In this document: in pieces, positions 1 through 64,000 of the stretch
How the letters are laid out: each line of letters opens with the position of its first letter
Numbering within the stretch: position 1 is the first letter of the stretch
Position numbers and translations under genes: made by a program
Assembly: GCF_002113885.1 (NCBI RefSeq)
Contig: NW_018408899.1
Location: 2,118,278 to 2,182,277 of the forward strand
Reading direction: 5' to 3'
Origin: Mizuhopecten yessoensis
Lineage: Eukaryota
Length of the DNA stretch: 64,000 bases
The notes under the pieces: generated by a model
What the model saw: only the letters and a program-made list of their open reading frames with translations
What the model was told of the DNA's origin: nothing
The model's database searches: none

Positions 1-163
1 CAAAATCCTTGATTCAAACATGCACCTGAAAATTAGATATAATGAAAAAAATGGAATTTTAATGACAAAATTAAAACAAAACTTTAATTACACAGGAATT
101 ATCACAACCCCAATATTACCTTTCTAGATTGTCAGATTGTTTGCCTTCAGGTCTTGGTGGCAT
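1..163 (-). CDS. Possible 5' coding exons of an unidentified gene running off the left edge (exons 163-120 and 25-1)
   Basis: ATG at 163 in AAAATGC context, reading MPPRPEGKQSDNLE, with a phase-2 GTAATA donor at 119 and a TTTCAG acceptor at 26 continuing RCMFESRIL. No homology recognised. Confidence 0.25.
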
Positions 164-1373
164 TTTCACTCTCGTGTTGTTGAAATGTTCCCAACTATAT
201 AGTAGTACTTATCCAGCTATACTGACAGATGATTCAGAAGTCATCATATATATAGTGGTGTATGACATAGCGGAATTGAATACAAATCTCGAAAACGTCG
301 TGACGACACGTTTACTTTATCAGCCAAAATTGTGTATGACGTCACTGTGTACGAAATAAACAAAGAAAAGCTATGTCAGTATGTGTCAAATTTATTTTTG
401 GAACAAAATAAAATTCCAAAATCATAACTATATTAGGCCATTTTCGTAACTAGAATAATAAAACAAGAGGTGATATTTCAGACAACGATATCGCTCGAAA
501 ACCAACACAGAAGAACAGCTGATCTTGGTCGTCTGCAAATCGATACTGCGGAGATCCAGACGAAACTTGCCTGGACAGAACAAAGCCGAACATCGCGTTT
601 GAAAATTTGTCTCCTTTTGAACTTTCTTTTAAGCTCTGATTATGTTGCTGAAACAAATATATCATTCATATGTGACCTTCTTGTTTCGTTAAATGTAACA
701 TAAATAATTCCGTTTTCGTTTTTCACCCGGGTTTCCGTTCATTGCGAAACCGGTCATGACGCAGGGAAATTGAACAAACTAAAACGGTATATTTTTATAA
801 GTACTGTCCATTTGAACTTACTTTCCCGTCAACATCAAGTTTTCATCCTACTTGATAAAACTGTGAACCAATACTCACTTTGTTCCATCTGCCATCTCTA
901 TATTTTTAAATAGAATATTCACGCGAGGTCCACGTCCTCTTCACTCACAAAAATGGCCGTAAAGTTATTGTATTTGCTGAACCAATCAACGGGAACTCTT
1001 ATCCGGAAAGACAATCTACATGATAAAGAACATTTCCCATCATAAGAGTGAGGAAAGAAGCTATAAACTTATGATAGTCTGTTTTGTCTGAAAGAGTTTA
1101 TATTGGTTAGTTAAATGATCTAGTATGTGTCATGATGTTTTAAATAATTTTCAGGATTAATAGCTATGTGCGGTTTATATCTGAATTTATATAACATGGT
1201 CACCATTCACGTCGAAATTAATTCCGTCAAAATTGGGGTTTGCTATCAAAACAAAAGAAAGTGTCGCAGTTATTTTTAAGTTTATGAAAGGACTCGGTAT
1301 AAATATAAAGGATCTTACATGAGTTTTAATTTACGAGATTTATGAAGTGAATCTAAGATGGGTTTTTTCCCCC

Positions 1374-1412
1374 ATTTTACCAGAGACGTATATATTACGT
1401 CTCTGATTTTAC
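1374..1412. mobile_element. P-element-like excision footprint (25-bp palindrome with 7-bp direct repeat)
   Basis: ATTTTAC | CAGAGACGTA-TATAT-TACGTCTCTG | ATTTTAC. Confidence 0.6.
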
Positions 1413-1759
1413 CACCCTTCTAGCAAACTAAAAAAAATCGTGACGAGTTTCAAAAGATCATATAAAATAAAGAAAAAGAAGATAATTTATCGGGCGATCA
1501 AGACTTTTTTTGCGAATTTCAAATTAAAGTCTATGATACCGCCATTCTGACCAAATCATATATCTATTCTCCGCTAAAATGTGACCTCAAATGATATATT
1601 GAAGGCCATGGCGTCGGTTCATTATCATTTTATGACCCTTCGATGCTTTAAATACATGAGTTTAAAAGCAAAACAACGAAACGTAACAGGTAATAGTATG
1701 GTAGTCACGTGATAAATATTATATAGTATCTTGCATGAATGTCATATCATATGATATAA

Positions 1760-2103
1760 GGAGGCACGGTAGTGTAGTGGTAGGACGCCGCGCTCGTGAC
1801 CGAAGAGTTGCGGGGTCGAGTCACGGCACGGCACTGTGCTGTATCTTTGAGAAAGATACTTTACTCCGCTTGTTCCAGTCTACACAGCTGTAAAAAGAGT
1901 ACGTGGTTGGGCAGTGCTAGAATTGTTGGATGCTATCTGGTGAGCGTCGAAATGAATGGCGGCATCGGCTGTGTGCTCCCCAGTGTATTGAGAAAGATAT
2001 TGGCTGGTTGCGAATGCCCTATAACCACGGATAATAATTTGTGAACCGCTTTGAGACGACCTACAAACTAGGTTGTGATAGAACCTCGAATTATTATTAT
2101 TAT
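1760..2103 (+). mobile_element. tRNA-derived SINE with CORE-like central domain and L2-like 3' tail
   Basis: A box TAGTGTAGTGG, B box GGGTCGAGTC, CORE-like GTATCTTTGAGAAAGATACTTTACTC...CCAGTCTACACAGCTGTAAA, tail TTGTGAACCGCTTTGAG...(ATT)n. Confidence 0.8.
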
Positions 2104-2695
2104 ATGCGGATAGTTTTGAAAGACTGTAGATAATGTTTCCCCATAGAACCCAACAGTATCAAAAAACAGGCTGAGCTGCTTGATTAATTGGGGGCAGCCA
2201 ATAATATTTGAATACTAGTAATTGTATATATTGCAATAACATTTTGTGAAAATGGCAATATATTGATACAATTTTTTAACAAATTGCCTTGGTAGTTCAA
2301 GCACATTTCTGTAATAATATTCCAGAAATAACGTTAACATCATGATTGGATCAATATTATCCTTCTTAAGATGTTTTGGTGTGTGGATAACTTTCAAAAT
2401 TATAAGAATTAATTTTCAACTTATCATTGAAGCTTACTGAACTGGTTCTCACATAATAAAATATTGACTTTTAGGAATACAATATATACCTTGTGATATA
2501 TTGTAATATTCCTTCAATATTGCAATAAATTGCAAAGTGAAAATTGCTTACAATACCCACCCCTAGTATCATGTGATAAATCAAAGTTGGACAGTGATGC
2601 ATTTTCTTTGATCAGTCATTAATTAAAACTTCAAACATAGTCTAACAATATACATTGGCATTGGTCTGCTTGAAACTATCTAGAACGTGACGTGC

Positions 2696-2738
2696 CACAT
2701 ATCAGATCAAAGTTGACTGTAAAAGAGTTGTCTGCCCT
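2696..2738 (+). repeat. Left terminal inverted repeat (starts CAC)
   Basis: Inverted match to 8911-8955; 26 of 27 nt identical over ACATATCAGATCAAARTTGACTGTAA plus the adjoining base block. Confidence 0.85.
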
Positions 2739-3759
2739 TTGGTCAACTTCGTCACGTTTCGCCTATGCATTACCGGCTCTTAAAGTCAGATTGTTAAGCA
2801 GTCCTTGATATATTGACTTGGTATCGTTTATTACTCCCGATTGCAGTTAACTGTGTTTATTTCGAATTGAACGAATGTGTTTGCATTTACATCAGGATCA
2901 GCTACACGTCGTAAAATTGTAAGTAAAGCCATCCGATCGAGTGGTTTTGCCAAAGAAAAGGCGGCGTTTGGTGAGAGGGTAGCCCAACAATTTATTATAT
3001 TTAGAAACTGTGAACAAGCCAATCACTTAATACCTTTGGAATGACATCATTGGAAATCACAACTATTCAGCCAATCAGGTTGGAGATAGATATATCTAAA
3101 AATAAATCCGTAATTTCCTCGTTTTCTTTAGTTGAACGGCAACTGGTGCTGGGTGAAAATCATAGCCAAGAAAAAATTCCAGTCTAACAATTTTATTGGC
3201 ACTTGACATATCACATTTTAAATCACAGTTTACATATTACAACCGTTCCTTTCCGGCGAAATAAAAAAAATACACACTTAGCAATTAACAATTAATGTAT
3301 AACACTATTTGTAGATAAAAATTAAAAATAATAATAAAAAAACAAATGAACACATCACATCAGAGATCTCTTTTAGGTTTTGACACAAGAGGACAGATTG
3401 TTAAGAAATAAAAAGCACAATTTGTAGATAAATCAATGTATTAGAAAAAAATACTTGCAACATTTAACAAAAACAAATAATACAGTGTAAAATCTCTTAC
3501 AATTTACAATGTGCTTTCAACAACTTGATTTATACATATATGTATTGCCATGGAATGTTACTTCATATATGCAGGTCAGGTATTACTTCATAAAAAAATA
3601 AATAGCATTATATTTCATAAAGAAATAACATGTGCTATAAACAAAGCAAACACATACCCTCACACATATGTAACTAGTAAGTTTTCTTAACTTTCTGTCA
3701 CGTTAAATACAGGATTACCAACAACAAATCTTTTTCAGCTTTTCTGTTCCGTGTATATG

Positions 3760-5874
3760 TTATGACTTACCACAACTAATTTTATTATGATCTGCACCAC
3801 CACAACATGAACATTTCAGTGTCTTTGATTTTTGCCTTTGTGAATTTTCCAAGATTGAGATTCTATTTTGTTTTTCCATGATCTGGCGCAATGCTAGTTG
3901 AGGTTTATGACAGCTGCCTCGAAAGTATTGTTTTGTGATGGTGTCATTTAATTTTTCCAGTCCTTGTTGGGTAAACGAAGAAATATCTCCATGACGCCTG
4001 ATTAATTCATGTGCATGACATCGAAGAATGTGAATGTAAGGTGTGATGTCCCGGGACTGAAAGGCTTCAACATACAGCAAACACCACTCTTTTGTCCGTT
4101 CTTCTAATTCATCAGCATCAGGAGTTTCAGATTTCATAATTTTCTCAATTTGAGAAAAACCATCCCATACTTTCTGCAAAATTTCTGCTCGTCCATCATC
4201 TGAAATGAGATCATTTGCACAGAATGATTTCATCAGTTTCAGTTTTTCTGGGCCAATAAGATCTCTGTACTCAAGGCGCTTTGTATCCCGGTTTACAGAG
4301 AGCGAGAAATGTATTCCCAATTGTTCCAAAACAGTTTCTAATTTTGCGACATGTTGAACTTTACTTCTGTCAATCACTCCTGTGTTGAAGGTAGTGTTTC
4401 CATTTATGTTATCAAGTGTTCTGAGCTCTGCTATAAGCAGATTGAAAAGTTTGTCTGTAATTCTTAGAAACATGTGCAAAGGGTCCACCACAACCCTCAG
4501 TGGACCAATATGTGGGAACAGTGGGGGATTAACTACAGAAAATGCTTTTTTACTAATTTTTTTGCGAGCTTTCAGACAACCGTCAGGGCATTCATACAGA
4601 GACCTAGCACCCTTGGTTACATCCTCCATTGACCATTCTAAATCTAATTTACATTTTTCAGACTTACTGCACTTGCAATACACACAGAAATATTCTGAAG
4701 CTATACAAGGTATTCCCACTGCAACCAAGAGAAACTTATAATCTCCACCAAGGAGTATTTCAATAGTAAAATCCCTTCCATCAACAGTGATAGATGAATC
4801 CTGTAATTCCCCAACTTCCTGTCGTAAATCTCTAAGTCCATCAGCAAGCTCACTGTAAGCTTCCTTCGAATTCATCACACAAAGAGGGTAGTTTCCACTG
4901 GCAGCTCTGCATCTCTTCTCATTGATCACTGTGAATGACACATTTACAACGTGCAGACGTTTACCAACATTTGTACCATCTCCTGATAACTTGATTTTGA
5001 TTTTTCCATCAGGTGCAAATTTATTATCTTCTGCAGTTAATGAATTCAAAACTTGCAAAAGTTTAGTTTTCAAGGACTGTTGGACTCCGAGGCCATTGGG
5101 AGTATCCACAATCTTAAATCCAGTATTTAGCTTATTCACATATTCCTGTAACACATGACGCCTTGGTAATTCTTTACAATACATACTAAGTTCGGCATAT
5201 GCCTCTCTGCTGATATTGAAAGTGTCTAAAATATAAAGCAATGCACTCAACTCATCAGAGTTTTCCTCCATGTCTTGCTTCTCTTTACTTTCTCTGAGCA
5301 CCAACACTTCTTTCTTGCCATTTTCCCTCTCAACCGATACAGACAAAGGTTTTATATTTTCTTTATCCAAGAATTTCAATGACTTTTTCACTGTTTCTCT
5401 CTCCACCTTCCTTCTTTTGGACTGACCAGACTTTGTAAGCTCAGAAAATTTCCGACCAAGTGGCTTTGAACATTCTGGTATGTTATTGTTTTTTACATTA
5501 AGTAAGATAGTTTCTGTTAATTTTTTATTTTCTTCTTGACATTTTAGCAACATTTCTTTATGTTCTTTAAGCACATTTTCACATTCATGTCTATCTACCG
5601 GAGCTTGCCATTCAAATGCAGACGAGGAAAGTTCAGAAAGAAATTTCCTGAATTGGAATCCACCTAGTTTACGTTGTTTTTTTGCTTTGTCTTTCAGCTT
5701 AAAAATTAAAGACTTCAAATTTTTCAAATCACTTTCAGATGGATTCACTTTTACAAAAATTTTGTCTTCAATTTTTCTAATGACCTGGCGAACAAAGTAA
5801 TCATTCATAGGTTTGTCTCGAAACTGATCATTATCAATTATTTCAAACAGAATCTTTTTTGAAAACAAAACCAT
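3760..5874 (-). CDS. RAG1/Transib-like DDE transposase, 704 aa, uninterrupted
   Basis: Motifs: NBD-like GRKFSELTKSGQSKRRK, SGD299G, GGD378YKFL, C397xxC400, DPLH467, ITPYIH615ILRCH620, QQGLE640KLN, and C-terminal CSCCGGADHNKISC (Cx2Cx4Hx4C). Order and spacing parallel mouse RAG1 D600/D708/C727/C730/H795/H937/H942/E962. Confidence 0.9.
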   Translation of the reverse strand: MVLFSKKILFEIIDNDQFRDKPMNDYFVRQVIRKIEDKIFVKVNPSESDLKNLKSLIFKLKDKAKKQRKLGGFQFRKFLSELSSSAFEWQAPVDRHECENVLKEHKEMLLKCQEENKKLTETILLNVKNNNIPECSKPLGRKFSELTKSGQSKRRKVERETVKKSLKFLDKENIKPLSVSVERENGKKEVLVLRESKEKQDMEENSDELSALLYILDTFNISREAYAELSMYCKELPRRHVLQEYVNKLNTGFKIVDTPNGLGVQQSLKTKLLQVLNSLTAEDNKFAPDGKIKIKLSGDGTNVGKRLHVVNVSFTVINEKRCRAASGNYPLCVMNSKEAYSELADGLRDLRQEVGELQDSSITVDGRDFTIEILLGGDYKFLLVAVGIPCIASEYFCVYCKCSKSEKCKLDLEWSMEDVTKGARSLYECPDGCLKARKKISKKAFSVVNPPLFPHIGPLRVVVDPLHMFLRITDKLFNLLIAELRTLDNINGNTTFNTGVIDRSKVQHVAKLETVLEQLGIHFSLSVNRDTKRLEYRDLIGPEKLKLMKSFCANDLISDDGRAEILQKVWDGFSQIEKIMKSETPDADELEERTKEWCLLYVEAFQSRDITPYIHILRCHAHELIRRHGDISSFTQQGLEKLNDTITKQYFRGSCHKPQLALRQIMEKQNRISILENSQRQKSKTLKCSCCGGADHNKISCGKS

Positions 5875-6021
5875 TTCAAATACAGTTTGTAATCCTACAT
5901 GTACCTAGGATAAAAGGAAGTTGTAAATGAACATCATAACTGAATACCACTGACTGAAGTGTTCAATGTCCAAAAAACACACAATAGGTTACCTAGAAGT
6001 GTTGTTGAATCAATTGAATTT

Positions 6022-8892
6022 TCAAATTGAATCATTGTTTAACAGATTCTGAAACATATTTTTGTTGCCTGGTTTCTTCACAAATGAAAAAGTTAGTTGG
6101 CTACCACGGTTCATATAATCTTCTTCCACATGGTCCGGGAACAATAAAAAATCTTTCAATGCTTTCCTTTGCCCTAACCAGTACCTGATGGTGGATGTAT
6201 CGATGAAAAACGAGTCACCTTGCTCATTTAAAATCCTATAGTCAAAACCGACTCCCAGTAGCCGTTCGAGGTCTTGTCTTTTTGCTATCCGATACACCTT
6301 ACGTGTTCTCGTCGCTTTGTGGAGTGTTCCACAACATTCCAATGGTATGAATTCCTCTGAAGTCATATACTGGTGCAAAATAATCTTGCTGTCACTTCGT
6401 CCTGGTGAAAGGGATTCTTTTATATTGATTTTTAAGCTTTGGATCTGTGTAGAATGATGTAGAGGTGTTGATTTTACTGCACTTTTTTTTATGTATTCAT
6501 CGTATCGATGATGCCATCCTGGAAAAAAAAAGAGCAAGCAAATAGTTAAGACCAACAAATAGGGTATTTAGGGTCTGCTATAGATAATGTAGATCTACAT
6601 TATACACAAAGTGTTTAAAAACTTCAAATTATAAAATAACACAAATTGACCTACCAACCATACATTTATTGTATTTGTAAACATATATTTTTGGCTTAAT
6701 AGTAATAAAACTAGTACATAGAACTTATCACACACATGGGGTGGGGTGGGGTGTGGTGGGCGAGGCGGGTCGGCTGTACTGTGTGCTTCAGTAGTCAGTA
6801 TGCTATATGGATATATATAGCTATGTATTTGTACATCCTGTACATGTTCTGCTTTTAAAAACAGTGAACTTGAGATTGAATGACAAATTATACAAACTCA
6901 TATTGCATATGAAATTACATGACAAGTCATGTATCTATATATGTGTAACAGTGTATCTATGTGAAAACTCAGCAATTTTATATTTATATAACATCCATAA
7001 AACAAAGGTGTGTCCACTGCCTGTCCAGACTGCAGACAGACAGATGAATGGACACCATGGAATTATTGCTGTTGGTCCCTTCCATTTTCAAGTGGGGCCC
7101 TTATTATTATAGAATATTAAACATTCCTATTGGTTTTTAACTCAAGGATGTTATTTATTAAGTTATTTCTATATAAACCAGGAATTTGAACTTTTTAATT
7201 TAAATTTTAAAGCTGGCTGATCAAAAGCATTTCTGAACAAAATCTGAAATCTACAGAAAACCAATTCTAATATTTATTCAAATACTTTAATATATTAGCA
7301 AAGAAAATCCTGTGAGCAATTGGTCATTTACTGTTTAGAGCATTTTTTTTTCAAAAACAAGAGGACCTTTTCATTTCATGTAAAATTAAAAGAAAATTGA
7401 AATATAGGCACTATATTATATATATACATATTTTTATCATTTGCATCGCTTTATTCTGTGTGGCCTTGAGCTTAAACTTTTCATTTTAAAAAAGACACAT
7501 GTACATATTACACATGCATGGTAATGTATATATACAATTAAGTTTGTCAACATTCTAGTGACTATAATTTACCTATGTAGTGAACCTTTACCATATCCTT
7601 ATACTTGTCATCATCAACAACCTCAATCGGATAAAACCCTGCTGTCCAGCTACGTCTTCTGTTACTACTTGACGTGATGGACGTGTTCGGTGGATTGGCA
7701 AGGTCACTGCAAAAAAAAGTTTTACATATAAATGTAATTTCTCAGCCTACCAGTAGTTTGGTTTCAACAAATTCTATTTCTAGCCAAGTCTTTTCCAGGT
7801 TGCACAGCATCAGATACATATGTAACCGGTTATATACGTCTCTGACAACATGATGTGCATTTGTACAATATTGATTATTATATTTTAGTAATTAAGCTAA
7901 TTTAATTTTGTTAAATTACTCATGTACATACATCAGTAAGGAGTACATGTACCATGATATTATCATTTTTTATTTGTTTTTAAGATTGTTTTATCTGCAC
8001 AGCATATGAATCTATAATGATGCACATCATCTATTAGCAGAGTTCTCTGGCCCCTACGTATACACCAGACTCAGACAATTTGACAGATACCTGGGGTGGA
8101 CATCTTTTAGCTATCTGTCAAAATGTTTAGGTCTGGTCAGGCTAACTGTGTATGTCATCTATGTTTGTAAAGATAAGATCATGATTATTTATTTTAAAGT
8201 AGGACTTTATTATAGGTCCCCGAGTAGGAAAAAGCTATATCCTGCACTCCTAGTATCTTCCTGCACTCCCGGATCCAGAACTTATACCAGTATTAAATTC
8301 TTAGCTCGAGGCATTAATATATGAACATTGACAACTGAAGAAAAAGATGCCAATGTGAGTTTCTGTCAGTCCATTTCAATTATGGAATTTTAAATATCGT
8401 ACACTGTTAAAGTGTTTAGACGGTCTCATATCAAAATCAAAGTAATGAACCCAGGAATCACAAGAATTCATTTGTTGCCATGTATCATTTTAATTAACTC
8501 AAGAGCATGTATATATATCATTATATGTCATTAGCTTTGTGCCGTTTGTAAAGAAATCATCCAAAAGTATTATTACACAACTGTCACCTCCTAGAACACC
8601 TAATTGTGACAACTGCACTCAAATTGAAAGAAGATGAATTCTGCTCTATCTCTCTTAGTCGTATATTACCGGTAGCAAAATTGCCCGGACACCGGCTTCA
8701 CTTCACTCGATGGAAATGTAATCCATATTAATAGTGATTAACATGAAATATTGCCACTCAGTAACGTATATTTTGTGAACTGATATAATAACTTACTTAC
8801 GCATAGGAAGACATCTGATTTCTGTCCTTTGAAACTATCTTTTTTGGACGAAGTTTAAGCGCAGCCGGTTCCTTCTCAGCATTCGTCGCCAT
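6022..8892 (-). CDS. Transposon accessory protein, ~240 aa, with an N-terminal chromo-barrel/Tudor-knot motif and an uncharacterised C-terminal domain; exons 8892-8801, 7706-7573, 6518-6022
   Basis: AAAATGGCG start. Canonical GT-AG introns with matching phases (2, 1) give an open 723-nt CDS. The motif FYPIEVVDDDKYKDMVKVHYIG|WHHRYDEYI is only assembled across the exon 2/3 junction. Confidence 0.8.
7804..7851. mobile_element. P-element-like excision footprint (17+17-bp TIR remnants, 7-bp near-TSD)
   Basis: ACAGCAT | CAGATACATATGTAACC-GGTTATATACGTCTCTG | ACAACAT; same TIR sequence as 1381-1405. Confidence 0.6.
8064..8144. mobile_element. Degenerate small foldback/MITE remnant in accessory-gene intron 1
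   Basis: ACCAGACTCAGACAATTTGACAGATA ... TATCTGTCAAAATGTTTAGGTCTGGT inverted repeat. Confidence 0.45.
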
Positions 8893-8910
8893 TTTGATGG
8901 AAACTTTTAC

Positions 8911-8955
8911 AGGGGAGATAACTCTATGTTACAGTCAATTTTGATCTGATATGTA
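8911..8955 (-). repeat. Right terminal inverted repeat
   Basis: Reverse complement matches the left TIR; the terminal base reads T instead of C. Confidence 0.85.
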
Positions 8956-9529
8956 AGCCGTTTTTTACTTTCAATGTTAATTTACTTACTTTCAATAAAT
9001 TTTCCTGTTGTTGTTTTTCGTCCGATTTTGATGATATTTTTGGTTTTATTTATATAATTACATTTGTCTTCGTTACTGTGAAGTTTCATCTTCGCATAAA
9101 AGTTACTGTTGACATCATTCCAACAGGCCGCTATGTATTTGCATATTAATATTGTTTTGATAAAATAAATTATCATGTTTAAAAATCTAAGAAATGCATA
9201 GTTATGTTAATGCTATCAATAGAAGCGCTGGGTAATTTCTAGATGTGTGCCAAATTATAAAACAAAATGTTGAAAAAAAGTAAATATTCCTATAATCCGA
9301 AGGGAAAACGGGCATTGTATATCCGAATTTGCCGTCATTTGGTTCTTTGTTTAGAAACAATAAAATTAGTTTCGAAAAAATCCTTGAAAAATAAAGATAA
9401 GAGCGTGTTTATAAAAGCTAATTACAGTTAAATTATGTGTTTTAAATATCATTGACCCACTTTCTTAATGATTTTGATAATTATTCTATTTCAGGGTACG
9501 GAACTAACATGACGTTACATATATTCAAC

Positions 9530-12500
9530 ATGGCTGGCATCAGAGGTAAACAGCAAGTGCTCTGTCATATTTATCATTTAATGTTTATGCGTTGCAAACT
9601 TTACGATTTCAGAAGCACGTGCCTTTTGTTTGTTAGCTTTCATTATTAATATATGATGTTCGTCGATTTTGACGATTGGTTAAACAGATTTTGAAATGTT
9701 TTATGTTGGTTTTCAAACAAGTCGGATGAGTGACAGGTAGACTCACCGTAGAGTCACAAGAGATATACCTGCTATAGAATGTCTGTCACATGAGAGCATT
9801 AGTCATAAAAAACATTTTTTCATAGATATTTTATGAAAATTGTGTATATACCTTATACAAATACAAGTTTTTCTTCTATGATAGATTTTCCTTTTTCCAT
9901 CAGAAAGAGAAATAACAATTTTTTGCACATTTGAAGATAAAATACTGCTACTATTGTGTACTAACTAGATCTGTTTTGTACATGTTTATGTGTATATTAC
10001 CTGGTGAATCTTACTATATGAACACCGACAGCTTTCAAGACTTATGATGCAAGGTTTAAAAACAACATTTTCGTTGAAATCAACGAGTCGTGTTGTTACT
10101 CAACTGATCAAATTGATGGATTTGAAAAGCGCATAGAAAATTTCAAACATTACATGATAACATGGCATCATTCTTTTGTTGTTTGGTTCGAAGTTTTTCT
10201 GGAAATCCAGTCGAACATTATGAGGATATTTGTTTGGGGTTTCACGTCTTTGCAACAGCTACAGTCATTTGATTCGACAGGTTCTAAGGAGACACAGGAA
10301 AATATAGAGATCCGAAGTGTTGTAAAAGGGCACGGAATTATGTTATCTAAGTCCGTGAATAGGGTCAGCAGATCAATTTAGTTTTCTGCATTGAAAAATC
10401 AATGTCCCATTAAGCAGAATTAAGATGTAGAAAAAACCTGATTCTGCAGGGGGCCCCATGCATATATAGCGCAACACACATACCTCCATACACAGAGTTA
10501 TCACCCTTTCTTTCAGATATATTTTTAAAACAAGTTTAAAACAACTCTTCAGATAGTCATTTTGGCTATAAAAGCTCAATATCCATCTTTATAAAGCTCT
10601 GTACTGCACCTAACTAATGAGTCATTACAGGTACTGTTAATATAACGCATCCTTGAAATTTAATTCAAGGGGTTATGCTCACTTACGTTCTCAGCCCCTG
10701 GAATATATCATGTCAAAATAGAAGTCTCGTTGTGTGCCACCTTAAGGATGATACAAGAAGACCAATTTCATCCTTCAATGTGTGTCAAAAGTGTCGTTGG
10801 ACAGTGTAACAGTAAAACTGACTGTCTTTGATGTCGGCTGTCACTCCTCTAGATCTAACTGTCAATTCAGATGATAGGTATATCAGCCTAGCAATTGGCC
10901 AGGCTTTTTTTCCCCCTGAAACCAATCAAATAGCTAGCTGTGTGCCTTCAATTTTGCCATGACATATTCAGGGGTTGCAGAGAACATACTGTAAGTGTGC
11001 ATTACTCCTGGAATTTTGAGGATGACGTAAACATGATAGGTAACCAAGGCAACCAGATAGGTAGCTTGCTATATAAACATCATAATGCAGCAGCTGGTTC
11101 ATTGCCATTTTCCCAGTTCTATGTTTGATTTGTATACTAACGTGCTATAAATCAATATTTTATGAAACTATAAAGCAGCAGTAATTTATACAAATTGTTT
11201 TAAGTTTTCAATGTCGATATAGATACCTAATAAGATATGTATTTTTTTGCGGATTGTATGTAATTTGTCTCCATATAACCATTTAAATATAAAATGAAGT
11301 ATTTAAAAATCTTGCTTCCTACTTACCCTAAGCATAATTTATGAACTGAAAGCAGAAACTCAATAACTCTCATGGTTGACCAAACCAAAAGTGGAGACAA
11401 CAAATATACGTGTATACGATTAGTATATTTATGTAGTCTTTGATGAAACAAACAAATAATTCATTAATTACAACTAAAATTAATCATGCAATTAGAATCG
11501 AGAGACACATGGATGCAAATCTTCATAACTTATAATAAGCTTAAATTTACAACTAAGGCAACATTTTTACTGTGTGATTCTTTCAAGGATTAAAAAGAGT
11601 TCAAGATTATCAATGAAAATTTTATGTTTTTTGGTGTTATAGATATTTTTTTTATTTAAATTGGGTGCAATTAAACTAAATTGTTGTTCTTTTTTTATTT
11701 TTCATTCATGTCAATTCCATCCTGTCAACAAACAGCGTAAGTATTTATTATCTTTAATTCCAATCAGACTTCTTTGTTAGCTTAGCATTCTTTTCTTAAA
11801 AGAAATATGACATTAAACTGAATAATTATTTCCCCTTAAGTAGTTACTACAGTTATGCTAACAATTTTCACCAATTTCTTGATTTTAACTCAAGAACATT
11901 TCTTTATGATAAAATCTTTTTGACAGAAATTGAATACACAATTGGTCTTTTAAAACTAAAGACTTAGATATTCATCATCAGGGATAATTCAAAAATTGAC
12001 TAAATTTCTTAATACTGGTAAGGTTTCTTTTCTTCTATCCTGTCAGTATGACTCAATATAGATGTTGTTATCTTGCATTTGGTGTTAATTGATCTACTTT
12101 CTCATTGTGATGCTAATGCCTTAATTATTTTCCAGGTTGATAAGCCTTGCATTTGCAGCTGCGATAGGTATCACATTTTTGGTGTTAGGATGTGCCCTCC
12201 CACAGTTCAAGTAAGAATAATCTGATCTAACATAAATACATTTGTGTGTCAAGCTTATTTTTAACATTATCTAAAATTGTTGAATGAATTACAGGTATAC
12301 TGGTACATTAATTTATACCAGACATGTGTGTTTCTTGTGTGTAAAATTATATGTATCTTAAAGGCAAAAAGTTCTCTGAACAGCCCTAGGAATACCAACT
12401 CGAGCCATTGTAATTTCAAAGTAGAACAATATATGATATGTACCTTTGACTTTACACTCTTGGATTGTTATATATTATGAATTGGGAAATATCACAAAAA

Positions 12501-15332
12501 AATATTTGTTATTATAAGTATTGAGTAAACTTTTAAATAGAATTTCCACAAAATATCAAACCAAACTAAACCATAACTGTGAAAGCATTTAATGATGATA
12601 TCAAAGTTTTACTTTCTACACAAACAATGTACGTATTAAATGTGTCGCAACGTTTCAAGACCGACGGGTCCCTTTGTCAAGCTATGACTGAGTGAGCCAT
12701 TTAATGGTGTTTTGGTTTCTTTACAGCAATTGGTGGCCCCTGTTTGTGCTGTTTTTCTACATCCTGGCCCCTCTGCCGATGACCCTGTCCAAGCGATGTA
12801 TGAACTCATTTGACTCGTCCAGTAGTGCCTGTTTAGAAATGGCTATCTTTGTTACTACAGGGATAGTTGTGTCATCGATGGGGTTACCATTGGTATTGGC
12901 ACATGTCAGTGTGGTAAGTATTAGGTACATTAAAAAAGTTGAAAAATTAAGGCTACAAATATGCTAATTCCATGTTGGTCAAGTAATCGGACTTAGTCCT
13001 AATGATATTTTGTTCGTTTGTTTATGTTTAACGGCCCATCGACGGCTGTGGTCATTTAGGGCCACCTAATGATATCAATGGCCCTAATGATATCATTGGG
13101 CCAATATGGCATTATCTAATTAATGACACTTTAATTAATTGTCTTTCTAAAATAGCAGAAAAAGTTATTAATTTTAGTGTTCAAATGTCAGAGCTGCGTT
13201 CAGTTGGCATTCATTTCAGTATTGGTTCATGATCAGTTTGTTTTGTATTGGCCCAGTTGGTCGATAATGGCCAAGTCCTAGCCATATTGGCCCAGTTGGT
13301 CAATAATGGCCCATTCCTAGCCATACTGGCCCAGTTGGTCGATAATGGCCAAGTCCTAGCCATATGGTCCAGTTGGTCGATAATGGCCCATTCCTAGCCA
13401 TATTGGCCCAGTTGGTCGATAATGGCCAAGTCCTAGCCATACTGGCCCAGTTGGTCGATAATGGCCAAGTCTTAGCATTATTGGCCCAGTTGGTCGATAA
13501 TGGCCAAGTCCTAGCCATATTAGGCCAGTTGGTCGATAATGGCCCATTCCTAGCCATACTGGCCCAGTTGGTCGATAATGGCCCAGTCCTAGCTATATTG
13601 GCCCAAATGGTCGATAATGGCCCATTCCTAGCCATACTGGCCCAGTTGGTCGATAATGGCCCAGTCCTAGCCATATTGACTCAGTTTGGGCACAGTTTTC
13701 CCATATTATTATCAAGGTGTGAATAGTAAATTTATTCAATATTACATAAACACGGGTACTATATACATGTAATAATGTAATACATGTAATAATGTAATAC
13801 TTACACATGTAGTATATGATAGGCTTATTAGCCAAGGGCCAGTATGGCAGACCAAGGCCTAATAACTTGGCCAATATGGAATAAGCTTGTAAATAACACT
13901 ATCATATAGGTGTATATGTGGGGTTATTAGTTGTGGGCTAATATAACGGACCATGGCTAATAACTTGGCCTAATAGGGATTAAACTTATTATCAAACCTT
14001 CCTATAGTACAATTATAAAAACTTGTGGCCATGGGTGAAGACTGAGGCCTACTAACTGGGTCAATATTAAATTAGCTGATAAATAACACTTTTATTGATT
14101 AACTTTCTAAAAAAGAAAATTAACCATAATTCAACATATTCCACATTATTTGTTTAGTTGATTTATCCCTATCATGTATGGATAGACATTTTATTTTTTC
14201 ACGCTCCCCTTTATTGTCATTGATTGCCATGAGATTGTGCAGCTTTTCAAATGAAAGTCAGTTTAAGTCACTTTTGATACATGTTGATGACATTGTGTGG
14301 TAATACTTCCAACCCAACATCACCTCTCCTTGGATTTCTACTCCAAATGTCACGTTCAACGAAGAACTTCGAATGTGAAGGCCATTGTATATGTAGATTC
14401 CAGCACCATACCTATTCATTGATGATAACTCTAGAAATGTTAGAATGACAAGGGATGAGTTGGATGGAGCAAATCTTGATATTGATCAAGTTTGTTCTTT
14501 ATTGGCCCAGTTCATCCAATATTGCCTCAGTTTATTGGTGATATTGAGTGGGTATTTTGCCATATTTGTATCACTCCTGTTGTAAATATAAGTATATAGG
14601 CTTAATCGTACAAAAAGAGGAAAATGAAAGGGACTTTGAATACAAAAAGGAAAATACTTGGAATTAACATTAAAATACATCTATATTTCAGAATAAAGAT
14701 CTAGGGTTATCCATCGAAACTTGGAAAAGAAAATGAAGCATGTGTTATCAAAAGCATCTTATAATTAAAGAGTCGCCAAATTAACAAGATCTAGAGGCTA
14801 AAGGAGATTAAACACTTATTTGAGTAATACGGAAACAAACATTTGTTTTAGATGGCAGCCATGATAGCCACCTTTGATTCAGATTGATGATTGGCCAATA
14901 ATTGGTATTGTGTATTTATAATTCTGACAAATTTTCTGCTAAACTGACAAAATTAAACTAGATAAGTGTATTAATAAATTTTCAAGATGGCAGCTGTGGT
15001 AGCCATTTTGGATTCACAATTGAATTGGAGGGAAAAACCCCAGCTTAGTCAGGATTGTACGATATTCATTCTTACAATGTTAAGAATTGTAGAAAGACTA
15101 ACTAGAACATTTGGGAGGAAGAAAAAAAAGAATATTCAGGTTATGAATGTCTTTCAGAGTTTAGAAGTTTTTCCATACCTGGGCCAGATAAGCTAATACA
15201 ATGTTGGTTTATTTTCAGATCCAGTGGGGAGCATGTGCGTTGGTGCTGTCAGCTAACATTGTAGTGTTTTTGACAATTCTTGGCTACTTCTATGTTTTCG
15301 ACAGTGATGACCTTGACTATTCAATGTGGTAA
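9530..15332 (+). CDS. LEPROT: Leptin receptor gene-related protein / endospanin (Vps55 family), 130 aa; exons 9530-9545, 11736 (1 nt), 12136-12210, 12727-12913, 15219-15332
   Basis: Spliced product [48 protein letters not shown]...ACLEMAIFVTTGIVVSSMGLPLVLAH...IQWGACALVLSANIVVFLTILGYFYVFDSDDLDYSMW closely matches LEPROT/LEPROTL1. Splice sites are canonical. An acceptor at 9494 implies an upstream non-coding exon. Confidence 0.95.
13250..13690. repeat. 39-bp minisatellite (~11 copies) in a LEPROT intron
   Basis: Unit GGCCCAGTTGGTCGATAATGGCCAAGTCCTAGCCATATT; the 3n period produces spurious repetitive ORFs. Confidence 0.95.
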
Positions 15333-15819
15333 ATGCCTGGATGCATGTAGAAAACCTCCGCAGATTTGTTAGACAGTCAACAATCAGCTTTTTGCTGGAC
15401 ATGTTAAGTTTTTCCAAGCCATTATCTCTACAGTCCATGATGGATGTCTGTAGTTCTGAAGATTGTATGGTCTCCTGTGGTCAGTTGGAGTTGCCAGAAT
15501 AAATACAATCAAATGAGAATCTCCCTGACATCAGCAATATTAATATATTTCTTTTAGTTAAATATAACATGCAGGAGGGTTTTAGAACTTACAATTTCTC
15601 GAGGAACCTTCATGATATTCTTGATACAGTAATGCTATGAAGCCAACCTATTTTATCATAAGAGGATATACAATACCTCTACAGTTATAAAACTTTAAAA
15701 AAACACTTTAAAATAAACTGATTATTATTTCTGTATTACAGTATCATAATTTTTGTTTATCTTACCATAGTTTGTTAATAATCAACTTGATTAAAATTCA
15801 TTTAATGTATAGTACATAT

Positions 15820-16232
15820 ATTTCCTCTATAGTATATATATTTACTGTATAGCAATTATATTTACTTTACAGCATTTAAATTACTGTAATACATATTTAC
15901 TGTAAAGCACTTATATCTACTGTAAAGTAATTTTATTTACTGTAATAGCACATGCATTTACTGCATAGTATTTAAATTCTCTGTATATAGCACTCATGTT
16001 TACTGTATGGTACTTATATTTACTGTTTAGTACTTATGTTTACTGTATGGAACTTATATTTACTGTTTAGTACTTATGTTTACTGTATGGTACTTATATT
16101 TACTGTTTAGTACATATAGTAATTATAGTTACTGTATTCTAAATATAATACCTATATTTACTGTATATATTTACTGTATAGTACGTATATTTACTGTATG
16201 GGACTTATATTTACTGTATGGGACTTATATTT
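15820..16232. repeat. Degenerate ~20-bp tandem repeat
   Basis: Unit approximately TACTTATATTTACTGTATGG. Confidence 0.8.
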
Positions 16233-16514
16233 CATAGAGGTTTTATTTTTGCTATAATTGTGACCTAAACATTTACTCAGTACATAAACCAAACAAATGT
16301 CTTGCCTTCTGATAGATGATTAGTTATGATATATATATTAACCAGCTTAAGTGTTGCATGAAATTTATACCCTGAAAATTTGTTCCAGGAACAAAAATGT
16401 GTATTTTTGACCTCATGAAATTAAAGTGCTATACAGTAATACAAAAATTGTATATTTCCTTATGTGACGCTTTAAATTTATTGTTCGTTTTGTTAAATGG
16501 TCAGCACAAGGCTT

Positions 16515-17785
16515 GTTTAGTTTCAGTACACAGACATGTACTGGTATGATATTGTGCTGTTTCAGTACACCGACATGTACCGGTATGATATTGTGCTGTT
16601 TAGTTTCAGTACACAGACATGTACCGGTATGATATTGTGCTGTTTAGTTTCAGTACACAGACATGTACCGGTATGATATTGTGCTGTTTAGTTTCAGTAC
16701 ACCGACATGTACCGGTATGATATTGTGCTGTTTAGTTTCAGTACACCGACATGTACCGGTATGATATTGTGCTGTTTAGTTTCAGTACACCGACATGTAC
16801 CGGTATGATATTGTGCTGTTTAGTTTCAGTACACCGACATGTACCGGTATGATATTGTGCTGTTTAGTTTCAGTACACCGACATGTACCGGTATGATATT
16901 GTGCTGTTTAGTTTCAGTACACCGACATGTACCGGTATGATATTGTGCTGTTTAGTTTCAGTACACCGACATGTACCGGTATGATATTGTGCTGTTTAGT
17001 TTCAGTACACCGACATGTACCGGTATGATATTGTGCTGTTTAGTTTCAGTACACCGACATGTACCGGTATGATATTGTGCTGTTTAGTTTCAGTACACCG
17101 ACATGTACCGGTATGATATTGTGCTGTTTAGTTTCAGTACACCGACATGTACCGGTATGATATTGTGCTGTTTAGTTTCAGTACACCGACATGTACCGGT
17201 ATGATATTGTGCTGTTTAGTTTCAGTACACCGACATGTACCGGTATGATATTGTGCTGTTTAGTTTCAGTACACCGACATGTACCGGTATGATATTGTGC
17301 TGTTTAGTTTCAGTACACCGACATGTACCGGTATGATATTGTGCTGTTTAGTTTCAGTACACCGACATGTACCGGTATGATATTGTGCTGTTTAGTTTCA
17401 GTACACCGACATGTACCGGTATGATATTGTGCTGTTTAGTTTCAGTACACCGACATGTACCGGTATGATATTGTGCTGTTTAGTTTCAGTACACCGACAT
17501 GTACCGGTATGATATTGTGCTGTTTAGTTTCAGTACACCGACATGTACCGGTATGATATTGTGCTGTTTAGTTTCAGTACACCGACATGTACCGGTATGA
17601 TATTGTGCTGTTTAGTTTCAGTACACCGACATGTACCGGTATGATATTGTGCTGTTTAGTTTCAGTACACCGACATGTACCGGTATGATATTGTGCTGTT
17701 TAGTTTCAGTACACAGACATGTACCGGTATGATATTGTGCTGTTTAGTTTCAGTACACAGACATGTACCGGTATGATATTGTGCT
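16515..17785. repeat. 44-bp near-perfect minisatellite (~29 copies)
   Basis: Unit GTTTAGTTTCAGTACACCGACATGTACCGGTATGATATTGTGCT. Confidence 0.97.
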
Positions 17786-18717
17786 AATTATATTTCAGCA
17801 CACTTTACAGGCATGGTTAAGTGCTGCTTACTAGAATACTGAACTGAATTAGTAGGATTTAGTACACATTTCTGGTTTGATAGGGCTATTGTGTATTTTG
17901 TATGTAATATCATAATGTAGTAGGTGTCACTATTATGGTAGTACTAGTGCTGCTATTATATTTTAACATCAATTATACATCATGATTTTATTATATATAT
18001 GTGGCAAGTACTGTAATTATGTATTATGTTTTAGCAAACATTACTCGTAAAACTGTGCTATTTAGCACGTATCACTTGTAATATTGAGCAATTATAATTT
18101 AGCACACAATATCTGTTTTTCGTGCATTGTTAACGCATCAATATGTTAGCATGATAAGATGTCTGGGAAAATACGTATACCCTTTTATTCAGTAAAGTGG
18201 TCCGTTTGATTGCCCTCCTTTAAGATGGCTGAGAATTTACAGGAACATAAAAAAGATCAAAGGTAAAATATGAATGTTTAGGGTAAACAAGTGATCAGGT
18301 AGTATAAGTGTTGTTTGTACTAACTAACTTGAAGGAAAGTAATGTATTAAACACAACAGTTGGTATTAAAATCAAAAGCCAATTTTGTACATATATCTGT
18401 AAGATTTTGTTTGTGTACGTCTTGTGAAAATGTCTTCGATGTCAAAGAACAAGAGTTTTTTATAAATCTATATTTGTACTTTCATGGTGTATGATAATCA
18501 GAATACATGTACATAGTGTCGATTCTGCCATCAACACATATGAGACACAAATAAATAACTAAAGTAACGTCAGTTGTTTTTTTAAGTAGTGTACCGTTGA
18601 ATTTTTTTGTGCTCAGCAGAAATCAATGACAGCGTTTCAGAATTAAGGCTTGGTTAGACCTTTTTACCTTTATAAGTAAATTATTTGACATTTTATATAT
18701 ACATCTGCTCATGTATG

Positions 18718-18808
18718 TTAACCCTTTCACCCCTATGCAACTTTAGTAAACTCTACCATGCATTGATCTGGATGAGTCCATTTTGGTCTACAGTGGTGAA
18801 AGGGTTAA
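18718..18808 (+). mobile_element. ~90-bp piggyBac-type MITE (TTAA-CCCTTTCACC...GGTGAAAGGG-TTAA)
   Basis: TTAA on both sides, CCC/GGG termini. Related copies at 30896-30985, 60622-60712, 63200-63290 and a degenerate one at ~20177-20265. Confidence 0.8.
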
Positions 18809-19132
18809 GACTGTCAATATTGTGTATCATATTGTATAGCCCTCTTGCTTTTGTATTCAAAACAATTTGTTAATTAAATGGTCAAAATTCGGACATTTCT
18901 ATACATGTTGAAGTGATGCCATTGAGTTTCCATTTACACCAATACAACATGTACATGTAATTAAATCAAACTCTCTTATAGATAATACACATACATTGTA
19001 CTATAGATTAACATATTGTAATAAATACAATACATTGTACTTTAAATACAAAACATTGTACTTTAAATACAAAACATTGTACTAGATTTAATTTGGTTAA
19101 AATACAATGTATTAAACTATATACAATGTATT

Positions 19133-19220
19133 TGTAACAGAACTGGACCACGTCCTTGACCAGGTAGCTCAATGGAAGAGCCTCCGTCTAGAGTGGTTTG
19201 AACCCCAGTCTCCTTTTACA
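19133..19220 (+). mobile_element. Solo tRNA-derived LTR with 4-bp TSD (TATT)
   Basis: TATT|TGTAACAGAACTGGAC...TAGCTCAATGG...GGTTTGAACCCC...TTTTACA|TATT; similar to the LTRs at 34763-35138. Confidence 0.7.
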
Positions 19221-20619
19221 TATTTATATATACAGTACATTGTAATACATGTATAATTCACTAATACAATATGATGTAATATAGATACAATACAGTGTAC
19301 GATAGATACATACGTCATTGTACGTTCAATAGAAACTTCAATTTTACCTCACAAGTAATGTATATATGTAATGCATTGCACTTATAATATTACAATACAA
19401 TATTAAATTTTTCATAAAAATAGTACTTTGTAATAAGAGTAAGAATTTAACAGCATGTACAAGATGGTCATATGGAAGATACAGTACCTGTATATATATA
19501 AAAAAAAATCAATACATAGTTGATTTGTAGAGTAACAGGAATATGAATCCTGTCAATCAAGTATTAAGTTGTTTGTGTATGTATCTATAGAAAATTAGCC
19601 GATGGTACTATTTCTCACTGTGTATACGTCAGTGGTCTGTCGAAATACACAGCACTAACACTCCCAGAACACCATATAAGGAGGCAGTACCCAAATCGGA
19701 TCACTTTTTGCAAAAATACTTATGAATAAATAAATGGGTCAACAGATCAGTTATAACAATGATTTAGTCTTAGAATAGATAGCCATGCACCATTTTTTGT
19801 TTACAGATGATTAGTTTTTAAGTTCAAATAGCACAAGAAAACGTAATTCAAACTCAAATGTCAGTGTTTGGTAATGTTTTTAAAAAATGGTGTGTGCGAC
19901 GACTATGCATTCTGTTTTGGACTATAGGAATAAATTCACACTATAGAAATACTTTGTGTCTAATAAATTCTAAAAGTCATCATAAAATGTTAATTTGCTA
20001 ACAAAACAATATTCATTTGAAGCGTAAGATACTGCAAAATTCAATCCTTGATCCGATATGGGTCCTGACATTCGCAAAAAACGTTTCTCCTTACTAAATA
20101 GGTATGTTTGTCAGTGTATTGTTCAAAGATCACTATACTCCTCCCTACATTAATGTAGTATTGTGATACTCTCATTGACTCATTCACCCCTACATATCCA
20201 AACTGGACTTGCCCAGTCTTTGATTTAGTTAGGTTCAAATGAGACTTTAGGGGTGAATGGGTTAAGTATTGGTATATATTTTCCTTTCTTTTATTTTGAG
20301 GAAGGCATAAGGGCAGACTATTTCTTATTTAATTGGTCTTCTTTCAATAATTTTCTTTTGATAAACATATTTCACTTTTCTTGACGGAAGAATCAGCATG
20401 GAAAAATCTAAGCAGTACCTGCAAATAACCTATATTTTAAAAAAAATGGTAGCCTAAGTGCCAAAGTGTTTTCTATAAAATAAATTAAGGACATTTTGGT
20501 GAAAAGCAAATTATAGGAAAATCTTTTGTTGTGTACAGTAAAAAAATATGAGTGCAAAAATTGGGAGCATCTGTCCAAAATAAAGTGACTTGGAAACAAT
20601 TGACCTTCTAGATATATTT

Positions 20620-20852
20620 CTAATATTTGATTGAAATTGTATCTGACATCTTGATAAGACGTCAAAGGCAGAGCAGTCTTTTGGGATCGACACCGATATG
20701 TTGGACACATGTTCTCCGTTTGTTCCCACCAGGACTCATACATAACTCTTAAATTTCAGTAGATCATCCTGTATTACACTTCATTGGTGAAGGGAGCTAT
20801 TTGTGTATGCAATTAATCGGTTAACATCATCACCATCTGTTAGCATGTGATC
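20620..20852 (-). pseudogene. Stop-interrupted exon-like segment resembling a transcobalamin/intrinsic-factor beta (DUF4430-like) domain
   Basis: After a TACAG acceptor it reads DHMLTDG...LHQ*SVIQDDLLKFKSYV*VLVGTNGEHVSNISVSIPKDCSAFDVLSRCQ. Resemblance judged by eye only. Confidence 0.3.
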
Positions 20853-23013
20853 CTGTACAGTTAAAAAAAATATAGTTACTTCCATTAGAAGACCAGTTTT
20901 TAATCAGAGTATTTGTGAAAATTTTAAAAAGGTGAAAAATACTTGATGTTGTCAAAGACAATGTCATTAAATAATCTGATAAATAAGTGTGATTCTGGGT
21001 ATGCAGGACTGAACTTCTTTTGTATAATTTATTTAAAAAAAAAAAAAAAAAAATATGGGATTTTTTGGACTTACTTATAAGAGATTCGATTCTGCAGGTA
21101 TTACAATAAGCAGATTACCATGGATTTGTAGATGATCACACTTTGTATTCAGTGATAGTCATGAACAATCATCGTCTCGTTCTTGCATACCTGAAATTTC
21201 AGGTCAACAGTCGTGAAAAGATAGAATGCTAGCAACTCACTACATATAGCCAGTGCAATAACCTTTTTATACTTATGTGTGTATATAGTGTATATAGTAT
21301 TACATACACACAGTTCTGGTAACGAAATATTTCATAGTGGATGAAGTAGTGTTTCAGTGGTATCAAGACAGTAGTTCTGATTCCTGTACACCGAATTGTC
21401 TTGCTGAATTCTGGAAATTATTATTAACCTTTGACTAACATCAAAATAAATATTAAATATGAATACCTGTTGGTACTTGCTGTCTAACCTACTCTAGTCT
21501 TTTGGTAGTATCTTTCAAGGCACCTCCGAGTCCTTTCTCATAAAAATGTGACCCAGTTTAGGTGTCGTACTACGCATATGTCCGGGTTATAATATTGTAG
21601 TGTGATGATACTAAAATGAGGACCTTGATTGACCTACCGGTAATCATTCGTGGACGTTGTCTTTATATTCATTATTTTTCACAGATAAGAATTTACTCCT
21701 CACCACATCTGCTCTAGATTGAAGCTATTTAAAGCTATTACTTGATCATATTGGCAATATCATCCACTCTCACTATTGTTATTAATAAATCATAAGTCTA
21801 TTATGATATATGATGGACACAGGCTTTTCAGCCTCTTTTTTTCAATGTTCATCCTAAAGGATTTCTATTTATTTAAATTTTGAGGAATCATAGACATGTT
21901 GCAGTCAATTATTCCATACGTCTAAAATTCTAAAGCTGAAGAACAACTTTTTGAAAACATTTTTTGAGAATGACCTACTGGTAGACTACAATGATTACTT
22001 TGTCTGCTATACTTCTGTAAGCCACTTGTTTTGAAAATTTTGAGAATGAGATAAAAAAAAATACTGAAATATTAATTGATGACAAATTCATATTGTAACT
22101 TGAATGATATGTAATCTACCAACTTCAGTAACCAAGGGTTACCAGGTATTAATGGATCGTGACCCAAGGCTAGCAAAGATGGTTATCAACTTTTATAATT
22201 TAGAGGATATCAGATATTCATTTTTTTTGTTCATGAGTTACTGTAAAGATATACAAATGTACAATTATAAAAACTTTCTAATATTGTGTAAATTGATCCA
22301 AAGGTACAGATACAGAGTTGATCAGTATTCACATAAAAAACGTAGAGCAACCTTCCTATTTCATTTATTTGGATCCAGATATTGATTTAGTCTGATTGTC
22401 ATACTTTATTTGCCATTGTTATTTTGCTTTTGTTTTGTTACAAGCAAGACCTTTGATGTACTAATTATTTATTTGTACATAATAAATGTCTTTCTAAACA
22501 AAATGTTGTTTTGTTTTATTTTCAGTAAAAGGTTGTTATAATGCCACCGACTAAAATTTTGGCAATATGACAGTATATTGAAGGAGACATGAAGCTAAAT
22601 TATAGTACAACTTTATAATTGCCACACTGTCCTGCTGAACATTGGCATTACATAGACAGTATTTTAAGACAGACAAGAAGACTTTAAGGATAGTAGAACT
22701 TGTTAAATTGCCACCATATGTTCAGCTGAAGTTTTGAATTACAAAGAGTTTTTTGAGGTAGACATGAAGCTAAATTATAGAAGACCTAATGCGACTGTTT
22801 ATCCAGCAGAATTTCGACACTAGAAAGACAGTATATAGAAGGAGAAATGAAGCTCAAGTTTAGTAGTAGTTCTTTATACTATTAATGCCACTATGTTCAG
22901 CTGAATTTTTGCATTAGGAAGTCAGCATACATGGTACCCTTAGATATTGAAGAAAAATCTTTTGTAATAGACAAGGGTAATAAATTTGACCACTGTGACT
23001 TTGAATCAAGCTA

Positions 23014-24063
23014 TTTTTAGGTCACCTGAGCTTTGCTCAAGTGACCTATTCCAATCGCTTTTCGTCCGTCGTCGTCCGTCGTCCGTCGTGCGTCGTGTGT
23101 CGTGCGTAAACTTTTACATTTTCAACTTCTTCTCAAGAACCAGTGGATGGATTTTTTTCAAACTTGGTCAGAATCATCCTTGGTAGATGAGGCTTCAAAA
23201 TTGTAAAATTGGGATTCCTACCCCCACCCCTGGGGCCAGGGCGGGGCCCCAAAGGGAAAATTATCCAATATTTCAAAAATCTTCTTCTCCAGACTCACAG
23301 GTACTACAGTGATTTTCTCTACGTGGAAAGAAAGATCATCAGGGGCTTTACTTAAATTGTAAATTTCAGGACCCCCGAGCTATCCGTTCTCCCTTGGGGA
23401 GGGGGTAAAGTTTACTATAGTTTATATAGGGAAATAACACTTTTGGGTATATTTTGACAACTTTCTGTAGGAAATTATTTTTACTTGGTGAGAATTATCC
23501 TTGGAGGTAGATGGTTTCAAATTGTAAAATTGAGATTCCTACCCCGACCCCTGGGGCCAGGGCGGGGCCCCAAAGGGAAAATTAATCAATATTTCAAAAA
23601 TCTTCTTCTCCAGACTCAGAGGTACTACAGTGATTTTCTTTACGTGGAAAGAAAGATCATCAGGGGCTTTATTTAAATTGAAAATATCAGGACCCCGAGC
23701 TATCCGTTCTCCCTTGGGGAGGGGTTAACGTTTAATATAGTTTATATAGGGAAATAACACTTTTCGGTATATATTTTATATATTTTCAGCAGAAAATTGC
23801 TCAAACTTAGTCAGAATCATCTTGGGTAAATGAGAGTTTTACTTTGTAAAATTAGGATTCCTGCCCCATCCCCAGGGGCTAGAGCGGGGCCCCAAAGGGA
23901 ACATTTACCAATATTTTCAAATTCTTATCCATTGATGACATGACAAGTATTGTATTTCACTTAGTTTACATGCTGATTTCCACATCACATCTAAACAGTA
24001 AAATAAAGCTACCAGTATCTATGATATAACTCAGGTGACCGCTAAGGCCCTTGGGCCTCTTGT
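23014..24063 (+). mobile_element. Non-autonomous Helentron-like (HINE/DINE-1-type) element
   Basis: 5' TTTTTAGGTCACCTGAG with subterminal inverted repeat, (CGT/GTCC) microsatellite, ~320-bp internal repeats, 3' CTCAGGTGACC plus AGGCCCTTGGGCCT hairpin plus CTTGT. Confidence 0.8.
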
Positions 24064-25459
24064 CTTTTACATTTATAACTCATACAAGCTTCCAAGGTAC
24101 TGACCAAACATCACGACTGACTATGCCTGTTTTAAAAAAAATTGACCTCAATGACCTTAAACAAAGGTCAAAGTAATTCTTTTTATTTTGTAATGCTCCA
24201 TGCCAGCCAGCTTTTGGCCAAGTATCATCATCCTGTACAACCTCCGGGATACTGGTGCATTAGTAGTCGAGATTTGAACAACATAAACAAACATATTTTA
24301 TGTCCTGTACACATATCTAGGATAGTTTGGACATACAGGAGAAGTGTGGAAAGTGCTTAATAATTATTTTTTACAGACGGCAACAGATTGCAATTTCTCT
24401 CTTGACAATTTGGGCCAGACGAGCTAAAAAGAATCAATGCTATATACTTAAGACCATTTCTGTAGAAGTTGTAACAGTGTACTTCAGATTAAACACAAAC
24501 ACTACCAATTACTTTAAATAAAAATCTTTAATGTTCATGATAAACGCGACAAAATGGATTGCATGATAATGAGATTACATTCTAAAACTTTCACTATATC
24601 TGTTGTTCACCAACCAAAGTACCATAATTTCCGCAACTAATATATCCAACATATCAAATTTAATTTTTTAAATCATTTTTATAACTTGCATTGAAACTTA
24701 ATATCTGAAAAAGTAAAGCAAACTTCACAATGATTAAAGAATGCTACCAACATTTGCGAAATCAAATCAAATCCACGGCATCATACTCTTCTTTACAACG
24801 ATCTTGTGCACATATTTGATAACTGGTTGATCTTCCATAAGCCACAACACAATCTCTGATGTACTTTCACAGATAAGGAGGATCTCCTTTGGTAAATTCC
24901 AGCAGATTCACCGAATCTGTATGCAATATTTACACAAAGATTTACATATCAAGGTATTTAACTTTCCTTCCAGCACATGTAGTCAAATTTTAGGATTGAA
25001 TATGTTCTGTAACCATTTTACTCTGAAATAGGTTAAAATCAATATCACTTTGTTCCTAATACATGTATTTACTTTTCAACATAACATTGTAAAGAAACCT
25101 GGCCTCAGAACCCTGTGGACTTTGGTTTTCTTAAGTTACCACTTTTCCAAAATATAGTCTCTTATATTTGTTGAATTCACTTCAAAATATAAATATAAAT
25201 AAATTGAAAAATCACCTTTGAATGTTACCTTAAGAATGATATTTTCAGTTTTTTCATTTTTGTTCAAAAAAATTGTAACTACTACATATGAAAATTTGTT
25301 ACATATGAACAAAAACATTCTTTTCAACATTTTTCAAATAATGGTTACCAAGGAAAGTACACTAGCAAGCACTTATTTTCCAGAACACTCTAGGTATTTC
25401 AGCTTCATTTTCCCACGTCTTGATAAATCCAGGCGTGTGTTCAAAGTCCCATCATATCA

Positions 25460-28400
25460 TCAGGAAACCTCCAAGTCTGCCATGTTAAGAAGCCTGTAAG
25501 CAATATCACGTTGTAAAGGTCTCTGTAACGGGTGAGCTAACAGCTGTGCCATTTGATCATATAACTTGGTTGGATTTCTGGCTGCTTCAAAGATGTAACT
25601 CTGTCCTTTTTCATCCAAGTCACAAATACAGTCAAATATTTGCTGAAAAGAAATAACCATATTTTAATCAAATTAATAGTTTTATTTCAATCTCATTTTT
25701 TTCAAAAACAGGTACATATTTCGATTTTTTTTTTTAAATTCAAAAGAATTCTGGTGATCTCTTCTTTTGAATTTTGATTACTCTTATGGCCGGACTAGTG
25801 AATTCCATTTAGGAATACATCAACTGGGGTATGGAGAACTAAACATACACTAGCGGATGCTGTGAACACAAACAAAATCGTAAGGTGCAAACTTGTCTGA
25901 GCAATATTTTTATGGAACATTTATATCATTTTCATCAAGTAATGTCTTAATGACCTAGGCAGAAGAATGAGGACAAAAGAAACGGTTGATTGACAAACTG
26001 CAGGGTGTACCATAATACCATCAACACTCTGACTCTACTTTATGTTGTTCTTATACTAATTTTCTCACACATAGATAACAAAATTCCAGTAAAAACTTCA
26101 GCTCAAACTCACATGATACAATACAAGATAGTGGCGAAGATAGGGCCAGACTCAGCAAGGATCATAAAATTGTCTTGGACTTCAAACAGCAGATGTTTGC
26201 AAAAGATCTATTTTAAGCTAACGTACGGGAACATACATTACTTACATTTAGTGTATATGGATGTACAAAAAAACTACATGTAAATGAAGTCAAATTCTTA
26301 TATAAGTATGAAACTGAAAGTTTAGACATCACTCCAATTTGTACTTATATCCACATTGTTTCATGATTGTAGAGCCTGTTTACCGACCACATGATCGTCA
26401 AGCCCTGGTTACCCTGCCTCCGTGATGGAGTTTTTACCTATCAAATGACGGTGGGGCCTGTACTTTCTCCCACAATTGATTGAATTGCCTCTCGTTTAAC
26501 CTGTTCAAGATTTCTCTGCATCCCCCTAGGGTATGATTTCTCTGTTACCCTGTAGGGTATGTCAGATTGCACGCAGAAAGAAACAATATCATGATGTCAC
26601 AGGAACAATCAGACGTGACATTATAATCAGCTCTTGATTGCAGAGCCGGAGGATATGCAAATCAGGAAAAAAACATTACTTTTTACTCGGTATTGGAATG
26701 AAGGGAGAACAATAAGTATCCCCTTCCTTGAGGGTGTAACAGAGACATCTCCAACACTCAGGGATATTATTTGGTTGTCTAACCCTCGACAGAATCACAG
26801 GTCTGGTTAGGCAAACAAACCAATCACCCCTATGGTTGGCGATTTCTCTGTTGAACCCTCAAGGAAGGGGAAGATTCTTTTAGTCTACCCTGTCTCCATG
26901 ATGGATTTTTTACCTACCACATGATGGTGGGGCCTGTACTGTCTAGCCTGTCTCCATGATGGAGTTTTTACTTACCACATGATGGTGGGGCCTGTACTGT
27001 CTAGTGTCTACCCGTCTCCATGATGGTGTTTTTACCTACCACATGATGGTGGGGCCTGTACTGTCTAGTGTCTACCCGTCTCCATGTTGGTGCTTTTACC
27101 TACCACATGATGGTGGGGCCTGGACTGTCTAGCCTGTCTCCATGATGGAGTTTTTACTTACCACATGAAGGTGGGGCCTGTACTGTCTAGTGTCTCCCTG
27201 TCTCCATGATGGTGTTTTTACTTACCACATGATTGTGGGGCCTGTACTGTCTAGTGTCTGCCCGTCTCCATGATGGTGTTTTTACCTACCCCATGATGGT
27301 GGGGCCTGTACTGTCTACCCTGTCTCCATGATGGTGTTTTTACTTACCACATGATGGTGGTGCCTGTACTGTCTAGCCTGTCTCCATGATGGAGTTTTTC
27401 CTTACCACATGATGGTGGGGCCTGTACTGTATAGTGTCTACCCGTCTCCATGATGGAGTTTTTACTTACCACATGATTGTGGGGCTTGTAATGTCTACCC
27501 TGTCTGCAGGATGGAGTTTTTACTTACCTCACACTTGTTGTCTTCAGAGGGAGGCTCATGCACATACAGGGCATCAACAAAAAAGTATGGCGAGGAATCC
27601 AGGAAACGGAACATCTGAAACCAAATGATTCGGGTCAAATGCAATTTAGTCAGGATATCTGTAACAGTTTTGAACCCAACATGTCTTGTAGATAGAGAAT
27701 AATACATGCCTTTTTCCATATCACACCCAGTATCAACCCGAGACTGCAATATCAGCACAAGGGCCGAAGGCCCGAGGGCTGATATTGATCGAGGGTTGAT
27801 ACTGGGTTTGATATGGAAAAAGGCATGTTTTATTCTGTTTATTACATACTTACTAATAAAAGCTACTATCTTAAAATCTATTTTTCTTTTGAAATATTGA
27901 AAAAACGAAAAATTTCCAAAAGGGGTGTGATACGGGTTTTGCGGGCTGATACAGGTTTTGGGGTGTGATACGGCGGGGCTGATACGGCTTTTGGGGTGTG
28001 ATACGGCGAGTGCTGATATGGGTAAGAGCAATTGTATCGTATCGCATATACAAACAAGAGGCCCAGAGGGCCTGTATCGCTCACCTGAATATGTTTAAAA
28101 TAATTGGTATGAAGTAAAGATATAGCACTCCATGGTAGGTGCTGTAAGTACATATGAAATTTCAGAAAAACCCATCCAGTACTTGAGATATAAAAAATTT
28201 CAAACAGAGCCCCACCCCTATGACCCTGGGTCATACCCACCGTTTATACAAATTGAGTCCCCTTGGCCCAAGGATGCTCCAGACTAAATTAGGATAAAAT
28301 CCCTACGGTAGGAGAAGGATTTTGAAGGTTTTACCTATTTTCCCTAATCGTACCCGCCCATCTGTCCCAAGGGGGCCACACCCACCATTTATACAAAATG

Positions 28401-31400
28401 GAGTCCCCTTGGCCTAAGGATGCTTCAGACTAAATTTAGTCAAAATCTACTTGGCCGTTCAGGACTAGTAGCGTTTTAAAGGAAAAGTTGACGGACGAAC
28501 GGACGGACACCGGACGCTGCGGTATGGCATAAGCTCACCATGGTCCTTTGGACCAGGTGAGCTAAAAACCTGTATCTATTATCTATTAGTAAGTATGTAA
28601 TAAAAGATGTTACATGCAAACAGTTTCATTACACTGCAGCAGTCTTTTTCAAAGCATCTATGTAGACAAATATTTGATTAAATTTTACAAATAATTAATG
28701 GAGCTCAGGTTTTCTCTTTTACACAGTACTGAATGTATATCATGTAACCAGCAAGTACCTCTTTGTCAGCCATGTTGATAGTTCCCTGTGATCGCCCCAG
28801 TAACAACAAGGTCCTGACAATATATGGGGGTGGCAGTACCGCAGGGTCACCAGACACTTGTGGCAACTCCACACGGGAATTTCTGGAAACAAACACATTA
28901 GGGTAGAATTATCGCACAAAAATATTACAAAACTTTTGAAATCTGTATGAAGTGAATACTACTGGGTCGGTGAAACGTGAAACTCTCTAAGACTGAGGTC
29001 CAAATATTGAATGTCAAAAAGTACATGCCCATCTTGGAAGGAAATTTCTCAATTTTTTTATTTTGGTGAAACAACAACCATATAAAAACTTATTCTGATA
29101 TGGCATTGACAAGTTAGAGACAACAGGACCTAGATCATTAAATGATTTAATTTAGGCTGTTCTATTAAGCTGCAAACATTTGTCATGTGATGTTTAACAT
29201 TAATATCACAGCGGATGACAAAATCTATGGACCAAAATCTATAATAATCATAATAATAATATACAGCATTTATCTAGCGCCCTATATAATTTGTAAAATT
29301 ACTCTAAGGCGCTTTACAACATATAGATAATAGTAATGGTTATAATTGTGAAAACAAACAACAAAGGCTTGCAATCACTTTCATACATTTAACAAGCAAT
29401 GTGCACATAATTGAACAAATAAAAGGGTGGTATTTACATGACGTCTTTGCAAATATTCTAAAATGCAGACGTGAAGAGGTGAGTCTTTATGTCCCTCTTG
29501 AACTTGGCCAGGGTATTCGACTTCCTAATAGCAGATGGTAAGCTATTCCACAACGTAGCCGAAACCCTCCCAAAGCATCTGTTTCCGTAGGTCACAGTAC
29601 GAGATTTTGGGACACACAACAAAGATTCTGACTCCGACCGCAGTGATCTTGACGGCTGATACAGGGTAACAAGTTCCTGTAGGTACTGAGGAGCTGTTCC
29701 ATTCAGTGCCTTGTATGTGTATACCAGAATTTTGTACTGCGACCTGTATCGTACAGGTAACCAGTGCAACGAATAAAGCGCAGGTGTGATGTGCTCTCTC
29801 TTTCGAGTACGAGTAACTAGCCGTGCTGCAGTGTTCTGAACCCTCTGCAGACGACTAGTTAGTTTNNNNNNNNNNNNNNNNNNNNNNNNNNNNNNNNNNN
29901 NNNNNNNNNNNNNNNNNNNNNNNNNNNNNNNNNNNNNNNNNNNNNNNNNNNNNNNNNNNNNNNNNNNNNNNNNNNNNNNNNNNNNNNNNNNNNNNNNNNN
30001 NNNNNNNNNNNNNNNNNNNNNNNNNNNNNNNNNNNNNNNNNNNNNNNNNNNNNNNNNNNNNNNNNNNNNNNNNNNNNNNNNNNNNNNNNNNNNNNNNNNN
30101 NNNNNNNNNNNNNNNNNNNNNNNNNNNNNNNNNNNNNNNNNNNNNNNNNNNNNNNNNNNNNNNNNNNNNNNNNNNNNNNNNNNNNNNNNNNNNNNNNNNN
30201 NNNNNNNNNNNNNNNNNNNNNNNNNNNNNNNNNNNNNNNNNNNNNNACTGTCGTCGTTCACTCAGGTATGACTGTATCCAGCATAGTGCGGTATCAGTCA
30301 CTCCATAAGAGTGTTCCAGACGTTTATAAAGTATGCCATGGTTGATGACGTCAAATGCAGCTGACAAGTCCAGCATGACAAGCACCGCTCTGCACTTGTT
30401 ATCCAATGCAGAAGCTATATCACTATGTACACGTAGGAGGGCCGTCTCAGTAGAGTGTCCCATGCGGTAGGCCGATTGCATGTTGTCATGGAGACTGTTT
30501 GCATGGAGATGAACCTCTAAATGTCGGGACACAACCTTCTCCAAGATCTTAGACAGAAAAGGCAGATTTGAAACTGGGCGGTAGTTTTTGAACTCCTCCT
30601 TGTCCATTCCAGGCTTTTTTAACAATGGTCTGACATGTGCCTTCTATGGACCTGGCAGTTTAATATGGACGTTATTTGAAAAAGTTTAGATATGTACACG
30701 CACATGTGTACCCTCCCTCAACAAAGAACATTTGTCCAAGACCAGTTACACACAGCTTACATGTTTACACTTGCAATGCAGGGGATGGTTTTTGAAGAGA
30801 GTTACATGTACATGGTCTGCTGGAATATACTTCATTTTATATGCAGGTACATGTATAATTATCAAACAATGCATGATAATCAATGAAAAGGGTTGTAAAC
30901 CCTTTCAACACTGTAGATTATAATGGACTCATCCAGATAAATGTATGGTAGAGTCTACTAAGCTACCTAGGGGTGAAAGGGTTGATCACAGATGTGATAT
31001 TTCTGTTGAGCTTTAACATGATTACAATGATTTTGCTTACACATGTTACAGTTAAAAGATTTTTTTTTTTATCTGAAAATGTACCTTTTTTCTCAGCACT
31101 ATTCTTTAAATGCAAGGTTTCAAATTCTGCCATGTGCTACAGTCAAGTCTTATGATTTACACAAAGCAGAATTTTAGCCCTGATGTTTCATTTTTATCTG
31201 GGACTGCATAATAATGATTCCTTTGTGGAACTGAAGGAAATATCTAAACTCTTCGTGGGTACGCTTCAAACAAAAATATTTTATAAAATTTCTATGTTAA
31301 GTTACATATAAGGACCAAAATATGTGGGACTGAAGGTTATATCCAAACTTATTGGTGGGTACTGTCAAAAAAAATTATAAATATATTTGATAAAAGTTCT

Positions 31401-34400
31401 GTGTTATGGGACATATTATGACCAAAATATCTTGCATATTTAAGCCATAGAAAATTAAGGATACATGTACCATATCACATGCACTTTCCCCCTGTGGTCT
31501 GATGAAAAACATGTGGAAAAAAGGTCAGAAACATGCATCATATCAAAGAAGGAGCTGCTCTAAATATATTTTGGTAAATAAATCAAATATACATTCATTC
31601 TGACAAAAAGCACATTGAATGAACACAAAAAGTAATAAACTTGATTAAGGTTTGTTTTTTAACCAATTTTAAAACTTGGATGCAACACATAATGATTAAA
31701 ATCAAATTCTTGACAGCATACCTAGAGACTAAGATGTAACACTAAACTTTGGACACATTTGCTCCTTAAGAAGCTGAGGAATTTAAACATACTGTATTTT
31801 GTTTTCTCGCACCTCAGACAGAGATATCCCATGCCATACCCCATGCTAGATTTTTCTATCTCGTCTGATCTGTCTTGCACCTTTATTTGACATTTAGCAG
31901 AATTTTACACTGCGATGTATTCATCCACGCGTTAACTGCTTGAAATTGACAATCTGCATTGTAAATGCTCTGTTTTGTTTTCATATGTATAGTTTTGATG
32001 TTGTAGATAAAATATAAGAGGCCCAATGGGCCTTAATCGCTCACCTGGCATTAATCTCACACCTGTAATCTAAAAAGTGGGCTAAAATACAACTACAGGC
32101 AGTATATCAGTGTGTGATTCATAAGAACCTATTAAAAGATTTAAACATAAGACGCCTGTGACCTTGAATGTCGAACAAGGACATTATGTTGAAAGTGTAT
32201 CAAGGTCATTTATTTGAACAAACTTGGTAGTCCTTCATCCCAGCATGCTACAGGCCCAATTTCAGTGCCCTGGGCCTTTTGGTTATTGAGAAGCGGTTTG
32301 ACGATTTTAACATATTTGACCCCTTTGACCTTGAAAGTGGGTCAAGGTCATTTATTTGAACAAACTTTGTAGCCCTTGATTCCAGCATGATACTGGCCAA
32401 ATATCATGATCCTAGGCCTTTTGGTTACTGAAAAGAAGTTGTTTAAAGTAAAAAGTTGATGCCGGACGATGGATGGACGGACAGACAGACGGATGCCGCA
32501 CCATGGCATAAGCTCACTTGCCCTTCGATCAGGTGAGCTAATAATCTACACTGTGAAATACGTTGTCATCTATGACAGAACAGACTACATTTTTACGCGG
32601 AAGCATTCAAATGTAGCTTAAGTAGTGAAGAGGTCATTATCATTTGAGGCCCCAGACGGGATACTTGAAGTTTTTAACGAAATTAAATTTTTTTTCAAGC
32701 TAAAAGATGCGAGAAAAAAAATCAAGTATCGGGCTAAGATTCTGTAACATCCCAACCTCGGCTTACGCCTCAGTTGGTATTTTGTTACAGAATCTTAACC
32801 CTCGACTGCGATAACCCGATCTCGCTCAGTTACAGGTAATAGATTTTATTAATCAATTACAGAAAGATTTTTTATCATTGAAAAAACGATGTTTGGCTCA
32901 GAGAAAATCAATACATTTATAATGGTGTCTCGTACATAGTGTTTCATCTTAGTTTAGATTATAATTGATTTTTTTTTTCATTTCAAAGTAAAGAACTTTC
33001 TTTTCCTTTTGATATAATGCTACAGATAAGACCTAGTTTCCAATACATCATGATTTCATAAAAAAAAAATAGATTTAGTTCTCAATTTCAGAGTGGCTAA
33101 GATGTAACACAAATTTCATGACAACAAATTCTTGGTCATATCTCACATGAAGAACTTACATGAGATCAAATATGGACCCAATATTAAGTGTATCACATGG
33201 ACTGGTGTCTTCAAGGTCATCCAGCAAATGTATTATCTCCCTTGGATTACTGCTGAAGTCTCGAACCTGTCAACAAAGATGCCAATAACATTCAGAAATT
33301 TAGCTCAAACATTAAGAAGTCTGTCTGTCAACAGACTCTTTCACTTTCAGTGATTATCTGTTATACAGGTTTATTATTGCAGGCAACTCTTACATGGATT
33401 CGCTTTCAGGTGGCTACTCAAATACGACTCAACATTTATTTTACAAACTGAAGATATATCCATTTTATCACATTTGCTTTGGTACATTTAATGAGTAAGT
33501 TAAAGTGTTTACTACAAGTACAAGCAATCATGTTTGTATTGACTTTGACCAAAAACTGCAGTGACCCCTCAATGTGAAAACATTTGATACTTCATGAGCA
33601 TAATATCTTGCTGGGAGACCTAGTTTTTTTTATTAAGGCTTCAGTGTCAACAATGAATGTAAAACCATTTTTTTTCCTTTTATTGTACAAAGCAGAATCT
33701 GAAAATTAAAATGAAATTTATACAGGTACAAATGTACCAATTTTCTTACACATGTCAGTTCCAAGAGTTATAGACTTTATATACCTACCCACACAGCATT
33801 TTCTTGTAAGATGATTAAAGCATACTGATGCTTTTTGTTGATTCTGCTTTTACTTTGCAGGAATAATCTCAATGCTCGCTTAATCAACTTCAATGGGGTC
33901 CATTTATCTCTGAAATGCAATATCAAGAATAAATTTCTTTAAGAAATCTGATGTTATATAGCAGGTACAAAAAGAATTACATCTGCATATAAATCATGGG
34001 TGCAAATCAACCAACTATTAAAGAAAATTTTCAGACAAAGATTGACCAATTTTTGTAATTACACAATGTAGAAAAGCTTTAACAAATTACCAGAAGTTTA
34101 TCTTAAATATCCCAGTGATTTGTAAATGAAAAGCAGCAATCTTCTTCACCATATTTATATTCTTATTGTTTCTTTTTCTTTCAAATGAATTAAAGGCAAT
34201 AAATTTTAGTACATCACTTTCTTGATGTCAAAGAAAATAGATATATGCAATACTATATATGGATTTTGAAAGTTATTTAGTAAGTTTGCAGCTATGCTGG
34301 AATCAGAGTCATGGTTAATTATTTATACATGTTCTTAAAAACAATTAGATCAACAATGAACTGCTGGTAAAGTCTTCATCGTAAACATACAAATCAGACA

Positions 34401-36821
34401 TTCACACACATATATAATATACATATGTCAAGTGCTAGTAGGTGATTGCTTCAAACTTGTTTTTGAATCGGTTCTGTCTCAAATTTGTAGAGTAGATCTT
34501 TTGGAGGATCTTAATTTTTCTAAGGTAAGAAACATTTAGTTTATGAACGTCTAAGAAACTGGGCCTGAAACGTTCAGTATATACATATATGTTCAGTATA
34601 TATACAGATGTGTGATTTCAGATACTGTGGTGTATTTATGATAAGATACTGGGTACATCTATTTCAATTTTGGTTGATGTCATAACAAATAGAATTTTTA
34701 CAAAAGTGAATATACTGTGATATAATAACAGATGTCACACATGATATTTGACAGAAATAGTATGTAGCGGAACTGGACTGGGTTGATTGTCAGCAATCGA
34801 TCAACGAGTACAGCGTCCATCTCGAGGTCAGAGGGTTCCGGGTTCAAACCAGGTCTGGCTGTGCATTTCTTTCTCCTGTAACAAAATTGGCGAGCTTGCC
34901 AACCGTTGTTTCAAGCAGTTGGTAAATGCTTGACAAAAGAATACCCAAATCTGGGTTGTAAATATTGTTATCTTTGAAGGGGAAGGCTTATAAAAAAAGG
35001 AGGGAGGAATGTATCGGAACTGAACTGGGTCGATCGTAGGTGACCAGATAGCTCAATTGGCAGAGCATCTGTCTAGATTTTGGAGGGTCCTTAGTTCGAA
35101 TCCCAGTCTGGCCATGCATTTATTTATTTCCTGATACAAATATATACTTACCCTGATCTAGACCTAAAGGTCACTTTATCCATCTCAGCACTGAGATCCA
35201 GGCATATAATCTATGAAAAAATGTAAACATCATCTGAATGTTGTGGATTATGGGAAAGATAAAACAATTTCATATAATAATATACTTAGAGATGACCATG
35301 CTGTGTACACAAGTTTGCCATTGTTCAAACAATCATCTGATTTGGAGGTTGGGGGCAGGGGAAGTAATACAGATGAAATCTTTGGCCACCTATAGCTACA
35401 GCAGTGTCATCCAAACACTTGAGTTTACACAATCATCTCATCACCCAAACAGATAAAATCCCAGGTAATCTGCAGCAGTTATATAATTAATACCCATTAT
35501 TTCATCCACATGCTCTTGAAACAACAGTCCCTGTGGTTATCTGTTATTTTATTCGTGACCGTATTAGACTTAAAAAAGTATCACAAAATATCAGTGATTG
35601 TATTTGCAAGTTCAAAAACTATTATCTTTTTACCATACTGTACTTATCATTCAAAATTGTAATATTGGTTTCAGCTCAACTTCTCTGAGTATAACATTGT
35701 TTCTTCTCATTGAAGTAGTAGTTATGGTACAATTATTTTACGAGATGGCATTATTTTATTGGCACATATATGGATCCAGCCCAGAGTTGATTGAAGGTAT
35801 TTTCATAAGGCTGAATAAGTGTCACCCTAGAAAAATACTAGCCACTTCCTACCGACTCGGCTAGGGAGAATTTCTCTTTACGTTAGAGTGCAAGACTAGT
35901 AAACCAGAGGCCCAAGGTTTGACTACTGACGGAGGCATTGAAAAAAATAATGACCTCGAGCTCTGTTACATTGGCGCACACGTAGGGACCAGGGAGATTT
36001 GACAAAAATACATAGCGATACTTGCAAAGGAATCGCTATGACCCCTGGAAAACTCGGGACACGTTTTTTCCTGGAGGGGGGAGTATGTCACCCTGGCAAA
36101 ATACTAGCCGCTTCCTGCCAACCCGGCTAGGGAGAATTTCTCTTTAGCTCATTCGGTAGAGCATAAGACTAGTAAACCAGAGGTCCCAGGTTCAACACCT
36201 GGTGGAGTCATTGAAAAAATGACCTCTGTTACATATCTATATGCTTATTATTGTTAACTAATTGCTTGACAGCAAGGATTTAATCATTTTATTTGTTAAA
36301 GTTCACATACATGATATAGTTACCTTGGAGTCAAAATGTACAGCTGTAATAGCCAAAGCTGTACACGCCACGGGGTATTTTTGACATTGAATTGGTATGA
36401 AGATAAGTTAATACAGATTGGGAGGGTAATTTTGTAGTTGATTTGTGATAAATAGCCATCTCGTATCTTATCTTCAAAACAATGTCAACAAGGCCCTGTA
36501 AGATTTTATTTCGATTTATAGAACTCTTACAATTTTCTCTTGACAGTTGACTCTGGGACATGTAAGTTCAAGTAAATCATCCTGGCTTGAATCCGAGTCC
36601 TTGTTATCTTGGTTGGTCTGTAGGTCTAGTTGATGATGCTGTTCAGGTGGTGATTCTGAGTTACTTCCCTTGTGTTGTGCTCTGGCCGTAGATGCAAACA
36701 GGGCATCGTTTTGGATGTCGTCTGCTAAAAGAGGGTTTTCCGTTATATCATATTCTTGAAATGTCAATCTCGATGAAGTATCAGTGTTTTCAGGAGGGCT
36801 TCCTGTCTCCATTGTGGACAT
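25460..36821 (-). CDS. BABAM1: BRISC and BRCA1-A complex member 1 (MERIT40/NBA1), 323 aa; exons 36821-36531, 35210-35152, 33909-33789, 33266-33160, 28882-28759, 27614-27528, 25642-25460
   Basis: Spliced product contains PRVNCQEKI|IICLDLSAEM, PPPYIVRTLLL, SPYFFVDALYVH and MAQLLAHPLQRPLQ, all matching MERIT40. All introns are GT-AG and phases are consistent (972 nt). Confidence 0.95.
26717..26877. repeat. Foldback (long imperfect inverted repeat) element remnant
   Basis: CCCCTTCCTTGAGGGT-GTAACAGAGACATCTCCAAC ... GTTGGCGATTTCTCTGTTGAACCCTCAAGGAAGGGG. Confidence 0.6.
26883..27530. repeat. ~55-61-bp minisatellite (~11 copies) beginning at the BABAM1 exon 6 donor
   Basis: Unit approximately GTCTACCCTGTCTCCATGATGGAGTTTTTACTTACCACATGATGGTGGGGCCTGTACT; on the minus strand each copy carries GTAAGT or GTAGGT. 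Confidence 0.9.
27696..27836. repeat. ~140-bp foldback/MITE-like palindrome
   Basis: AGAATAATACATGCCTTTTTCCATATCACACCCAGTATCAACCC ... GGGTTGATACTGGGTTTGATATGGAAAAAGGCATGTTTTATTCT, with a central GGGCCGAAGGCCC. Confidence 0.75.
28053..28568 (-). mobile_element. Non-autonomous Helentron-like (HINE) element
   Basis: ACAAGAGGCCCAGAGGGCC...CGCTCACCTG at one end; (GACG)n and CAGGTGAGCTAAAAA at the other. Confidence 0.8.
29241..30643 (-). mobile_element. 5'-truncated L2-clade non-LTR retrotransposon (partial RT ORF2; N-gap 29866-30246) in BABAM1 intron 4
   Basis: LKKPGMD..NYRPVSNLPFLSKILEKVV, QSAYR..HSTETALL, LDLSAAFD, LQRVQNTAAR..HITPAL..LHWLPV. Stop at 29458. 3' stem-loop TGTAAAGCGCCTTAGAG...GGCGCT and an (ATT)n tail. 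Confidence 0.9.
30896..30985 (-). mobile_element. piggyBac-type MITE copy (degenerate)
   Basis: Reverse-orientation match to 18718-18808. Confidence 0.7.
32014..32541 (-). mobile_element. Non-autonomous Helentron-like (HINE) element
   Basis: AAGAGGCCCAATGGGCC...CGCTCACCTG end, GACG/GACA microsatellite, CAGGTGAGCTAA end; same family as 52881-54973. Confidence 0.8.
34763..35138 (+). mobile_element. Miniature non-autonomous LTR element with tRNA-derived LTRs
   Basis: LTR1 34763-34883 and LTR2 35010-35138 (TGT...ACA), PBS-like TGGCG after LTR1, PPT AAAAAAAGGAGGGAGGAA before LTR2, A/B boxes in the LTRs, flanks AGTA/AATA. Confidence 0.75.
35820..36233 (+). mobile_element. Miniature non-autonomous LTR element with tRNA-derived LTRs
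   Basis: LTR1 35820-35970 and LTR2 36086-36233 (TGTCACC...TGTTACA), PBS TGGCGCACACGTAGGGAC (tRNA-Lys-like), PPT GGAGGGGGGAG; LTR2 contains TAGCTCATTCGGTAGAGCA...GGTTCAACACC. Confidence 0.8.
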
Positions 36822-37582
36822 TGCACGTATCAGTCACCCACAAGACACCTTTCGATACTGTCTCACTTCACTCTTCTTCCTCCATCGTTTTTCCTGTTGT
36901 ACTCTCTAAACCAGTAATTACATTATGTAAATTACGAAAGGATTGTGTAAATAAGAAAAATAGTAACCTTTATAGATAAAGATAGATTTTATATAAACTA
37001 AATGATGTTCTTTCTTCGTTATTTCCAGACGGTAATATAGGCATGGAATAAGTATTTTTTGTTCGAGATTAATGACCGAGACAAGTGTCATGGCCGAAAT
37101 CCACTGATAGAAGACACTGTAGAGAAAAAGAAGGAGTAAATAGAGGTTATTTGGAGACATTATTTAATATAACCTCCGTTTCTTGTATAACAATATAGTA
37201 TTCCAAATCCAATCACTTTTAATATATTAACAGAAAAATGATGTTTAGTATACGCCTTCGTCTCGGGCACATTTGGAGTCTGGATCTAGTTTCATGCAGC
37301 CAATGCGTGTTATAAAAAGGTGTATTCTATGTTGTAAAATTTGAACAGTAAGTTAATTTGGTGTCGTATATGTTGTGGTATAGAAACGCGACAGTAGATA
37401 CATGTATTCAAATGTAATAATCTATACTAATAAGATCCATAAATGCATATGACAGACTCAAGCTCTTTAAAAGTTATAATTAAATCGACAAATATTACCT
37501 AAAAATGCTCTCCAACTGTCTAAATGGCCATTCAACTAATATTTGAGTTCATGGATGGTCAACTCGGTCTACAGCTCTATGG

Positions 37583-38810
37583 GGTGTCAGGTCGTATCGG
37601 TAGCAAGACGAAAGTCGTTTTGGGACTTTTTTCGGGTCGTTTCGGGACANATGCCGTTTAAACAATAATATACACATCAATTTCAAAATTATCAAGAGAT
37701 TTAAAGTTTTCATCCAAAGTGTCACATTCAGAAAACGATTGTTTGGTTTGATTAAACTTTAAACCAATGAAAATAAAGGTAGAGAAATTACAATATCTCA
37801 GTATTTCTTTGGTACGGTGTTTTAGCCCGGGTCCGGGAACGGCGTACAAGATTTACCTACCACCGGTGTAGCTGCCTTCGATTCAAACGTCAATTTGATC
37901 AAGACTGATTGCGATGGCTGACCAAGAAAGACAAGGCGGTGATTACATACAATCTATGACATTTTCGTAAATGGATTACTGTAGATATGCTTAGAAGCAA
38001 CTGTAGTTGTCCATTTGATTATGATCGATTTATAGGCGACTACACTTTTGTAAAGCAGCTGACGTTCAGCTGTAATATATTCAGCAGTAGATGACCGGTG
38101 TCAGGTCGTTTCGGGACTTTTTCCGGGTTGTTTAATTTCGGGACATGTCAAAAGTCGTTTCGGGATTTTTCATTTATTTAAACAATCGATTGGATAAAAG
38201 TTATTACAACTTGTCATAGCCTTCTACTGTCATACATTTATTCATGATTTTAATAAAACATGAATAAATATAGATATAATATTCTCACTGACATAAATAC
38301 ACAACATAAAAACATATCGTTCAAAATATATAACTGGATTTGATAAATTGATTCACATGTCTAAAATAAAATAAAGTCTACGTGTTTCACGTTTTTACTT
38401 TCGTGAAATTTAATTTCTATATATATATAACAAAAAATAAAATGCTTAAAACATTGTTAGAGTCAATTAGATGTCAATAATGGAGAATATAGTGAATCGA
38501 AAACATATTACATGTATTACAATATCAAACAAGAAACCAACCTATCATGAACGAAAGAAATTGAATGTTGAATTTCATAAGTTCCTCTAGATCTGTATTT
38601 AGTAATGAGATTAGTTTCACCAGGTTTACAACACACTGTCAATCGGGTAAATGTTGGCAGGTATCCCCTCAAGCATTAGCAATCTGGTAACACTAATGAT
38701 CGCAAGTACCGGTAAGTCATGACACAGGTCATAGACTAAAACCATACTTGTTTATTAACAGGACTTTATATGAAATGAGAGCGAAATGTTACCGAAACGA
38801 CCTGTTACGA
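37583..38810. mobile_element. Unclassified TIR-element remnants with GTCGTTTCGG subterminal repeats
   Basis: GGTGTCAGGTCGTATCGGTA (37583), GGTGTCAGGTCGTTTCGG (~38097) and the inverted TACCGAAACGACCTGTTAC (~38790). Confidence 0.4.
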
Positions 38811-38944
38811 CTAGCATTCCTCTATCAATGTTGGCTTAGTTTTCTGATTCATGTAATTTTCTCATAATAAAAACTAGAGAAAAGGACTTATCTTTTTAAT
38901 ATCGTTTAAACTGATATTTTAATTATGGCAGATTTTAATTTTAC

Positions 38945-39320
38945 ATAGGATTATGGTTGCGTTCTAGCTTCGGAGGTGGGAAGAATTTCTCTTTAGCTCA
39001 GTGGTGAAGTGTCCGACTAGGAAGTCTGGGGTAGCGGGTTTGATCCCCAGCGGAGGCATACTACTCTCTCCTATTACAAATGGTGTCTGTGGCCCTCCCT
39101 GTGGTGACGAGGAGTTAGAACCTTGGTTGTTAACATGCTCTAGGGGAAACACATTTTAAAAGAGGGGAGTAGTGTGGAATATATATATGGTCGCCTTCTA
39201 ACTTCGCTAGAGGGAATTTCCCTTTAGGTCATATCAGTGGTAGAGCTTCTGACTAGGAAATCTGGGATCGTGGGTTTGATCCCCGGTAGCTAGAAGCACA
39301 CTACTTTCTTTCCTGTTACA
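38945..39320 (+). mobile_element. Miniature non-autonomous LTR element with tRNA-derived LTRs (older copy)
   Basis: LTR1 ends CTATTACA at 39078, PBS-like TGGTG at 39081, PPT AAAAGAGGGGAG, LTR2 39173-39320; A/B boxes in both LTRs. Confidence 0.7.
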
Positions 39321-40168
39321 TAATATGATTGTATTGATTATACAGAGTGCAGTTGTTGGATATCGCCTTACCAGGTATATAATATAACAGAAATATTTCA
39401 TGAGCTGTCCTGTGTACATGTGTAAGGACAAGTAAGTTGTAACCAGTAAAAGAGTATAATGTAAAAGAGAGGTAATAAACTCTTACAGAGAAAATCTATG
39501 TCACATAATGTGGGCTTAAATTGAACAGGAAGAACCAATCTCTTGAATTAGCGAACTACAAGTAAATCCTTAAAAGCAAACACTTTGTCAATATATACAA
39601 CAACAATGCTTTTACTGGTTACCAGCCAACCAAAAGGCTTCTTTCCATTCTCACCTTTGAGGAGAAAAGATGGCTGGTCAAGAGGATTTCTATCCTTAGT
39701 TGTGCATGTTGAAACCATAAGGACTTGTCTTATTGCAATGGATGACTACCAGGTGGCCACTTTGACAGTTTACATTGCTCTTTCTCAGTGTTCCTATGTT
39801 TCTCTTTGTTCTTAGTTTTGTTGATTTCATTTTTAGATTGATCAAGAGAAAAAAAGATCGCCACCAGGTAGATACCGGTATTTCAAGTTTGAGCAATGAA
39901 GTTTGTTATCAGTGTTTCTAAGTTTCAGAGAGTTAGGTTTACCTCAAATTTCACAAGTAGTTTCTTCCTGTTCCCTGATTTTTGGTATTTCATTTTTTAG
40001 CTTGATTAGAAATAAAAGATGGATTCCAGAAATGTTGTGTTACACCTTTATTACAAAAAGGGTTTCCCAGTTTTTGAGGTCCCTGCACAGGAATAAAATC
40101 ATTTACTTCAAATCGATCATATTTATTTTCCTTTTACAGGTACAGGAGATTTGCTCATGTAGGACTGA

Positions 40169-49721
<9,553 letters not shown>

Positions 49722-50406
49722 GGATATTTCTTGTGTGTGATGTTGATGCTTCATTCAAGAAACTTCTAATCATGCTTTTTAGATAAATATTCATCCAAGA
49801 TGCCTGTTTCTATGAAATAATGTTTTGGAAGAACAGTCTTTCCATTGTTACTATGACAGCAGGGCTGTTGTATTATGTAAGATTTTTTTTTAATTTTTTT
49901 TTTTATGTGAAAAGTACATTTATCTGACAAATATTCCACATGCATGATTGGTTTGTAAGTGAGTGATTCAGGGTTATACAATGGTAATGTTGTTGTGCAA
50001 TTAACTTGCAAAAGAGTTTAATACAACAGTGTTTTAGTAAAGAAAAATAAATGAAATACGATAGAATGTATATATTTTAGTGGGTTCATTAGATTTTCAT
50101 AAAGACTAAGTATCAGATGAATTCAGATTTTAGTAATCTGTACACTGCTAAATACAACTAATTTTGGTATTAAAGAACTTATGTAATTTCAGGTTAAAAT
50201 TAAAAACATACAAGCTGGAAAAGTGTATTCAGCTATTGTTGGTTTCAGTCATCTGAAACTTTCTCATTCAATTAAATTTGAGATTTTGAGTCCACTGTTT
50301 CAAGATTTACAAATTTGAAGACATTTCATTAAGTCCTATCTTAAAATTGGACCTTTTAGAGTGTCTCTGAAAAAAAGGAATATTTATGTAAGTGTAAGGT
50401 AGCTTA

Positions 50407-51580
50407 CACCCTTGACTTCTGATAAACACTGGGTGGATACTAAAGTTTGTCATAGTAACATAGCATACACCCTTAACTTCTGATAAACACGGGGTGGATA
50501 CTAAAGTTTGTCACAGTAACATAGCATACACCCTTAACTTCCGATAAACACTGGGTAGATACTGAAGTTTGGCACAGTAACATAGCATACAACCTTAACT
50601 TCTGATAAACACTGGGTGGATTCTAAAGTTTGTCACAGTAACATAGCATACACCCTTAACTTCTGATAAACACGGGGTGGATACTAAAGTTTGTCACAGT
50701 AACATAGCATACACCCTTAACTTCCGATAAACACTGGGTAGATACTGAAGTTTGTGATAGTAACATAGCATACACCCTTAACTTCTGATAAACACGGGGT
50801 GGATACTAAAGTTTGTCACAGTAACATAGCATACACCCTTAACTTCCGATAAACACTGGGTAGATACTGAAGTTTGTCATAGGAACATAGCATACACCCT
50901 TAACTTCTGATAAGCACTGGGTGGATTCTAAAGTTTGTCACAGTAACATAGCATACACCCTTAACTTCCGATAAACACTGGGTAGATACTGAAGTTTGGC
51001 ACAGTAACATAGCATACAACCTTAACTTCTGATAAACACTGGGGGGATACTAAAGTTTGTCATAGTAACATAGCATACGCCCTTAACTTCTGATAAACAC
51101 TGGGTGGATTCTAAAGTTTGTCACAGTAACATAGCATACACCCTTAACTTCTGATAAGCACTGGGTGGATTCTAAAGTTTGTCACAGTAACATAGCATAC
51201 ACCCTTAACTTCTGATAAACACTGGGTGTATACTAAAGTTTGTCACAGTAACATAGCATACACCCTTAACTTCTGATAAGCACTGGGTGGATTCTAAAGT
51301 TTGTCACAGTAACATAGCATACACCCTTAACTTCTGATAAGCACTGGGTGGATTCTAAAGTTTGTCACAGTAACATAGCATACACCCTTAACTTCCGATA
51401 AACACTGGGTAGATACTGAAGTTTGTGATAGTAACATAGCATACACCCTTAACTTCTGATAAACACGGGGTGGATACTAAAGTTTGTCACAGTAACATAG
51501 CATACACCCTTAACTTCTGATAAACACTGGGTGGATACTGAAGTTTGTCACAGTAACATAGCATTCACCCTTAACTTCTG
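50407..51580. repeat. 61-bp minisatellite (~19 copies) downstream of the TMEM259 stop
   Basis: Unit CACCCTTAACTTCTGATAAACACTGGGTGGATACTAAAGTTTGTCACAGTAACATAGCATA. Confidence 0.95.
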
Positions 51581-51620
51581 GTGAAATGAAATGAAATGAA
51601 ATGAAATAAACTTTTGGTAA

Positions 51621-51879
51621 GGGCTGTTCCAGAATTACCCTACTGTAAATTTGCGCGTATAGTGCATACTTTTTTAGGTAAATATTGTCATGTCAAAAAG
51701 GGAAAACATATGTTGATCGGCGAGTCTCTGTCCCACTGCACTTTTTCAGAGACCCCACCACCGACAAAATCTTTAGAAGTGATTTAAAGGAATGGTAGGC
51801 AGATCTGATTTTAACCCCACCACCTCATAACGTATTAATACAGTTAAAATAAATAATGCAATAAATTATGGAACAGCCC
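51621..51879. mobile_element. PIF/Harbinger-like MITE
   Basis: TIR GGGCTGTTCCA / TGGAACAGCCC flanked by TAA / TAG. Confidence 0.55.
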
Positions 51880-52880
51880 TAGAGTGTCAATATTGAAGTT
51901 TGTCAAATTTAATTTATCATATCTCATTAACTGATAAACACTTTTCGGGTACTGAAGTTTACCTCGGTTCAAGATTCATGGTCCAGTATTTTTTTTGCCA
52001 GGAATCCTGGTCTAATTTCTTGGTCTAGTATTCGTTGGCCTGAAGTCTTAGTCTGAATTTAACAAAGCAACTTGGTTTTAATGTGTTTTTTTTTTTACAG
52101 CTTCAGCTTTCATATAGTGTAGCCCATTTTAAAAGTGCTGCTAATCCTATGGAAATCTATGGAAAGAAGTCATAGTTTATGTCAAGAAACCAGAATTATA
52201 ATCAAGATTATTTATTTGCTCTTATTAACATTCCTTCTTGTATTGCACATATTTTGAAATAAGGAGTCTCAATTGCTGCATGGGTCTCCAAAGTTGCTTT
52301 GAATGGTTTTGGATGGTTTATTTTTTCCGAAAATATTAATTTACAAATTTGTCTCCTGAAAATTTGAAAATTGTTGTTCAAAGGATCAGTTGTTGTGTAA
52401 GAGAGTAGCTCCTCATGCTATGCAGGTTTAGAGTCTGTTACCGGTAAGTGTTCATAAATGTGATTTAAGTGCTGGAGATATTTTTGTATAATTTGTTATG
52501 CATATTGATGCGTGAGGATGCGTGTGTATGTGTAAAAGTGAAAATGTAAATATTGACTGTTTACTATAATTTATAAACAGATACCTAAATCTGATGTAGT
52601 CAGACATACTGTGTGGAATTTTCAGATTCTGTGAAGGCCAAAAAAAAAAGTGAAGAAATGTGATGTTTTGTTATCTTTTCTTAAGGAATTACCATAAAGA
52701 AAGGGTGGGAGGTTACTGATCTGAAAACGGGTGCCGCAGCAACTGCAACGATTTGAACATTTTGTAAAATATAGCTGATTAAGGACCCCTGTCCCACTGC
52801 ATTTTTGTTTGCAAAATATAGCTAATTAAGGATCCCTGTCCCACTACATTGTTGTTTTTCATTTGTACCGTAGCCATCCG

Positions 52881-54973
52881 TTTATTAGCTCACCTGGCCT
52901 GAAGGGCCAAGTGAGCTTATGTCGTGGTGCATCATCTGGCGTCATTATTTTACTTTAAACAACTTCTTCTTAATAACCAAAAGGCATAGGGTGATGATAT
53001 TTGGCCAGAAGCAAACTGGGATGAAGGGCTACCAAGTTTGTTCATACAAATGACCTTCACCGATATTCAAGGTCACAGGGGTCAAATATGTTAAAACCTT
53101 TAAACAACTTCTGATGAATAACCAAAAGACACAGGATGTTTATTTTTGGCCAGTAGCATGCTAGGATGAAGGGCTACCAAGTTTGTTCAAATGAATGATC
53201 AAATATGTTCAAAATCTTTAAACAACTTCTTCAAATATGTTCAAAATCTTTAAACCAAAATAAGCAGGATGCTGATATTTGGCTGGTAACATGATGGGAT
53301 GAAGGGTAACCAAGTTTGTTCAAATGAATGACCTTGATACTTATTCAAGGTCACAGGGATCAAATATGTTCAAAATCTTTAAACAACTTCTACTTAATAA
53401 CCAAAAGACCAAGGACGTTGCCAGTAGCACGCTAGGATAAAAGGCTACCAAGTTTGTTCAAATGAATGACCTTGAATTATATGCAAGGTCACAGGGGTCA
53501 AATATGTTAAAATCTTTAAAAGTCTTCTGAATAAACATAAGGCCTAGAATGTTGATATTTAACCAGTAGCATGCTGGGTACCAAGTTTGTTAAAGTAATT
53601 GACCTTGATCCATGTTCAAGGTCATATTTGGTCAAATATGTATAAACATTGAAATGACCTAATTTCAATAAACAAAAGGATAGGGTGGTGATATTTTGCA
53701 AGTTGCATCCTGAGATGAAGGGCTTTAAAAATTGTTCAACATAAAGACCTTGTTTGACTTTCAAGGTCACAGGGGTGAAATGTTTTTAAATCTTTTAACA
53801 GGTTCTTTTGAATGAATTTTTAGGTCACCTGAGCTTTAGCTCGAGTGACCTATTGCTATCCGTCTTCGTCCGTCGTCCTCCGTCGTCTGTTAACATTTTA
53901 CATTTCAAACTTAAAGTCAAGTTCTGCTGGGCCGATTGAACTGAAAGTTGGTAGGAATGATCGACTCATGGTCCTGATAAAGTGTTGTTATTTTTCGGGT
54001 CGATCAGAAATCCAATATGGCCGCCACGGCCGCCATTTTGAAAAACTATTTCAAACTTAAAGTAAAGTTCTACTTGGCCGATTGAACTGAAACTTTGTAG
54101 GAATGATCGACTCATGGTCCTGACAAAGTGTTGTTATTTTTTCTGGTCGATCAGAAACACAATATGGCCACCACGGCCGCCATTTTGAAAATACCTATTT
54201 CAAACTTAAAGTCAAGTTCTGCTAGGTTGATTGAACTGAAAGTTGGTAGGAATGATCAGCTTATGATCCTGACAAAGTGTTGTTATTTTTTCTGGTCGAT
54301 CAGAAATACAATATGGCCACCACGGCCGCCATTTTGAAAATACCTATTTCAAACTTAAAGTCAAGTTCTGCTGGGGCGATTGAACTGAAACTTTGTAGGA
54401 ATGATCGACTCATGGTCCTGACAAAGTGTTGTTATTTTTCAGGTCAATCAGAAATCCAATATGGCCGCCGTGGTCGCCATTTTGAAAAACTATTTCAAAC
54501 TTAAAGTCAAGTTTGACTGGGCCGATTGAACTGAAACTTTGTAGGAATGATCGACACATGGTCCTGACAAAGTGTTGCTATTTTTCGGGTCGATCAGAAA
54601 TCCAATATGGCCGCCACGGCCGCCATTTTGAAAAACTATTTCAAACTTAAAGTAAAGTTCTACTTGGCCGATTGAACTGAAACTTTGTAGGAATGATCGA
54701 ATCATTGGTCCTGACAAAGTGTTGTTATTTTTCGGGTCAATCAAAAATACAATTTGGCTGCCATTATACTTAACTATTTTTTACTCAAATTGGTACATAT
54801 TTCAACAACAAAAATAAATACTGTAGGACTCAGGTGACCGTTAAGGCCCATGGGCCTCTTGTTTAATAACAAATACTGATATTTTTGCCTGTAACTTTAT
54901 TTTAGATCACTTTTAAGGTTACAAGTGTGAGATTTACACCAGGTGAGCGATGCAGGCCCATTTGGCCTCTTGT
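52881..54973 (+). mobile_element. Helentron-like (HINE) element interrupted by a second nested HINE (53817-54862)
   Basis: Outer element: 5' TTATTAGCTCACCTGG, 3' CAGGTGAGCGATGCAGGCCCATTTGGCCTCTTGT. Inner element: TTTTTAGGTCACCTGAG...CTCAGGTGACCGTTAAGGCCCATGGGCCTCTTGT with ~6 repeats of ~146-149 bp. Confidence 0.8.
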
Positions 54974-55019
54974 TTTTGTTTTGGATATAATTATAGGACA
55001 TTTTGGCCAAGATACTTCC

Positions 55020-55103
55020 ATTGACCAGGTAGCTCATTTGGTTAATAATAATGATATGCAGACTAGGGTTCGAATCCCAGTCTAGCCGCGATGAACTTTT
55101 ACA
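55020..55103 (+). mobile_element. Degenerate solo tRNA-derived LTR or SINE head
   Basis: TTGACCAGGTAGCTCATTTGG...GGGTTCGAATCCCAGTCT...TTTTACA; resembles 19133-19220. Confidence 0.5.
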
Positions 55104-56352
55104 CTCAGAACACAATTGTTGATTATATCTTTCTGAATTTTAATAAATGTCCTGCAAGGTATAGTTTTCTTTTGAAATTATTTATCAAAGCTATAGTTCA
55201 TGCCGGAAGTTTCCAAAGCATAGGTGCAGTTTTTGGCAGTCAACTTCAGGTACAGGAACCTTGAATACTCCATTTTCCACTATATTCTATAACATCTAGA
55301 TCAACCTACCAACTTGTCCTGTAGTACACCTGTATTATCATTGTGATGTTTTGCCTTCCACCCCTCCAAAAGCTTGACTTATTTCGTTCCCTTGTCGTAG
55401 AGAATAGGATCTCGTGCCCTTCTGTATTAGGACAATTATTTCTTGGTAAGACCGACAGCAACAATCAAACATTACTTTTGCTCCCATAGATATGATTTTC
55501 CATCATGTGCTTGCTTACAGCTAATTTATTGTGTCACCAACTAATTTATCTACATTGTATTTCAGTGACAAAGAATTTCATACATTTATAAATTTTCTGG
55601 ATTAAATTTGGAAATGGTATTTTTTTTTTGTTATCTTTAAAAAAACATTGATTAGCAGAATTAGAAGACATTTATACTCTAAAACTAAAAGTTTTACATT
55701 CTTTTACATTAAAGAATTAGCTTATATGATTATCATTCCTATTTAGTGTTAGACACAAAAACAGAAAAAAACCATAGCTGAAATAACTTGCCGAAATTTT
55801 ACATTGAAAAATAGACAAACTGATTAATCAACATCAACAAACAGACCCAACTATTTATTCAAATAAATGACCTTACCAATATTCAAGGTCAGAGGGATCA
55901 AATGTGATATAGAAACCTTTAAATGACTTCAAAGTATGATTATTTAGGTTGTCGCACCACAAATGACAGACAAAAAGCAATTGCAATAGATCACCCAATC
56001 GACGTTAAAAAGTCAATGATGTGGGTCATTGCTGGTTCCTTCATTTTCTAAACATAAATGCAGAATACCGATTCACCTGCAGTTATGAACGTTTGTCTCT
56101 TTTAGGAAGATTGTAAGATTTATTTCCCTTGGTATAGAACAGCAAAGAACATATTAACATTGTTAATGCGGAACATCCGTTTTTAAATGCAACATTTTCA
56201 GGTATAAAAACTGGTAAACCTGCAAAAGTTTTCACAGACCTTGCAAGACCGTGAAAGTAGCGTTAAATCACTGGGTCCGACCTTATATCAAAAACGAACA
56301 ACACAGGTCCAACCACTTCAACCGTTTGGGTCGCGATAAACGAAAATGGCCC

Positions 56353-57895
56353 TGGTACTTCCTTTGGTACAGGACAGCAGAGAGCATACCCAGTACTTCC
56401 CTTGGTAAAAGACAGCAGAGAGTATACATGGTACTTCCCTTTGTGCAGGACAGCTGAGAGAACAGCAGAGAGCATGCCCAGTGCTTCCCTTGGTAAAAGA
56501 CAGCAGAGAGCATACATGGTACTTCCCTTGGTGCAGGACAGCAGAGAGAACAGCAGAGAGCATGCCCAGTACTTCCCTAGGTACAGGACAGCAGAGGGCA
56601 TACATGGTACTTCCCTTGGTACAAGACAGCAGAGAGCATACATGGTACTTCCCTTGGTACAGGACAGCAGAGAGTATACATGGTACTTCCCTTGGTACAG
56701 GACAGCAGAGAGTATACATGGTACTTCCCTTGGTACAGGACAGCAGAGAACATGCCCAGTACTTCCCTTGGTAAAAGACAGTAGAGAGTATACATGGTAC
56801 TTCCCTTGGTACAGGACAGCAGAGAACATACATAGTACTTCCCTTGGTACAAGACAGTAGAGAGTATACATAGTACTTCCCTTGGTACAGAACAGCAGAG
56901 AACATGCCCAGTACTTCCCTTGGTAAAAGACAGTAGAGAGTATACATGGTACTTCTCTTGGTACAAGACAGCAGAGAACATACATTGTACTTCCCTTGTT
57001 ACAAGACAGCAGAGAACATACATAGTACTTCCCTTGGTACAGGACAGCAGAGAACATACATAGTACTTCGCTTGGTACAGGACAGCAGAGAACATGCCCA
57101 GTACTTCCCTTGGTAAAAGACAGTAGAGAGTACACATGGTACTTCTCTTGGTACAAGACAGTAGAGAGCATACATAGTACTTCCCTTGGTACAAGACAGT
57201 AGAGAGTATACATAGTACTTCCCTTGGTACAGGACAGTAGAGAACATACATAGTACTTCTCTTGGTACAAGACAGTAGAGAGTATACATAGTAGTTCCCT
57301 TGGTACAGGACAGCAGAGAGCATGCCCAGTACTTCCCTTGGTACAAGACAGCAGAGAACATGCCCAGTACCTCCCTTGGTACAGGACAGCAGAGAGCATG
57401 CTCAGTACTTCCCTTGGTACAAGACAGCAGAGAGCATACATGGTACTTCCCTTGGTACAAGACAGCAGAGAACATGCCCAGTACTTCCCTTGGTACAGAA
57501 CAGCAGAGAGCATACATGGTACTATCCTTGGTACAAGACAGCAGAGAACATGCCCAGTACCTCCCTTGGTAAAGGACAGCAGAGAGCATGCTCAGTACTT
57601 CCCTTGGTACAAGACAGCAGAGAGCATACATGGTACTTCCCTTGGTACAAGACAGCAGAGAACATACATGGTACTTTTCTTGGTACAGGACAGCAGAGAG
57701 CATACATGGTACTTCCCTTGGTACAAGACAGTAGAGAGTATACATAGTACTTCCCTTGGTACAGGACAGCAGAGAGCATGCCCAGTACTTCCCTTGGTAC
57801 AAGACAGCAGAGAGAACAGCAGAGAGCATGCCCAGTATTTCCCTTGGTACAAGACAGCAGACATGGTACTTCCTTCGGCACAGTACAGCAGAGAG
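56353..57895. repeat. 38-bp minisatellite (~40 copies)
   Basis: Unit GTACTTCCCTTGGTACAGGACAGCAGAGAGCATACATG; source of many spurious ORFs. Confidence 0.95.
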
Positions 57896-58037
57896 CCGAA
57901 TATTTTTTGTACATAAACAAGTGACACAGTTGTCAAATTTTGTGTAGAGGTACCAGACACATCTTAAGATTATCTTGCCTGGAGTACAAGAAATAATCGT
58001 CTTAAAAGTGAATTTTTCGAGATTAACTAGAATATCT

Positions 58038-58990
58038 AACAAGAGCTGTTGGAGAACAGCATAGCTTGCCTATTGGTGATATATGTTGTAAGATTGCAAA
58101 TATCAATAGAAACACATGTACAGTAAAACAACAATATAGTTCTCCTCATTTCAGTTGCCACCTCGCCTATAGCCTACATGTAACAAGGTCCTTTAACTAT
58201 GTTTTTCTGAAGAATTCCTTTATACATTTCCTTGAACTTATTGCCAAACCCCTTTATAATGCCAACATTTCTTGGAAGAAATGATGGCAATATAACAAGG
58301 TGTTGCTGTACCTTAACATGTTAGAAGAGAAGACCAGCCAATATGAAATAGTCAACAGGGTATTGATGGTGGTGACTGATTCAACACTGCACAAAAAAAC
58401 CTTGCCTGAAAACTTAAACCAAGTCCAACTAACCAGTTTTGGTCCCAGAAAAAAATGAAATAATAGTTCAGAACATTGCTTACACTCCAAATAAATACTA
58501 CAACCTTATAATAGGCAACAGCCTATTGATGGTGGTGATCCAACACTTCACAAAAAAAGAATTCCCAAGAACTTTAACTTCTCAAGCTTACCCAAAAACT
58601 TTTAACTTAGTCCAATTAAGCTTTTTTGGCCCCTAAGATATGAAAATATGGTCCAAAACATTGCTAACACTCCATATAAATACTTTAACCTCATAATAGA
58701 CAATAGCCTATTGATGGTGGTGATCCAACCCTACAAAACAAAAACTTGCCCAAAAACTATAACCTCAAGCCTCAACAAATTTAACCAAGTCCAATTAAGC
58801 TGTTTTTTGCCCCTAAAATATGGTCCAGCATATTGCTTACACTCGAAAAAAATGCCTTAACCTCATAATAGACAACTGTGTATTTGAGTGTGGTGATCCA
58901 ACACTGTCTGGAAAAAAAGCGCAGAAGGTGCGACGCTGACGTTGGGGCGACTACATTAGCATCCCTATTCTCCGAATAGGCGAGCTAAAA
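58038..58990 (-). mobile_element. Helentron-like (HINE) element, divergent family
   Basis: AACAAGAGCTGTTGGAGAACAGC hairpin end, ~170-bp internal repeats, CCTATTCTCCGAATAGGCGAGCTAAAA end. Confidence 0.65.
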
Positions 58991-60621
58991 ATGGACACGA
59001 TAGAAATAGAAATAATTTATTATGTCTCGTTAGTATAAAGCTGTGATGCAGAGATATTGAAAAATCTTATATGCCAATTGGCTGTTATATTTATAGATTT
59101 ATACAAACAACAGCGTCATATTTTCTGTAAACTGAGCATCCGGATTGATGGGTCAGACAAAAAACTACTATGTAATCATGTTTTATAAGTTGTTGCCTGC
59201 TGTCTACAAACCGAAAAGTGTCAAGCCATTATTTGATCATGATGGGACTTCACTTGTGATGATTCAAAGGCTGCATGAAAGATTACACATTGTAGTATTG
59301 TTAAAGACGACATTTGTCATGCTGGGTTGATCGGTTTTGATCAAGAATACGTAGACTAGTTTTGACACATTATATGTGTCGTCATCAGGACACTCGATCA
59401 GCATTACGTTGTCAGGGTCATCTTTTCCTATTGATAACGCTACTACTACGGCCGGACTCTTGTATTCCTTGTGGAATCTGTCTGCTCGGCATCACAGAAC
59501 TCCACTGAACTCTTTGTACGGACGCTGGATCTGACCCAATCCCCGTACATTGTAGTATTGTCTACACATTCTGTATCGCATCATCTGTGACGATATGTCG
59601 TTCTTTAATATGAAATTTTTCAATTCCTATTGATTAATTTTCCTACGTCACATAGCATGCAGAACTTCTGTACACAAATAAGGACTACACATATTGATAC
59701 AGAAACCATTTAATTAGTAAATCAGATGAACACATGAAGTCTACACTTGTACTTCAAAAAAGAAAAAAAACATGGGAAAAAAATTATTACAAAAGGTGGT
59801 TCTCAATTTCATAATATATCTGATACGATTAGATGTATTCTATACATGGTTTGTAAACTGTACAATACTTTAGCAAAAATTAAGCTATCTCTTTAGGAAA
59901 AACTCATTTAGATTCTAGAGTTTTCCTACTAATTTCAAATTCACAAAGTTTTCTAATACCGGTACCCCCAAAAAAAGGAAACATAAAACAGACATTGTGA
60001 AATTGATTCGGCATTCACATGAAATCTGTGTAACTTGTAAATAGGTACTACGGCTCCAGCTAAAAATTGTATATGGGTAGTTTTGACCCCTTGAATGAAT
60101 CACAGAAGTTGTAAGTAAACAATTCTTTCAAAGCATTATACATTATATTAAAAAAAGGTTCAATTTATACCTGTTGGATAGTTAAAGCTTCAGGTTTGAC
60201 AGAAAATAGGATGAAAAATATTTAAGTTCTAAGGTTTGTTGGAAAAGCTCACCAACATGGGTACATCATAAAGCTAACTATGGTAAACAGGAGGTAAAGC
60301 TTACTATACATACTATTTCTCTTGATAAAGCTCGCTGGAGAAAATCCTGATAGTACATTGATTGGCTGTGGCAAACAATGGCCACAATGAATTCTAGATA
60401 TATCCTGAGGTTAGTATAATGATATAATATCTAAATGAGAAAATATATCCAAACATAAGATGTGCTACTATATCAATTTATTAGGAAATTACAATAATGC
60501 CCAATATATTAATTCAAAAAAAGGAATAAAACAGGTTTTTTGGTGTAATATAATCTACATAACCAGCCAATGATCATCAAGGAATTTAAAGAAATATCGG
60601 ATTCATATTTTGATTTACCAT

Positions 60622-60712
60622 TTAACCCTTTCACCCCTATGTAACTTAAGTAGACTCTACCATGCATTGATATGGATGTGTCCATTATGGTCTACAGTGG
60701 TGAAAGGGTTAA
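60622..60712 (+). mobile_element. piggyBac-type MITE copy
   Basis: TTAA-CCCTTTCACC...GGTGAAAGGG-TTAA. Confidence 0.8.
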
Positions 60713-61574
60713 CAACAGTTTGAATAAATCCTTTTGAAATAAAGTCAAGCTCTAACATGGATGATTTCTGAGTATGTACCTGTTCGAATGGCTTAACTCA
60801 ATAACCCCTGAAAACACATTTGAACTCTTTCAATTCAAAGGTTGGAATAGTTCATTATGGGGCTTGAGATATACCGGCCTGGCTTGTGCAGCTGTTGTAT
60901 ATTTGGCTGTAGCTGCCAGAGGATTTACAAATGTGCGGTAGAAATATATTGCAATGTAGTGCAAAGTATAATGTTTGACATACTTACCAATCATAAATCA
61001 ATAAGTGCGTAACTCAACAGAGGAAACCATCATTATACATGTATTTATTTATACCATTAGCAGGTGTCATACAGTATTTGTATGACAAAAGTGACCCAAA
61101 ACTATATTACCTGTCTAGTTTATGGAGAAAATGTCGCTGGAAAAAGTCAAACATCCTATTTCTATTGACTTGAATGGATCTCAGTTTATATTAATTACCT
61201 TAAGAACTCTTTTAATATATGTATAGGTTTGCTGTCATAAACATTATGCAAAAACTGTGTTATTACTTGTACAACATGACTACCAGTGCTGTACCTTAAG
61301 TTGATGATTTAATGTCAGTATGAAAAGCACTAGAATAACATACCACTAGGTACAGTTTACACAATACGAGGCAATTTCATGGCAGTGCAATTTGCTGTTG
61401 TACACAGGTTTTATTATTAAATAGAACTGAATGAAAATTTGTAGAGAAGATTTTTATTACATATAGTTATATTATAGGTAGCCTATTTTATCAGACCATA
61501 AATTGACCCCGAGTGAATTTTCTTTTATATTTTTCATAAAAAAACTCTGCAAAATCAGGTTTAGTGTTGTGAAG

Positions 61575-61950
61575 GTTGAAAGTGTGAAAGCTTTAACTTG
61601 TAGATCTCGGTGTGTGTAAGGCTTAATGTGTAAGTCTCTGTGTCTAGAGTGTGATAAGCTTAGAGTGTGTAAGGCTGTGTGTCAGTAAGTTTAAAGCGTA
61701 AGGCTGTGTGTGTAAAACTCTGTGTGTTGAATTTAAATCTGAAAGTGTGTAAAACTGTGTGTGTAAAACTTAATAGGCAAGACTGTGTGTGTAAGCTTAA
61801 TAGGCAAGACTGTGTGTGTAAGCTTAATTGCATGACTTATGAGCAAGACAGTGTGTCAGTAAGCTTAAAGTGTGTAAAGCTTAATGTGTAAAACTCTTTG
61901 TGTAACTGTAAAATGTGTAGGGCTTAATGAGCAAGACTCAATGTGTAAGT
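61575..61950. repeat. Degenerate TG-rich short tandem repeat
   Basis: Recurring CTGTGTGTGTAAGCTTAA variants. Confidence 0.7.
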
Positions 61951-63199
61951 TTGCCATATGGTATGAGGCAAGTGACCACACTGAATTGATTTTGAACGAT
62001 AGATGAGAAGAGGTATCCCTGGAGTAGAGAGTATAACGCTCGAGAAGCTAACACAACAGTGATTCTATAATATCAACAGTTAATATCATGTTAGGTTAAT
62101 ATATGTATCATAAAACAGGTTACGATGTGTTACAATTGTGGGCATACAAAGAAAAAACATATTCCGGTATAAAAAAAAATCAAATAAAAAGACTTCACAA
62201 TTGCACATGTAATTCAAAATTTGTTGATAGCTTTCCAAGTTTGCGTCAATGTTGTCTGCTTAGTTGTATCAACAATTACATAAATGTATATCTATGTTCA
62301 AAATACCAAACAGGATGTTTAATTATCTATTAGTCATGATGAAGATTATTACAACAAAAACAATAACAATCTAGTGCTTAGTAAAGACTATATGTTGTCA
62401 ATCTACCTTTGATATTTCATCTAATGTAAACACATTTATATACTGTTATATAGCACAGCATAAATTAAGTTAGTATTGTATAATAGTGTAAGTATTGTAT
62501 AATAGTGTAATCTGTTTAAACCGTCTGATCCACTAACCTGTATAAACCAGACCTTCATCACGGTACATTGATGTATAATCCACAAACCAGATTTGGATCA
62601 ATCATATGCTTTTTTTATGCGAGCTGAACCTGTTTATTCCCAACTTTTTTATTTCCAATAAATACAGTAACAGCTCATCTACACCAGGTTTTCGTATTAG
62701 ACAAATTTCACTCAACACATAACCATTGCATAATCTAGGACGCATTCCTTTTTACACAGCAGAAGCTTGGTTATACGAACAGATCTACAAAAAATAACCT
62801 TTTTTTCTGAAACCACTTGGTCTGGATTAGAGAGGTTCTGCTGTATCCAAACTCTGGTATCCTTTTATACCCAACAGTAATACATTGTATATGATACATT
62901 GTACAATGTAAGAAAATCTAGAAACATTTTTACCCTGCAATACATTTATCTCCAACTCTACAATTATCCTTGAACGCAATGTATTATTGTCATAAAAAGC
63001 TACTACAGATAGAAATATCACAAACAACTTTTTTTTTCAAAGATAGGAAGTGATCTTTTAGTATTAATATGTACAATTCATATATTTGGTAGGATTACAA
63101 TTATTTAGCTTGGCACTCATACAAACACAAAAGTAATAACAACAAAAACAAAAAAACTTTTATATCTACATATAAATTGTAAAAAAGAACATTTCTCCA

Positions 63200-63290
63200 T
63201 TAATCTTTTCACCCCTAGGTAACTTTAGTAGACTCTACCATCCATTTATCTGGACGAGTCCATTGTGGTCCACAGTGGTGAAAGGGTTAA
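63200..63290 (+). mobile_element. piggyBac-type MITE copy
   Basis: TTAA-TCTTTTCACC...GGTGAAAGGG-TTAA. Confidence 0.75.
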
Positions 63291-64000
63291 CGACCATCAG
63301 CAAGTTATCTCTCCCATTATTATGAAGTATTAGTTCAACATTCATCACTTTTTGAGTTCAACAAATTCTCTCTTTGGGCGTTTTGTTTGCAATAATTGAG
63401 ACGGAGCCAATCTGTTCAGTTCATGCAGTATCTTGTAGCATACATTTCACCAATGCACTTGACTGTTTCCTACTCATCAAAGATACCAATGTACAAAACA
63501 ATGTATTTCATACAAACAAGTTAACTCGAGGGAATTCATGTACCTTTGTCAGATTTAATTTTGTCATATATGAAATACCAGGGTAAAATAATCAGATTTA
63601 ATCAATATTTTTGTAGTATTAGAGTAAAAGTCTCATTCCAATTATTGATACTGCCAGTATTAAGGTAACGGATACCAATTCATAAGTTGTTATCATGAAA
63701 TTGAGGTTTTTTTACTTGGGGTATTCTACCTTCTCTATAAAGATCAACAAGAGTTTTTCTGGCTTAGAGTAACTTCCCCTGTCAAGTCTTCAGATGGCTT
63801 TGCTGCCCATAAATTCAATCATTGGATACTAATTCTGCTGCTATGATTCTATTATCACTGAACGACATCATCTGTAAGATGTAAGCTTTGTTGTAATGCA
63901 AAGGTCCAAAGTTTGACCCCTGCAATTTTTCTGTTTTTTGTTTTTTTTATTTCCATTTCAAACATTTAAACTTCAAACAATTATAATTTTGTAAAATGCA

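Follow-up and report, generated by a model that had tools for sequence, protein, structure and literature searches.

A locus in the genome of the scallop Mizuhopecten yessoensis, located in a stretch of 64,000 nt (the window), carries two neighboring genes, one for a transposase and one for a smaller protein with features of a chromatin reader. It raises the question whether both genes form a single mobile element, how such an element relates to RAG1 and its transposon relatives, and what the second protein contributes. A first-pass annotation described what may be a distinct lineage of the RAG/Transib superfamily with CAC-initiated ends and a chromo-barrel protein as partner, and took the tandem order of the genes as a defining trait. 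The following sections cover the element and its target sites, the transposase, the partner, and their relationship to known systems. Features of the locus are summarized in Table 1. The spliced partner model was searched one exon at a time, whole-protein analyses used the RefSeq entries P0001 and P0122, and broken ORFs of relatives were entered as single pieces. The copy of the locus analyzed ends short of the N stretches of the window (29866-30246 and 37650).

Table 1. Coordinates of the transposon and its parts in the window
Feature	Position	Strand	Basis or remark
Complete transposon copy, 6,256 bp	2698..8953	-	Three-copy boundary
Flanking base, target-duplication position	2697	.	With 8954: A/T mismatch here, both other scallop copies have C/C
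Terminal inverted repeat, transposase-downstream end, begins CATATCAGATCAAA	2698..2727	+	Inverted-pair search and copies
Non-coding 3' region with AATAAA at four sites of the gene strand	2728..3759	-
Intronless 704-aa DDE transposase	3760..5874	-	Intact ORF
E640	3955-3957	-	Catalytic DDE residue
D378	4741-4743	-	Catalytic DDE residue
D299	4978-4980	-	Catalytic DDE residue
Spacer, 147 nt, partner stop to transposase ATG	5875..6021	-	No AATAAA
Candidate 88-nt intron inside the spacer	5992-5905	-
Exon 3 of the partner (residues 76-240), with candidate cage residues W77, Y81, Y84 ahead of the ~145-aa C-terminal domain	6022..6518	-
Exon 2 of the partner (residues 31-75), initial portion of the Royal-family domain with candidate cage residues Y56 and Y74	7573..7706	-
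Exon 1 of the partner (residues 1-30), basic tail at the N terminus	8801..8892	-	Matches RefSeq isoform X2
Terminal inverted repeat, partner-gene end, begins CATATCAGATCAAA; 23/24 core, 27/30 extended	8924..8953	-	Inverted-pair search and copies
Second flanking base, target site	8954	.

Boundaries, copies, and mobility of the element

The best inverted-repeat pair within 14 kb (arms 2697-2727 and 8924-8954, 90%) flanks both genes, which are, as annotated at first, intact and arranged in tandem on the minus strand, 147 nt apart. Three copies in M. yessoensis share exactly the 6,256 bp from 2698 to 8953. Over this length, the window copy shows 0 and 7 differences to the two other copies, the flanks being unrelated, and the partner protein P0122 is encoded at three sites of the assembly, one of which is the window. 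The scallop element is a real, recently mobile cut-and-paste transposon.

Because the sequence shared by the three copies stops exactly at 2698 and 8953, the element ends in CATATC, with the termini reading 5'-CATATC...GATATG-3'. The proposed CAC-initiated ends had to be abandoned: the CAC at 2696 consists of two flanking bases and the first base of the terminal repeat, and the right boundary assumed earlier, 8955, reads TAC. A CAT start was found at 18/18 distinct ends collected in assemblies of scallops, corals, and further marine animals. Related elements are 3.7-8.4 kb in size and harbor two genes between terminal inverted repeats of 8-30 bp. The repeat at the partner-gene end lies 61 nt upstream of the partner ATG, and in eight of nine elements this start codon is found 61-107 nt from one end. 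Around one relative (L002), a perfect 22-bp inverted pair was considered as element ends and rejected, since the CATATC ends sit inside this pair.

Target-site duplication

A 1-bp target duplication was present at 22 of 29 insertion sites (cross-pair rate 0.34, p=6e-6) and at 16 of the 21 sites with boundaries set by copy comparison (p=4e-5). Among the 29 sites, duplications of 2-3 bp occurred at chance level and none of 4-8 bp was observed (5 bp, 0/29); a few of these sites could be alleles or have a flank in common (L046/L059), without any effect on the result. The window copy belongs to the seven sites without a 1-bp duplication. A duplication of this length implies a geometry of the target DNA unlike that in the 5-bp RAG/Transib complex. 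As it comprises only 1 bp, repeat finders requiring duplications of 3-8 bp would miss such elements.

The transposase

In addition to its catalytic residues, the transposase displays a zinc site of the RAG1 type (CxxC/HxxxxH), formed by C397/C400 and H615/H620, and a C-terminal knuckle (CxxC-x4-H-x4-C). Six positions (D299, D378, C397, C400, D464, and H615) are invariant in 79 transposases, of which 78 also have H467, H620, and E640. Searched as a single sequence, the transposase matches RAG1 marginally (E=0.047); the profile of 79 relatives reaches E=1e-6, and family profiles match the RAG1L proteins of ProtoRAG with E=7e-3 and 8e-5. The profile alignment to RAG1/RAG1L covers the region of the second aspartate, the CxxC motif, and the Y-x-H...H...E stretch, with a transposase-RAG1 likeness of only ~20-25% over short stretches. 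These matches support a relationship to RAG1, in agreement with the initial description as a RAG1-like DDE transposase. In a PDB profile search, neither family profile matched the HzTransib structure. No match was obtained with Pfam for the window transposase and the single exons or in a PHROGs search, and no relative was found in viral and prokaryotic genome collections.

The partner gene and its linkage to the transposase

The annotation of a partner with three exons and ~240 residues proved correct, as the exons are in phase, show GT/AG junctions, and each exactly match the 240-aa RefSeq protein P0122. Since the spacer is devoid of AATAAA and RefSeq lists partner and transposase as isoforms of one locus, it is suggested that both share a transcript in the scallop.

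Linkage of the two genes, which the first-pass annotation had proposed to check, extends well beyond this locus. A partner homologue was found within 1.2 kb at 61 of 87 loci selected by their transposase. Most of the remaining 26 loci are contigs ending too soon, four harbor the partner of a sister clade (see below), and at a few (L049/L050, L077) no partner was found. In the reverse test, a transposase adjoined 5/5 partner homologues picked regardless of the transposase. The pairwise identities of partners and transposases correlate over 31 loci (Mantel test, Spearman rho 0.60, permutation p=0.0005), a value that shows shared descent and not co-adaptation because related loci are not independent. 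Both genes are under purifying selection, with dN/dS values of 0.11-0.29 for the partner versus 0.05-0.11 for the transposase. The partner family comprises 747 clusters at 50% identity (profile search, E <1e-10). These data support the partner as a fixed, selected, and co-diverging component of the transposon lineage. None of the three findings that the first-pass annotation had named as refuting its view turned up within what these analyses covered.

The tandem order turned out to be the exception and not a defining trait: at the 61 partner-bearing loci, the genes are convergent in 53 cases and in tandem in eight. In a tree of lineage members only (quick search, midpoint-drawn), the scallop elements with tandem genes cluster together with 99% support amid convergent relatives. 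The tandem layout is a rearrangement of the scallop elements.

Domain architecture of the partner and the sister clade

A partner model built on 146 sequences (pLDDT 88; >90 over most of residues 60-240) consists of what may be a small barrel and of a mixed alpha/beta domain. Residues ~55-90 show similarity to MBT repeats and to chromo-barrels from MRG15, Eaf3, MSL3, ARID4A, and MOF (L3MBTL3, E=1e-10; MRG15, 2.4e-5; ARID4A, 4e-5; Eaf3, 8e-5). The positions Y56, Y74, W77, and Y81, which we take to correspond to the aromatic cage of MRG15, are aromatic in 93, 95, 95, and 74% of the family. The Pfam matches of the window's own reader stay below the cut-off (E=0.008), the model contains three confident strands in this region (58-64, 69-74, and 83-86), where a full barrel has five and a chromo core three, and Foldseek on the whole-protein model did not recover a chromo-barrel. 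On the basis of the sequence matches, the partner likely carries a reader of ~40 aa belonging to the Royal family (chromo-barrel/MBT-like), probably for histone marks. The label of a chromo-barrel protein stands in part: the Royal-family match with its conserved cage positions is borne out, and it applies only to residues ~55-90, the following ~145 residues forming a separate domain.

This C-terminal domain (~96-240) is the better conserved part, with near-invariant K109, L112, G164, W/F167, R170, N173, and D177. It found no match in Pfam, the PDB, or viral structures, and no DNA-binding fold was recognized; a Foldseek comparison of the partner with the PDB and BFVD gave nothing below E=0.01. 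Pfam and structure searches returned no host protein with this domain, and no kelch or PHD match was obtained for the partner in sequence and structure searches. The N-terminal tail is basic (pI 10.6).

The cage motif is absent in 15 of 78 near-full-length partners. One family (L027-L043) is represented by six copies that are 99.2-100% identical and encode intact transposases along with a partner that has the C-terminal domain and no cage. As the aromatic cage has disappeared in this active family, the reader is not essential.

A sister clade with longer transposases (profile match E=1e-112) is found in Stylophora, Pocillopora, Acropora, Nematostella, octocorals, Saccoglossus, and Pinctada. 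Its partner is convergent to the transposase, and in four partners a canonical chromodomain scores above the Pfam Chromo cut-off. This chromodomain precedes a domain with the same length and pattern as the scallop C-terminal domain. A weak similarity of the C-terminal domains of the two clades (probability 15%, E=0.0017) suggests that they may be homologous. As the sister clade uses a chromodomain and the L027-L043 family has no cage, the constant part of the partner is the C-terminal domain without known match, while the reader is common, exchangeable, and can be lost. The lineage, which is also present in Stylophora pistillata, is old and widespread in marine animals.

Relationship to known transposons

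Transib elements possess a single gene, have RSS-like ends that start with CAC, and generate 5-bp duplications (PMC1131882). The scallop lineage shares with them a DDE transposase of ~700 aa with C(2)C and H(3-4)H motifs; unlike Transib, it has a partner (61/87 loci), CAT ends, and a 1-bp duplication. As in RAGL/ProtoRAG elements (PMC7204232, PMC9435367), a RAG1-fold transposase and one partner gene are enclosed by terminal inverted repeats, the genes are mostly convergent and sometimes in tandem, and the partner bears a reader, here a likely one, of histone marks at one end. In contrast to RAGL, this partner is not a kelch/PHD protein, the ends read CAT and not CAC, and the duplication comprises 1 instead of 5 bp. 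The CMCT clade (CACTA-Mirage-Chapaev-Transib) is characterized by CA..TG ends, a C(2)C/H(3-4)H arrangement in the interval from the second D to the E, and target duplications given as 2-5 bp (Kojima, 2025; PMC12730594). The 5'-CA..TG-3' termini and the motifs of C397, C400, H615, and H620 agree with this clade, whereas the 1-bp duplication differs from 2-5 bp and extends the range rather than excluding descent. Placement within the RAG/Transib superfamily is not supported, given CAT instead of CAC ends, a 1-bp instead of a 5-bp duplication, and no match to HzTransib. Because CAT ends, the 1-bp duplication, a partner other than kelch/PHD, and the second gene depart from the defining properties of Transib and RAGL, the lineage is judged to be neither of the two and appears to form its own branch within the CMCT clade.

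The closest described candidate is Lanisha (Maumus, McDaniel, and Carey, 2020, Repbase Reports), described in the supplement of bioRxiv 10.1101/2020.07.03.163634. Moss Lanisha elements are 10-12 kb long with 5-8 ORFs, terminal inverted repeats of 35-40 bp, and a transposase that is RAG1-like by HHpred (bioRxiv 10.1101/2020.07.03.163634). In the tree of Kojima, the coral entry Lanisha-2_StPi falls on a branch that lies outside Transib, Chapaev, and EnSpm; this entry, from Stylophora pistillata, joins a Rhizophagus entry at 100% and a fern entry at only 28% (PMC12730594). Both Lanisha and the scallop lineage have transposases similar to RAG1 only by profile methods, are bounded by terminal inverted repeats, and contain more than one ORF. 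Compared by description only, the scallop lineage differs from moss Lanisha in its size of 3.7-8.4 kb, its two genes, and its repeats of 8-30 bp. A chromo partner or a 1-bp duplication is not reported for Lanisha in the texts searched. The lineage is possibly the animal arm of Lanisha, judged by description only, and because it occurs in Stylophora, Repbase probably already holds a relative under this name. In the literature searched, RAG1-like transposons with a chromo partner or with 1-bp duplications are not described. The lineage appears undescribed or barely described, and we could not find reports of the one-base duplication or of a partner that combines a new domain with an exchangeable reader of the Royal family.

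Proposed role of the partner

Two-protein elements and chromatin-reading elements are known from other groups. PIF/Harbinger elements encode a Myb/SANT partner beside the transposase, and chromoviruses carry a chromodomain fused to the integrase. The scallop lineage resembles the former in having an accessory protein next to the transposase and differs in its unrelated transposase and in the Myb/SANT nature of the Harbinger partner; like chromoviruses, it would read chromatin via a chromodomain-type module, although the integrase is unrelated and there fused to the chromodomain.

At a probability of about 0.5, the element is best explained as an autonomous two-protein transposon with the partner as an accessory subunit, whose C-terminal domain would work with the transposase and whose reader would tether it to methylated nucleosomes. 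The transposase is expected to bind the short CAT-ended repeats, and its DDE site together with the RAG1-type zinc module would excise the element, probably via hairpins on the donor flanks, by analogy to RAG, Transib, and CACTA. Insertion with a one-base stagger would then yield the 1-bp duplication. The C-terminal domain may be the part of the partner that the element needs, most likely by contacting and activating or loading the transposase, while the swappable N-terminal reader would bind methylated histone tails, tether the complex to chromatin, and bias its site of action. Several observations were counted against an accessory subunit: the cage-less partner of the L027-L043 family, the Pfam matches of the reader below the cut-off, the barrel missing from the Foldseek results, the weak C-terminal homology between the clades, and the seven of 29 sites without a 1-bp duplication.

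It seems unlikely that the partner is instead an anti-silencing or self-regulating factor outside the transpososome, in the manner of VANC in VANDAL elements or of TnpA in En/Spm, with a C-terminal domain that recognizes element DNA and a reader that interacts with, or displaces, the silencing marks of the host and thereby keeps the element expressed. The HP1-type chromodomain of the sister clade, a reader class for repressive marks, would fit such a function, as would the partner ATG near the element end (8/9 elements), placed for first expression; linkage, co-divergence, and selection are equally compatible with it. The lack of a recognized DNA-binding fold in the C-terminal domain and the low dN/dS of the partner argue against it, and the universal retention and strict 1:1 pairing, from sponge-grade animals to molluscs, look more like an obligate subunit. 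Rather unlikely, too, is a helper for end binding or nuclear import, comparable to the Myb/SANT protein of Harbinger, in which the Royal-family domain would bind nucleic acid or be optional. Short terminal inverted repeats (8-24 nt) may need added specificity, the N-terminal tail is basic, the cage is dispensable in one active family, and some chromo-barrels bind RNA or DNA (Esa1 and MSL3, both among the reader matches). Most members nevertheless keep the cage aromatics, and the sister clade fills the same slot with a second type of methyl-lysine reader. The introns in scallops and the host-type domain could also point to a captured host gene traveling as a passenger; this is highly improbable, being already contradicted by the 5/5 reverse linkage, co-divergence, and purifying selection, and disfavored by the 747 clusters and by a C-terminal domain for which Pfam and structure searches gave no known host protein.

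Implications

Through this element, the wider RAG1 family gains a second, unrelated partner protein, and the question why enzymes of the RAG1 type acquire chromatin-reading partners becomes comparatively testable; natural controls are at hand in related transposases whose partners have a chromo-barrel, a canonical chromodomain, or no cage. It is conceivable, if rather doubtful, that the lineage represents an uncatalogued RAG1-related group of superfamily rank, in which insertion proceeds with a stagger of one base and which depends on a second subunit with a new fold that tethers the transpososome to methylated histones via an exchangeable reader. Catalytic subunit and chromatin-reading partner, as in RAG1-RAG2, would then have arisen independently. 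The C-terminal domain constitutes a well-modelled family of hundreds of clusters without a match in Pfam or the PDB. An integrase that leaves almost no scar and offers a programmable slot for readers could serve as a tool, and the intact, recently active scallop copy is a ready reagent.

Related copies and the sister clade

In the Argopecten copy, the 3' portion of exon 3 of the partner gene occurs as three repeats (L002:6642-7840), and the copy is itself nested within another element, whose inverted ends of 22 bp are perfect (L002:1291-1312/13118-13139). A family comprising the related loci L027-L034 and L043 was amplified recently; its ends are asymmetric (CATGTC/CATATG), and its partner protein is devoid of the aromatic cage. 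Elements of the sister clade (L062:4304-5334, L052, L064, L067, L094-L096) measure ~5.2 kb, are bordered by CATAGCC ends and encode transposases of ~850 aa, in which a SAP domain often occupies the C-terminal end, replacing the zinc knuckle, together with a partner of three exons harboring a canonical chromodomain. A MITE-like element of 607 bp with inverted ends of 57 nt (L004:5839-6445) is located upstream of the related transposon at that locus.

Insertion sites and non-coding features

At five of the seven insertion sites without a 1-bp duplication, namely the window copy (2697/8954), L001, L002, L034 and L062, the flanking bases are complementary (A/T or T/A), possibly a sign of blunt insertion at AT/TA steps. 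Within the window element, the CCAAT boxes could be a relic promoter from a convergent layout. A second AG is found 10 bases downstream of the candidate intron and, if used, would match the reading frame of partner exon 2.

Features of the window
Feature	Position	Strand	Remark
Candidate 88-nt intron	5905-5992	-	between partner stop and transposase ATG
Two CCAAT boxes	3019, 3071	+	~320-370 nt inside left end, inward-facing, against genes
Hairpin-forming short inverted repeat	8064-8137		partner intron 1; 29-nt arms, 83%
Palindrome	7810-7845		partner intron 1
Membralin gene exon	41084-41650	+	Pfam membralin, E=3.5e-17
Probable further membralin exon sequence	48957-49721	+	
LINE reverse-transcriptase fragment	29458-30625	-	RVT_1, E=1.8e-13
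Minisatellite arrays	13246-13686, 16514-17785, 26883-27528, 44326-46364, 46962-47721, 50400-51580, 53902-54763, 56355-57814		

Host genes and other repeats

A host gene of the Vps55/LEPROT family begins ~1.7 kb past the element (from about 10617, plus strand). The LINE fragment is split by a stretch of N (29866-30246). The many minisatellite arrays have periods of 39, 44, 64, 34, 43, 61, 146 and 38 and give rise to long but spurious ORFs, one set at 13.3 kb and the other at 56-58 kb.

Follow-up and report, generated by a model that had tools for sequence, protein, structure and literature searches.

A probable two-gene RAG1/Transib-type DNA transposon of the Yesso scallop with a candidate chromo/Tudor-like partner and no detected target-site duplication

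The window analyzed here, a 64,000-nucleotide stretch of contig NW_018408899.1 from Mizuhopecten yessoensis, very probably contains at positions 2698-8953 a cut-and-paste DNA transposon that is intact and was recently active, as judged by comparing the sequences of its copies (Table 1). Over exactly these bounds the window copy was 100% identical to the copy in C2316 and 99.86% identical to the one in C5257, with unrelated flanks in both comparisons. At least three near-identical copies (99.9-100%) were present in the M. yessoensis genome; because such copies lie between unrelated flanks, the element appears to have been mobile recently. In C3085 and C5407, additional element ends abutted N gaps; the right end was also present on the short contig C39231. 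The contig that hosts the window copy is at least 2.18 Mb long and has animal genes on either side of the element. A second family was represented by two copies (99.9% identical) and a third family, from another organism, by two copies with 97% identity. Transposase homologs were present in four scallop genera. The explanation that we favor overall, with a high degree of confidence, is a mobile RAG1/Transib-type element with two genes, including the mechanism proposed below.

How RAG1 arose from a transposase is central to accounts of how immunity evolved, and the scallop element, apparently active, intact, and transcribed, belongs to a deep branch of the superfamily. It keeps RAG1-like features that are absent from insect Transibs: profile-detectable similarity, a ZnC2 segment close to RAG1 in length, and a CCHC tail. 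With its two proteins, it would be a tractable system for biochemistry.

Table 1. Coordinates of the putative transposon, its genes, and its ends in the window, and of the related SINE copy
Feature	Position	Strand	Basis or remarks
Probable complete autonomous transposon	2698..8953 (6256 bp)	genes on minus	copy-versus-copy identity, unrelated flanks
Left terminal inverted repeat	2698..2740	+	tip CATATCA 2698-2704; inner block GAGTTGTCTGCCC 2725-2737
Right terminal inverted repeat	8911..8953	-	tip CATATCA 8947-8953 (minus read); inner block GAGTTATCTCCCC 8912-8924
Transposase ORF, 704 aa, predicted RAG1/Transib type	3760..5874	-	profile, AF2, and structure matches
Basic segment aa 140-156 ("NBD-like"), followed by helices 148-172	5407..5457	-	only basic character kept
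D299 codon, predicted first catalytic Asp	4978..4980	-	invariant in 46/46
D378 codon, predicted second catalytic Asp	4741..4743	-	invariant; aligned to RAG1 GYDEK block
C397-x2-C400, predicted ZnC2-type cysteines	4675..4686	-	invariant; aligned to RAG1 CTLC
H615-x4-H620, predicted ZnH2-type histidines	4015..4032	-	invariant; aligned to RAG1 HKTLAH
E640 codon, predicted catalytic Glu	3955..3957	-	at least 90% of members; H-E spacing 20 in 46/46
C-terminal CCHC zinc knuckle, aa 688-701	3772..3813	-	in 21/46 relatives
Partner exon 0	8801..8892	-	ATG at 8892, donor GTAAGT after 8801; RNA joint 7706/8801 in one run; frame check
Partner exon A, first half of putative chromo/Tudor-like barrel	7573..7706	-	RNA joints; paralogous elements; NCBI model P0205
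Partner exon B, barrel end and C-terminal domain	6022..6518	-	stop 6022-6024; RNA joint; P0205
tRNA-like SINE copy, paralogous empty site	1758..2079	+	junction 1783/1784

The 704-aa protein has a predicted RNase-H-fold catalytic core with D299, D378, and E640, and C397, C400, H615, and H620 form a predicted C2H2 zinc site. These residues and H467 were found in the ORF where the first-pass annotation had placed them. Seven of them (D299, D378, C397, C400, H467, H615, and H620) were invariant in 46 family sequences of 21-51% identity, and invariance at such identities puts the conservation of the catalytic and zinc residues far beyond chance. The spacings D-C 19, C-C 3, H-H 5, and H-E 20, which had been counted exactly, were unchanged in 46/46 members; D-D (72-91) and C400-H467 (53-74) varied within the family. 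HMMER aligned D378, C397, and C400 with the RAG1 block GYDEK...YICTLC, and H615, H620, and E640 with YFHKTLAH...SEGNES. The C400-H467 segment measures 67 in the scallop transposase versus 65 in RAG1, and the D-D distance is shorter (79 vs. 108 in RAG1, by the count of the earlier annotation).

The earlier reading of these identical spacings as a mark of RAG1 has to be given up, since D-19-C, C-x2-C, and H-20-E are also carried by the CMC transposases of the same genome. H-x4-H was the only spacing that set the scallop family and RAG1 apart from these local CMC copies. C(2)C, LH, and H(3-4)H are hallmarks of the entire CMC+Transib clade (PMC12730594, PMC4079192), and CA..TG terminal dinucleotides are a further likeness to CMC (EnSpm/CACTA, Chapaev, Mirage; PMC12730594). 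The shared motifs, among them the C(2)C, LH, and H(4)H that are typical of Chapaev (PMC4079192), speak for a different assignment, in which the protein would be a CMC-type (Chapaev- or Mirage-like) transposase and would resemble RAG1 because RAG1-type structures are the only solved ones of the CMC+Transib clade. HHpred is indeed known to give RAG1 for other CMCT lineages (PMC12730594), and hhalign aligned the A2 profile with local CMC at 92% and E 6e-7, spanning all motifs.

Profile searches favored the RAG1/Transib assignment. Against the PDB, the family profiles reached RAG1 with E 7e-8 (A1) and 6e-12 (A2), at 34-48 bits, and no family besides RAG1 and RAG1L appeared in this search; amphioxus RAG1L was matched by a family profile with E 1.4e-7, and HzTransib was undetected by the family sequence profile. 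The same profiles gave the best CMC transposase of the genome only 8.7-15 bits (E 0.04-4), and a CMC profile search returned zero RAG1 matches; this comparison was made through the Pfam CACTA model and local CMC copies, with libraries that hold no Chapaev or Mirage profiles. Pfam Transposase_21 (CACTA, PF02992) found 47 CMC loci in the genome, none from the RAG1-like family. Six of the 46 members touched Pfam RAG1 and 0/46 matched a CMC model; the scallop transposase itself falls below the Pfam RAG1 thresholds, and a Pfam search with the single 704-aa protein gave no match. The Atlas neighbours of the query (97-100% Eukaryota) were RAG1 and RAG1_RNase_H clusters, whereas a CMC control had Transposase_21 clusters only. 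Nor do the termini (not CAC..GTG) and the insertion sites (no 2-4 bp TSD) agree with CMC, and Tao 2022 group CthTransib_0091, an apparent family member matched by eye, with Transib/RAG1. A CMC identity is thus unlikely: RAG1 outscored CMC, and no other superfamily among the profiles searched had better support. A scan of the genome for Pfam RAG1 (PF12940) and DUF1280 found nothing, so the scallop genome supplied no canonical RAG1L or Transib for reference. A word-indexed protein search with deep alignment gave no new relatives and none with a name, and cluster look-ups likewise returned no names.

The predicted structure points to the same superfamily. The AF2 model of the transposase (pLDDT 89.6) matched RAG1 (1.7e-16), RAG1L (2.8e-12), HzTransib (1.2e-11), and the P element (6e-4) in Foldseek, and VIA-align gave these structures Z scores of 27.8, 25.3, 24.0, and 13, respectively. 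The match to RAG1 spans RAG1 residues 458-1008, from DDBD to CTD, and the alignment to amphioxus RAG1L extends to model residue 702. With the RAG1 core and amphioxus RAG1L (ProtoRAG), the scallop transposase has in common the DDE triad, the LH histidine, and the C2H2 zinc site, together with the fold between DDBD and CTD (Z 25-28, 15-19% identity); likeness to Transib lies in the fold and in a RAG1-like transposase set between bipartite inverted ends. On profile and model evidence, the 704-aa protein is a predicted DDE transposase of the RAG1/Transib superfamily, as first proposed. Its family is probably a separate branch of that superfamily, a position that we infer from the scores and from the Tao 2022 tree.

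Outside the core, residues 1-135 are helical or coiled coil with few Cys or His. No Cys/His-rich or RING region and no Pfam match was found in them, in agreement with the claim that the RAG1 N-terminal RING/Zn region is missing; a coiled-coil N-terminus stands in its place. The basic segment GRKFSELTKSGQSKRRK, described as NBD-like, is present at aa 140-156, but the G of "GRK" is not kept in relatives and the basic patch alone is conserved. The window copy ends in C688-x2-C691-x4-H696-x4-C701, with D instead of the G that precedes His in the family consensus (Cx2Cx3GHx4C). A CCHC tail was found in 21/46 members, 13 of which had the GH form; tail-less paralogs make up the P0004-P0006 group. The tail, present as first noted, resembles RAG1L CTT* but is not specific to RAG1L. 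The CTT1 CCHC tail is described in Subgroup I Transibs and RAG1L, so it also occurs outside RAGL (Tao 2022, PMC9435367), and CthTransib_0091 has such a tail; the pattern is also that of a generic zinc knuckle, with weak retroviral NC matches. Subgroup I Transibs combine CTT1 with unequal end spacers, as in the scallop family (PMC9435367). The "mosaic" that had been thought to bear on the origin of RAG1 corresponds to an ancestral-type state already described.

The ends of the element are bipartite and inverted, with a tip (CATATCA), a spacer, and an inner GAGTTNTCTSCCC block. The termini read CATATCA..TGATATG and not CAC..GTG, and the tip has CA alone in common with the CAC-type heptamer of RSS-like ends. 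Family 2 has the same tip and inner block as family 1, and the rest of its DNA is unrelated. A second conserved block lies at 28/30 nt in family 1 and at 28/43 nt in family 2.

The flanks of the C5257 insertion aligned to window positions 1758-1783 and 1784-2079, in a tRNA-like SINE copy that served as a paralogous empty site, with zero bases duplicated or lost. No consistent flanking repeat was found across seven insertions of the three families, even when the boundaries were allowed to move by as much as 3 nt, so that a target-site duplication was absent in three families and two organisms. From this reconstructed empty site and the missing flanking repeats, the TSD appears to be 0 bp. CATAT was rejected as a target sequence; it is not target-derived, because the SINE empty site is without those bases. 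Searches with either flank turned up no empty allele for the window copy; for C2316 and C3160, searches with the left flank alone revealed no empty site. A repeat to the left of the C3160 copy stops 94 nt short of the insertion.

Tao 2022 give 5-bp TSDs for every one of their RAGL and Transib elements (PMC9435367), and only one empty site was reconstructed here, so one might suppose an ordinary Transib/RAGL-type element whose 5-bp duplication is concealed by misplaced boundaries or secondary rearrangement. This is very unlikely: the boundaries fall where 99.9-100% copy identity ends, at perfect inverted tips, in three families, the seven insertions lack a consistent repeat at the shifts allowed, and the match to the SINE empty site is precise. 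Transibs make TSDs of 5 bp, with 3 or 2 bp in certain newly described dipteran lineages, and never 0 (bioRxiv 10.64898/2026.08.26.747230). A value of 0 bp would extend this known 5/3/2-bp series and so would illustrate the flexibility with which the enzyme family recognizes ends and joins targets. Spy elements, of the PIF/Harbinger group, are the eukaryotic cut-and-paste transposons described as inserting without a TSD; their transposase is of an unrelated superfamily (PMC4122938).

A spliced and transcribed partner gene of about 240 codons (about 212-240 aa) lies upstream of the transposase. GT..AG joints were found in RNA-derived contigs from independent studies; the joint that excises 6519-7572 was seen in two runs from two studies, and RNA contigs continued from partner exon B into and through the transposase ORF. 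The exon frames were checked one exon at a time. Exon A is conserved in paralogous elements, exon B is 37-44% identical in them, and the NCBI protein model P0205 (M. yessoensis) covers both. The partner was linked to the transposase, in tandem or convergent orientation, in at least three sampled lineages; it was not found near the L047 lineage, nor next to the L045 copy, which is degraded, or the copy of the P0022 lineage.

Matches of the partner barrel to chromo and Tudor domains were weak but coherent, and lay below every curated threshold. Pfam Chromo was matched with E 0.013, below its curated threshold, and weak coherent matches to CDYL, MOF, and Eaf3 were obtained. A fold model built from P0205 and the homologous exons (pLDDT 70) matched the PHF20 Tudor domain (prob 0.99, rmsd 1.6 A) and gave Z 3.2-3.9 with Polycomb, MRG15, HP1, and SMN. 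The C-terminal region is a small alpha/beta domain, with no match worth naming in Pfam, PDB-sequence, Foldseek, or VIA-wide searches. A RAG2/RAG2L (kelch) partner was also considered and rejected, since the only linked gene encodes the putative chromo/Tudor-like barrel and this small domain. Unlike RAG1/RAG1L systems, the scallop element lacks both a RAG2/RAG2L kelch partner and an N-terminal zinc/RING region, its ends are CATATCA and not of CAC type, and its TSD would be 0 bp and not 5 bp. Transibs are described as single-gene elements, and the scallop element has two genes. Literature searches turned up no Transib-type element described as lacking a TSD, as having a chromodomain partner, or as carrying a second ORF.

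RAG2 carries a PHD finger that reads H3K4me3. In the mechanism that we propose, a transposase dimer would recognize the tip and the inner block, in the way that RAG and Transib recognize heptamer and nonamer, and the element would be excised by nick-hairpin chemistry. Both 3' ends would then be joined to directly opposed phosphates, giving a 0-bp stagger, and the partner may tether the transposase to marked chromatin or license it there, in the manner of the RAG2 PHD finger with RAG1. We tentatively propose, at a little less than an even chance, that the RAG1-like transposase is accompanied by a histone-mark-reader-like partner of its own and that no staggered cut is made at integration. If this is true, a RAG1-type enzyme came to be paired with a chromatin reader either before RAG2 or independently of it, and the bacterial rooting of the RAG/Transib tree reflects host DNA in symbiont bins. 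The element raises the question of whether chromatin-reading partners were recruited more than once by RAG1-type transposases.

Among the "bacterial Transibs" with which the RAG1L/Transib tree of Tao 2022 was rooted is CthTransib_0091 (PMC9435367). Its printed sequence matches the scallop-family A2 consensus by eye, with no computed alignment; the common blocks, also by eye, are GVQQSL, K-L-[ST]-GDGT, LGGD[YW]KFL, Y-x-C-[IV]-[YW]-CKC, D-x-LH-x-FLRI, LTGPEK, TPY[IM]H, and QQGLEK. The protein ends in the same CCHC tail as the scallop family (PMC9435367), and its contig has a convergent ORF with the partner barrel motif and C-terminal domain (by eye). It was published as bacterial, as single-gene, and with a predicted TIR of another kind, whereas the scallop family is multi-copy, spliced, and two-gene, resides on an animal chromosome, has CATATCA ends, and produces no TSD.

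Tao 2022 list 42 bacterial Transib-like proteins (PMC9435367), and our prokaryote scan gave one match, on a contig that carries a Nitrospirales MAG label; the family might then be truly bacterial in origin and presence, and the scallop copies a transfer into animals. At the Nitrospirales locus ORFs are sparse, the GC content is about 43%, and the frame is broken; it looks like mis-binned eukaryotic DNA. FXLE01000091.1 and FXLX01000066.1 are among the contigs published as bacterial. Two Candidatus Thioglobus contigs (PMC9435367 supplement) are 3-4.6 kb long, have AUGUSTUS models with introns, and come from symbiont-type bins, and one of them encodes a chromo-like partner. With these points, the eukaryotic Atlas neighbours, and a scallop element that is spliced and lies between animal genes in its contig of at least 2.18 Mb, a bacterial host was not indicated, and we consider a bacterial family highly improbable. 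The scallop family casts doubt on the bacterial status of the published "bacterial ancestor" sequences.

That the window copy is instead a domesticated host gene, a RAG1-like recombinase in scallop use and no longer mobile, is scarcely credible: the ORF is intact, transcribed, and annotated by NCBI as a gene, with homologs in the four scallop genera, but multiple 99.9-100% identical copies lie at unrelated loci within inverted-repeat bounds, one of them inside a SINE. Some paralogs, for example those of the P0004-P0006 group, could have been domesticated, as distinct from the window copy.

The element in the window is a two-gene transposon with CATATCA ends and no target-site duplication (TSD), and our similarity scores, together with the tree of Tao 2022 (PMC9435367), place it on an apparently deep branch of the RAG1/Transib group. 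Its transposase ORF encodes 704 aa and carries the residues D299, D378, C397, C400, H467, H615, H620 and E640, which the first-pass annotation had located correctly. In an alignment of 46 family members (21-51% identical to the query), the first seven were invariant and E640 was kept in at least 90% of the sequences. The D-C (19), C-C (3), H-H (5) and H-E (20) distances were fixed in 46/46 members, and the D-D and C400-H467 distances varied. Judged from these sequences, the pattern is genuine and far past chance.

The reported positions also proved right for the basic segment (140-156) and for the C-terminal tail, C688-x2-C-x4-H-x4-C701; the tail reads DH in the window copy and GH in the family consensus. 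The description of the basic segment as NBD-like holds for the basic patch, which relatives keep, but not for the letters GRK. The reported lack of the RAG1 N-terminal zinc/RING region was borne out: the N-terminus has no such Cys/His cluster and is modeled by AlphaFold2 as helices and a coiled coil. A subgroup common to Argopecten, Ylistrum, Pecten, and Mizuhopecten (proteins P0004-P0006 and the paralogous scallop family 2, locus L021) has a basic tail, ...KRKKRVYKDRK, without the CCHC knuckle; family 2 nevertheless keeps its terminal inverted repeats and two 99.9% identical copies.

A Pfam search with the single protein gave no match, and a single-sequence search of PDB sequences returned RAG1 chains alone (E 0.05-0.5), with the alignments falling on the motifs that had been claimed. 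With the 12-sequence family profile, the E values were 7e-8 for RAG1 and 2e-6 for amphioxus RAG1L; with the 46-sequence profile they were 6e-12 (48 bits) and 1.4e-7, nothing else in the PDB rose over coiled-coil noise, and HzTransib was undetected. Pfam RAG1 was touched by 6/46 members (best 6e-5) and CMC models by 0/46. The AlphaFold2 model (mean pLDDT 89.6, pTM 0.71) retrieved 43 RAG1 chains at the top of a Foldseek search (best E 1.7e-16), followed by RAG1L (2.8e-12), HzTransib (1.2e-11), and P element (6e-4). When the model was superposed with VIA-align, RAG1 gave Z 27.8 over ~448 residues (19% identity; model 201-684 on RAG1 458-1008, DDBD through CTD), RAG1L Z 25.3 with alignment as far as residue 702, within the CCHC tail, HzTransib 24.0, P element 13, and Hermes ~9.

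An exhaustive HMM search collected 8268 cluster representatives at E<=1e-3, 961 of them at E<=1e-30; the named relatives are "uncharacterized" proteins of Ylistrum, Argopecten, and Pecten. ESM-Atlas neighbours were unannotated eukaryotic clusters, followed by arthropod RAG1_RNase_H clusters and vertebrate RAG1 (97-100% Eukaryota). The nearest, from Mucoromycota, partly bears Pfam DUF1280. The function of this nematode family is unknown, and it may descend from this transposase lineage; a search of the scallop genome for DUF1280 gave no match.

Assignment to another superfamily had to be weighed, as HHpred revealed RAG1 similarity in the ESTA transposases, one lineage of the wider CMC+Transib clade (PMC12730594), and the motifs C(2)C, LH, and H(4)H also characterise Chapaev (PMC4079192). 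As a control we used the ordinary CMC transposases of the same genome, where Pfam Transposase_21 marked at least 47 loci, none from the RAG1-like family. Seven long ORFs were aligned, and both CMC subtypes had D-19-C, C-x2-C, and H-20-E, the sole difference in spacing from the family being H-x3-H. Most of the "identical RAG1 spacing" thus marks the whole clade and is not specific to RAG1. In favour of a CMC link, hhalign of the family against CMC gave 92% (E 6e-7), a residual similarity that is expected inside one mega-clade. Against it, the best CMC protein reached 8.7 bits with the 12-sequence and 15.4 bits with the 46-sequence profile, compared with 34-48 bits for RAG1; a CMC profile found no RAG1 match in the PDB, and the Atlas neighbours of the control were all Transposase_21, DUF1258, or DUF4218. 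On these sequence scores, with CMC represented by the Transposase_21 proteins of this genome, the family is much closer to RAG1, and the RAG1/Transib placement stands. Many of the CMC copies in the genome, which belong to at least two subtypes, keep long intact ORFs (660-965 aa), which suggests recent CMC activity.

In the scallop assembly (988 Mb, 82,659 contigs), three full copies were 99.9-100% identical across exactly the element, with unrelated flanks; additional ends adjoin N gaps or sit in short contigs. The ends are inverted repeats beginning CATATCAGATCAAA, and no TSD surrounds any of the three copies. One copy (contig C5257) is inserted into a tRNA-like SINE. An intact SINE copy in the window, 84% identical to the interrupted one and used as a paralogous empty site, shows an exact insertion with 0 bases duplicated or lost.

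The family 2 transposase is ~44% identical to the query over its full length (50% over residues 115-682), and its DNA shows no similarity to that of the window family outside the coding sequence; its two copies (6577 bp) have the same CATATCA tips and no TSD. Family 3, from another organism's assembly, has a transposase 35% identical to the query; its two copies, 97% identical to each other, have the ends CATATCAAGAAGTT / CATATGAAGAAGTT and again lack a TSD. An internal tandem array of ~190-bp repeats lies between its partner gene and right end, and the two copies differ in repeat number, which accounts for their difference in length (7478 vs 6698 bp). No consistent flanking repeat was found at the seven insertions, even when the boundaries were allowed to move by as much as 3 nt. 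Tao 2022 always found 5-bp TSDs in RAGL and Transib elements (PMC9435367), and a 2026 preprint adds Transib TSDs of 3 and 2 bp (bioRxiv 10.64898/2026.08.26.747230); the searchable literature held no report of a 0-bp TSD for these elements. The inner block GAGT(T/A)NTC(T/G)SCCC lies 28/30 nt from the tips in the window family and 28/43 nt in family 2, so the ends are bipartite and their spacers can be unequal.

Coordinates of the features discussed
Feature	Sequence	Positions	Remark
SINE copy	window	1758-2079	begins ...GGCACGGTAGTGTAGTGGTAG...
Element	window	2698-8953	6256 bp
Transposase ORF	window	3760-5874	minus strand
Overlap with run X1 contig	window	3956-3985	30 nt
Partner exon B	window	6022-6518	minus strand
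Skipped segment	window	6519-7572	GT..AG, minus strand
Partner exon A	window	7573-7706	minus strand
Skipped segment	window	7707-8800	GTAAGT..TTGCAG
Partner ATG	window	8892	~60 nt inside right end
Family 3 repeat array	L027	11217-13900	
Family 3 repeat array	L044	11221-13180	
CMC transposase (example)	L036	1810-4704	among the at least 47 Transposase_21 loci
CMC transposase (example)	L037		as L036
CMC transposase (example)	L038		as L036
Chromo-like partner ORF	FXLE01000091.1 (CthTransib_0091)	~1219-1940	convergent to transposase
Degraded transposase copy	L045 (CBDBCZ010000010.1)	6001-7536	38% identity; 439-kb contig filed under Nitrospirales MAG

A second conserved coding region, the partner gene, lies upstream of the transposase on the same strand. 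In contigs of transcriptome-sized public runs, the joint between exons A and B was present in two runs from two studies and the joint upstream of exon A in one run; contigs were also continuous from exon B across the transposase ORF. The frames are compatible exon by exon from the ATG. A word search found an NCBI spliced model of 212 aa (uncharacterized protein LOC110466641 isoform X3 [Mizuhopecten yessoensis]) whose exon A/B junction agrees with the RNA joint. A 3667-nt contig of run X1 (depth 112) overlaps the 3' region of the transposase by just 30 nt before passing into unrelated sequence, and could be chimeric or another transcript.

Pfam Chromo matched the uninterrupted family 3 partner exon (E 0.013-0.029), and the top PDB sequence matches of the partner were CDYL, MOF, Esa1, and Eaf3. 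In the partner model (pLDDT 70), the barrel fitted the PHF20 Tudor (prob 0.99, rmsd 1.6 A) and gave Z 3.2-3.9 over ~40 residues with Polycomb, MRG15, HP1, and SMN. This weak but coherent evidence from sequence and model suggests that the N-terminal part resembles a chromodomain or chromo barrel; the C-terminal domain (~130 aa) had no match in sequence and structure searches. The partner lacks both a kelch propeller and a PHD finger and is therefore not RAG2-like in fold. It lies in tandem upstream in the three scallop families; in family 3 and the lineage of protein P0008 it follows the transposase in convergent orientation, and in one additional lineage none was detected nearby.

To the demonstrated residues, fold, ends, copies, splicing, two-gene linkage, and TSD absence, a working mechanism may be added. 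A transposase dimer would recognize the tip and inner block, excise the element by nick-hairpin chemistry by analogy with RAG and Transib, and join it without a stagger. The partner could tether or license the transposase on marked chromatin, and the transposase would be translated from a bicistronic last exon or a separate transcript.

The consensus tail matches the Cx2Cx3GHx4C pattern that defines CTT* in invertebrate RAG1L (Martin 2020, PMC7204232), but it is not specific to RAG1L: it occurs as CTT1 in Subgroup I Transibs, and the printed protein of CthTransib_0091, a "bacterial Transib", ends in it too (Tao 2022, PMC9435367). That study also reported the alpha11-12 region in Subgroup I and "bacterial" Transibs and treated such Transibs as ancestral-type forms, so the "mosaic" of the first-pass annotation is a described state. 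The residue and spacing observation of that annotation and the RAG1/Transib kinship hold; the RAG1 or RAG1L specificity read into spacing and tail does not.

Family signature strings were found in entry 17 of the Tao 2022 supplement, CthTransib_0091 (PMC9435367). Compared by eye, its printed protein has the family blocks GVQQSL through QQGLEK and then the CCHC tail, and appears to match our family. The printed contig has a convergent ORF, left unannotated in the paper, in which both the barrel motif of the partner (…KLYPVTV…RVKVHYVGYSSEHDEWKY…) and its C-terminal block can be read. AUGUSTUS was used for the gene model of entry 17, and the sister entry, a 3.2-kb, 0.19x contig, was modeled with introns (PMC9435367). 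Our prokaryote scan gave one match, a locus with a broken frame (L045); its surroundings have sparse ORFs and ~43% GC, and are thus probably mis-binned eukaryotic DNA. The gene models, partner ORF, this locus, and the Atlas taxonomy suggest a eukaryotic family, and the bacterial labels would merit an audit. The Tao 2022 tree has the "bacterial" clade at its root, outside RAG1L as well as Transib (PMC9435367), a position that fits our scores, in which the family differs from RAG1/RAG1L and from HzTransib but is closer to the former. The CthTransib_0091 contig also has a CATATGA motif ~155 nt from its start, which could mark the real end of the element; the terminal inverted repeat predicted in the paper is another one, at ~401.

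Follow-up and report, generated by a model that had tools for sequence, protein, structure and literature searches.

In the RAG and RAGL elements, transposase and partner genes have been described as convergent, with the partner lying a few hundred base pairs downstream, and within this group of elements a partner has been reported for RAGL only. Transib elements contain a single gene, end in CAC and generate 5-bp target duplications. One classification also places Chapaev and Chapaev3 (CMC) inside the Transib superfamily; Chapaev termini are invariably CAC...GTG, and the target duplication of Chapaev3 is TWA. Two questions raised by the origin of adaptive immunity are how RAG1 acquired RAG2 and why a transposase of this type needs a partner that reads chromatin.

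The coupling of a DDE-type insertion enzyme to marked chromatin by a Royal-family reader is known from the chromodomain of chromovirus integrases and from LEDGF/p75 acting with lentiviral integrase. In En/Spm (CACTA) elements, alternative splicing of a single transcription unit produces two proteins, TnpA and TnpD.

We analyzed a stretch of 64,000 nucleotides from the scallop Mizuhopecten yessoensis (here called the window), in which a gene for a 240-aa protein adjoins the gene of a RAG1-like transposase. We estimate a probability of about one half that this protein is the partner encoded by a two-gene RAG1-like (Transib-superfamily) transposon and that it works as a cofactor by which the transposase is tied to, or licensed on, marked chromatin. 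A literature search for Transib in combination with chromodomain, Tudor or ORF2 returned nothing relevant.

The element and its transposase

The element extends from position 2697 to position 8954 (6258 bp, ~6.3 kb), is bounded by inverted repeats and carries both genes on the minus strand. The terminal inverted repeats are ~43 nt long and are located at 8911 to 8954, at the 5' end of the transcription unit, where the inward reading begins ACATATCAGATCAAA, and at 2697 to 2738, at its 3' end, so that the partner gene and the transposase gene are both enclosed. The window contains exactly two copies of a 25-nt core of the repeats, inverted with respect to each other, against zero expected by chance.

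The termini read ACATATCAG in the window element, CATATCAAAACC in the L008 group and ACATG in L007 and L058; these ends are CAT, and the 5'-CAC termini of the Transib/RAGL type were absent from all of them. We searched for a target duplication, of 5 bp or of any other length, in the window element and in six independent insertions of a relative and found none, the five-base flanks being non-repeating in every case. The AT-rich palindromic junctions could nevertheless hide a short fixed duplication comparable to the TWA of Chapaev3. Perfect inverted repeats and CATATC/GATATG ends were also sought in other short contigs, without a clear result. A related element of 3.8 kb is present in copies that are 95 to 99.5% identical to each other and that have sharp ends and at least six different flanks.

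The transposase gene (3760 to 5874, minus strand) is intact and encodes a RAG1-like DDE transposase of 704 aa (P0003), which has a CCHC zinc knuckle at its C terminus. When a profile of 12 such transposases was compared to solved structures, RAG1 (E = 6.8e-8) and amphioxus RAG1L (E = 2e-6) were retrieved and nothing else meaningful; up to E <= 10, the same search returned no Transib transposase, although the Helicoverpa zea Transib structures were expected. The Pfam RAG1 family was matched by 2 of the 12 members. Residues D299, D378 and E640 and the CxxC pair C397/C400 are invariant in 12/12 sequences, and the D378 motif, the CxxC and H-x4-H parts of the zinc module and the E640 motif align with RAG1 (GGDYK/GYDEK, CVYC/CTLC, YIHILRCH/YLHKTLAH and GLEK/GNES), the first D falling outside the alignment shown. 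Judged by profile and motifs, the neighboring gene is thus a DDE transposase of the RAG1/Transib superfamily. Scanning viral contigs for the transposase gave no matches.

A spliced partner gene and its linkage to the transposase

The partner gene is composed of three exons on the minus strand, separated by canonical GT-AG introns, which together encode the 240-aa protein P0002. Exon 1 (8801 to 8892) starts with the ATG at 8892 and contributes 30 codons plus 2 nt (residues 1 to 30) before the donor GTAAGT at 8800 to 8795. Exon 2 (7573 to 7706), flanked by the acceptor TTTTTTTTGCAG and the donor GTAAAT, encodes residues 32 to 75, comprising a basic linker that is disordered and strands one and two of a Royal-family domain, up to ...VKVHYI. 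Exon 3 (6022 to 6518; acceptor TTTTTTTTTCCAG) provides residues 77 to 240, which complete the Royal-family domain (WHHRYDEYI) and include the C-terminal domain, as well as the stop codon at 6024 to 6022. The exon phases are compatible, the split codons GC/T and G/GA giving A31 and G76, respectively. Exons were translated singly, each turning out to be an exact substring of P0002, and the segment spanning the junction was tested by means of P0001 and P0002. The single exons and the raw ORF of 178 aa gave no Pfam matches, as is to be expected with the domain split by intron 2.

P0002 is the NCBI 240-aa model "uncharacterized protein isoform X2" of M. yessoensis, which is listed under three loci. 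The sequence-only reading had assembled the same three exons (8892-8801, 7706-7573 and 6518-6022), and its model was borne out by the splice sites, by the phases and by this identity to RefSeq isoform X2; the string FYPIEV...VKVHYIGWHHRYDEYI that it quoted was found as given. Its description of the gene as hidden has to be corrected, since RefSeq already models the gene, albeit without a name.

NCBI annotates a single gene with three isoforms under consecutive accessions: the transposase of 704 aa (X1) and the proteins of 240 aa (X2) and 212 aa (X3). The X1/X2 pattern is also found in Argopecten irradians, on one 75.5-Mb contig. Reading the sequence downstream of exon 1 revealed tandem donors, GTAAGTAAGT (8791 to 8800, minus strand), the second lying 4 nt downstream of the first, and on this reading the second donor explains isoform X3 (P0001, 212 aa, MRN start, ATG at 8804). 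An origin of the MRN start in an exon outside the element (12096-12105) was considered and dropped, since ATGCGTAAGT at 8804-8795 and the tandem donor inside the element suffice. The sequence also contains, 30 nt upstream of the transposase ATG, a polypyrimidine tract followed by AG (5905 to 5920, minus strand), which we infer to be a candidate acceptor for the transcripts coding for the transposase (RefSeq isoform X1). As NCBI models the scallop copy, both proteins are splice products of a single transcription unit.

The linkage between the two genes was assessed in 80 metagenomic loci retrieved via the transposase, among which L002 to L006 represent one locus sampled five times. The partner gene was present at 48 of the 80 loci. 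It was convergent with the transposase gene and 115 to 800 bp downstream of it at 43 of these 48, while at the remaining five (L022, L028, L031, L064 and L075) it was upstream and on the same strand, as in the window itself. At 23 of the 32 loci without a partner, the sequence continued for less than 900 bp beyond the downstream end of the transposase match; the other nine had space for a partner and mostly contained the most divergent transposases of the set (26 to 28% identity). Open frames of nearly full length were found for 30 partners. Most relatives have an intronless partner gene convergent with the transposase, whereas the scallop partner is spliced and located upstream on the same strand. 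Codivergence of transposase and partner is weakly supported: the three pairs with the most similar transposases also had the most similar partners, but over 28 pairs the Spearman rank coefficient was 0.21 and not significant. The shared inverted repeats, the NCBI isoforms of one gene and the neighboring relatives at 48/80 loci all uphold the proposal of an accessory gene carried by a mobile element.

A Royal-family domain joined to an unmatched C-terminal domain

An exhaustive protein search with the partner retrieved 161 cluster representatives at E <= 1e-3, 40 of them at E <= 1e-10, most being 190 to 250 aa long and aligning end to end. By sequence similarity, the family thus comprises at least 161 cluster representatives, and their end-to-end alignment indicates that the partner gene is more than a product of chance.

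Residues ~51 to 90 (6475 to 7648, minus strand, split by intron 2 at 7572-6519) form a Royal-family (chromo-barrel/Tudor-like) domain. Taken alone, P0002 scored 16.6 bits against Pfam MSL3_chromo-like, for a cut-off of 28, and matched the PHF20 Tudor at E = 0.003. Among 41 family members (PF11717 and PF22732 tested), 23 matched MSL3_chromo-like and 18 matched Tudor-knot, with a best E of 1.4e-9. A profile of the 41 sequences retrieved the solved structures of L3MBTL3 (1.6e-10), Eaf3 (2.7e-7), MRG701 (3e-7), MRG15 (1.8e-6) and MOF (1.8e-6), with ARID4A within the range 1.6e-10 to 2e-6, and PHF20L1 was also among the Royal-family readers matched.

Residues W51, Y56, Y74, W77 and Y81 of P0002 align with residues 24, 29, 47, 50 and 54 of PHF20L1 Tudor1, which two papers have defined experimentally as the aromatic cage. 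The residue was aromatic (F/W/Y) in 41/41 relatives at positions 56, 74 and 77 and in 35/41 at position 81, while the W51 column was aromatic in just 4/41. At two near-invariant positions the scallop protein itself deviates from its relatives: residue 84 is Y, against W in 36 relatives, and residue 167 is F, against W in 39. In the AlphaFold model, residues 61-90 (pLDDT 93 to 95) are covered by strands 58-64, 69-74 and 83-86 and a 3-10 turn at 79-81; a complete five-strand barrel was not seen in this model, its first and last strands being unclear, and Foldseek returned no Royal-domain matches in PDB and BFVD. The earlier assignment to the chromo-barrel/Tudor class hence holds at the level of the family profile but is marginal for the scallop protein alone, which stays below the cut-off, is modeled with three strands only and has no Royal match in Foldseek. 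Its claim of aromatic cage positions was confirmed by the PHF20L1 alignment and by their conservation in 35 to 41 of the 41 relatives at four positions. Taken together, the profiles and alignments indicate that an N-terminal Royal-family domain with conserved aromatic cage positions is present.

The C-terminal alpha/beta domain (residues ~99 to 236, ~140 aa; 6037 to 6450, minus strand) is modeled with a pLDDT above 95, the mean for the partner model being 87 to 95. It matched no Pfam family and no solved structure: Foldseek searches of PDB and BFVD with the full-length model, and of PDB with the exon-3 model, found nothing at E < 0.01. This agrees with its initial description as globular yet unrecognizable. 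The top Foldseek matches, which were START/PYR1-like, were discarded as noise (TM below 0.2, rmsd of ~15 A).

Possible roles of the partner and comparison with known systems

On sequence grounds, the partner is most likely a cofactor or a regulator of the transposase that reads marked chromatin. As a cofactor, it would bind methylated lysine through its cage; a histone tail is the most plausible target, since methylation of H3K36 or H4K20 is what the closest readers recognize. The C-terminal domain would dock on the transposase or on element DNA, and the partner would in this way tie the transposase to marked chromatin or license it there, a role that would parallel that of the RAG2 PHD finger for RAG1 and those of chromodomains and LEDGF for integrases. 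The steering of integration put forward in the sequence-only reading stays an inference.

A regulator that reads the chromatin of element copies or of the genome, and that dampens the transposase or counters silencing, appears to us unlikely, although it deserves attention. Alternatively spliced genes of other transposons would offer a parallel in their second products, and since the scallop partner and transposase are alternative products of one unit, splicing could set their ratio; the third isoform arising from the tandem donor and the conservation of a reader-type domain would also suit it. However, the partner frames stay open across elements whose proteins are only ~30% identical, and the two proteins are mostly encoded by separate convergent genes in the relatives, which a required subunit fits at least as well as a brake. 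The evidence is equally compatible with activation and with inhibition. It is more doubtful still that the Royal-type domain binds nucleic acid, either element ends or RNA, making the partner an accessory factor comparable to the additional protein encoded by PIF/Harbinger or En/Spm elements. Pfam describes the Tudor-knot, matched by 18/41 members, as an RNA-binding knot of the chromodomain, the tandem Tudors of PHF20L1 have been published to bind nucleosomal DNA strongly, and the partner has a basic N-terminal stretch as well as conserved residues K109 and R170 in its C-terminal domain; yet four cage positions that are aromatic in 35 to 41 of the 41 relatives are the signature of a methyl-lysine pocket.

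We regard it as highly improbable that the partner is an unrelated host gene, or an artifact of gene prediction, placed beside the transposase by accident. NCBI gives it no name and the domain matches of the scallop protein alone are marginal, but it lies inside the inverted repeats, an identical protein is found at three loci, 161 representatives are known, the gene adjoins a transposase gene at 48 of 80 loci and the AlphaFold mean pLDDT reaches 87 to 95. The cofactor reading, to which we return here, can be extended, tentatively and at slightly less than even odds, to a lineage of RAG1-like transposons in molluscs, an echinoderm and further marine hosts that would carry its own convergent methyl-lysine-reader partner, a non-homologous functional analogue of RAG2. 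The pairing of a RAG1-type transposase with a reader would then be recurrent or ancient, rather than a single event on the way to V(D)J recombination, and the C-terminal domain would be a new fold coupling the reader to the transposase.

A second, non-homologous partner in the same position and orientation, with a histone-reader domain of a different class, provides an independent natural comparison for what a partner contributes. The element also adds a DNA transposon encoding its own Royal-family reader to a strategy previously known mainly from retroelement integrases, and it points to a confidently folded domain of 140 aa without a structural relative.

Like RAG1-RAG2 and RAGL, the element pairs a RAG1-type DDE transposase with a smaller second gene. 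The convergent layout of RAGL is shared by 43/48 of the related loci, although the window copy departs from it, and, compared by eye, the inverted repeats of one relative agree with a RAGL repeat element from the literature in 10 out of 13 positions. The PHD finger of RAG2 and the Royal domain of the partner both belong to the histone-reader class. The partner is otherwise unlike RAG2, having a Royal-type and an alpha/beta domain instead of a kelch propeller and a PHD finger, and no kelch or PHD Pfam match was found in members of its family. The transposase is distant from RAG1L, being detectable by profile only, and the termini are CAT, not CAC, with no 5-bp target duplication seen. With Transib, the element shares homology to the RAG1 core, a small size and the occurrence of few near-identical copies, but it differs by its two genes and its CAT termini. 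Chapaev and Chapaev3 are likewise widespread in marine invertebrates, but no second gene has been described for Chapaev, which has CAC...GTG termini in place of CAT; furthermore, no TWA duplication was seen here, and the Cys-rich N-terminal "Chapa" finger was not apparent when the transposase was read.

The partner has in common with MRG15, Eaf3, MSL3, MOF, Esa1, PHF20L1 Tudor1 and MBT its profile similarity, the motif HY-G-[WY]...[YF]DEW and the aromatic cage positions. Unlike these chromo-barrel and Tudor readers, it is a stand-alone transposon protein of 240 aa in which the reader-type domain is joined to an unmatched C-terminal domain. According to the NCBI models, the scallop copy is organized like En/Spm, although the proteins are unrelated and most relatives use two convergent genes. 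Finally, the chromovirus and LEDGF systems either fuse the reader to the integrase or recruit it from the host, whereas here it is a separate gene on a DNA transposon of the cut-and-paste type.

The partner gene and its RAG1-like neighbour

The partner gene is read from the minus strand and opens with an ATG at 8892 and a 92-nt first exon ending at a consensus donor, GTAAGT; exon 2 (7706-7573, 134 nt) lies between TTTTTTTTGCAG and GTAAAT, and exon 3 runs from 6518, after TTTTTTTTTCCAG, to the stop at 6022. The exon phases are compatible, with codons split as GC/T and G/GA. We checked this model against database proteins one exon at a time and found the three translations to be exact substrings (residues 1-30, 32-75, and 77-240) of P0002, a 240-aa NCBI model from Mizuhopecten yessoensis annotated as "uncharacterized protein, isoform X2," for which three loci are listed. 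These exact matches confirm the three-exon gene that the sequence-only reading had assembled at 8892-6022. That reading had called the gene hidden, whereas RefSeq already models it, merely without a name. A second protein, P0001 (isoform X3), has 212 aa and begins MRN; use of another donor 4 nt further on (GTAAGTAAGT), together with the ATG at 8804, accounts for this start.

Immediately downstream, an open 704-aa frame on the minus strand (3760-5874) encodes the transposase, which is identical at 702 of 704 residues in a second scallop copy. A Pfam search of this protein gave no match, while RAG1 chains were its sole matches among solved structures. A profile built from 12 relatives retrieved RAG1 (E = 6.8e-8) and amphioxus RAG1L (2e-6) from the same structures, with nothing meaningful beyond these even at E ≤ 10, and two of the relatives matched Pfam RAG1. 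Alignment to RAG1 placed GGDYK opposite GYDEK and GLEK opposite GNES, together with a CxxC pair and an H-x4-H pair; in RAG1 terms these motifs would represent the zinc module and two catalytic residues, the second Asp and the Glu. Residues D299, D378, E640, C397, and C400 were invariant (12/12 sequences). At its C-terminus the enzyme carries a CCHC zinc knuckle (window 3760-3801, residues 688-701), which is kept in 9/12 relatives, weakly matches retroviral nucleocapsid knuckles among solved structures, and is unusual for a RAG1-type enzyme.

Both genes are enclosed by terminal inverted repeats of about 43 nt (2697-2738 and 8911-8954), whose 25-nt core occurs at just these two places in the window (0 expected by chance). 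In the NCBI records, which have consecutive accessions, a single gene yields the transposase (isoform X1), the 240-aa protein (X2), and the 212-aa protein (X3), and Argopecten irradians proteins are likewise labeled X1/X2. A polypyrimidine-AG acceptor can also be read 30 nt 5' of the transposase ATG. We infer that transposase and partner are alternatively spliced products of one transcription unit. No stop interrupts the transposase frame in the 30 nt from this candidate acceptor to the ATG (5875-5904), and the in-frame stop immediately before them coincides with the acceptor's own AG.

The window is AT-rich animal DNA that also holds host exons, a LINE fragment, and many satellites. The host exons, both on the plus strand, are Vps55/LEPROT-like (12692-12967, at a distance of 3.7 kb from the element; PF04133, E = 5.6e-20) and Membralin (41084-41650; PF09746, E = 2.1e-17). 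A minus-strand LINE-type reverse transcriptase fragment (29458-30625; RVT_1, E = 1.8e-13) is broken by a run of N, and a Ser/Asn-rich open frame at 48957-49721 matched no family. There are also eight large tandem arrays, of up to 60 copies and with repeat periods between 34 and 186 nt, at 13246-13686, 16514-17785, 26883-27528, 44326-46364, 46962-47721, 50400-51580, 53902-54763, and 56355-57814; several yield long spurious ORFs on both strands.

Linkage of the two genes in related loci

We fetched 80 metagenomic loci with the transposase profile and sought the partner gene in them by tblastn with 55 family proteins and with the family HMM. It was present in 48 of the 80. In 43 loci it formed an intronless frame on the opposite strand, 115 to 800 bp downstream of the transposase, while in 5 it lay upstream on the same strand, in a scallop-like arrangement. 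Among the 32 loci lacking it, 23 extended less than 900 bp downstream beyond the match to the transposase, and the transposases in most of the other 9 were the most divergent of all those fetched. Thirty partner frames were open and nearly full length, and both frames were complete in 17 loci. One 3.8-kb element, whose copies are 95 to 99.5% identical and end sharply within at least six different flanking sequences, acts as a mobile unit carrying both genes.

The two genes have remained linked as both proteins diverged to about 30% identity. These linkage data exclude the possibility that the partner is a chance neighbor or an annotation artifact and, with its position inside the inverted repeats, bear out its proposed role as an accessory gene of a mobile element. 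In the few relatives with a same-strand upstream partner, that gene is in two pieces (L022, 265-564 and 929-1297; L075, 3042-3385). Since the gap is placed differently from the scallop intron, it suggests that these relatives gained an intron independently after the change of orientation.

Royal-family domain and predicted fold of the partner

An exhaustive protein search recovered 161 cluster representatives of the partner family at E ≤ 1e-3, mostly of 190 to 250 aa and aligned over their whole length. The nearest relatives came from four scallop species; abalone and sea cucumber proteins were among the others. Across an alignment of 41 sequences, H73 and D82 were invariant and Y74, G76, L104, K109, L112, G164, W167, R170, N173, D177, and F221 nearly so. 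The scallop protein alone gave only marginal Royal-family matches, but the family profile matched solved structures of the L3MBTL3 MBT repeats (1.6e-10), of Eaf3, MRG701, MRG15, ARID4A, and MOF (3e-7 to 2e-6), and of PHF20/PHF20L1 Tudor1; the similarity to MRG15/Eaf3/MOF chromo-barrels proposed from the sequence thus holds at the level of the family. Pfam matches among the 41 members were to MSL3_chromo-like (23), Tudor-knot (18), MBT (11), and Chromo (7).

The aromatic cage residues were likewise recovered by alignment. In a pairwise alignment, W51, Y56, Y74, W77, and Y81 fell opposite positions 24, 29, 47, 50, and 54 of PHF20L1 Tudor1, its published methyl-lysine cage. Four of these positions are conserved as aromatic among the 41 relatives (56, 74, and 77 in 41/41, 81 in 35/41), as is position 84 (38/41); the column at 51 lacks such conservation. 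The nearest nontransposon relatives of the domain are P0040, P0116, P0134, and P0157, long cellular proteins that combine multiple MBT/Tudor-knot domains with a UBA, DUSP, or OTU domain; such proteins are a possible source of a captured Royal domain.

An AlphaFold model given the family alignment is confident (mean pLDDT 87) and shows strands at 58-64, 69-74, and 83-86 and a 3-10 turn in the Royal region, and from residue 99 a compact alpha/beta domain (pLDDT above 95); an exon-3-only model (pLDDT 94.6) agrees with it. The expected Tudor/chromo-barrel fold is therefore only partly supported, since the secondary structure fits a Royal-domain core but Foldseek found no credible match for either model. 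The C-terminal alpha/beta domain has no relative detectable in sequence or fold, in keeping with the globular, unrecognizable C-terminal part described earlier.

Proposed mode of action and relation to known transposons

Taken together, these data show a two-gene transposon that combines a RAG1-type transposase with a conserved partner whose reader-type domain has kept its cage. By analogy with the RAG2 PHD finger, which serves RAG1, the partner would direct or license the transposase on marked chromatin, its cage binding methylated lysine there and its C-terminal domain contacting the transposase or DNA. Rival readings are that the partner has a regulatory or antisilencing role or that its Royal domain binds nucleic acid.

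The termini of three subfamilies begin with CAT rather than CAC (ACATATCAG, CATATCAAAACC, and ACATG). Compared by eye, the second of these ends agrees with CACACCCAAACCT, a RAGL repeat element from the literature, at 10/13 positions and with the RAGL consensus of protostomes at 8/11. No target duplication, of 5 bp or otherwise, was visible at the ends examined (window, 2697/8954; L008, 8831/12625; L007, 997/4932); because the element junctions are palindromic, they may still conceal a short fixed duplication. The CAT termini and the lack of a visible duplication set the element apart from canonical Transib, RAGL, and Chapaev. In the papers searched, nothing relevant turned up on Transib with a chromodomain, Tudor domain, or ORF2; these papers treat Transibs as single-gene elements and report a partner gene in RAGL only.

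What the first reader, a model, noticed from the sequence alone, without database searches (positions are those of the whole stretch)
11640..12210. Apparent single-nucleotide exon (C at 11736) in LEPROT/Vps55
Exon 1 ends in phase 1 (ATG GCT GGC ATC AGA G|gt), but the exon at 12136 supplies only one base before TTG ATA AGC. Direct splicing gives GGT TGA, a stop. At 11733-11742 the intron reads CAG|C|GTAAGT, an acceptor and a consensus donor one base apart, preceded by a ~90-nt AG-free pyrimidine-rich tract with a branch-like ACTAAA. G+C+G = GCG = Ala, giving MAGIRALISL, matching MAGIKALISL of LEPROTL1. One-nt exons are known from plants (Arabidopsis APC11; I recall plant VPS55 too, unverified) but would be remarkable in an animal. 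Alternative: an in-frame ATG at 11708 could make 11708-11736 an alternative first exon (MSIPSCQQTA).
Basis: partly seen in the sequence, partly recalled or inferred. Interest (0 to 1): 0.85.

Follow-up and report, generated by a model that had tools for sequence, protein, structure and literature searches.

The report
One-base exon conserved across invertebrates
A scallop membrane-trafficking gene (LEPROT/Vps55) builds its message by splicing in an exon just one DNA letter long, and the same one-letter exon sits at the same spot in molluscs, lamp shells, ribbon worms, annelids, rotifers and arthropods, where gene annotations miss it.

Summary
Confirmed. The window is a scallop LEPROT/Vps55 gene. 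A spliced transcript contig joins 9545 to 12136 with exactly one extra letter, C. Unspliced contigs show no missing base at either flank. The only AG-C-GT in the 2590-nt interval is at 11736.

All 14 fetched loci that hold both flanking exons and need a C have exactly one YAG-C-GTRAGT, against 0.03 expected in total. They include Pecten, Argopecten, Solemya, Haliotis, Lingula, Tubulanus, Owenia and a mite-like locus. Bdelloid-rotifer loci keep the exon as G with a GC donor. A second bivalve shows both partly spliced forms. Callorhinchus and copepod-like loci keep only the upstream intron; one rotifer-like locus keeps only the downstream one, which looks like a one-base intron slide.

The alternative first exon (MSIPS-) is not conserved. 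One-base spliceosomal exons are published for plants (APC11, VPS55) and Fusarium; I found none for an animal nuclear gene. The plant VPS55 exon has the same phase and lies 19 versus 16 nt from the ATG; homology is untested. The scan's earlier notes held nothing on this.

The parts
9530..9545 (+). First coding exon, coding part (16 nt, MAGIR + G, phase 1); the transcript reaches back at least to 9524
   Evidence: (X7 contig, 22 letters before the joint)
9546..11735 (+). Upstream intron A (2190 nt, GT-AG; donor GTAAAC is off consensus)
11643..11733 (+). AG-free, T-rich zone before the one-base exon (91 nt); holds branch-point candidates ACTAAA 11675-11680 and the conserved T-run + TTCAT(G) 11701-11710
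   Evidence: branch use is inferred, not shown
11736..11736 (+). One-nucleotide exon C, middle base of the Ala6 codon GCG
   Evidence: table 5c
11737..12135 (+). Downstream intron B (399 nt; donor GTAAGT is full consensus)
12136..12210 (+). 75-nt exon starting in phase 2; first transmembrane helix, Pfam Vps55 positions 1-23
12727..12913 (+). 187-nt exon, Pfam Vps55 positions 24-88
   Evidence: (joint 12210-12727 in three RNA runs)
15219..15332 (+). Last coding exon with stop codon, Pfam Vps55 positions 90-120; the whole protein is 130 aa by exon arithmetic
   Evidence: the joint 12913-15219 was not covered by the reads call
11708..11710 (+). In-frame intronic ATG (MSIPSCQQT); not conserved, probably part of the TTCATG intron motif

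Best explanation
C11736 is a real, frame-essential internal exon of one nucleotide, spliced by the major (GT-AG) spliceosome in two separate steps. Shown: the mature mRNA reads exon 1 - C - exon 2, and the C has only one canonical source. Inferred mechanism: the exon is too small to be defined by factors bound across it, so it is recognised through intronic signals, a full-consensus donor (GTRAGT) and a long AG-free T-rich zone with a distal branch point. Most likely the downstream intron goes first and fuses the C to exon 2; this recreates the 76-nt phase-1 exon that vertebrates have permanently. The upstream intron, whose donor is weak, goes second and is sometimes retained. Because exon 1 and the acceptor both end in AG, the downstream donor keeps the same AG-C/GT context in either order, so the other order is also possible. 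Skipping the C gives an immediate stop (GGT TGA). The arrangement dates at least to the protostome ancestor (parsimony on the accepted animal phylogeny, no gene tree built), and either intron has since been lost in some lineages.
For:: X7 contig (864 nt, depth 30.8) joins 9545 to 12136 with GT..AG ends and one letter C between, then 12210 to 12727. X11 (DNA of another sample) covers 11654-12218 with no other letters and one 7-nt gap at 11868. X17 covers 9534-9798 unspliced without gaps; unique AGCGT; 14 of 14 loci, 0.03 expected in total; named genomes of four phyla, plus mite-like, insect-like and rotifer loci (taxa). The site is absent from the first intron where exon 2 starts in phase 1; transcript-derived invertebrate proteins read MAG[IV]RALI, while most genome-annotated ones have garbled N-termini; one bivalve species gives intron+C+exon 2 in one run and a different intron+exon 2 in another. 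AG-free zone median 70 nt versus 33 nt at exon 2, and TTTYAYG in 13 of 23 versus 0 of 23 acceptors. PMC9929638: human cells splice an engineered 1-bp exon, with distal branch points in that gene.
Against: The full scallop junction is seen in one contig of one run, with 22 letters on the short side; contigs give no inclusion level. X7 is RNA only by a guess of the index, although the contig is spliced. No lariat, minigene or base-substitution test was possible. The order of splicing rests on indirect signs, and L090 shows that intron B can also be retained. The loci in the motif statistics are related and not independent.
Confidence: 0.96

Rival explanations
1. 11708-11736 is an alternative first exon (MSIPSCQQTA) and is the only thing spliced to 12136; the site is conserved for that reason. 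This is how RefSeq models the Pecten and Argopecten genes.
For: In-frame ATG at 11708. RefSeq proteins P0001 and P0002 start this way. An in-frame ATG lies within 25 codons in 14 of 28 loci, against 7 and 5 in the other frames. Plants make a second protein from upstream-intron retention (PMC8831610).
Against: X7 shows exon 1 joined through the C. ATG position and peptide differ even among three scallops. There is no in-frame ATG in Haliotis, Lingula, Tubulanus, the insect-like, mite-like and rotifer loci, and an in-frame TGA follows the ATG in L089. ATG is part of the conserved TTCATG motif, which inflates the count. The 16-nt MAGIR exon is conserved in all complete loci.
Confidence: 0.02
2. 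Assembly error or allele difference: a C is missing from the assembly at 9545/9546 or 12135/12136.
For: One-base discrepancies between cDNA and genome are commonly such errors (general knowledge).
Against: Independent unspliced contigs match the assembly at both flanks (records 4 and 8; record 8 has only 12 letters left of the donor). The same phase mismatch recurs in 14 independent assemblies with the same AG-C-GT solution, and in 5 rotifer loci with a G.
Confidence: 0.005
3. The C is inserted without a template, by insertional RNA editing or a splicing by-product, and the intronic site is a zero-length recursive splice point or a coincidence.
For: A one-letter insertion cannot be traced to its source by sequence alone. 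AG/GT ratchet points exist in animals (established knowledge).
Against: The intronic base matches the needed codon base (C for Ala) in every locus, and lineages whose exon 2 starts with that base lack the site. L089 shows the C attached to the intron that precedes it. Recursive points have zero length and would leave the frameshift.
Confidence: 0.015

Closest known systems
Plant VPS55-1 one-nucleotide microexon (cluster 2 of Yu et al. 2022, PMC8831610; also Zygnema, PMC11096116)
   Same: Same gene family, size 1, phase 1, conserved GTRAGT donor, directly after a short first coding exon and before the first transmembrane helix, missed by annotation with a wrong N-terminus, and upstream-intron-retained forms occur.
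   Different: The first coding exon is 19 nt in plants and 16 nt here (19-25 nt in copepod-like and rotifer loci). The base is C here and A or G in the plant examples, as I read the paper's text. Plants use the retained form for a second protein; no such conserved form was found here. Identity of the alignment column was not tested.
Arabidopsis APC11 single-nucleotide exon (Guo and Liu 2015, PMC4674806)
   Same: Constitutive, frame-essential one-base exon between two GT-AG introns, with a putative branch point 44 nt upstream.
   Different: Unrelated gene, plant.
Fusarium CYP621A one-nucleotide exon (Nelson and Syed 2026, PMC12940212)
   Same: Phase-1 to phase-2 mismatch solved by a middle-base exon, conserved across species and supported by RNA reads.
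   Different: Fungal P450, confined to one genus, with short introns. Here the introns are 0.05-4 kb and the range spans several phyla.
Placozoan cox1 single-base exon (Osigus et al. 2017, PMC5436844)
   Same: A one-base C exon in an animal.
   Different: Mitochondrial and flanked by group I self-splicing introns, not spliceosomal.
Human MPC1 4-nt constitutive microexon (PMC9929638)
   Same: Constitutive, not a multiple of three, depends on a long upstream pyrimidine zone and distal branch points; still spliced when cut to 1 bp.
   Different: The natural size is 4 nt; the authors found no natural 1-bp exon in the human genome.
LEPROT/LEPROTL1 (endospanin) / Vps55 family, PF04133
   Same: Three exons tile Pfam Vps55 positions 1-120. 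Exon sizes 16, 76 (1+75), 187; the first two match the Callorhinchus gene.
   Different: Vertebrates keep only the upstream intron, with the C as first base of exon 2.

Membership tests
Spliceosomal one-nucleotide exon | Mature mRNA carries one base that is absent from both flanking exons in genomic DNA | tested here: met
   joint 9545-12136 with C between; unspliced contigs match the assembly at both flanks
Spliceosomal one-nucleotide exon | That base is flanked by canonical AG and GT inside the interval, uniquely | tested here: met
   only AGCGT in 2590 nt
Spliceosomal one-nucleotide exon | Needed for the reading frame and conserved in orthologues | tested here: met
Spliceosomal one-nucleotide exon | Each flanking intron is removed as a separate unit | tested here: inconclusive
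   both partly spliced forms seen in another bivalve; not seen directly in this scallop
Spliceosomal one-nucleotide exon | Substituting the genomic base changes the mRNA base | not testable with these tools
   needs a minigene
Plant VPS55 cluster-2 microexon (homology) | Same gene family, size and phase | tested here: met
   (size 1, phase 1, Vps55)
Plant VPS55 cluster-2 microexon (homology) | Same column in a protein alignment | tested here: inconclusive
   no plant protein was returned; blocks 19,1,52 from the start codon against 16,1,75 here are compatible only
Plant VPS55 cluster-2 microexon (homology) | Conserved second protein made by upstream-intron retention | tested here: not met
   in-frame ATG not conserved in position or peptide
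Recursive (zero-length) splice site | AG directly followed by GT, nothing added to the mRNA | tested here: not met
   one base lies between them and appears in the mRNA
Neural SRRM4/eMIC-type microexon | Alternative, usually a multiple of 3 nt, with a UGC motif next to the acceptor | tested here: not met
   1 nt and frame-essential; no TGC between 11689 and the AG in the window; tissue regulation not tested
LEPROT/Vps55 family (PF04133) | Vps55 profile match over the whole length | tested here: met
   exon by exon, 92% to the Pecten maximus protein

The most novel reading that the evidence does not exclude
The animal one-base exon is the same exon as the plant VPS55 one. The tandem introns would then date to the common ancestor of plants and animals and have been kept for over a billion years, perhaps because slow removal of the upstream intron regulates the gene. 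Reciprocal loss of one or the other intron (vertebrates, copepods and nematodes versus one rotifer lineage) would be a caught-in-the-act mechanism for one-base intron sliding.
Probability: 0.5. Interest if true: 0.9.

Novelty: new member of a known kind. Interest (0 to 1): 0.8.

Why it matters
It appears to be the first natural one-base spliceosomal exon in an animal nuclear gene within the searchable literature; a 2023 paper found none in human. It is not a local oddity: it is conserved across protostomes, with introns of 50 nt to 4 kb. That gives a natural series for testing how a spliceosome handles an exon too small for exon definition, which signals are needed and in what order. The reciprocal intron losses make the old question of one-base intron sliding directly testable. 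It also explains why public LEPROT/Vps55 protein models across molluscs, annelids, brachiopods, nemerteans, mites and rotifers have wrong N-termini, and it suggests a simple screen (phase-1 to phase-2 mismatches) for more such exons.

Tried and rejected
Other parses of the extra letter (a 2- or 3-nt exon using neighbouring bases) were rejected because they lack AG/GT ends. AG-C-GC sites at 10130 and 10470 exist, but their donors are poor and the site found in orthologues is the GT one. A conserved alternative N-terminus was rejected. No plant protein could be obtained: three homolog searches, one representative search and one metagenome scan returned animals only; the paper's alignments are images; the Atlas names a Streptophyta cluster without sequences. 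No solved structure exists for the family by sequence. Limulus and Tachypleus loci were not on record. The cnidarian state could not be read: those contigs look like transcripts. Locus L010 reads like human or mammalian LEPROT: it came back and passed through the bulk motif print, and was left out of all later work, as was vertebrate locus L076.

Full report
OBSERVATION. The first coding exon is 9530-9545 (16 nt, phase 1). The next large exon is 12136-12210 (75 nt, one base before a Leu codon). Joining them directly gives GGT TGA. CAG, C and GTAAGT lie at 11733-11742. It is the only AGCGT in the 2590-nt interval and the only YAG-C-GTRAGT in the window, with 0.003 expected in the interval, and it ends the longest AG-free stretch of the interval (91 nt).

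THE GENE. The three larger exons, searched one by one, tile Pfam Vps55 positions 1-23, 24-88 and 90-120. The closest proteins are from Pecten maximus (92%) and Argopecten irradians (89%), so the window is most likely a scallop. The family acts in endosomal and Golgi trafficking (PMC5385356; PMC12846817).

TRANSCRIPT EVIDENCE. One reads call was available (9300-13100, four runs, all contigs). Run X7 has an 864-nt contig that joins 9545 to 12136 with GT..AG ends and exactly one letter, C, between them, and then joins 12210 to 12727. DNA of another sample (X11) covers 11654-12218 with no other letters apart from a 7-nt gap at 11868. An unspliced X17 contig covers 9534-9798 without gaps. So no base is missing from the assembly at either flank. 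Limits: one contig, 22 letters on the short side, no inclusion level. There are two weaker signs. First, the X8 contig begins exactly three letters before 12136, where a spliced form and an intron-A-retaining form (both ending AGC) would branch. Second, the three RNA runs have contigs in intron A but none in intron B. Neither proves anything, since contigs are filtered.

CONSERVATION. The same site, AG-C-GTRAGT between a 16-nt phase-1 exon and a phase-2 exon, is in Pecten, Argopecten, Solemya, Haliotis, the brachiopod Lingula, the nemertean Tubulanus and the annelid Owenia. Metagenome loci add many annelid-like and mollusc-like cases, a locus 88% identical to the mite Oppiella nova, and an insect-like locus ('insect-like' rests on my recollection of the neighbouring VCP sequence). 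Of 14 loci tested that hold both flanking exons, 14 have exactly one YAG-C-GTRAGT, against 0.03 expected in total. Five bdelloid-rotifer-like loci (57-74% to Adineta steineri where compared) keep the layout with introns of 46-64 nt, but the base is G and the donor is GCAAGT, which gives Gly. Two arthropod-like loci have A. The G and A cases lack cDNA proof. Genome-annotated proteins of these groups nearly all have garbled N-termini, while transcript-derived ones read MAG[IV]RALI.

A SECOND SPECIES SHOWS BOTH HALF-SPLICED FORMS. L089 and L090 come from two runs of one bivalve (370 of 372 coding bases identical) and have all later introns removed. L089 has about 870 nt of intron ending in CAACAG, then C, then exon 2. 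L090 has a different intron ending in TTTGTAG, then exon 2 without the C. Two acceptors thus precede exon 2, one C apart.

LOSSES. Callorhinchus has one phase-1 intron, and its exon 2 starts with the C. Copepod-like and nematode-like loci also keep only the upstream intron. One rotifer-like locus, L087, keeps only the downstream intron: its first exon ends in GG before GT. Compared directly, those genes would look like an intron that slid by one base; the tandem arrangement explains it by reciprocal loss (inference). Presence in Spiralia and Ecdysozoa puts the exon at least in the protostome ancestor, by parsimony on the accepted phylogeny; no gene tree was built. Cnidarian-like contigs retain the upstream intron with later introns gone, so they look like transcripts and cannot show whether the second intron exists.

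HOW IT MOST LIKELY WORKS. Shown: inclusion of the C, its unique canonical source and its conservation. Measured: the donor after the exon is GTRAGT in all 23 C loci, while the exon 1 donor is usually off consensus. The AG-free zone is 70 nt (median) against 33 nt at exon 2. A TTTYAYG motif lies 31-50 nt upstream in 13 of 23 loci and at none of the exon 2 acceptors (loci not independent). Inferred: recognition relies on these intronic signals and a distal branch point, as in human MPC1, where branch points lie at about -68 and -64 and an engineered 1-bp exon is still spliced (PMC9929638). The downstream intron probably goes first, giving the vertebrate-type 76-nt exon; the upstream intron follows and is sometimes retained (about 0.65 for this order). 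Why selection keeps the arrangement is open. Inertia is enough, since only precise intron loss can remove it; regulation by intron retention is possible.

RIVALS. A coding alternative first exon is what RefSeq models, but the ATG is not conserved in position or peptide and is missing in many lineages. It may exist as a minor retained-intron form. Assembly error and untemplated insertion are excluded or very unlikely for the reasons listed under rivals.

WHAT IS KNOWN. One-base spliceosomal exons are published for Arabidopsis APC11 (PMC4674806), plant VPS55 (PMC8831610; Zygnema, PMC11096116), Fusarium CYP621A (PMC12940212) and yeast snoRNA host transcripts (PMC5033589). In animals I found only the mitochondrial placozoan cox1 case with group I introns (PMC5436844). 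Ten searches of the open library found no animal nuclear case; subscription journals and curated databases were not searched. The plant VPS55 exon is size 1, phase 1, with blocks 19,1,52 cut at the start codon, against 16,1,75 here. From memory only, the annotated Arabidopsis protein begins shortly before the ACA motif in a way that would put plant codon 7 on animal codon 6. This is a lead, not a test, as no plant sequence was obtained.

VERDICT. A real one-nucleotide exon (0.96). It is a new member of a known kind, apparently new for animal nuclear genes and unusually old. Interest 0.8; 0.9 if homologous to the plant exon (probability about 0.5). The scan's earlier notes held nothing on this feature. 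Locus L010, taken for human or mammalian, was left out.

Noticed in passing
window 202-1008; L001, L002, L004, L005, L008, L081: VCP/CDC48 lies head to head with LEPROT in scallops, abalone, Lingula, Owenia and an insect-like locus; membralin follows downstream in Lingula as in the window. Old microsynteny; here a transposase-like ORF (3760-5874) sits between the two genes.
   Followed up: partly
window 9509-9529: An in-frame upstream ATG could add MTLHIFN before MAGIR. It is absent in Pecten and Argopecten, which have a TGACGTCA (CRE-like) motif there; probably not used.
   Followed up: partly
L041, L072, L079, L085, L088: Bdelloid-rotifer-like genes have a one-base G exon with a GC donor between introns of only 46-64 nt; the Adineta steineri model skips the following exon.
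   Followed up: partly
L065:2129 and L066: Arthropod-like loci with a one-base A exon, which would give Glu at residue 6; no cDNA proof.
   Followed up: no
L087:361-450: Rotifer-like gene with only the downstream (phase 2) intron: an apparent one-base intron slide relative to vertebrates.
   Followed up: partly
L016, L017, L020, L021, L022: Cnidarian-like contigs retain the first intron while all later introns are absent; in L017 an intronic in-frame ATG gives MDESIA-, and L016 has a similar one.
   Followed up: no
window 62484-62493: A second YAG-N-GTRAGT (TAG, T, GTAAGT) on the + strand, without a pyrimidine tract; probably chance.
   Followed up: no
window 10920-11000, 12596-12700, 13009-13064: Short high-copy interspersed repeats inside the introns (contig depth in the thousands).
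   Followed up: no
window 13250-13690 and 16520-17790: Tandem arrays with units of about 39 and 42 nt, inside the last intron and after the gene.
   Followed up: no
L010: Contig reads like human or mammalian LEPROT cDNA; left out of further work.
   Followed up: no
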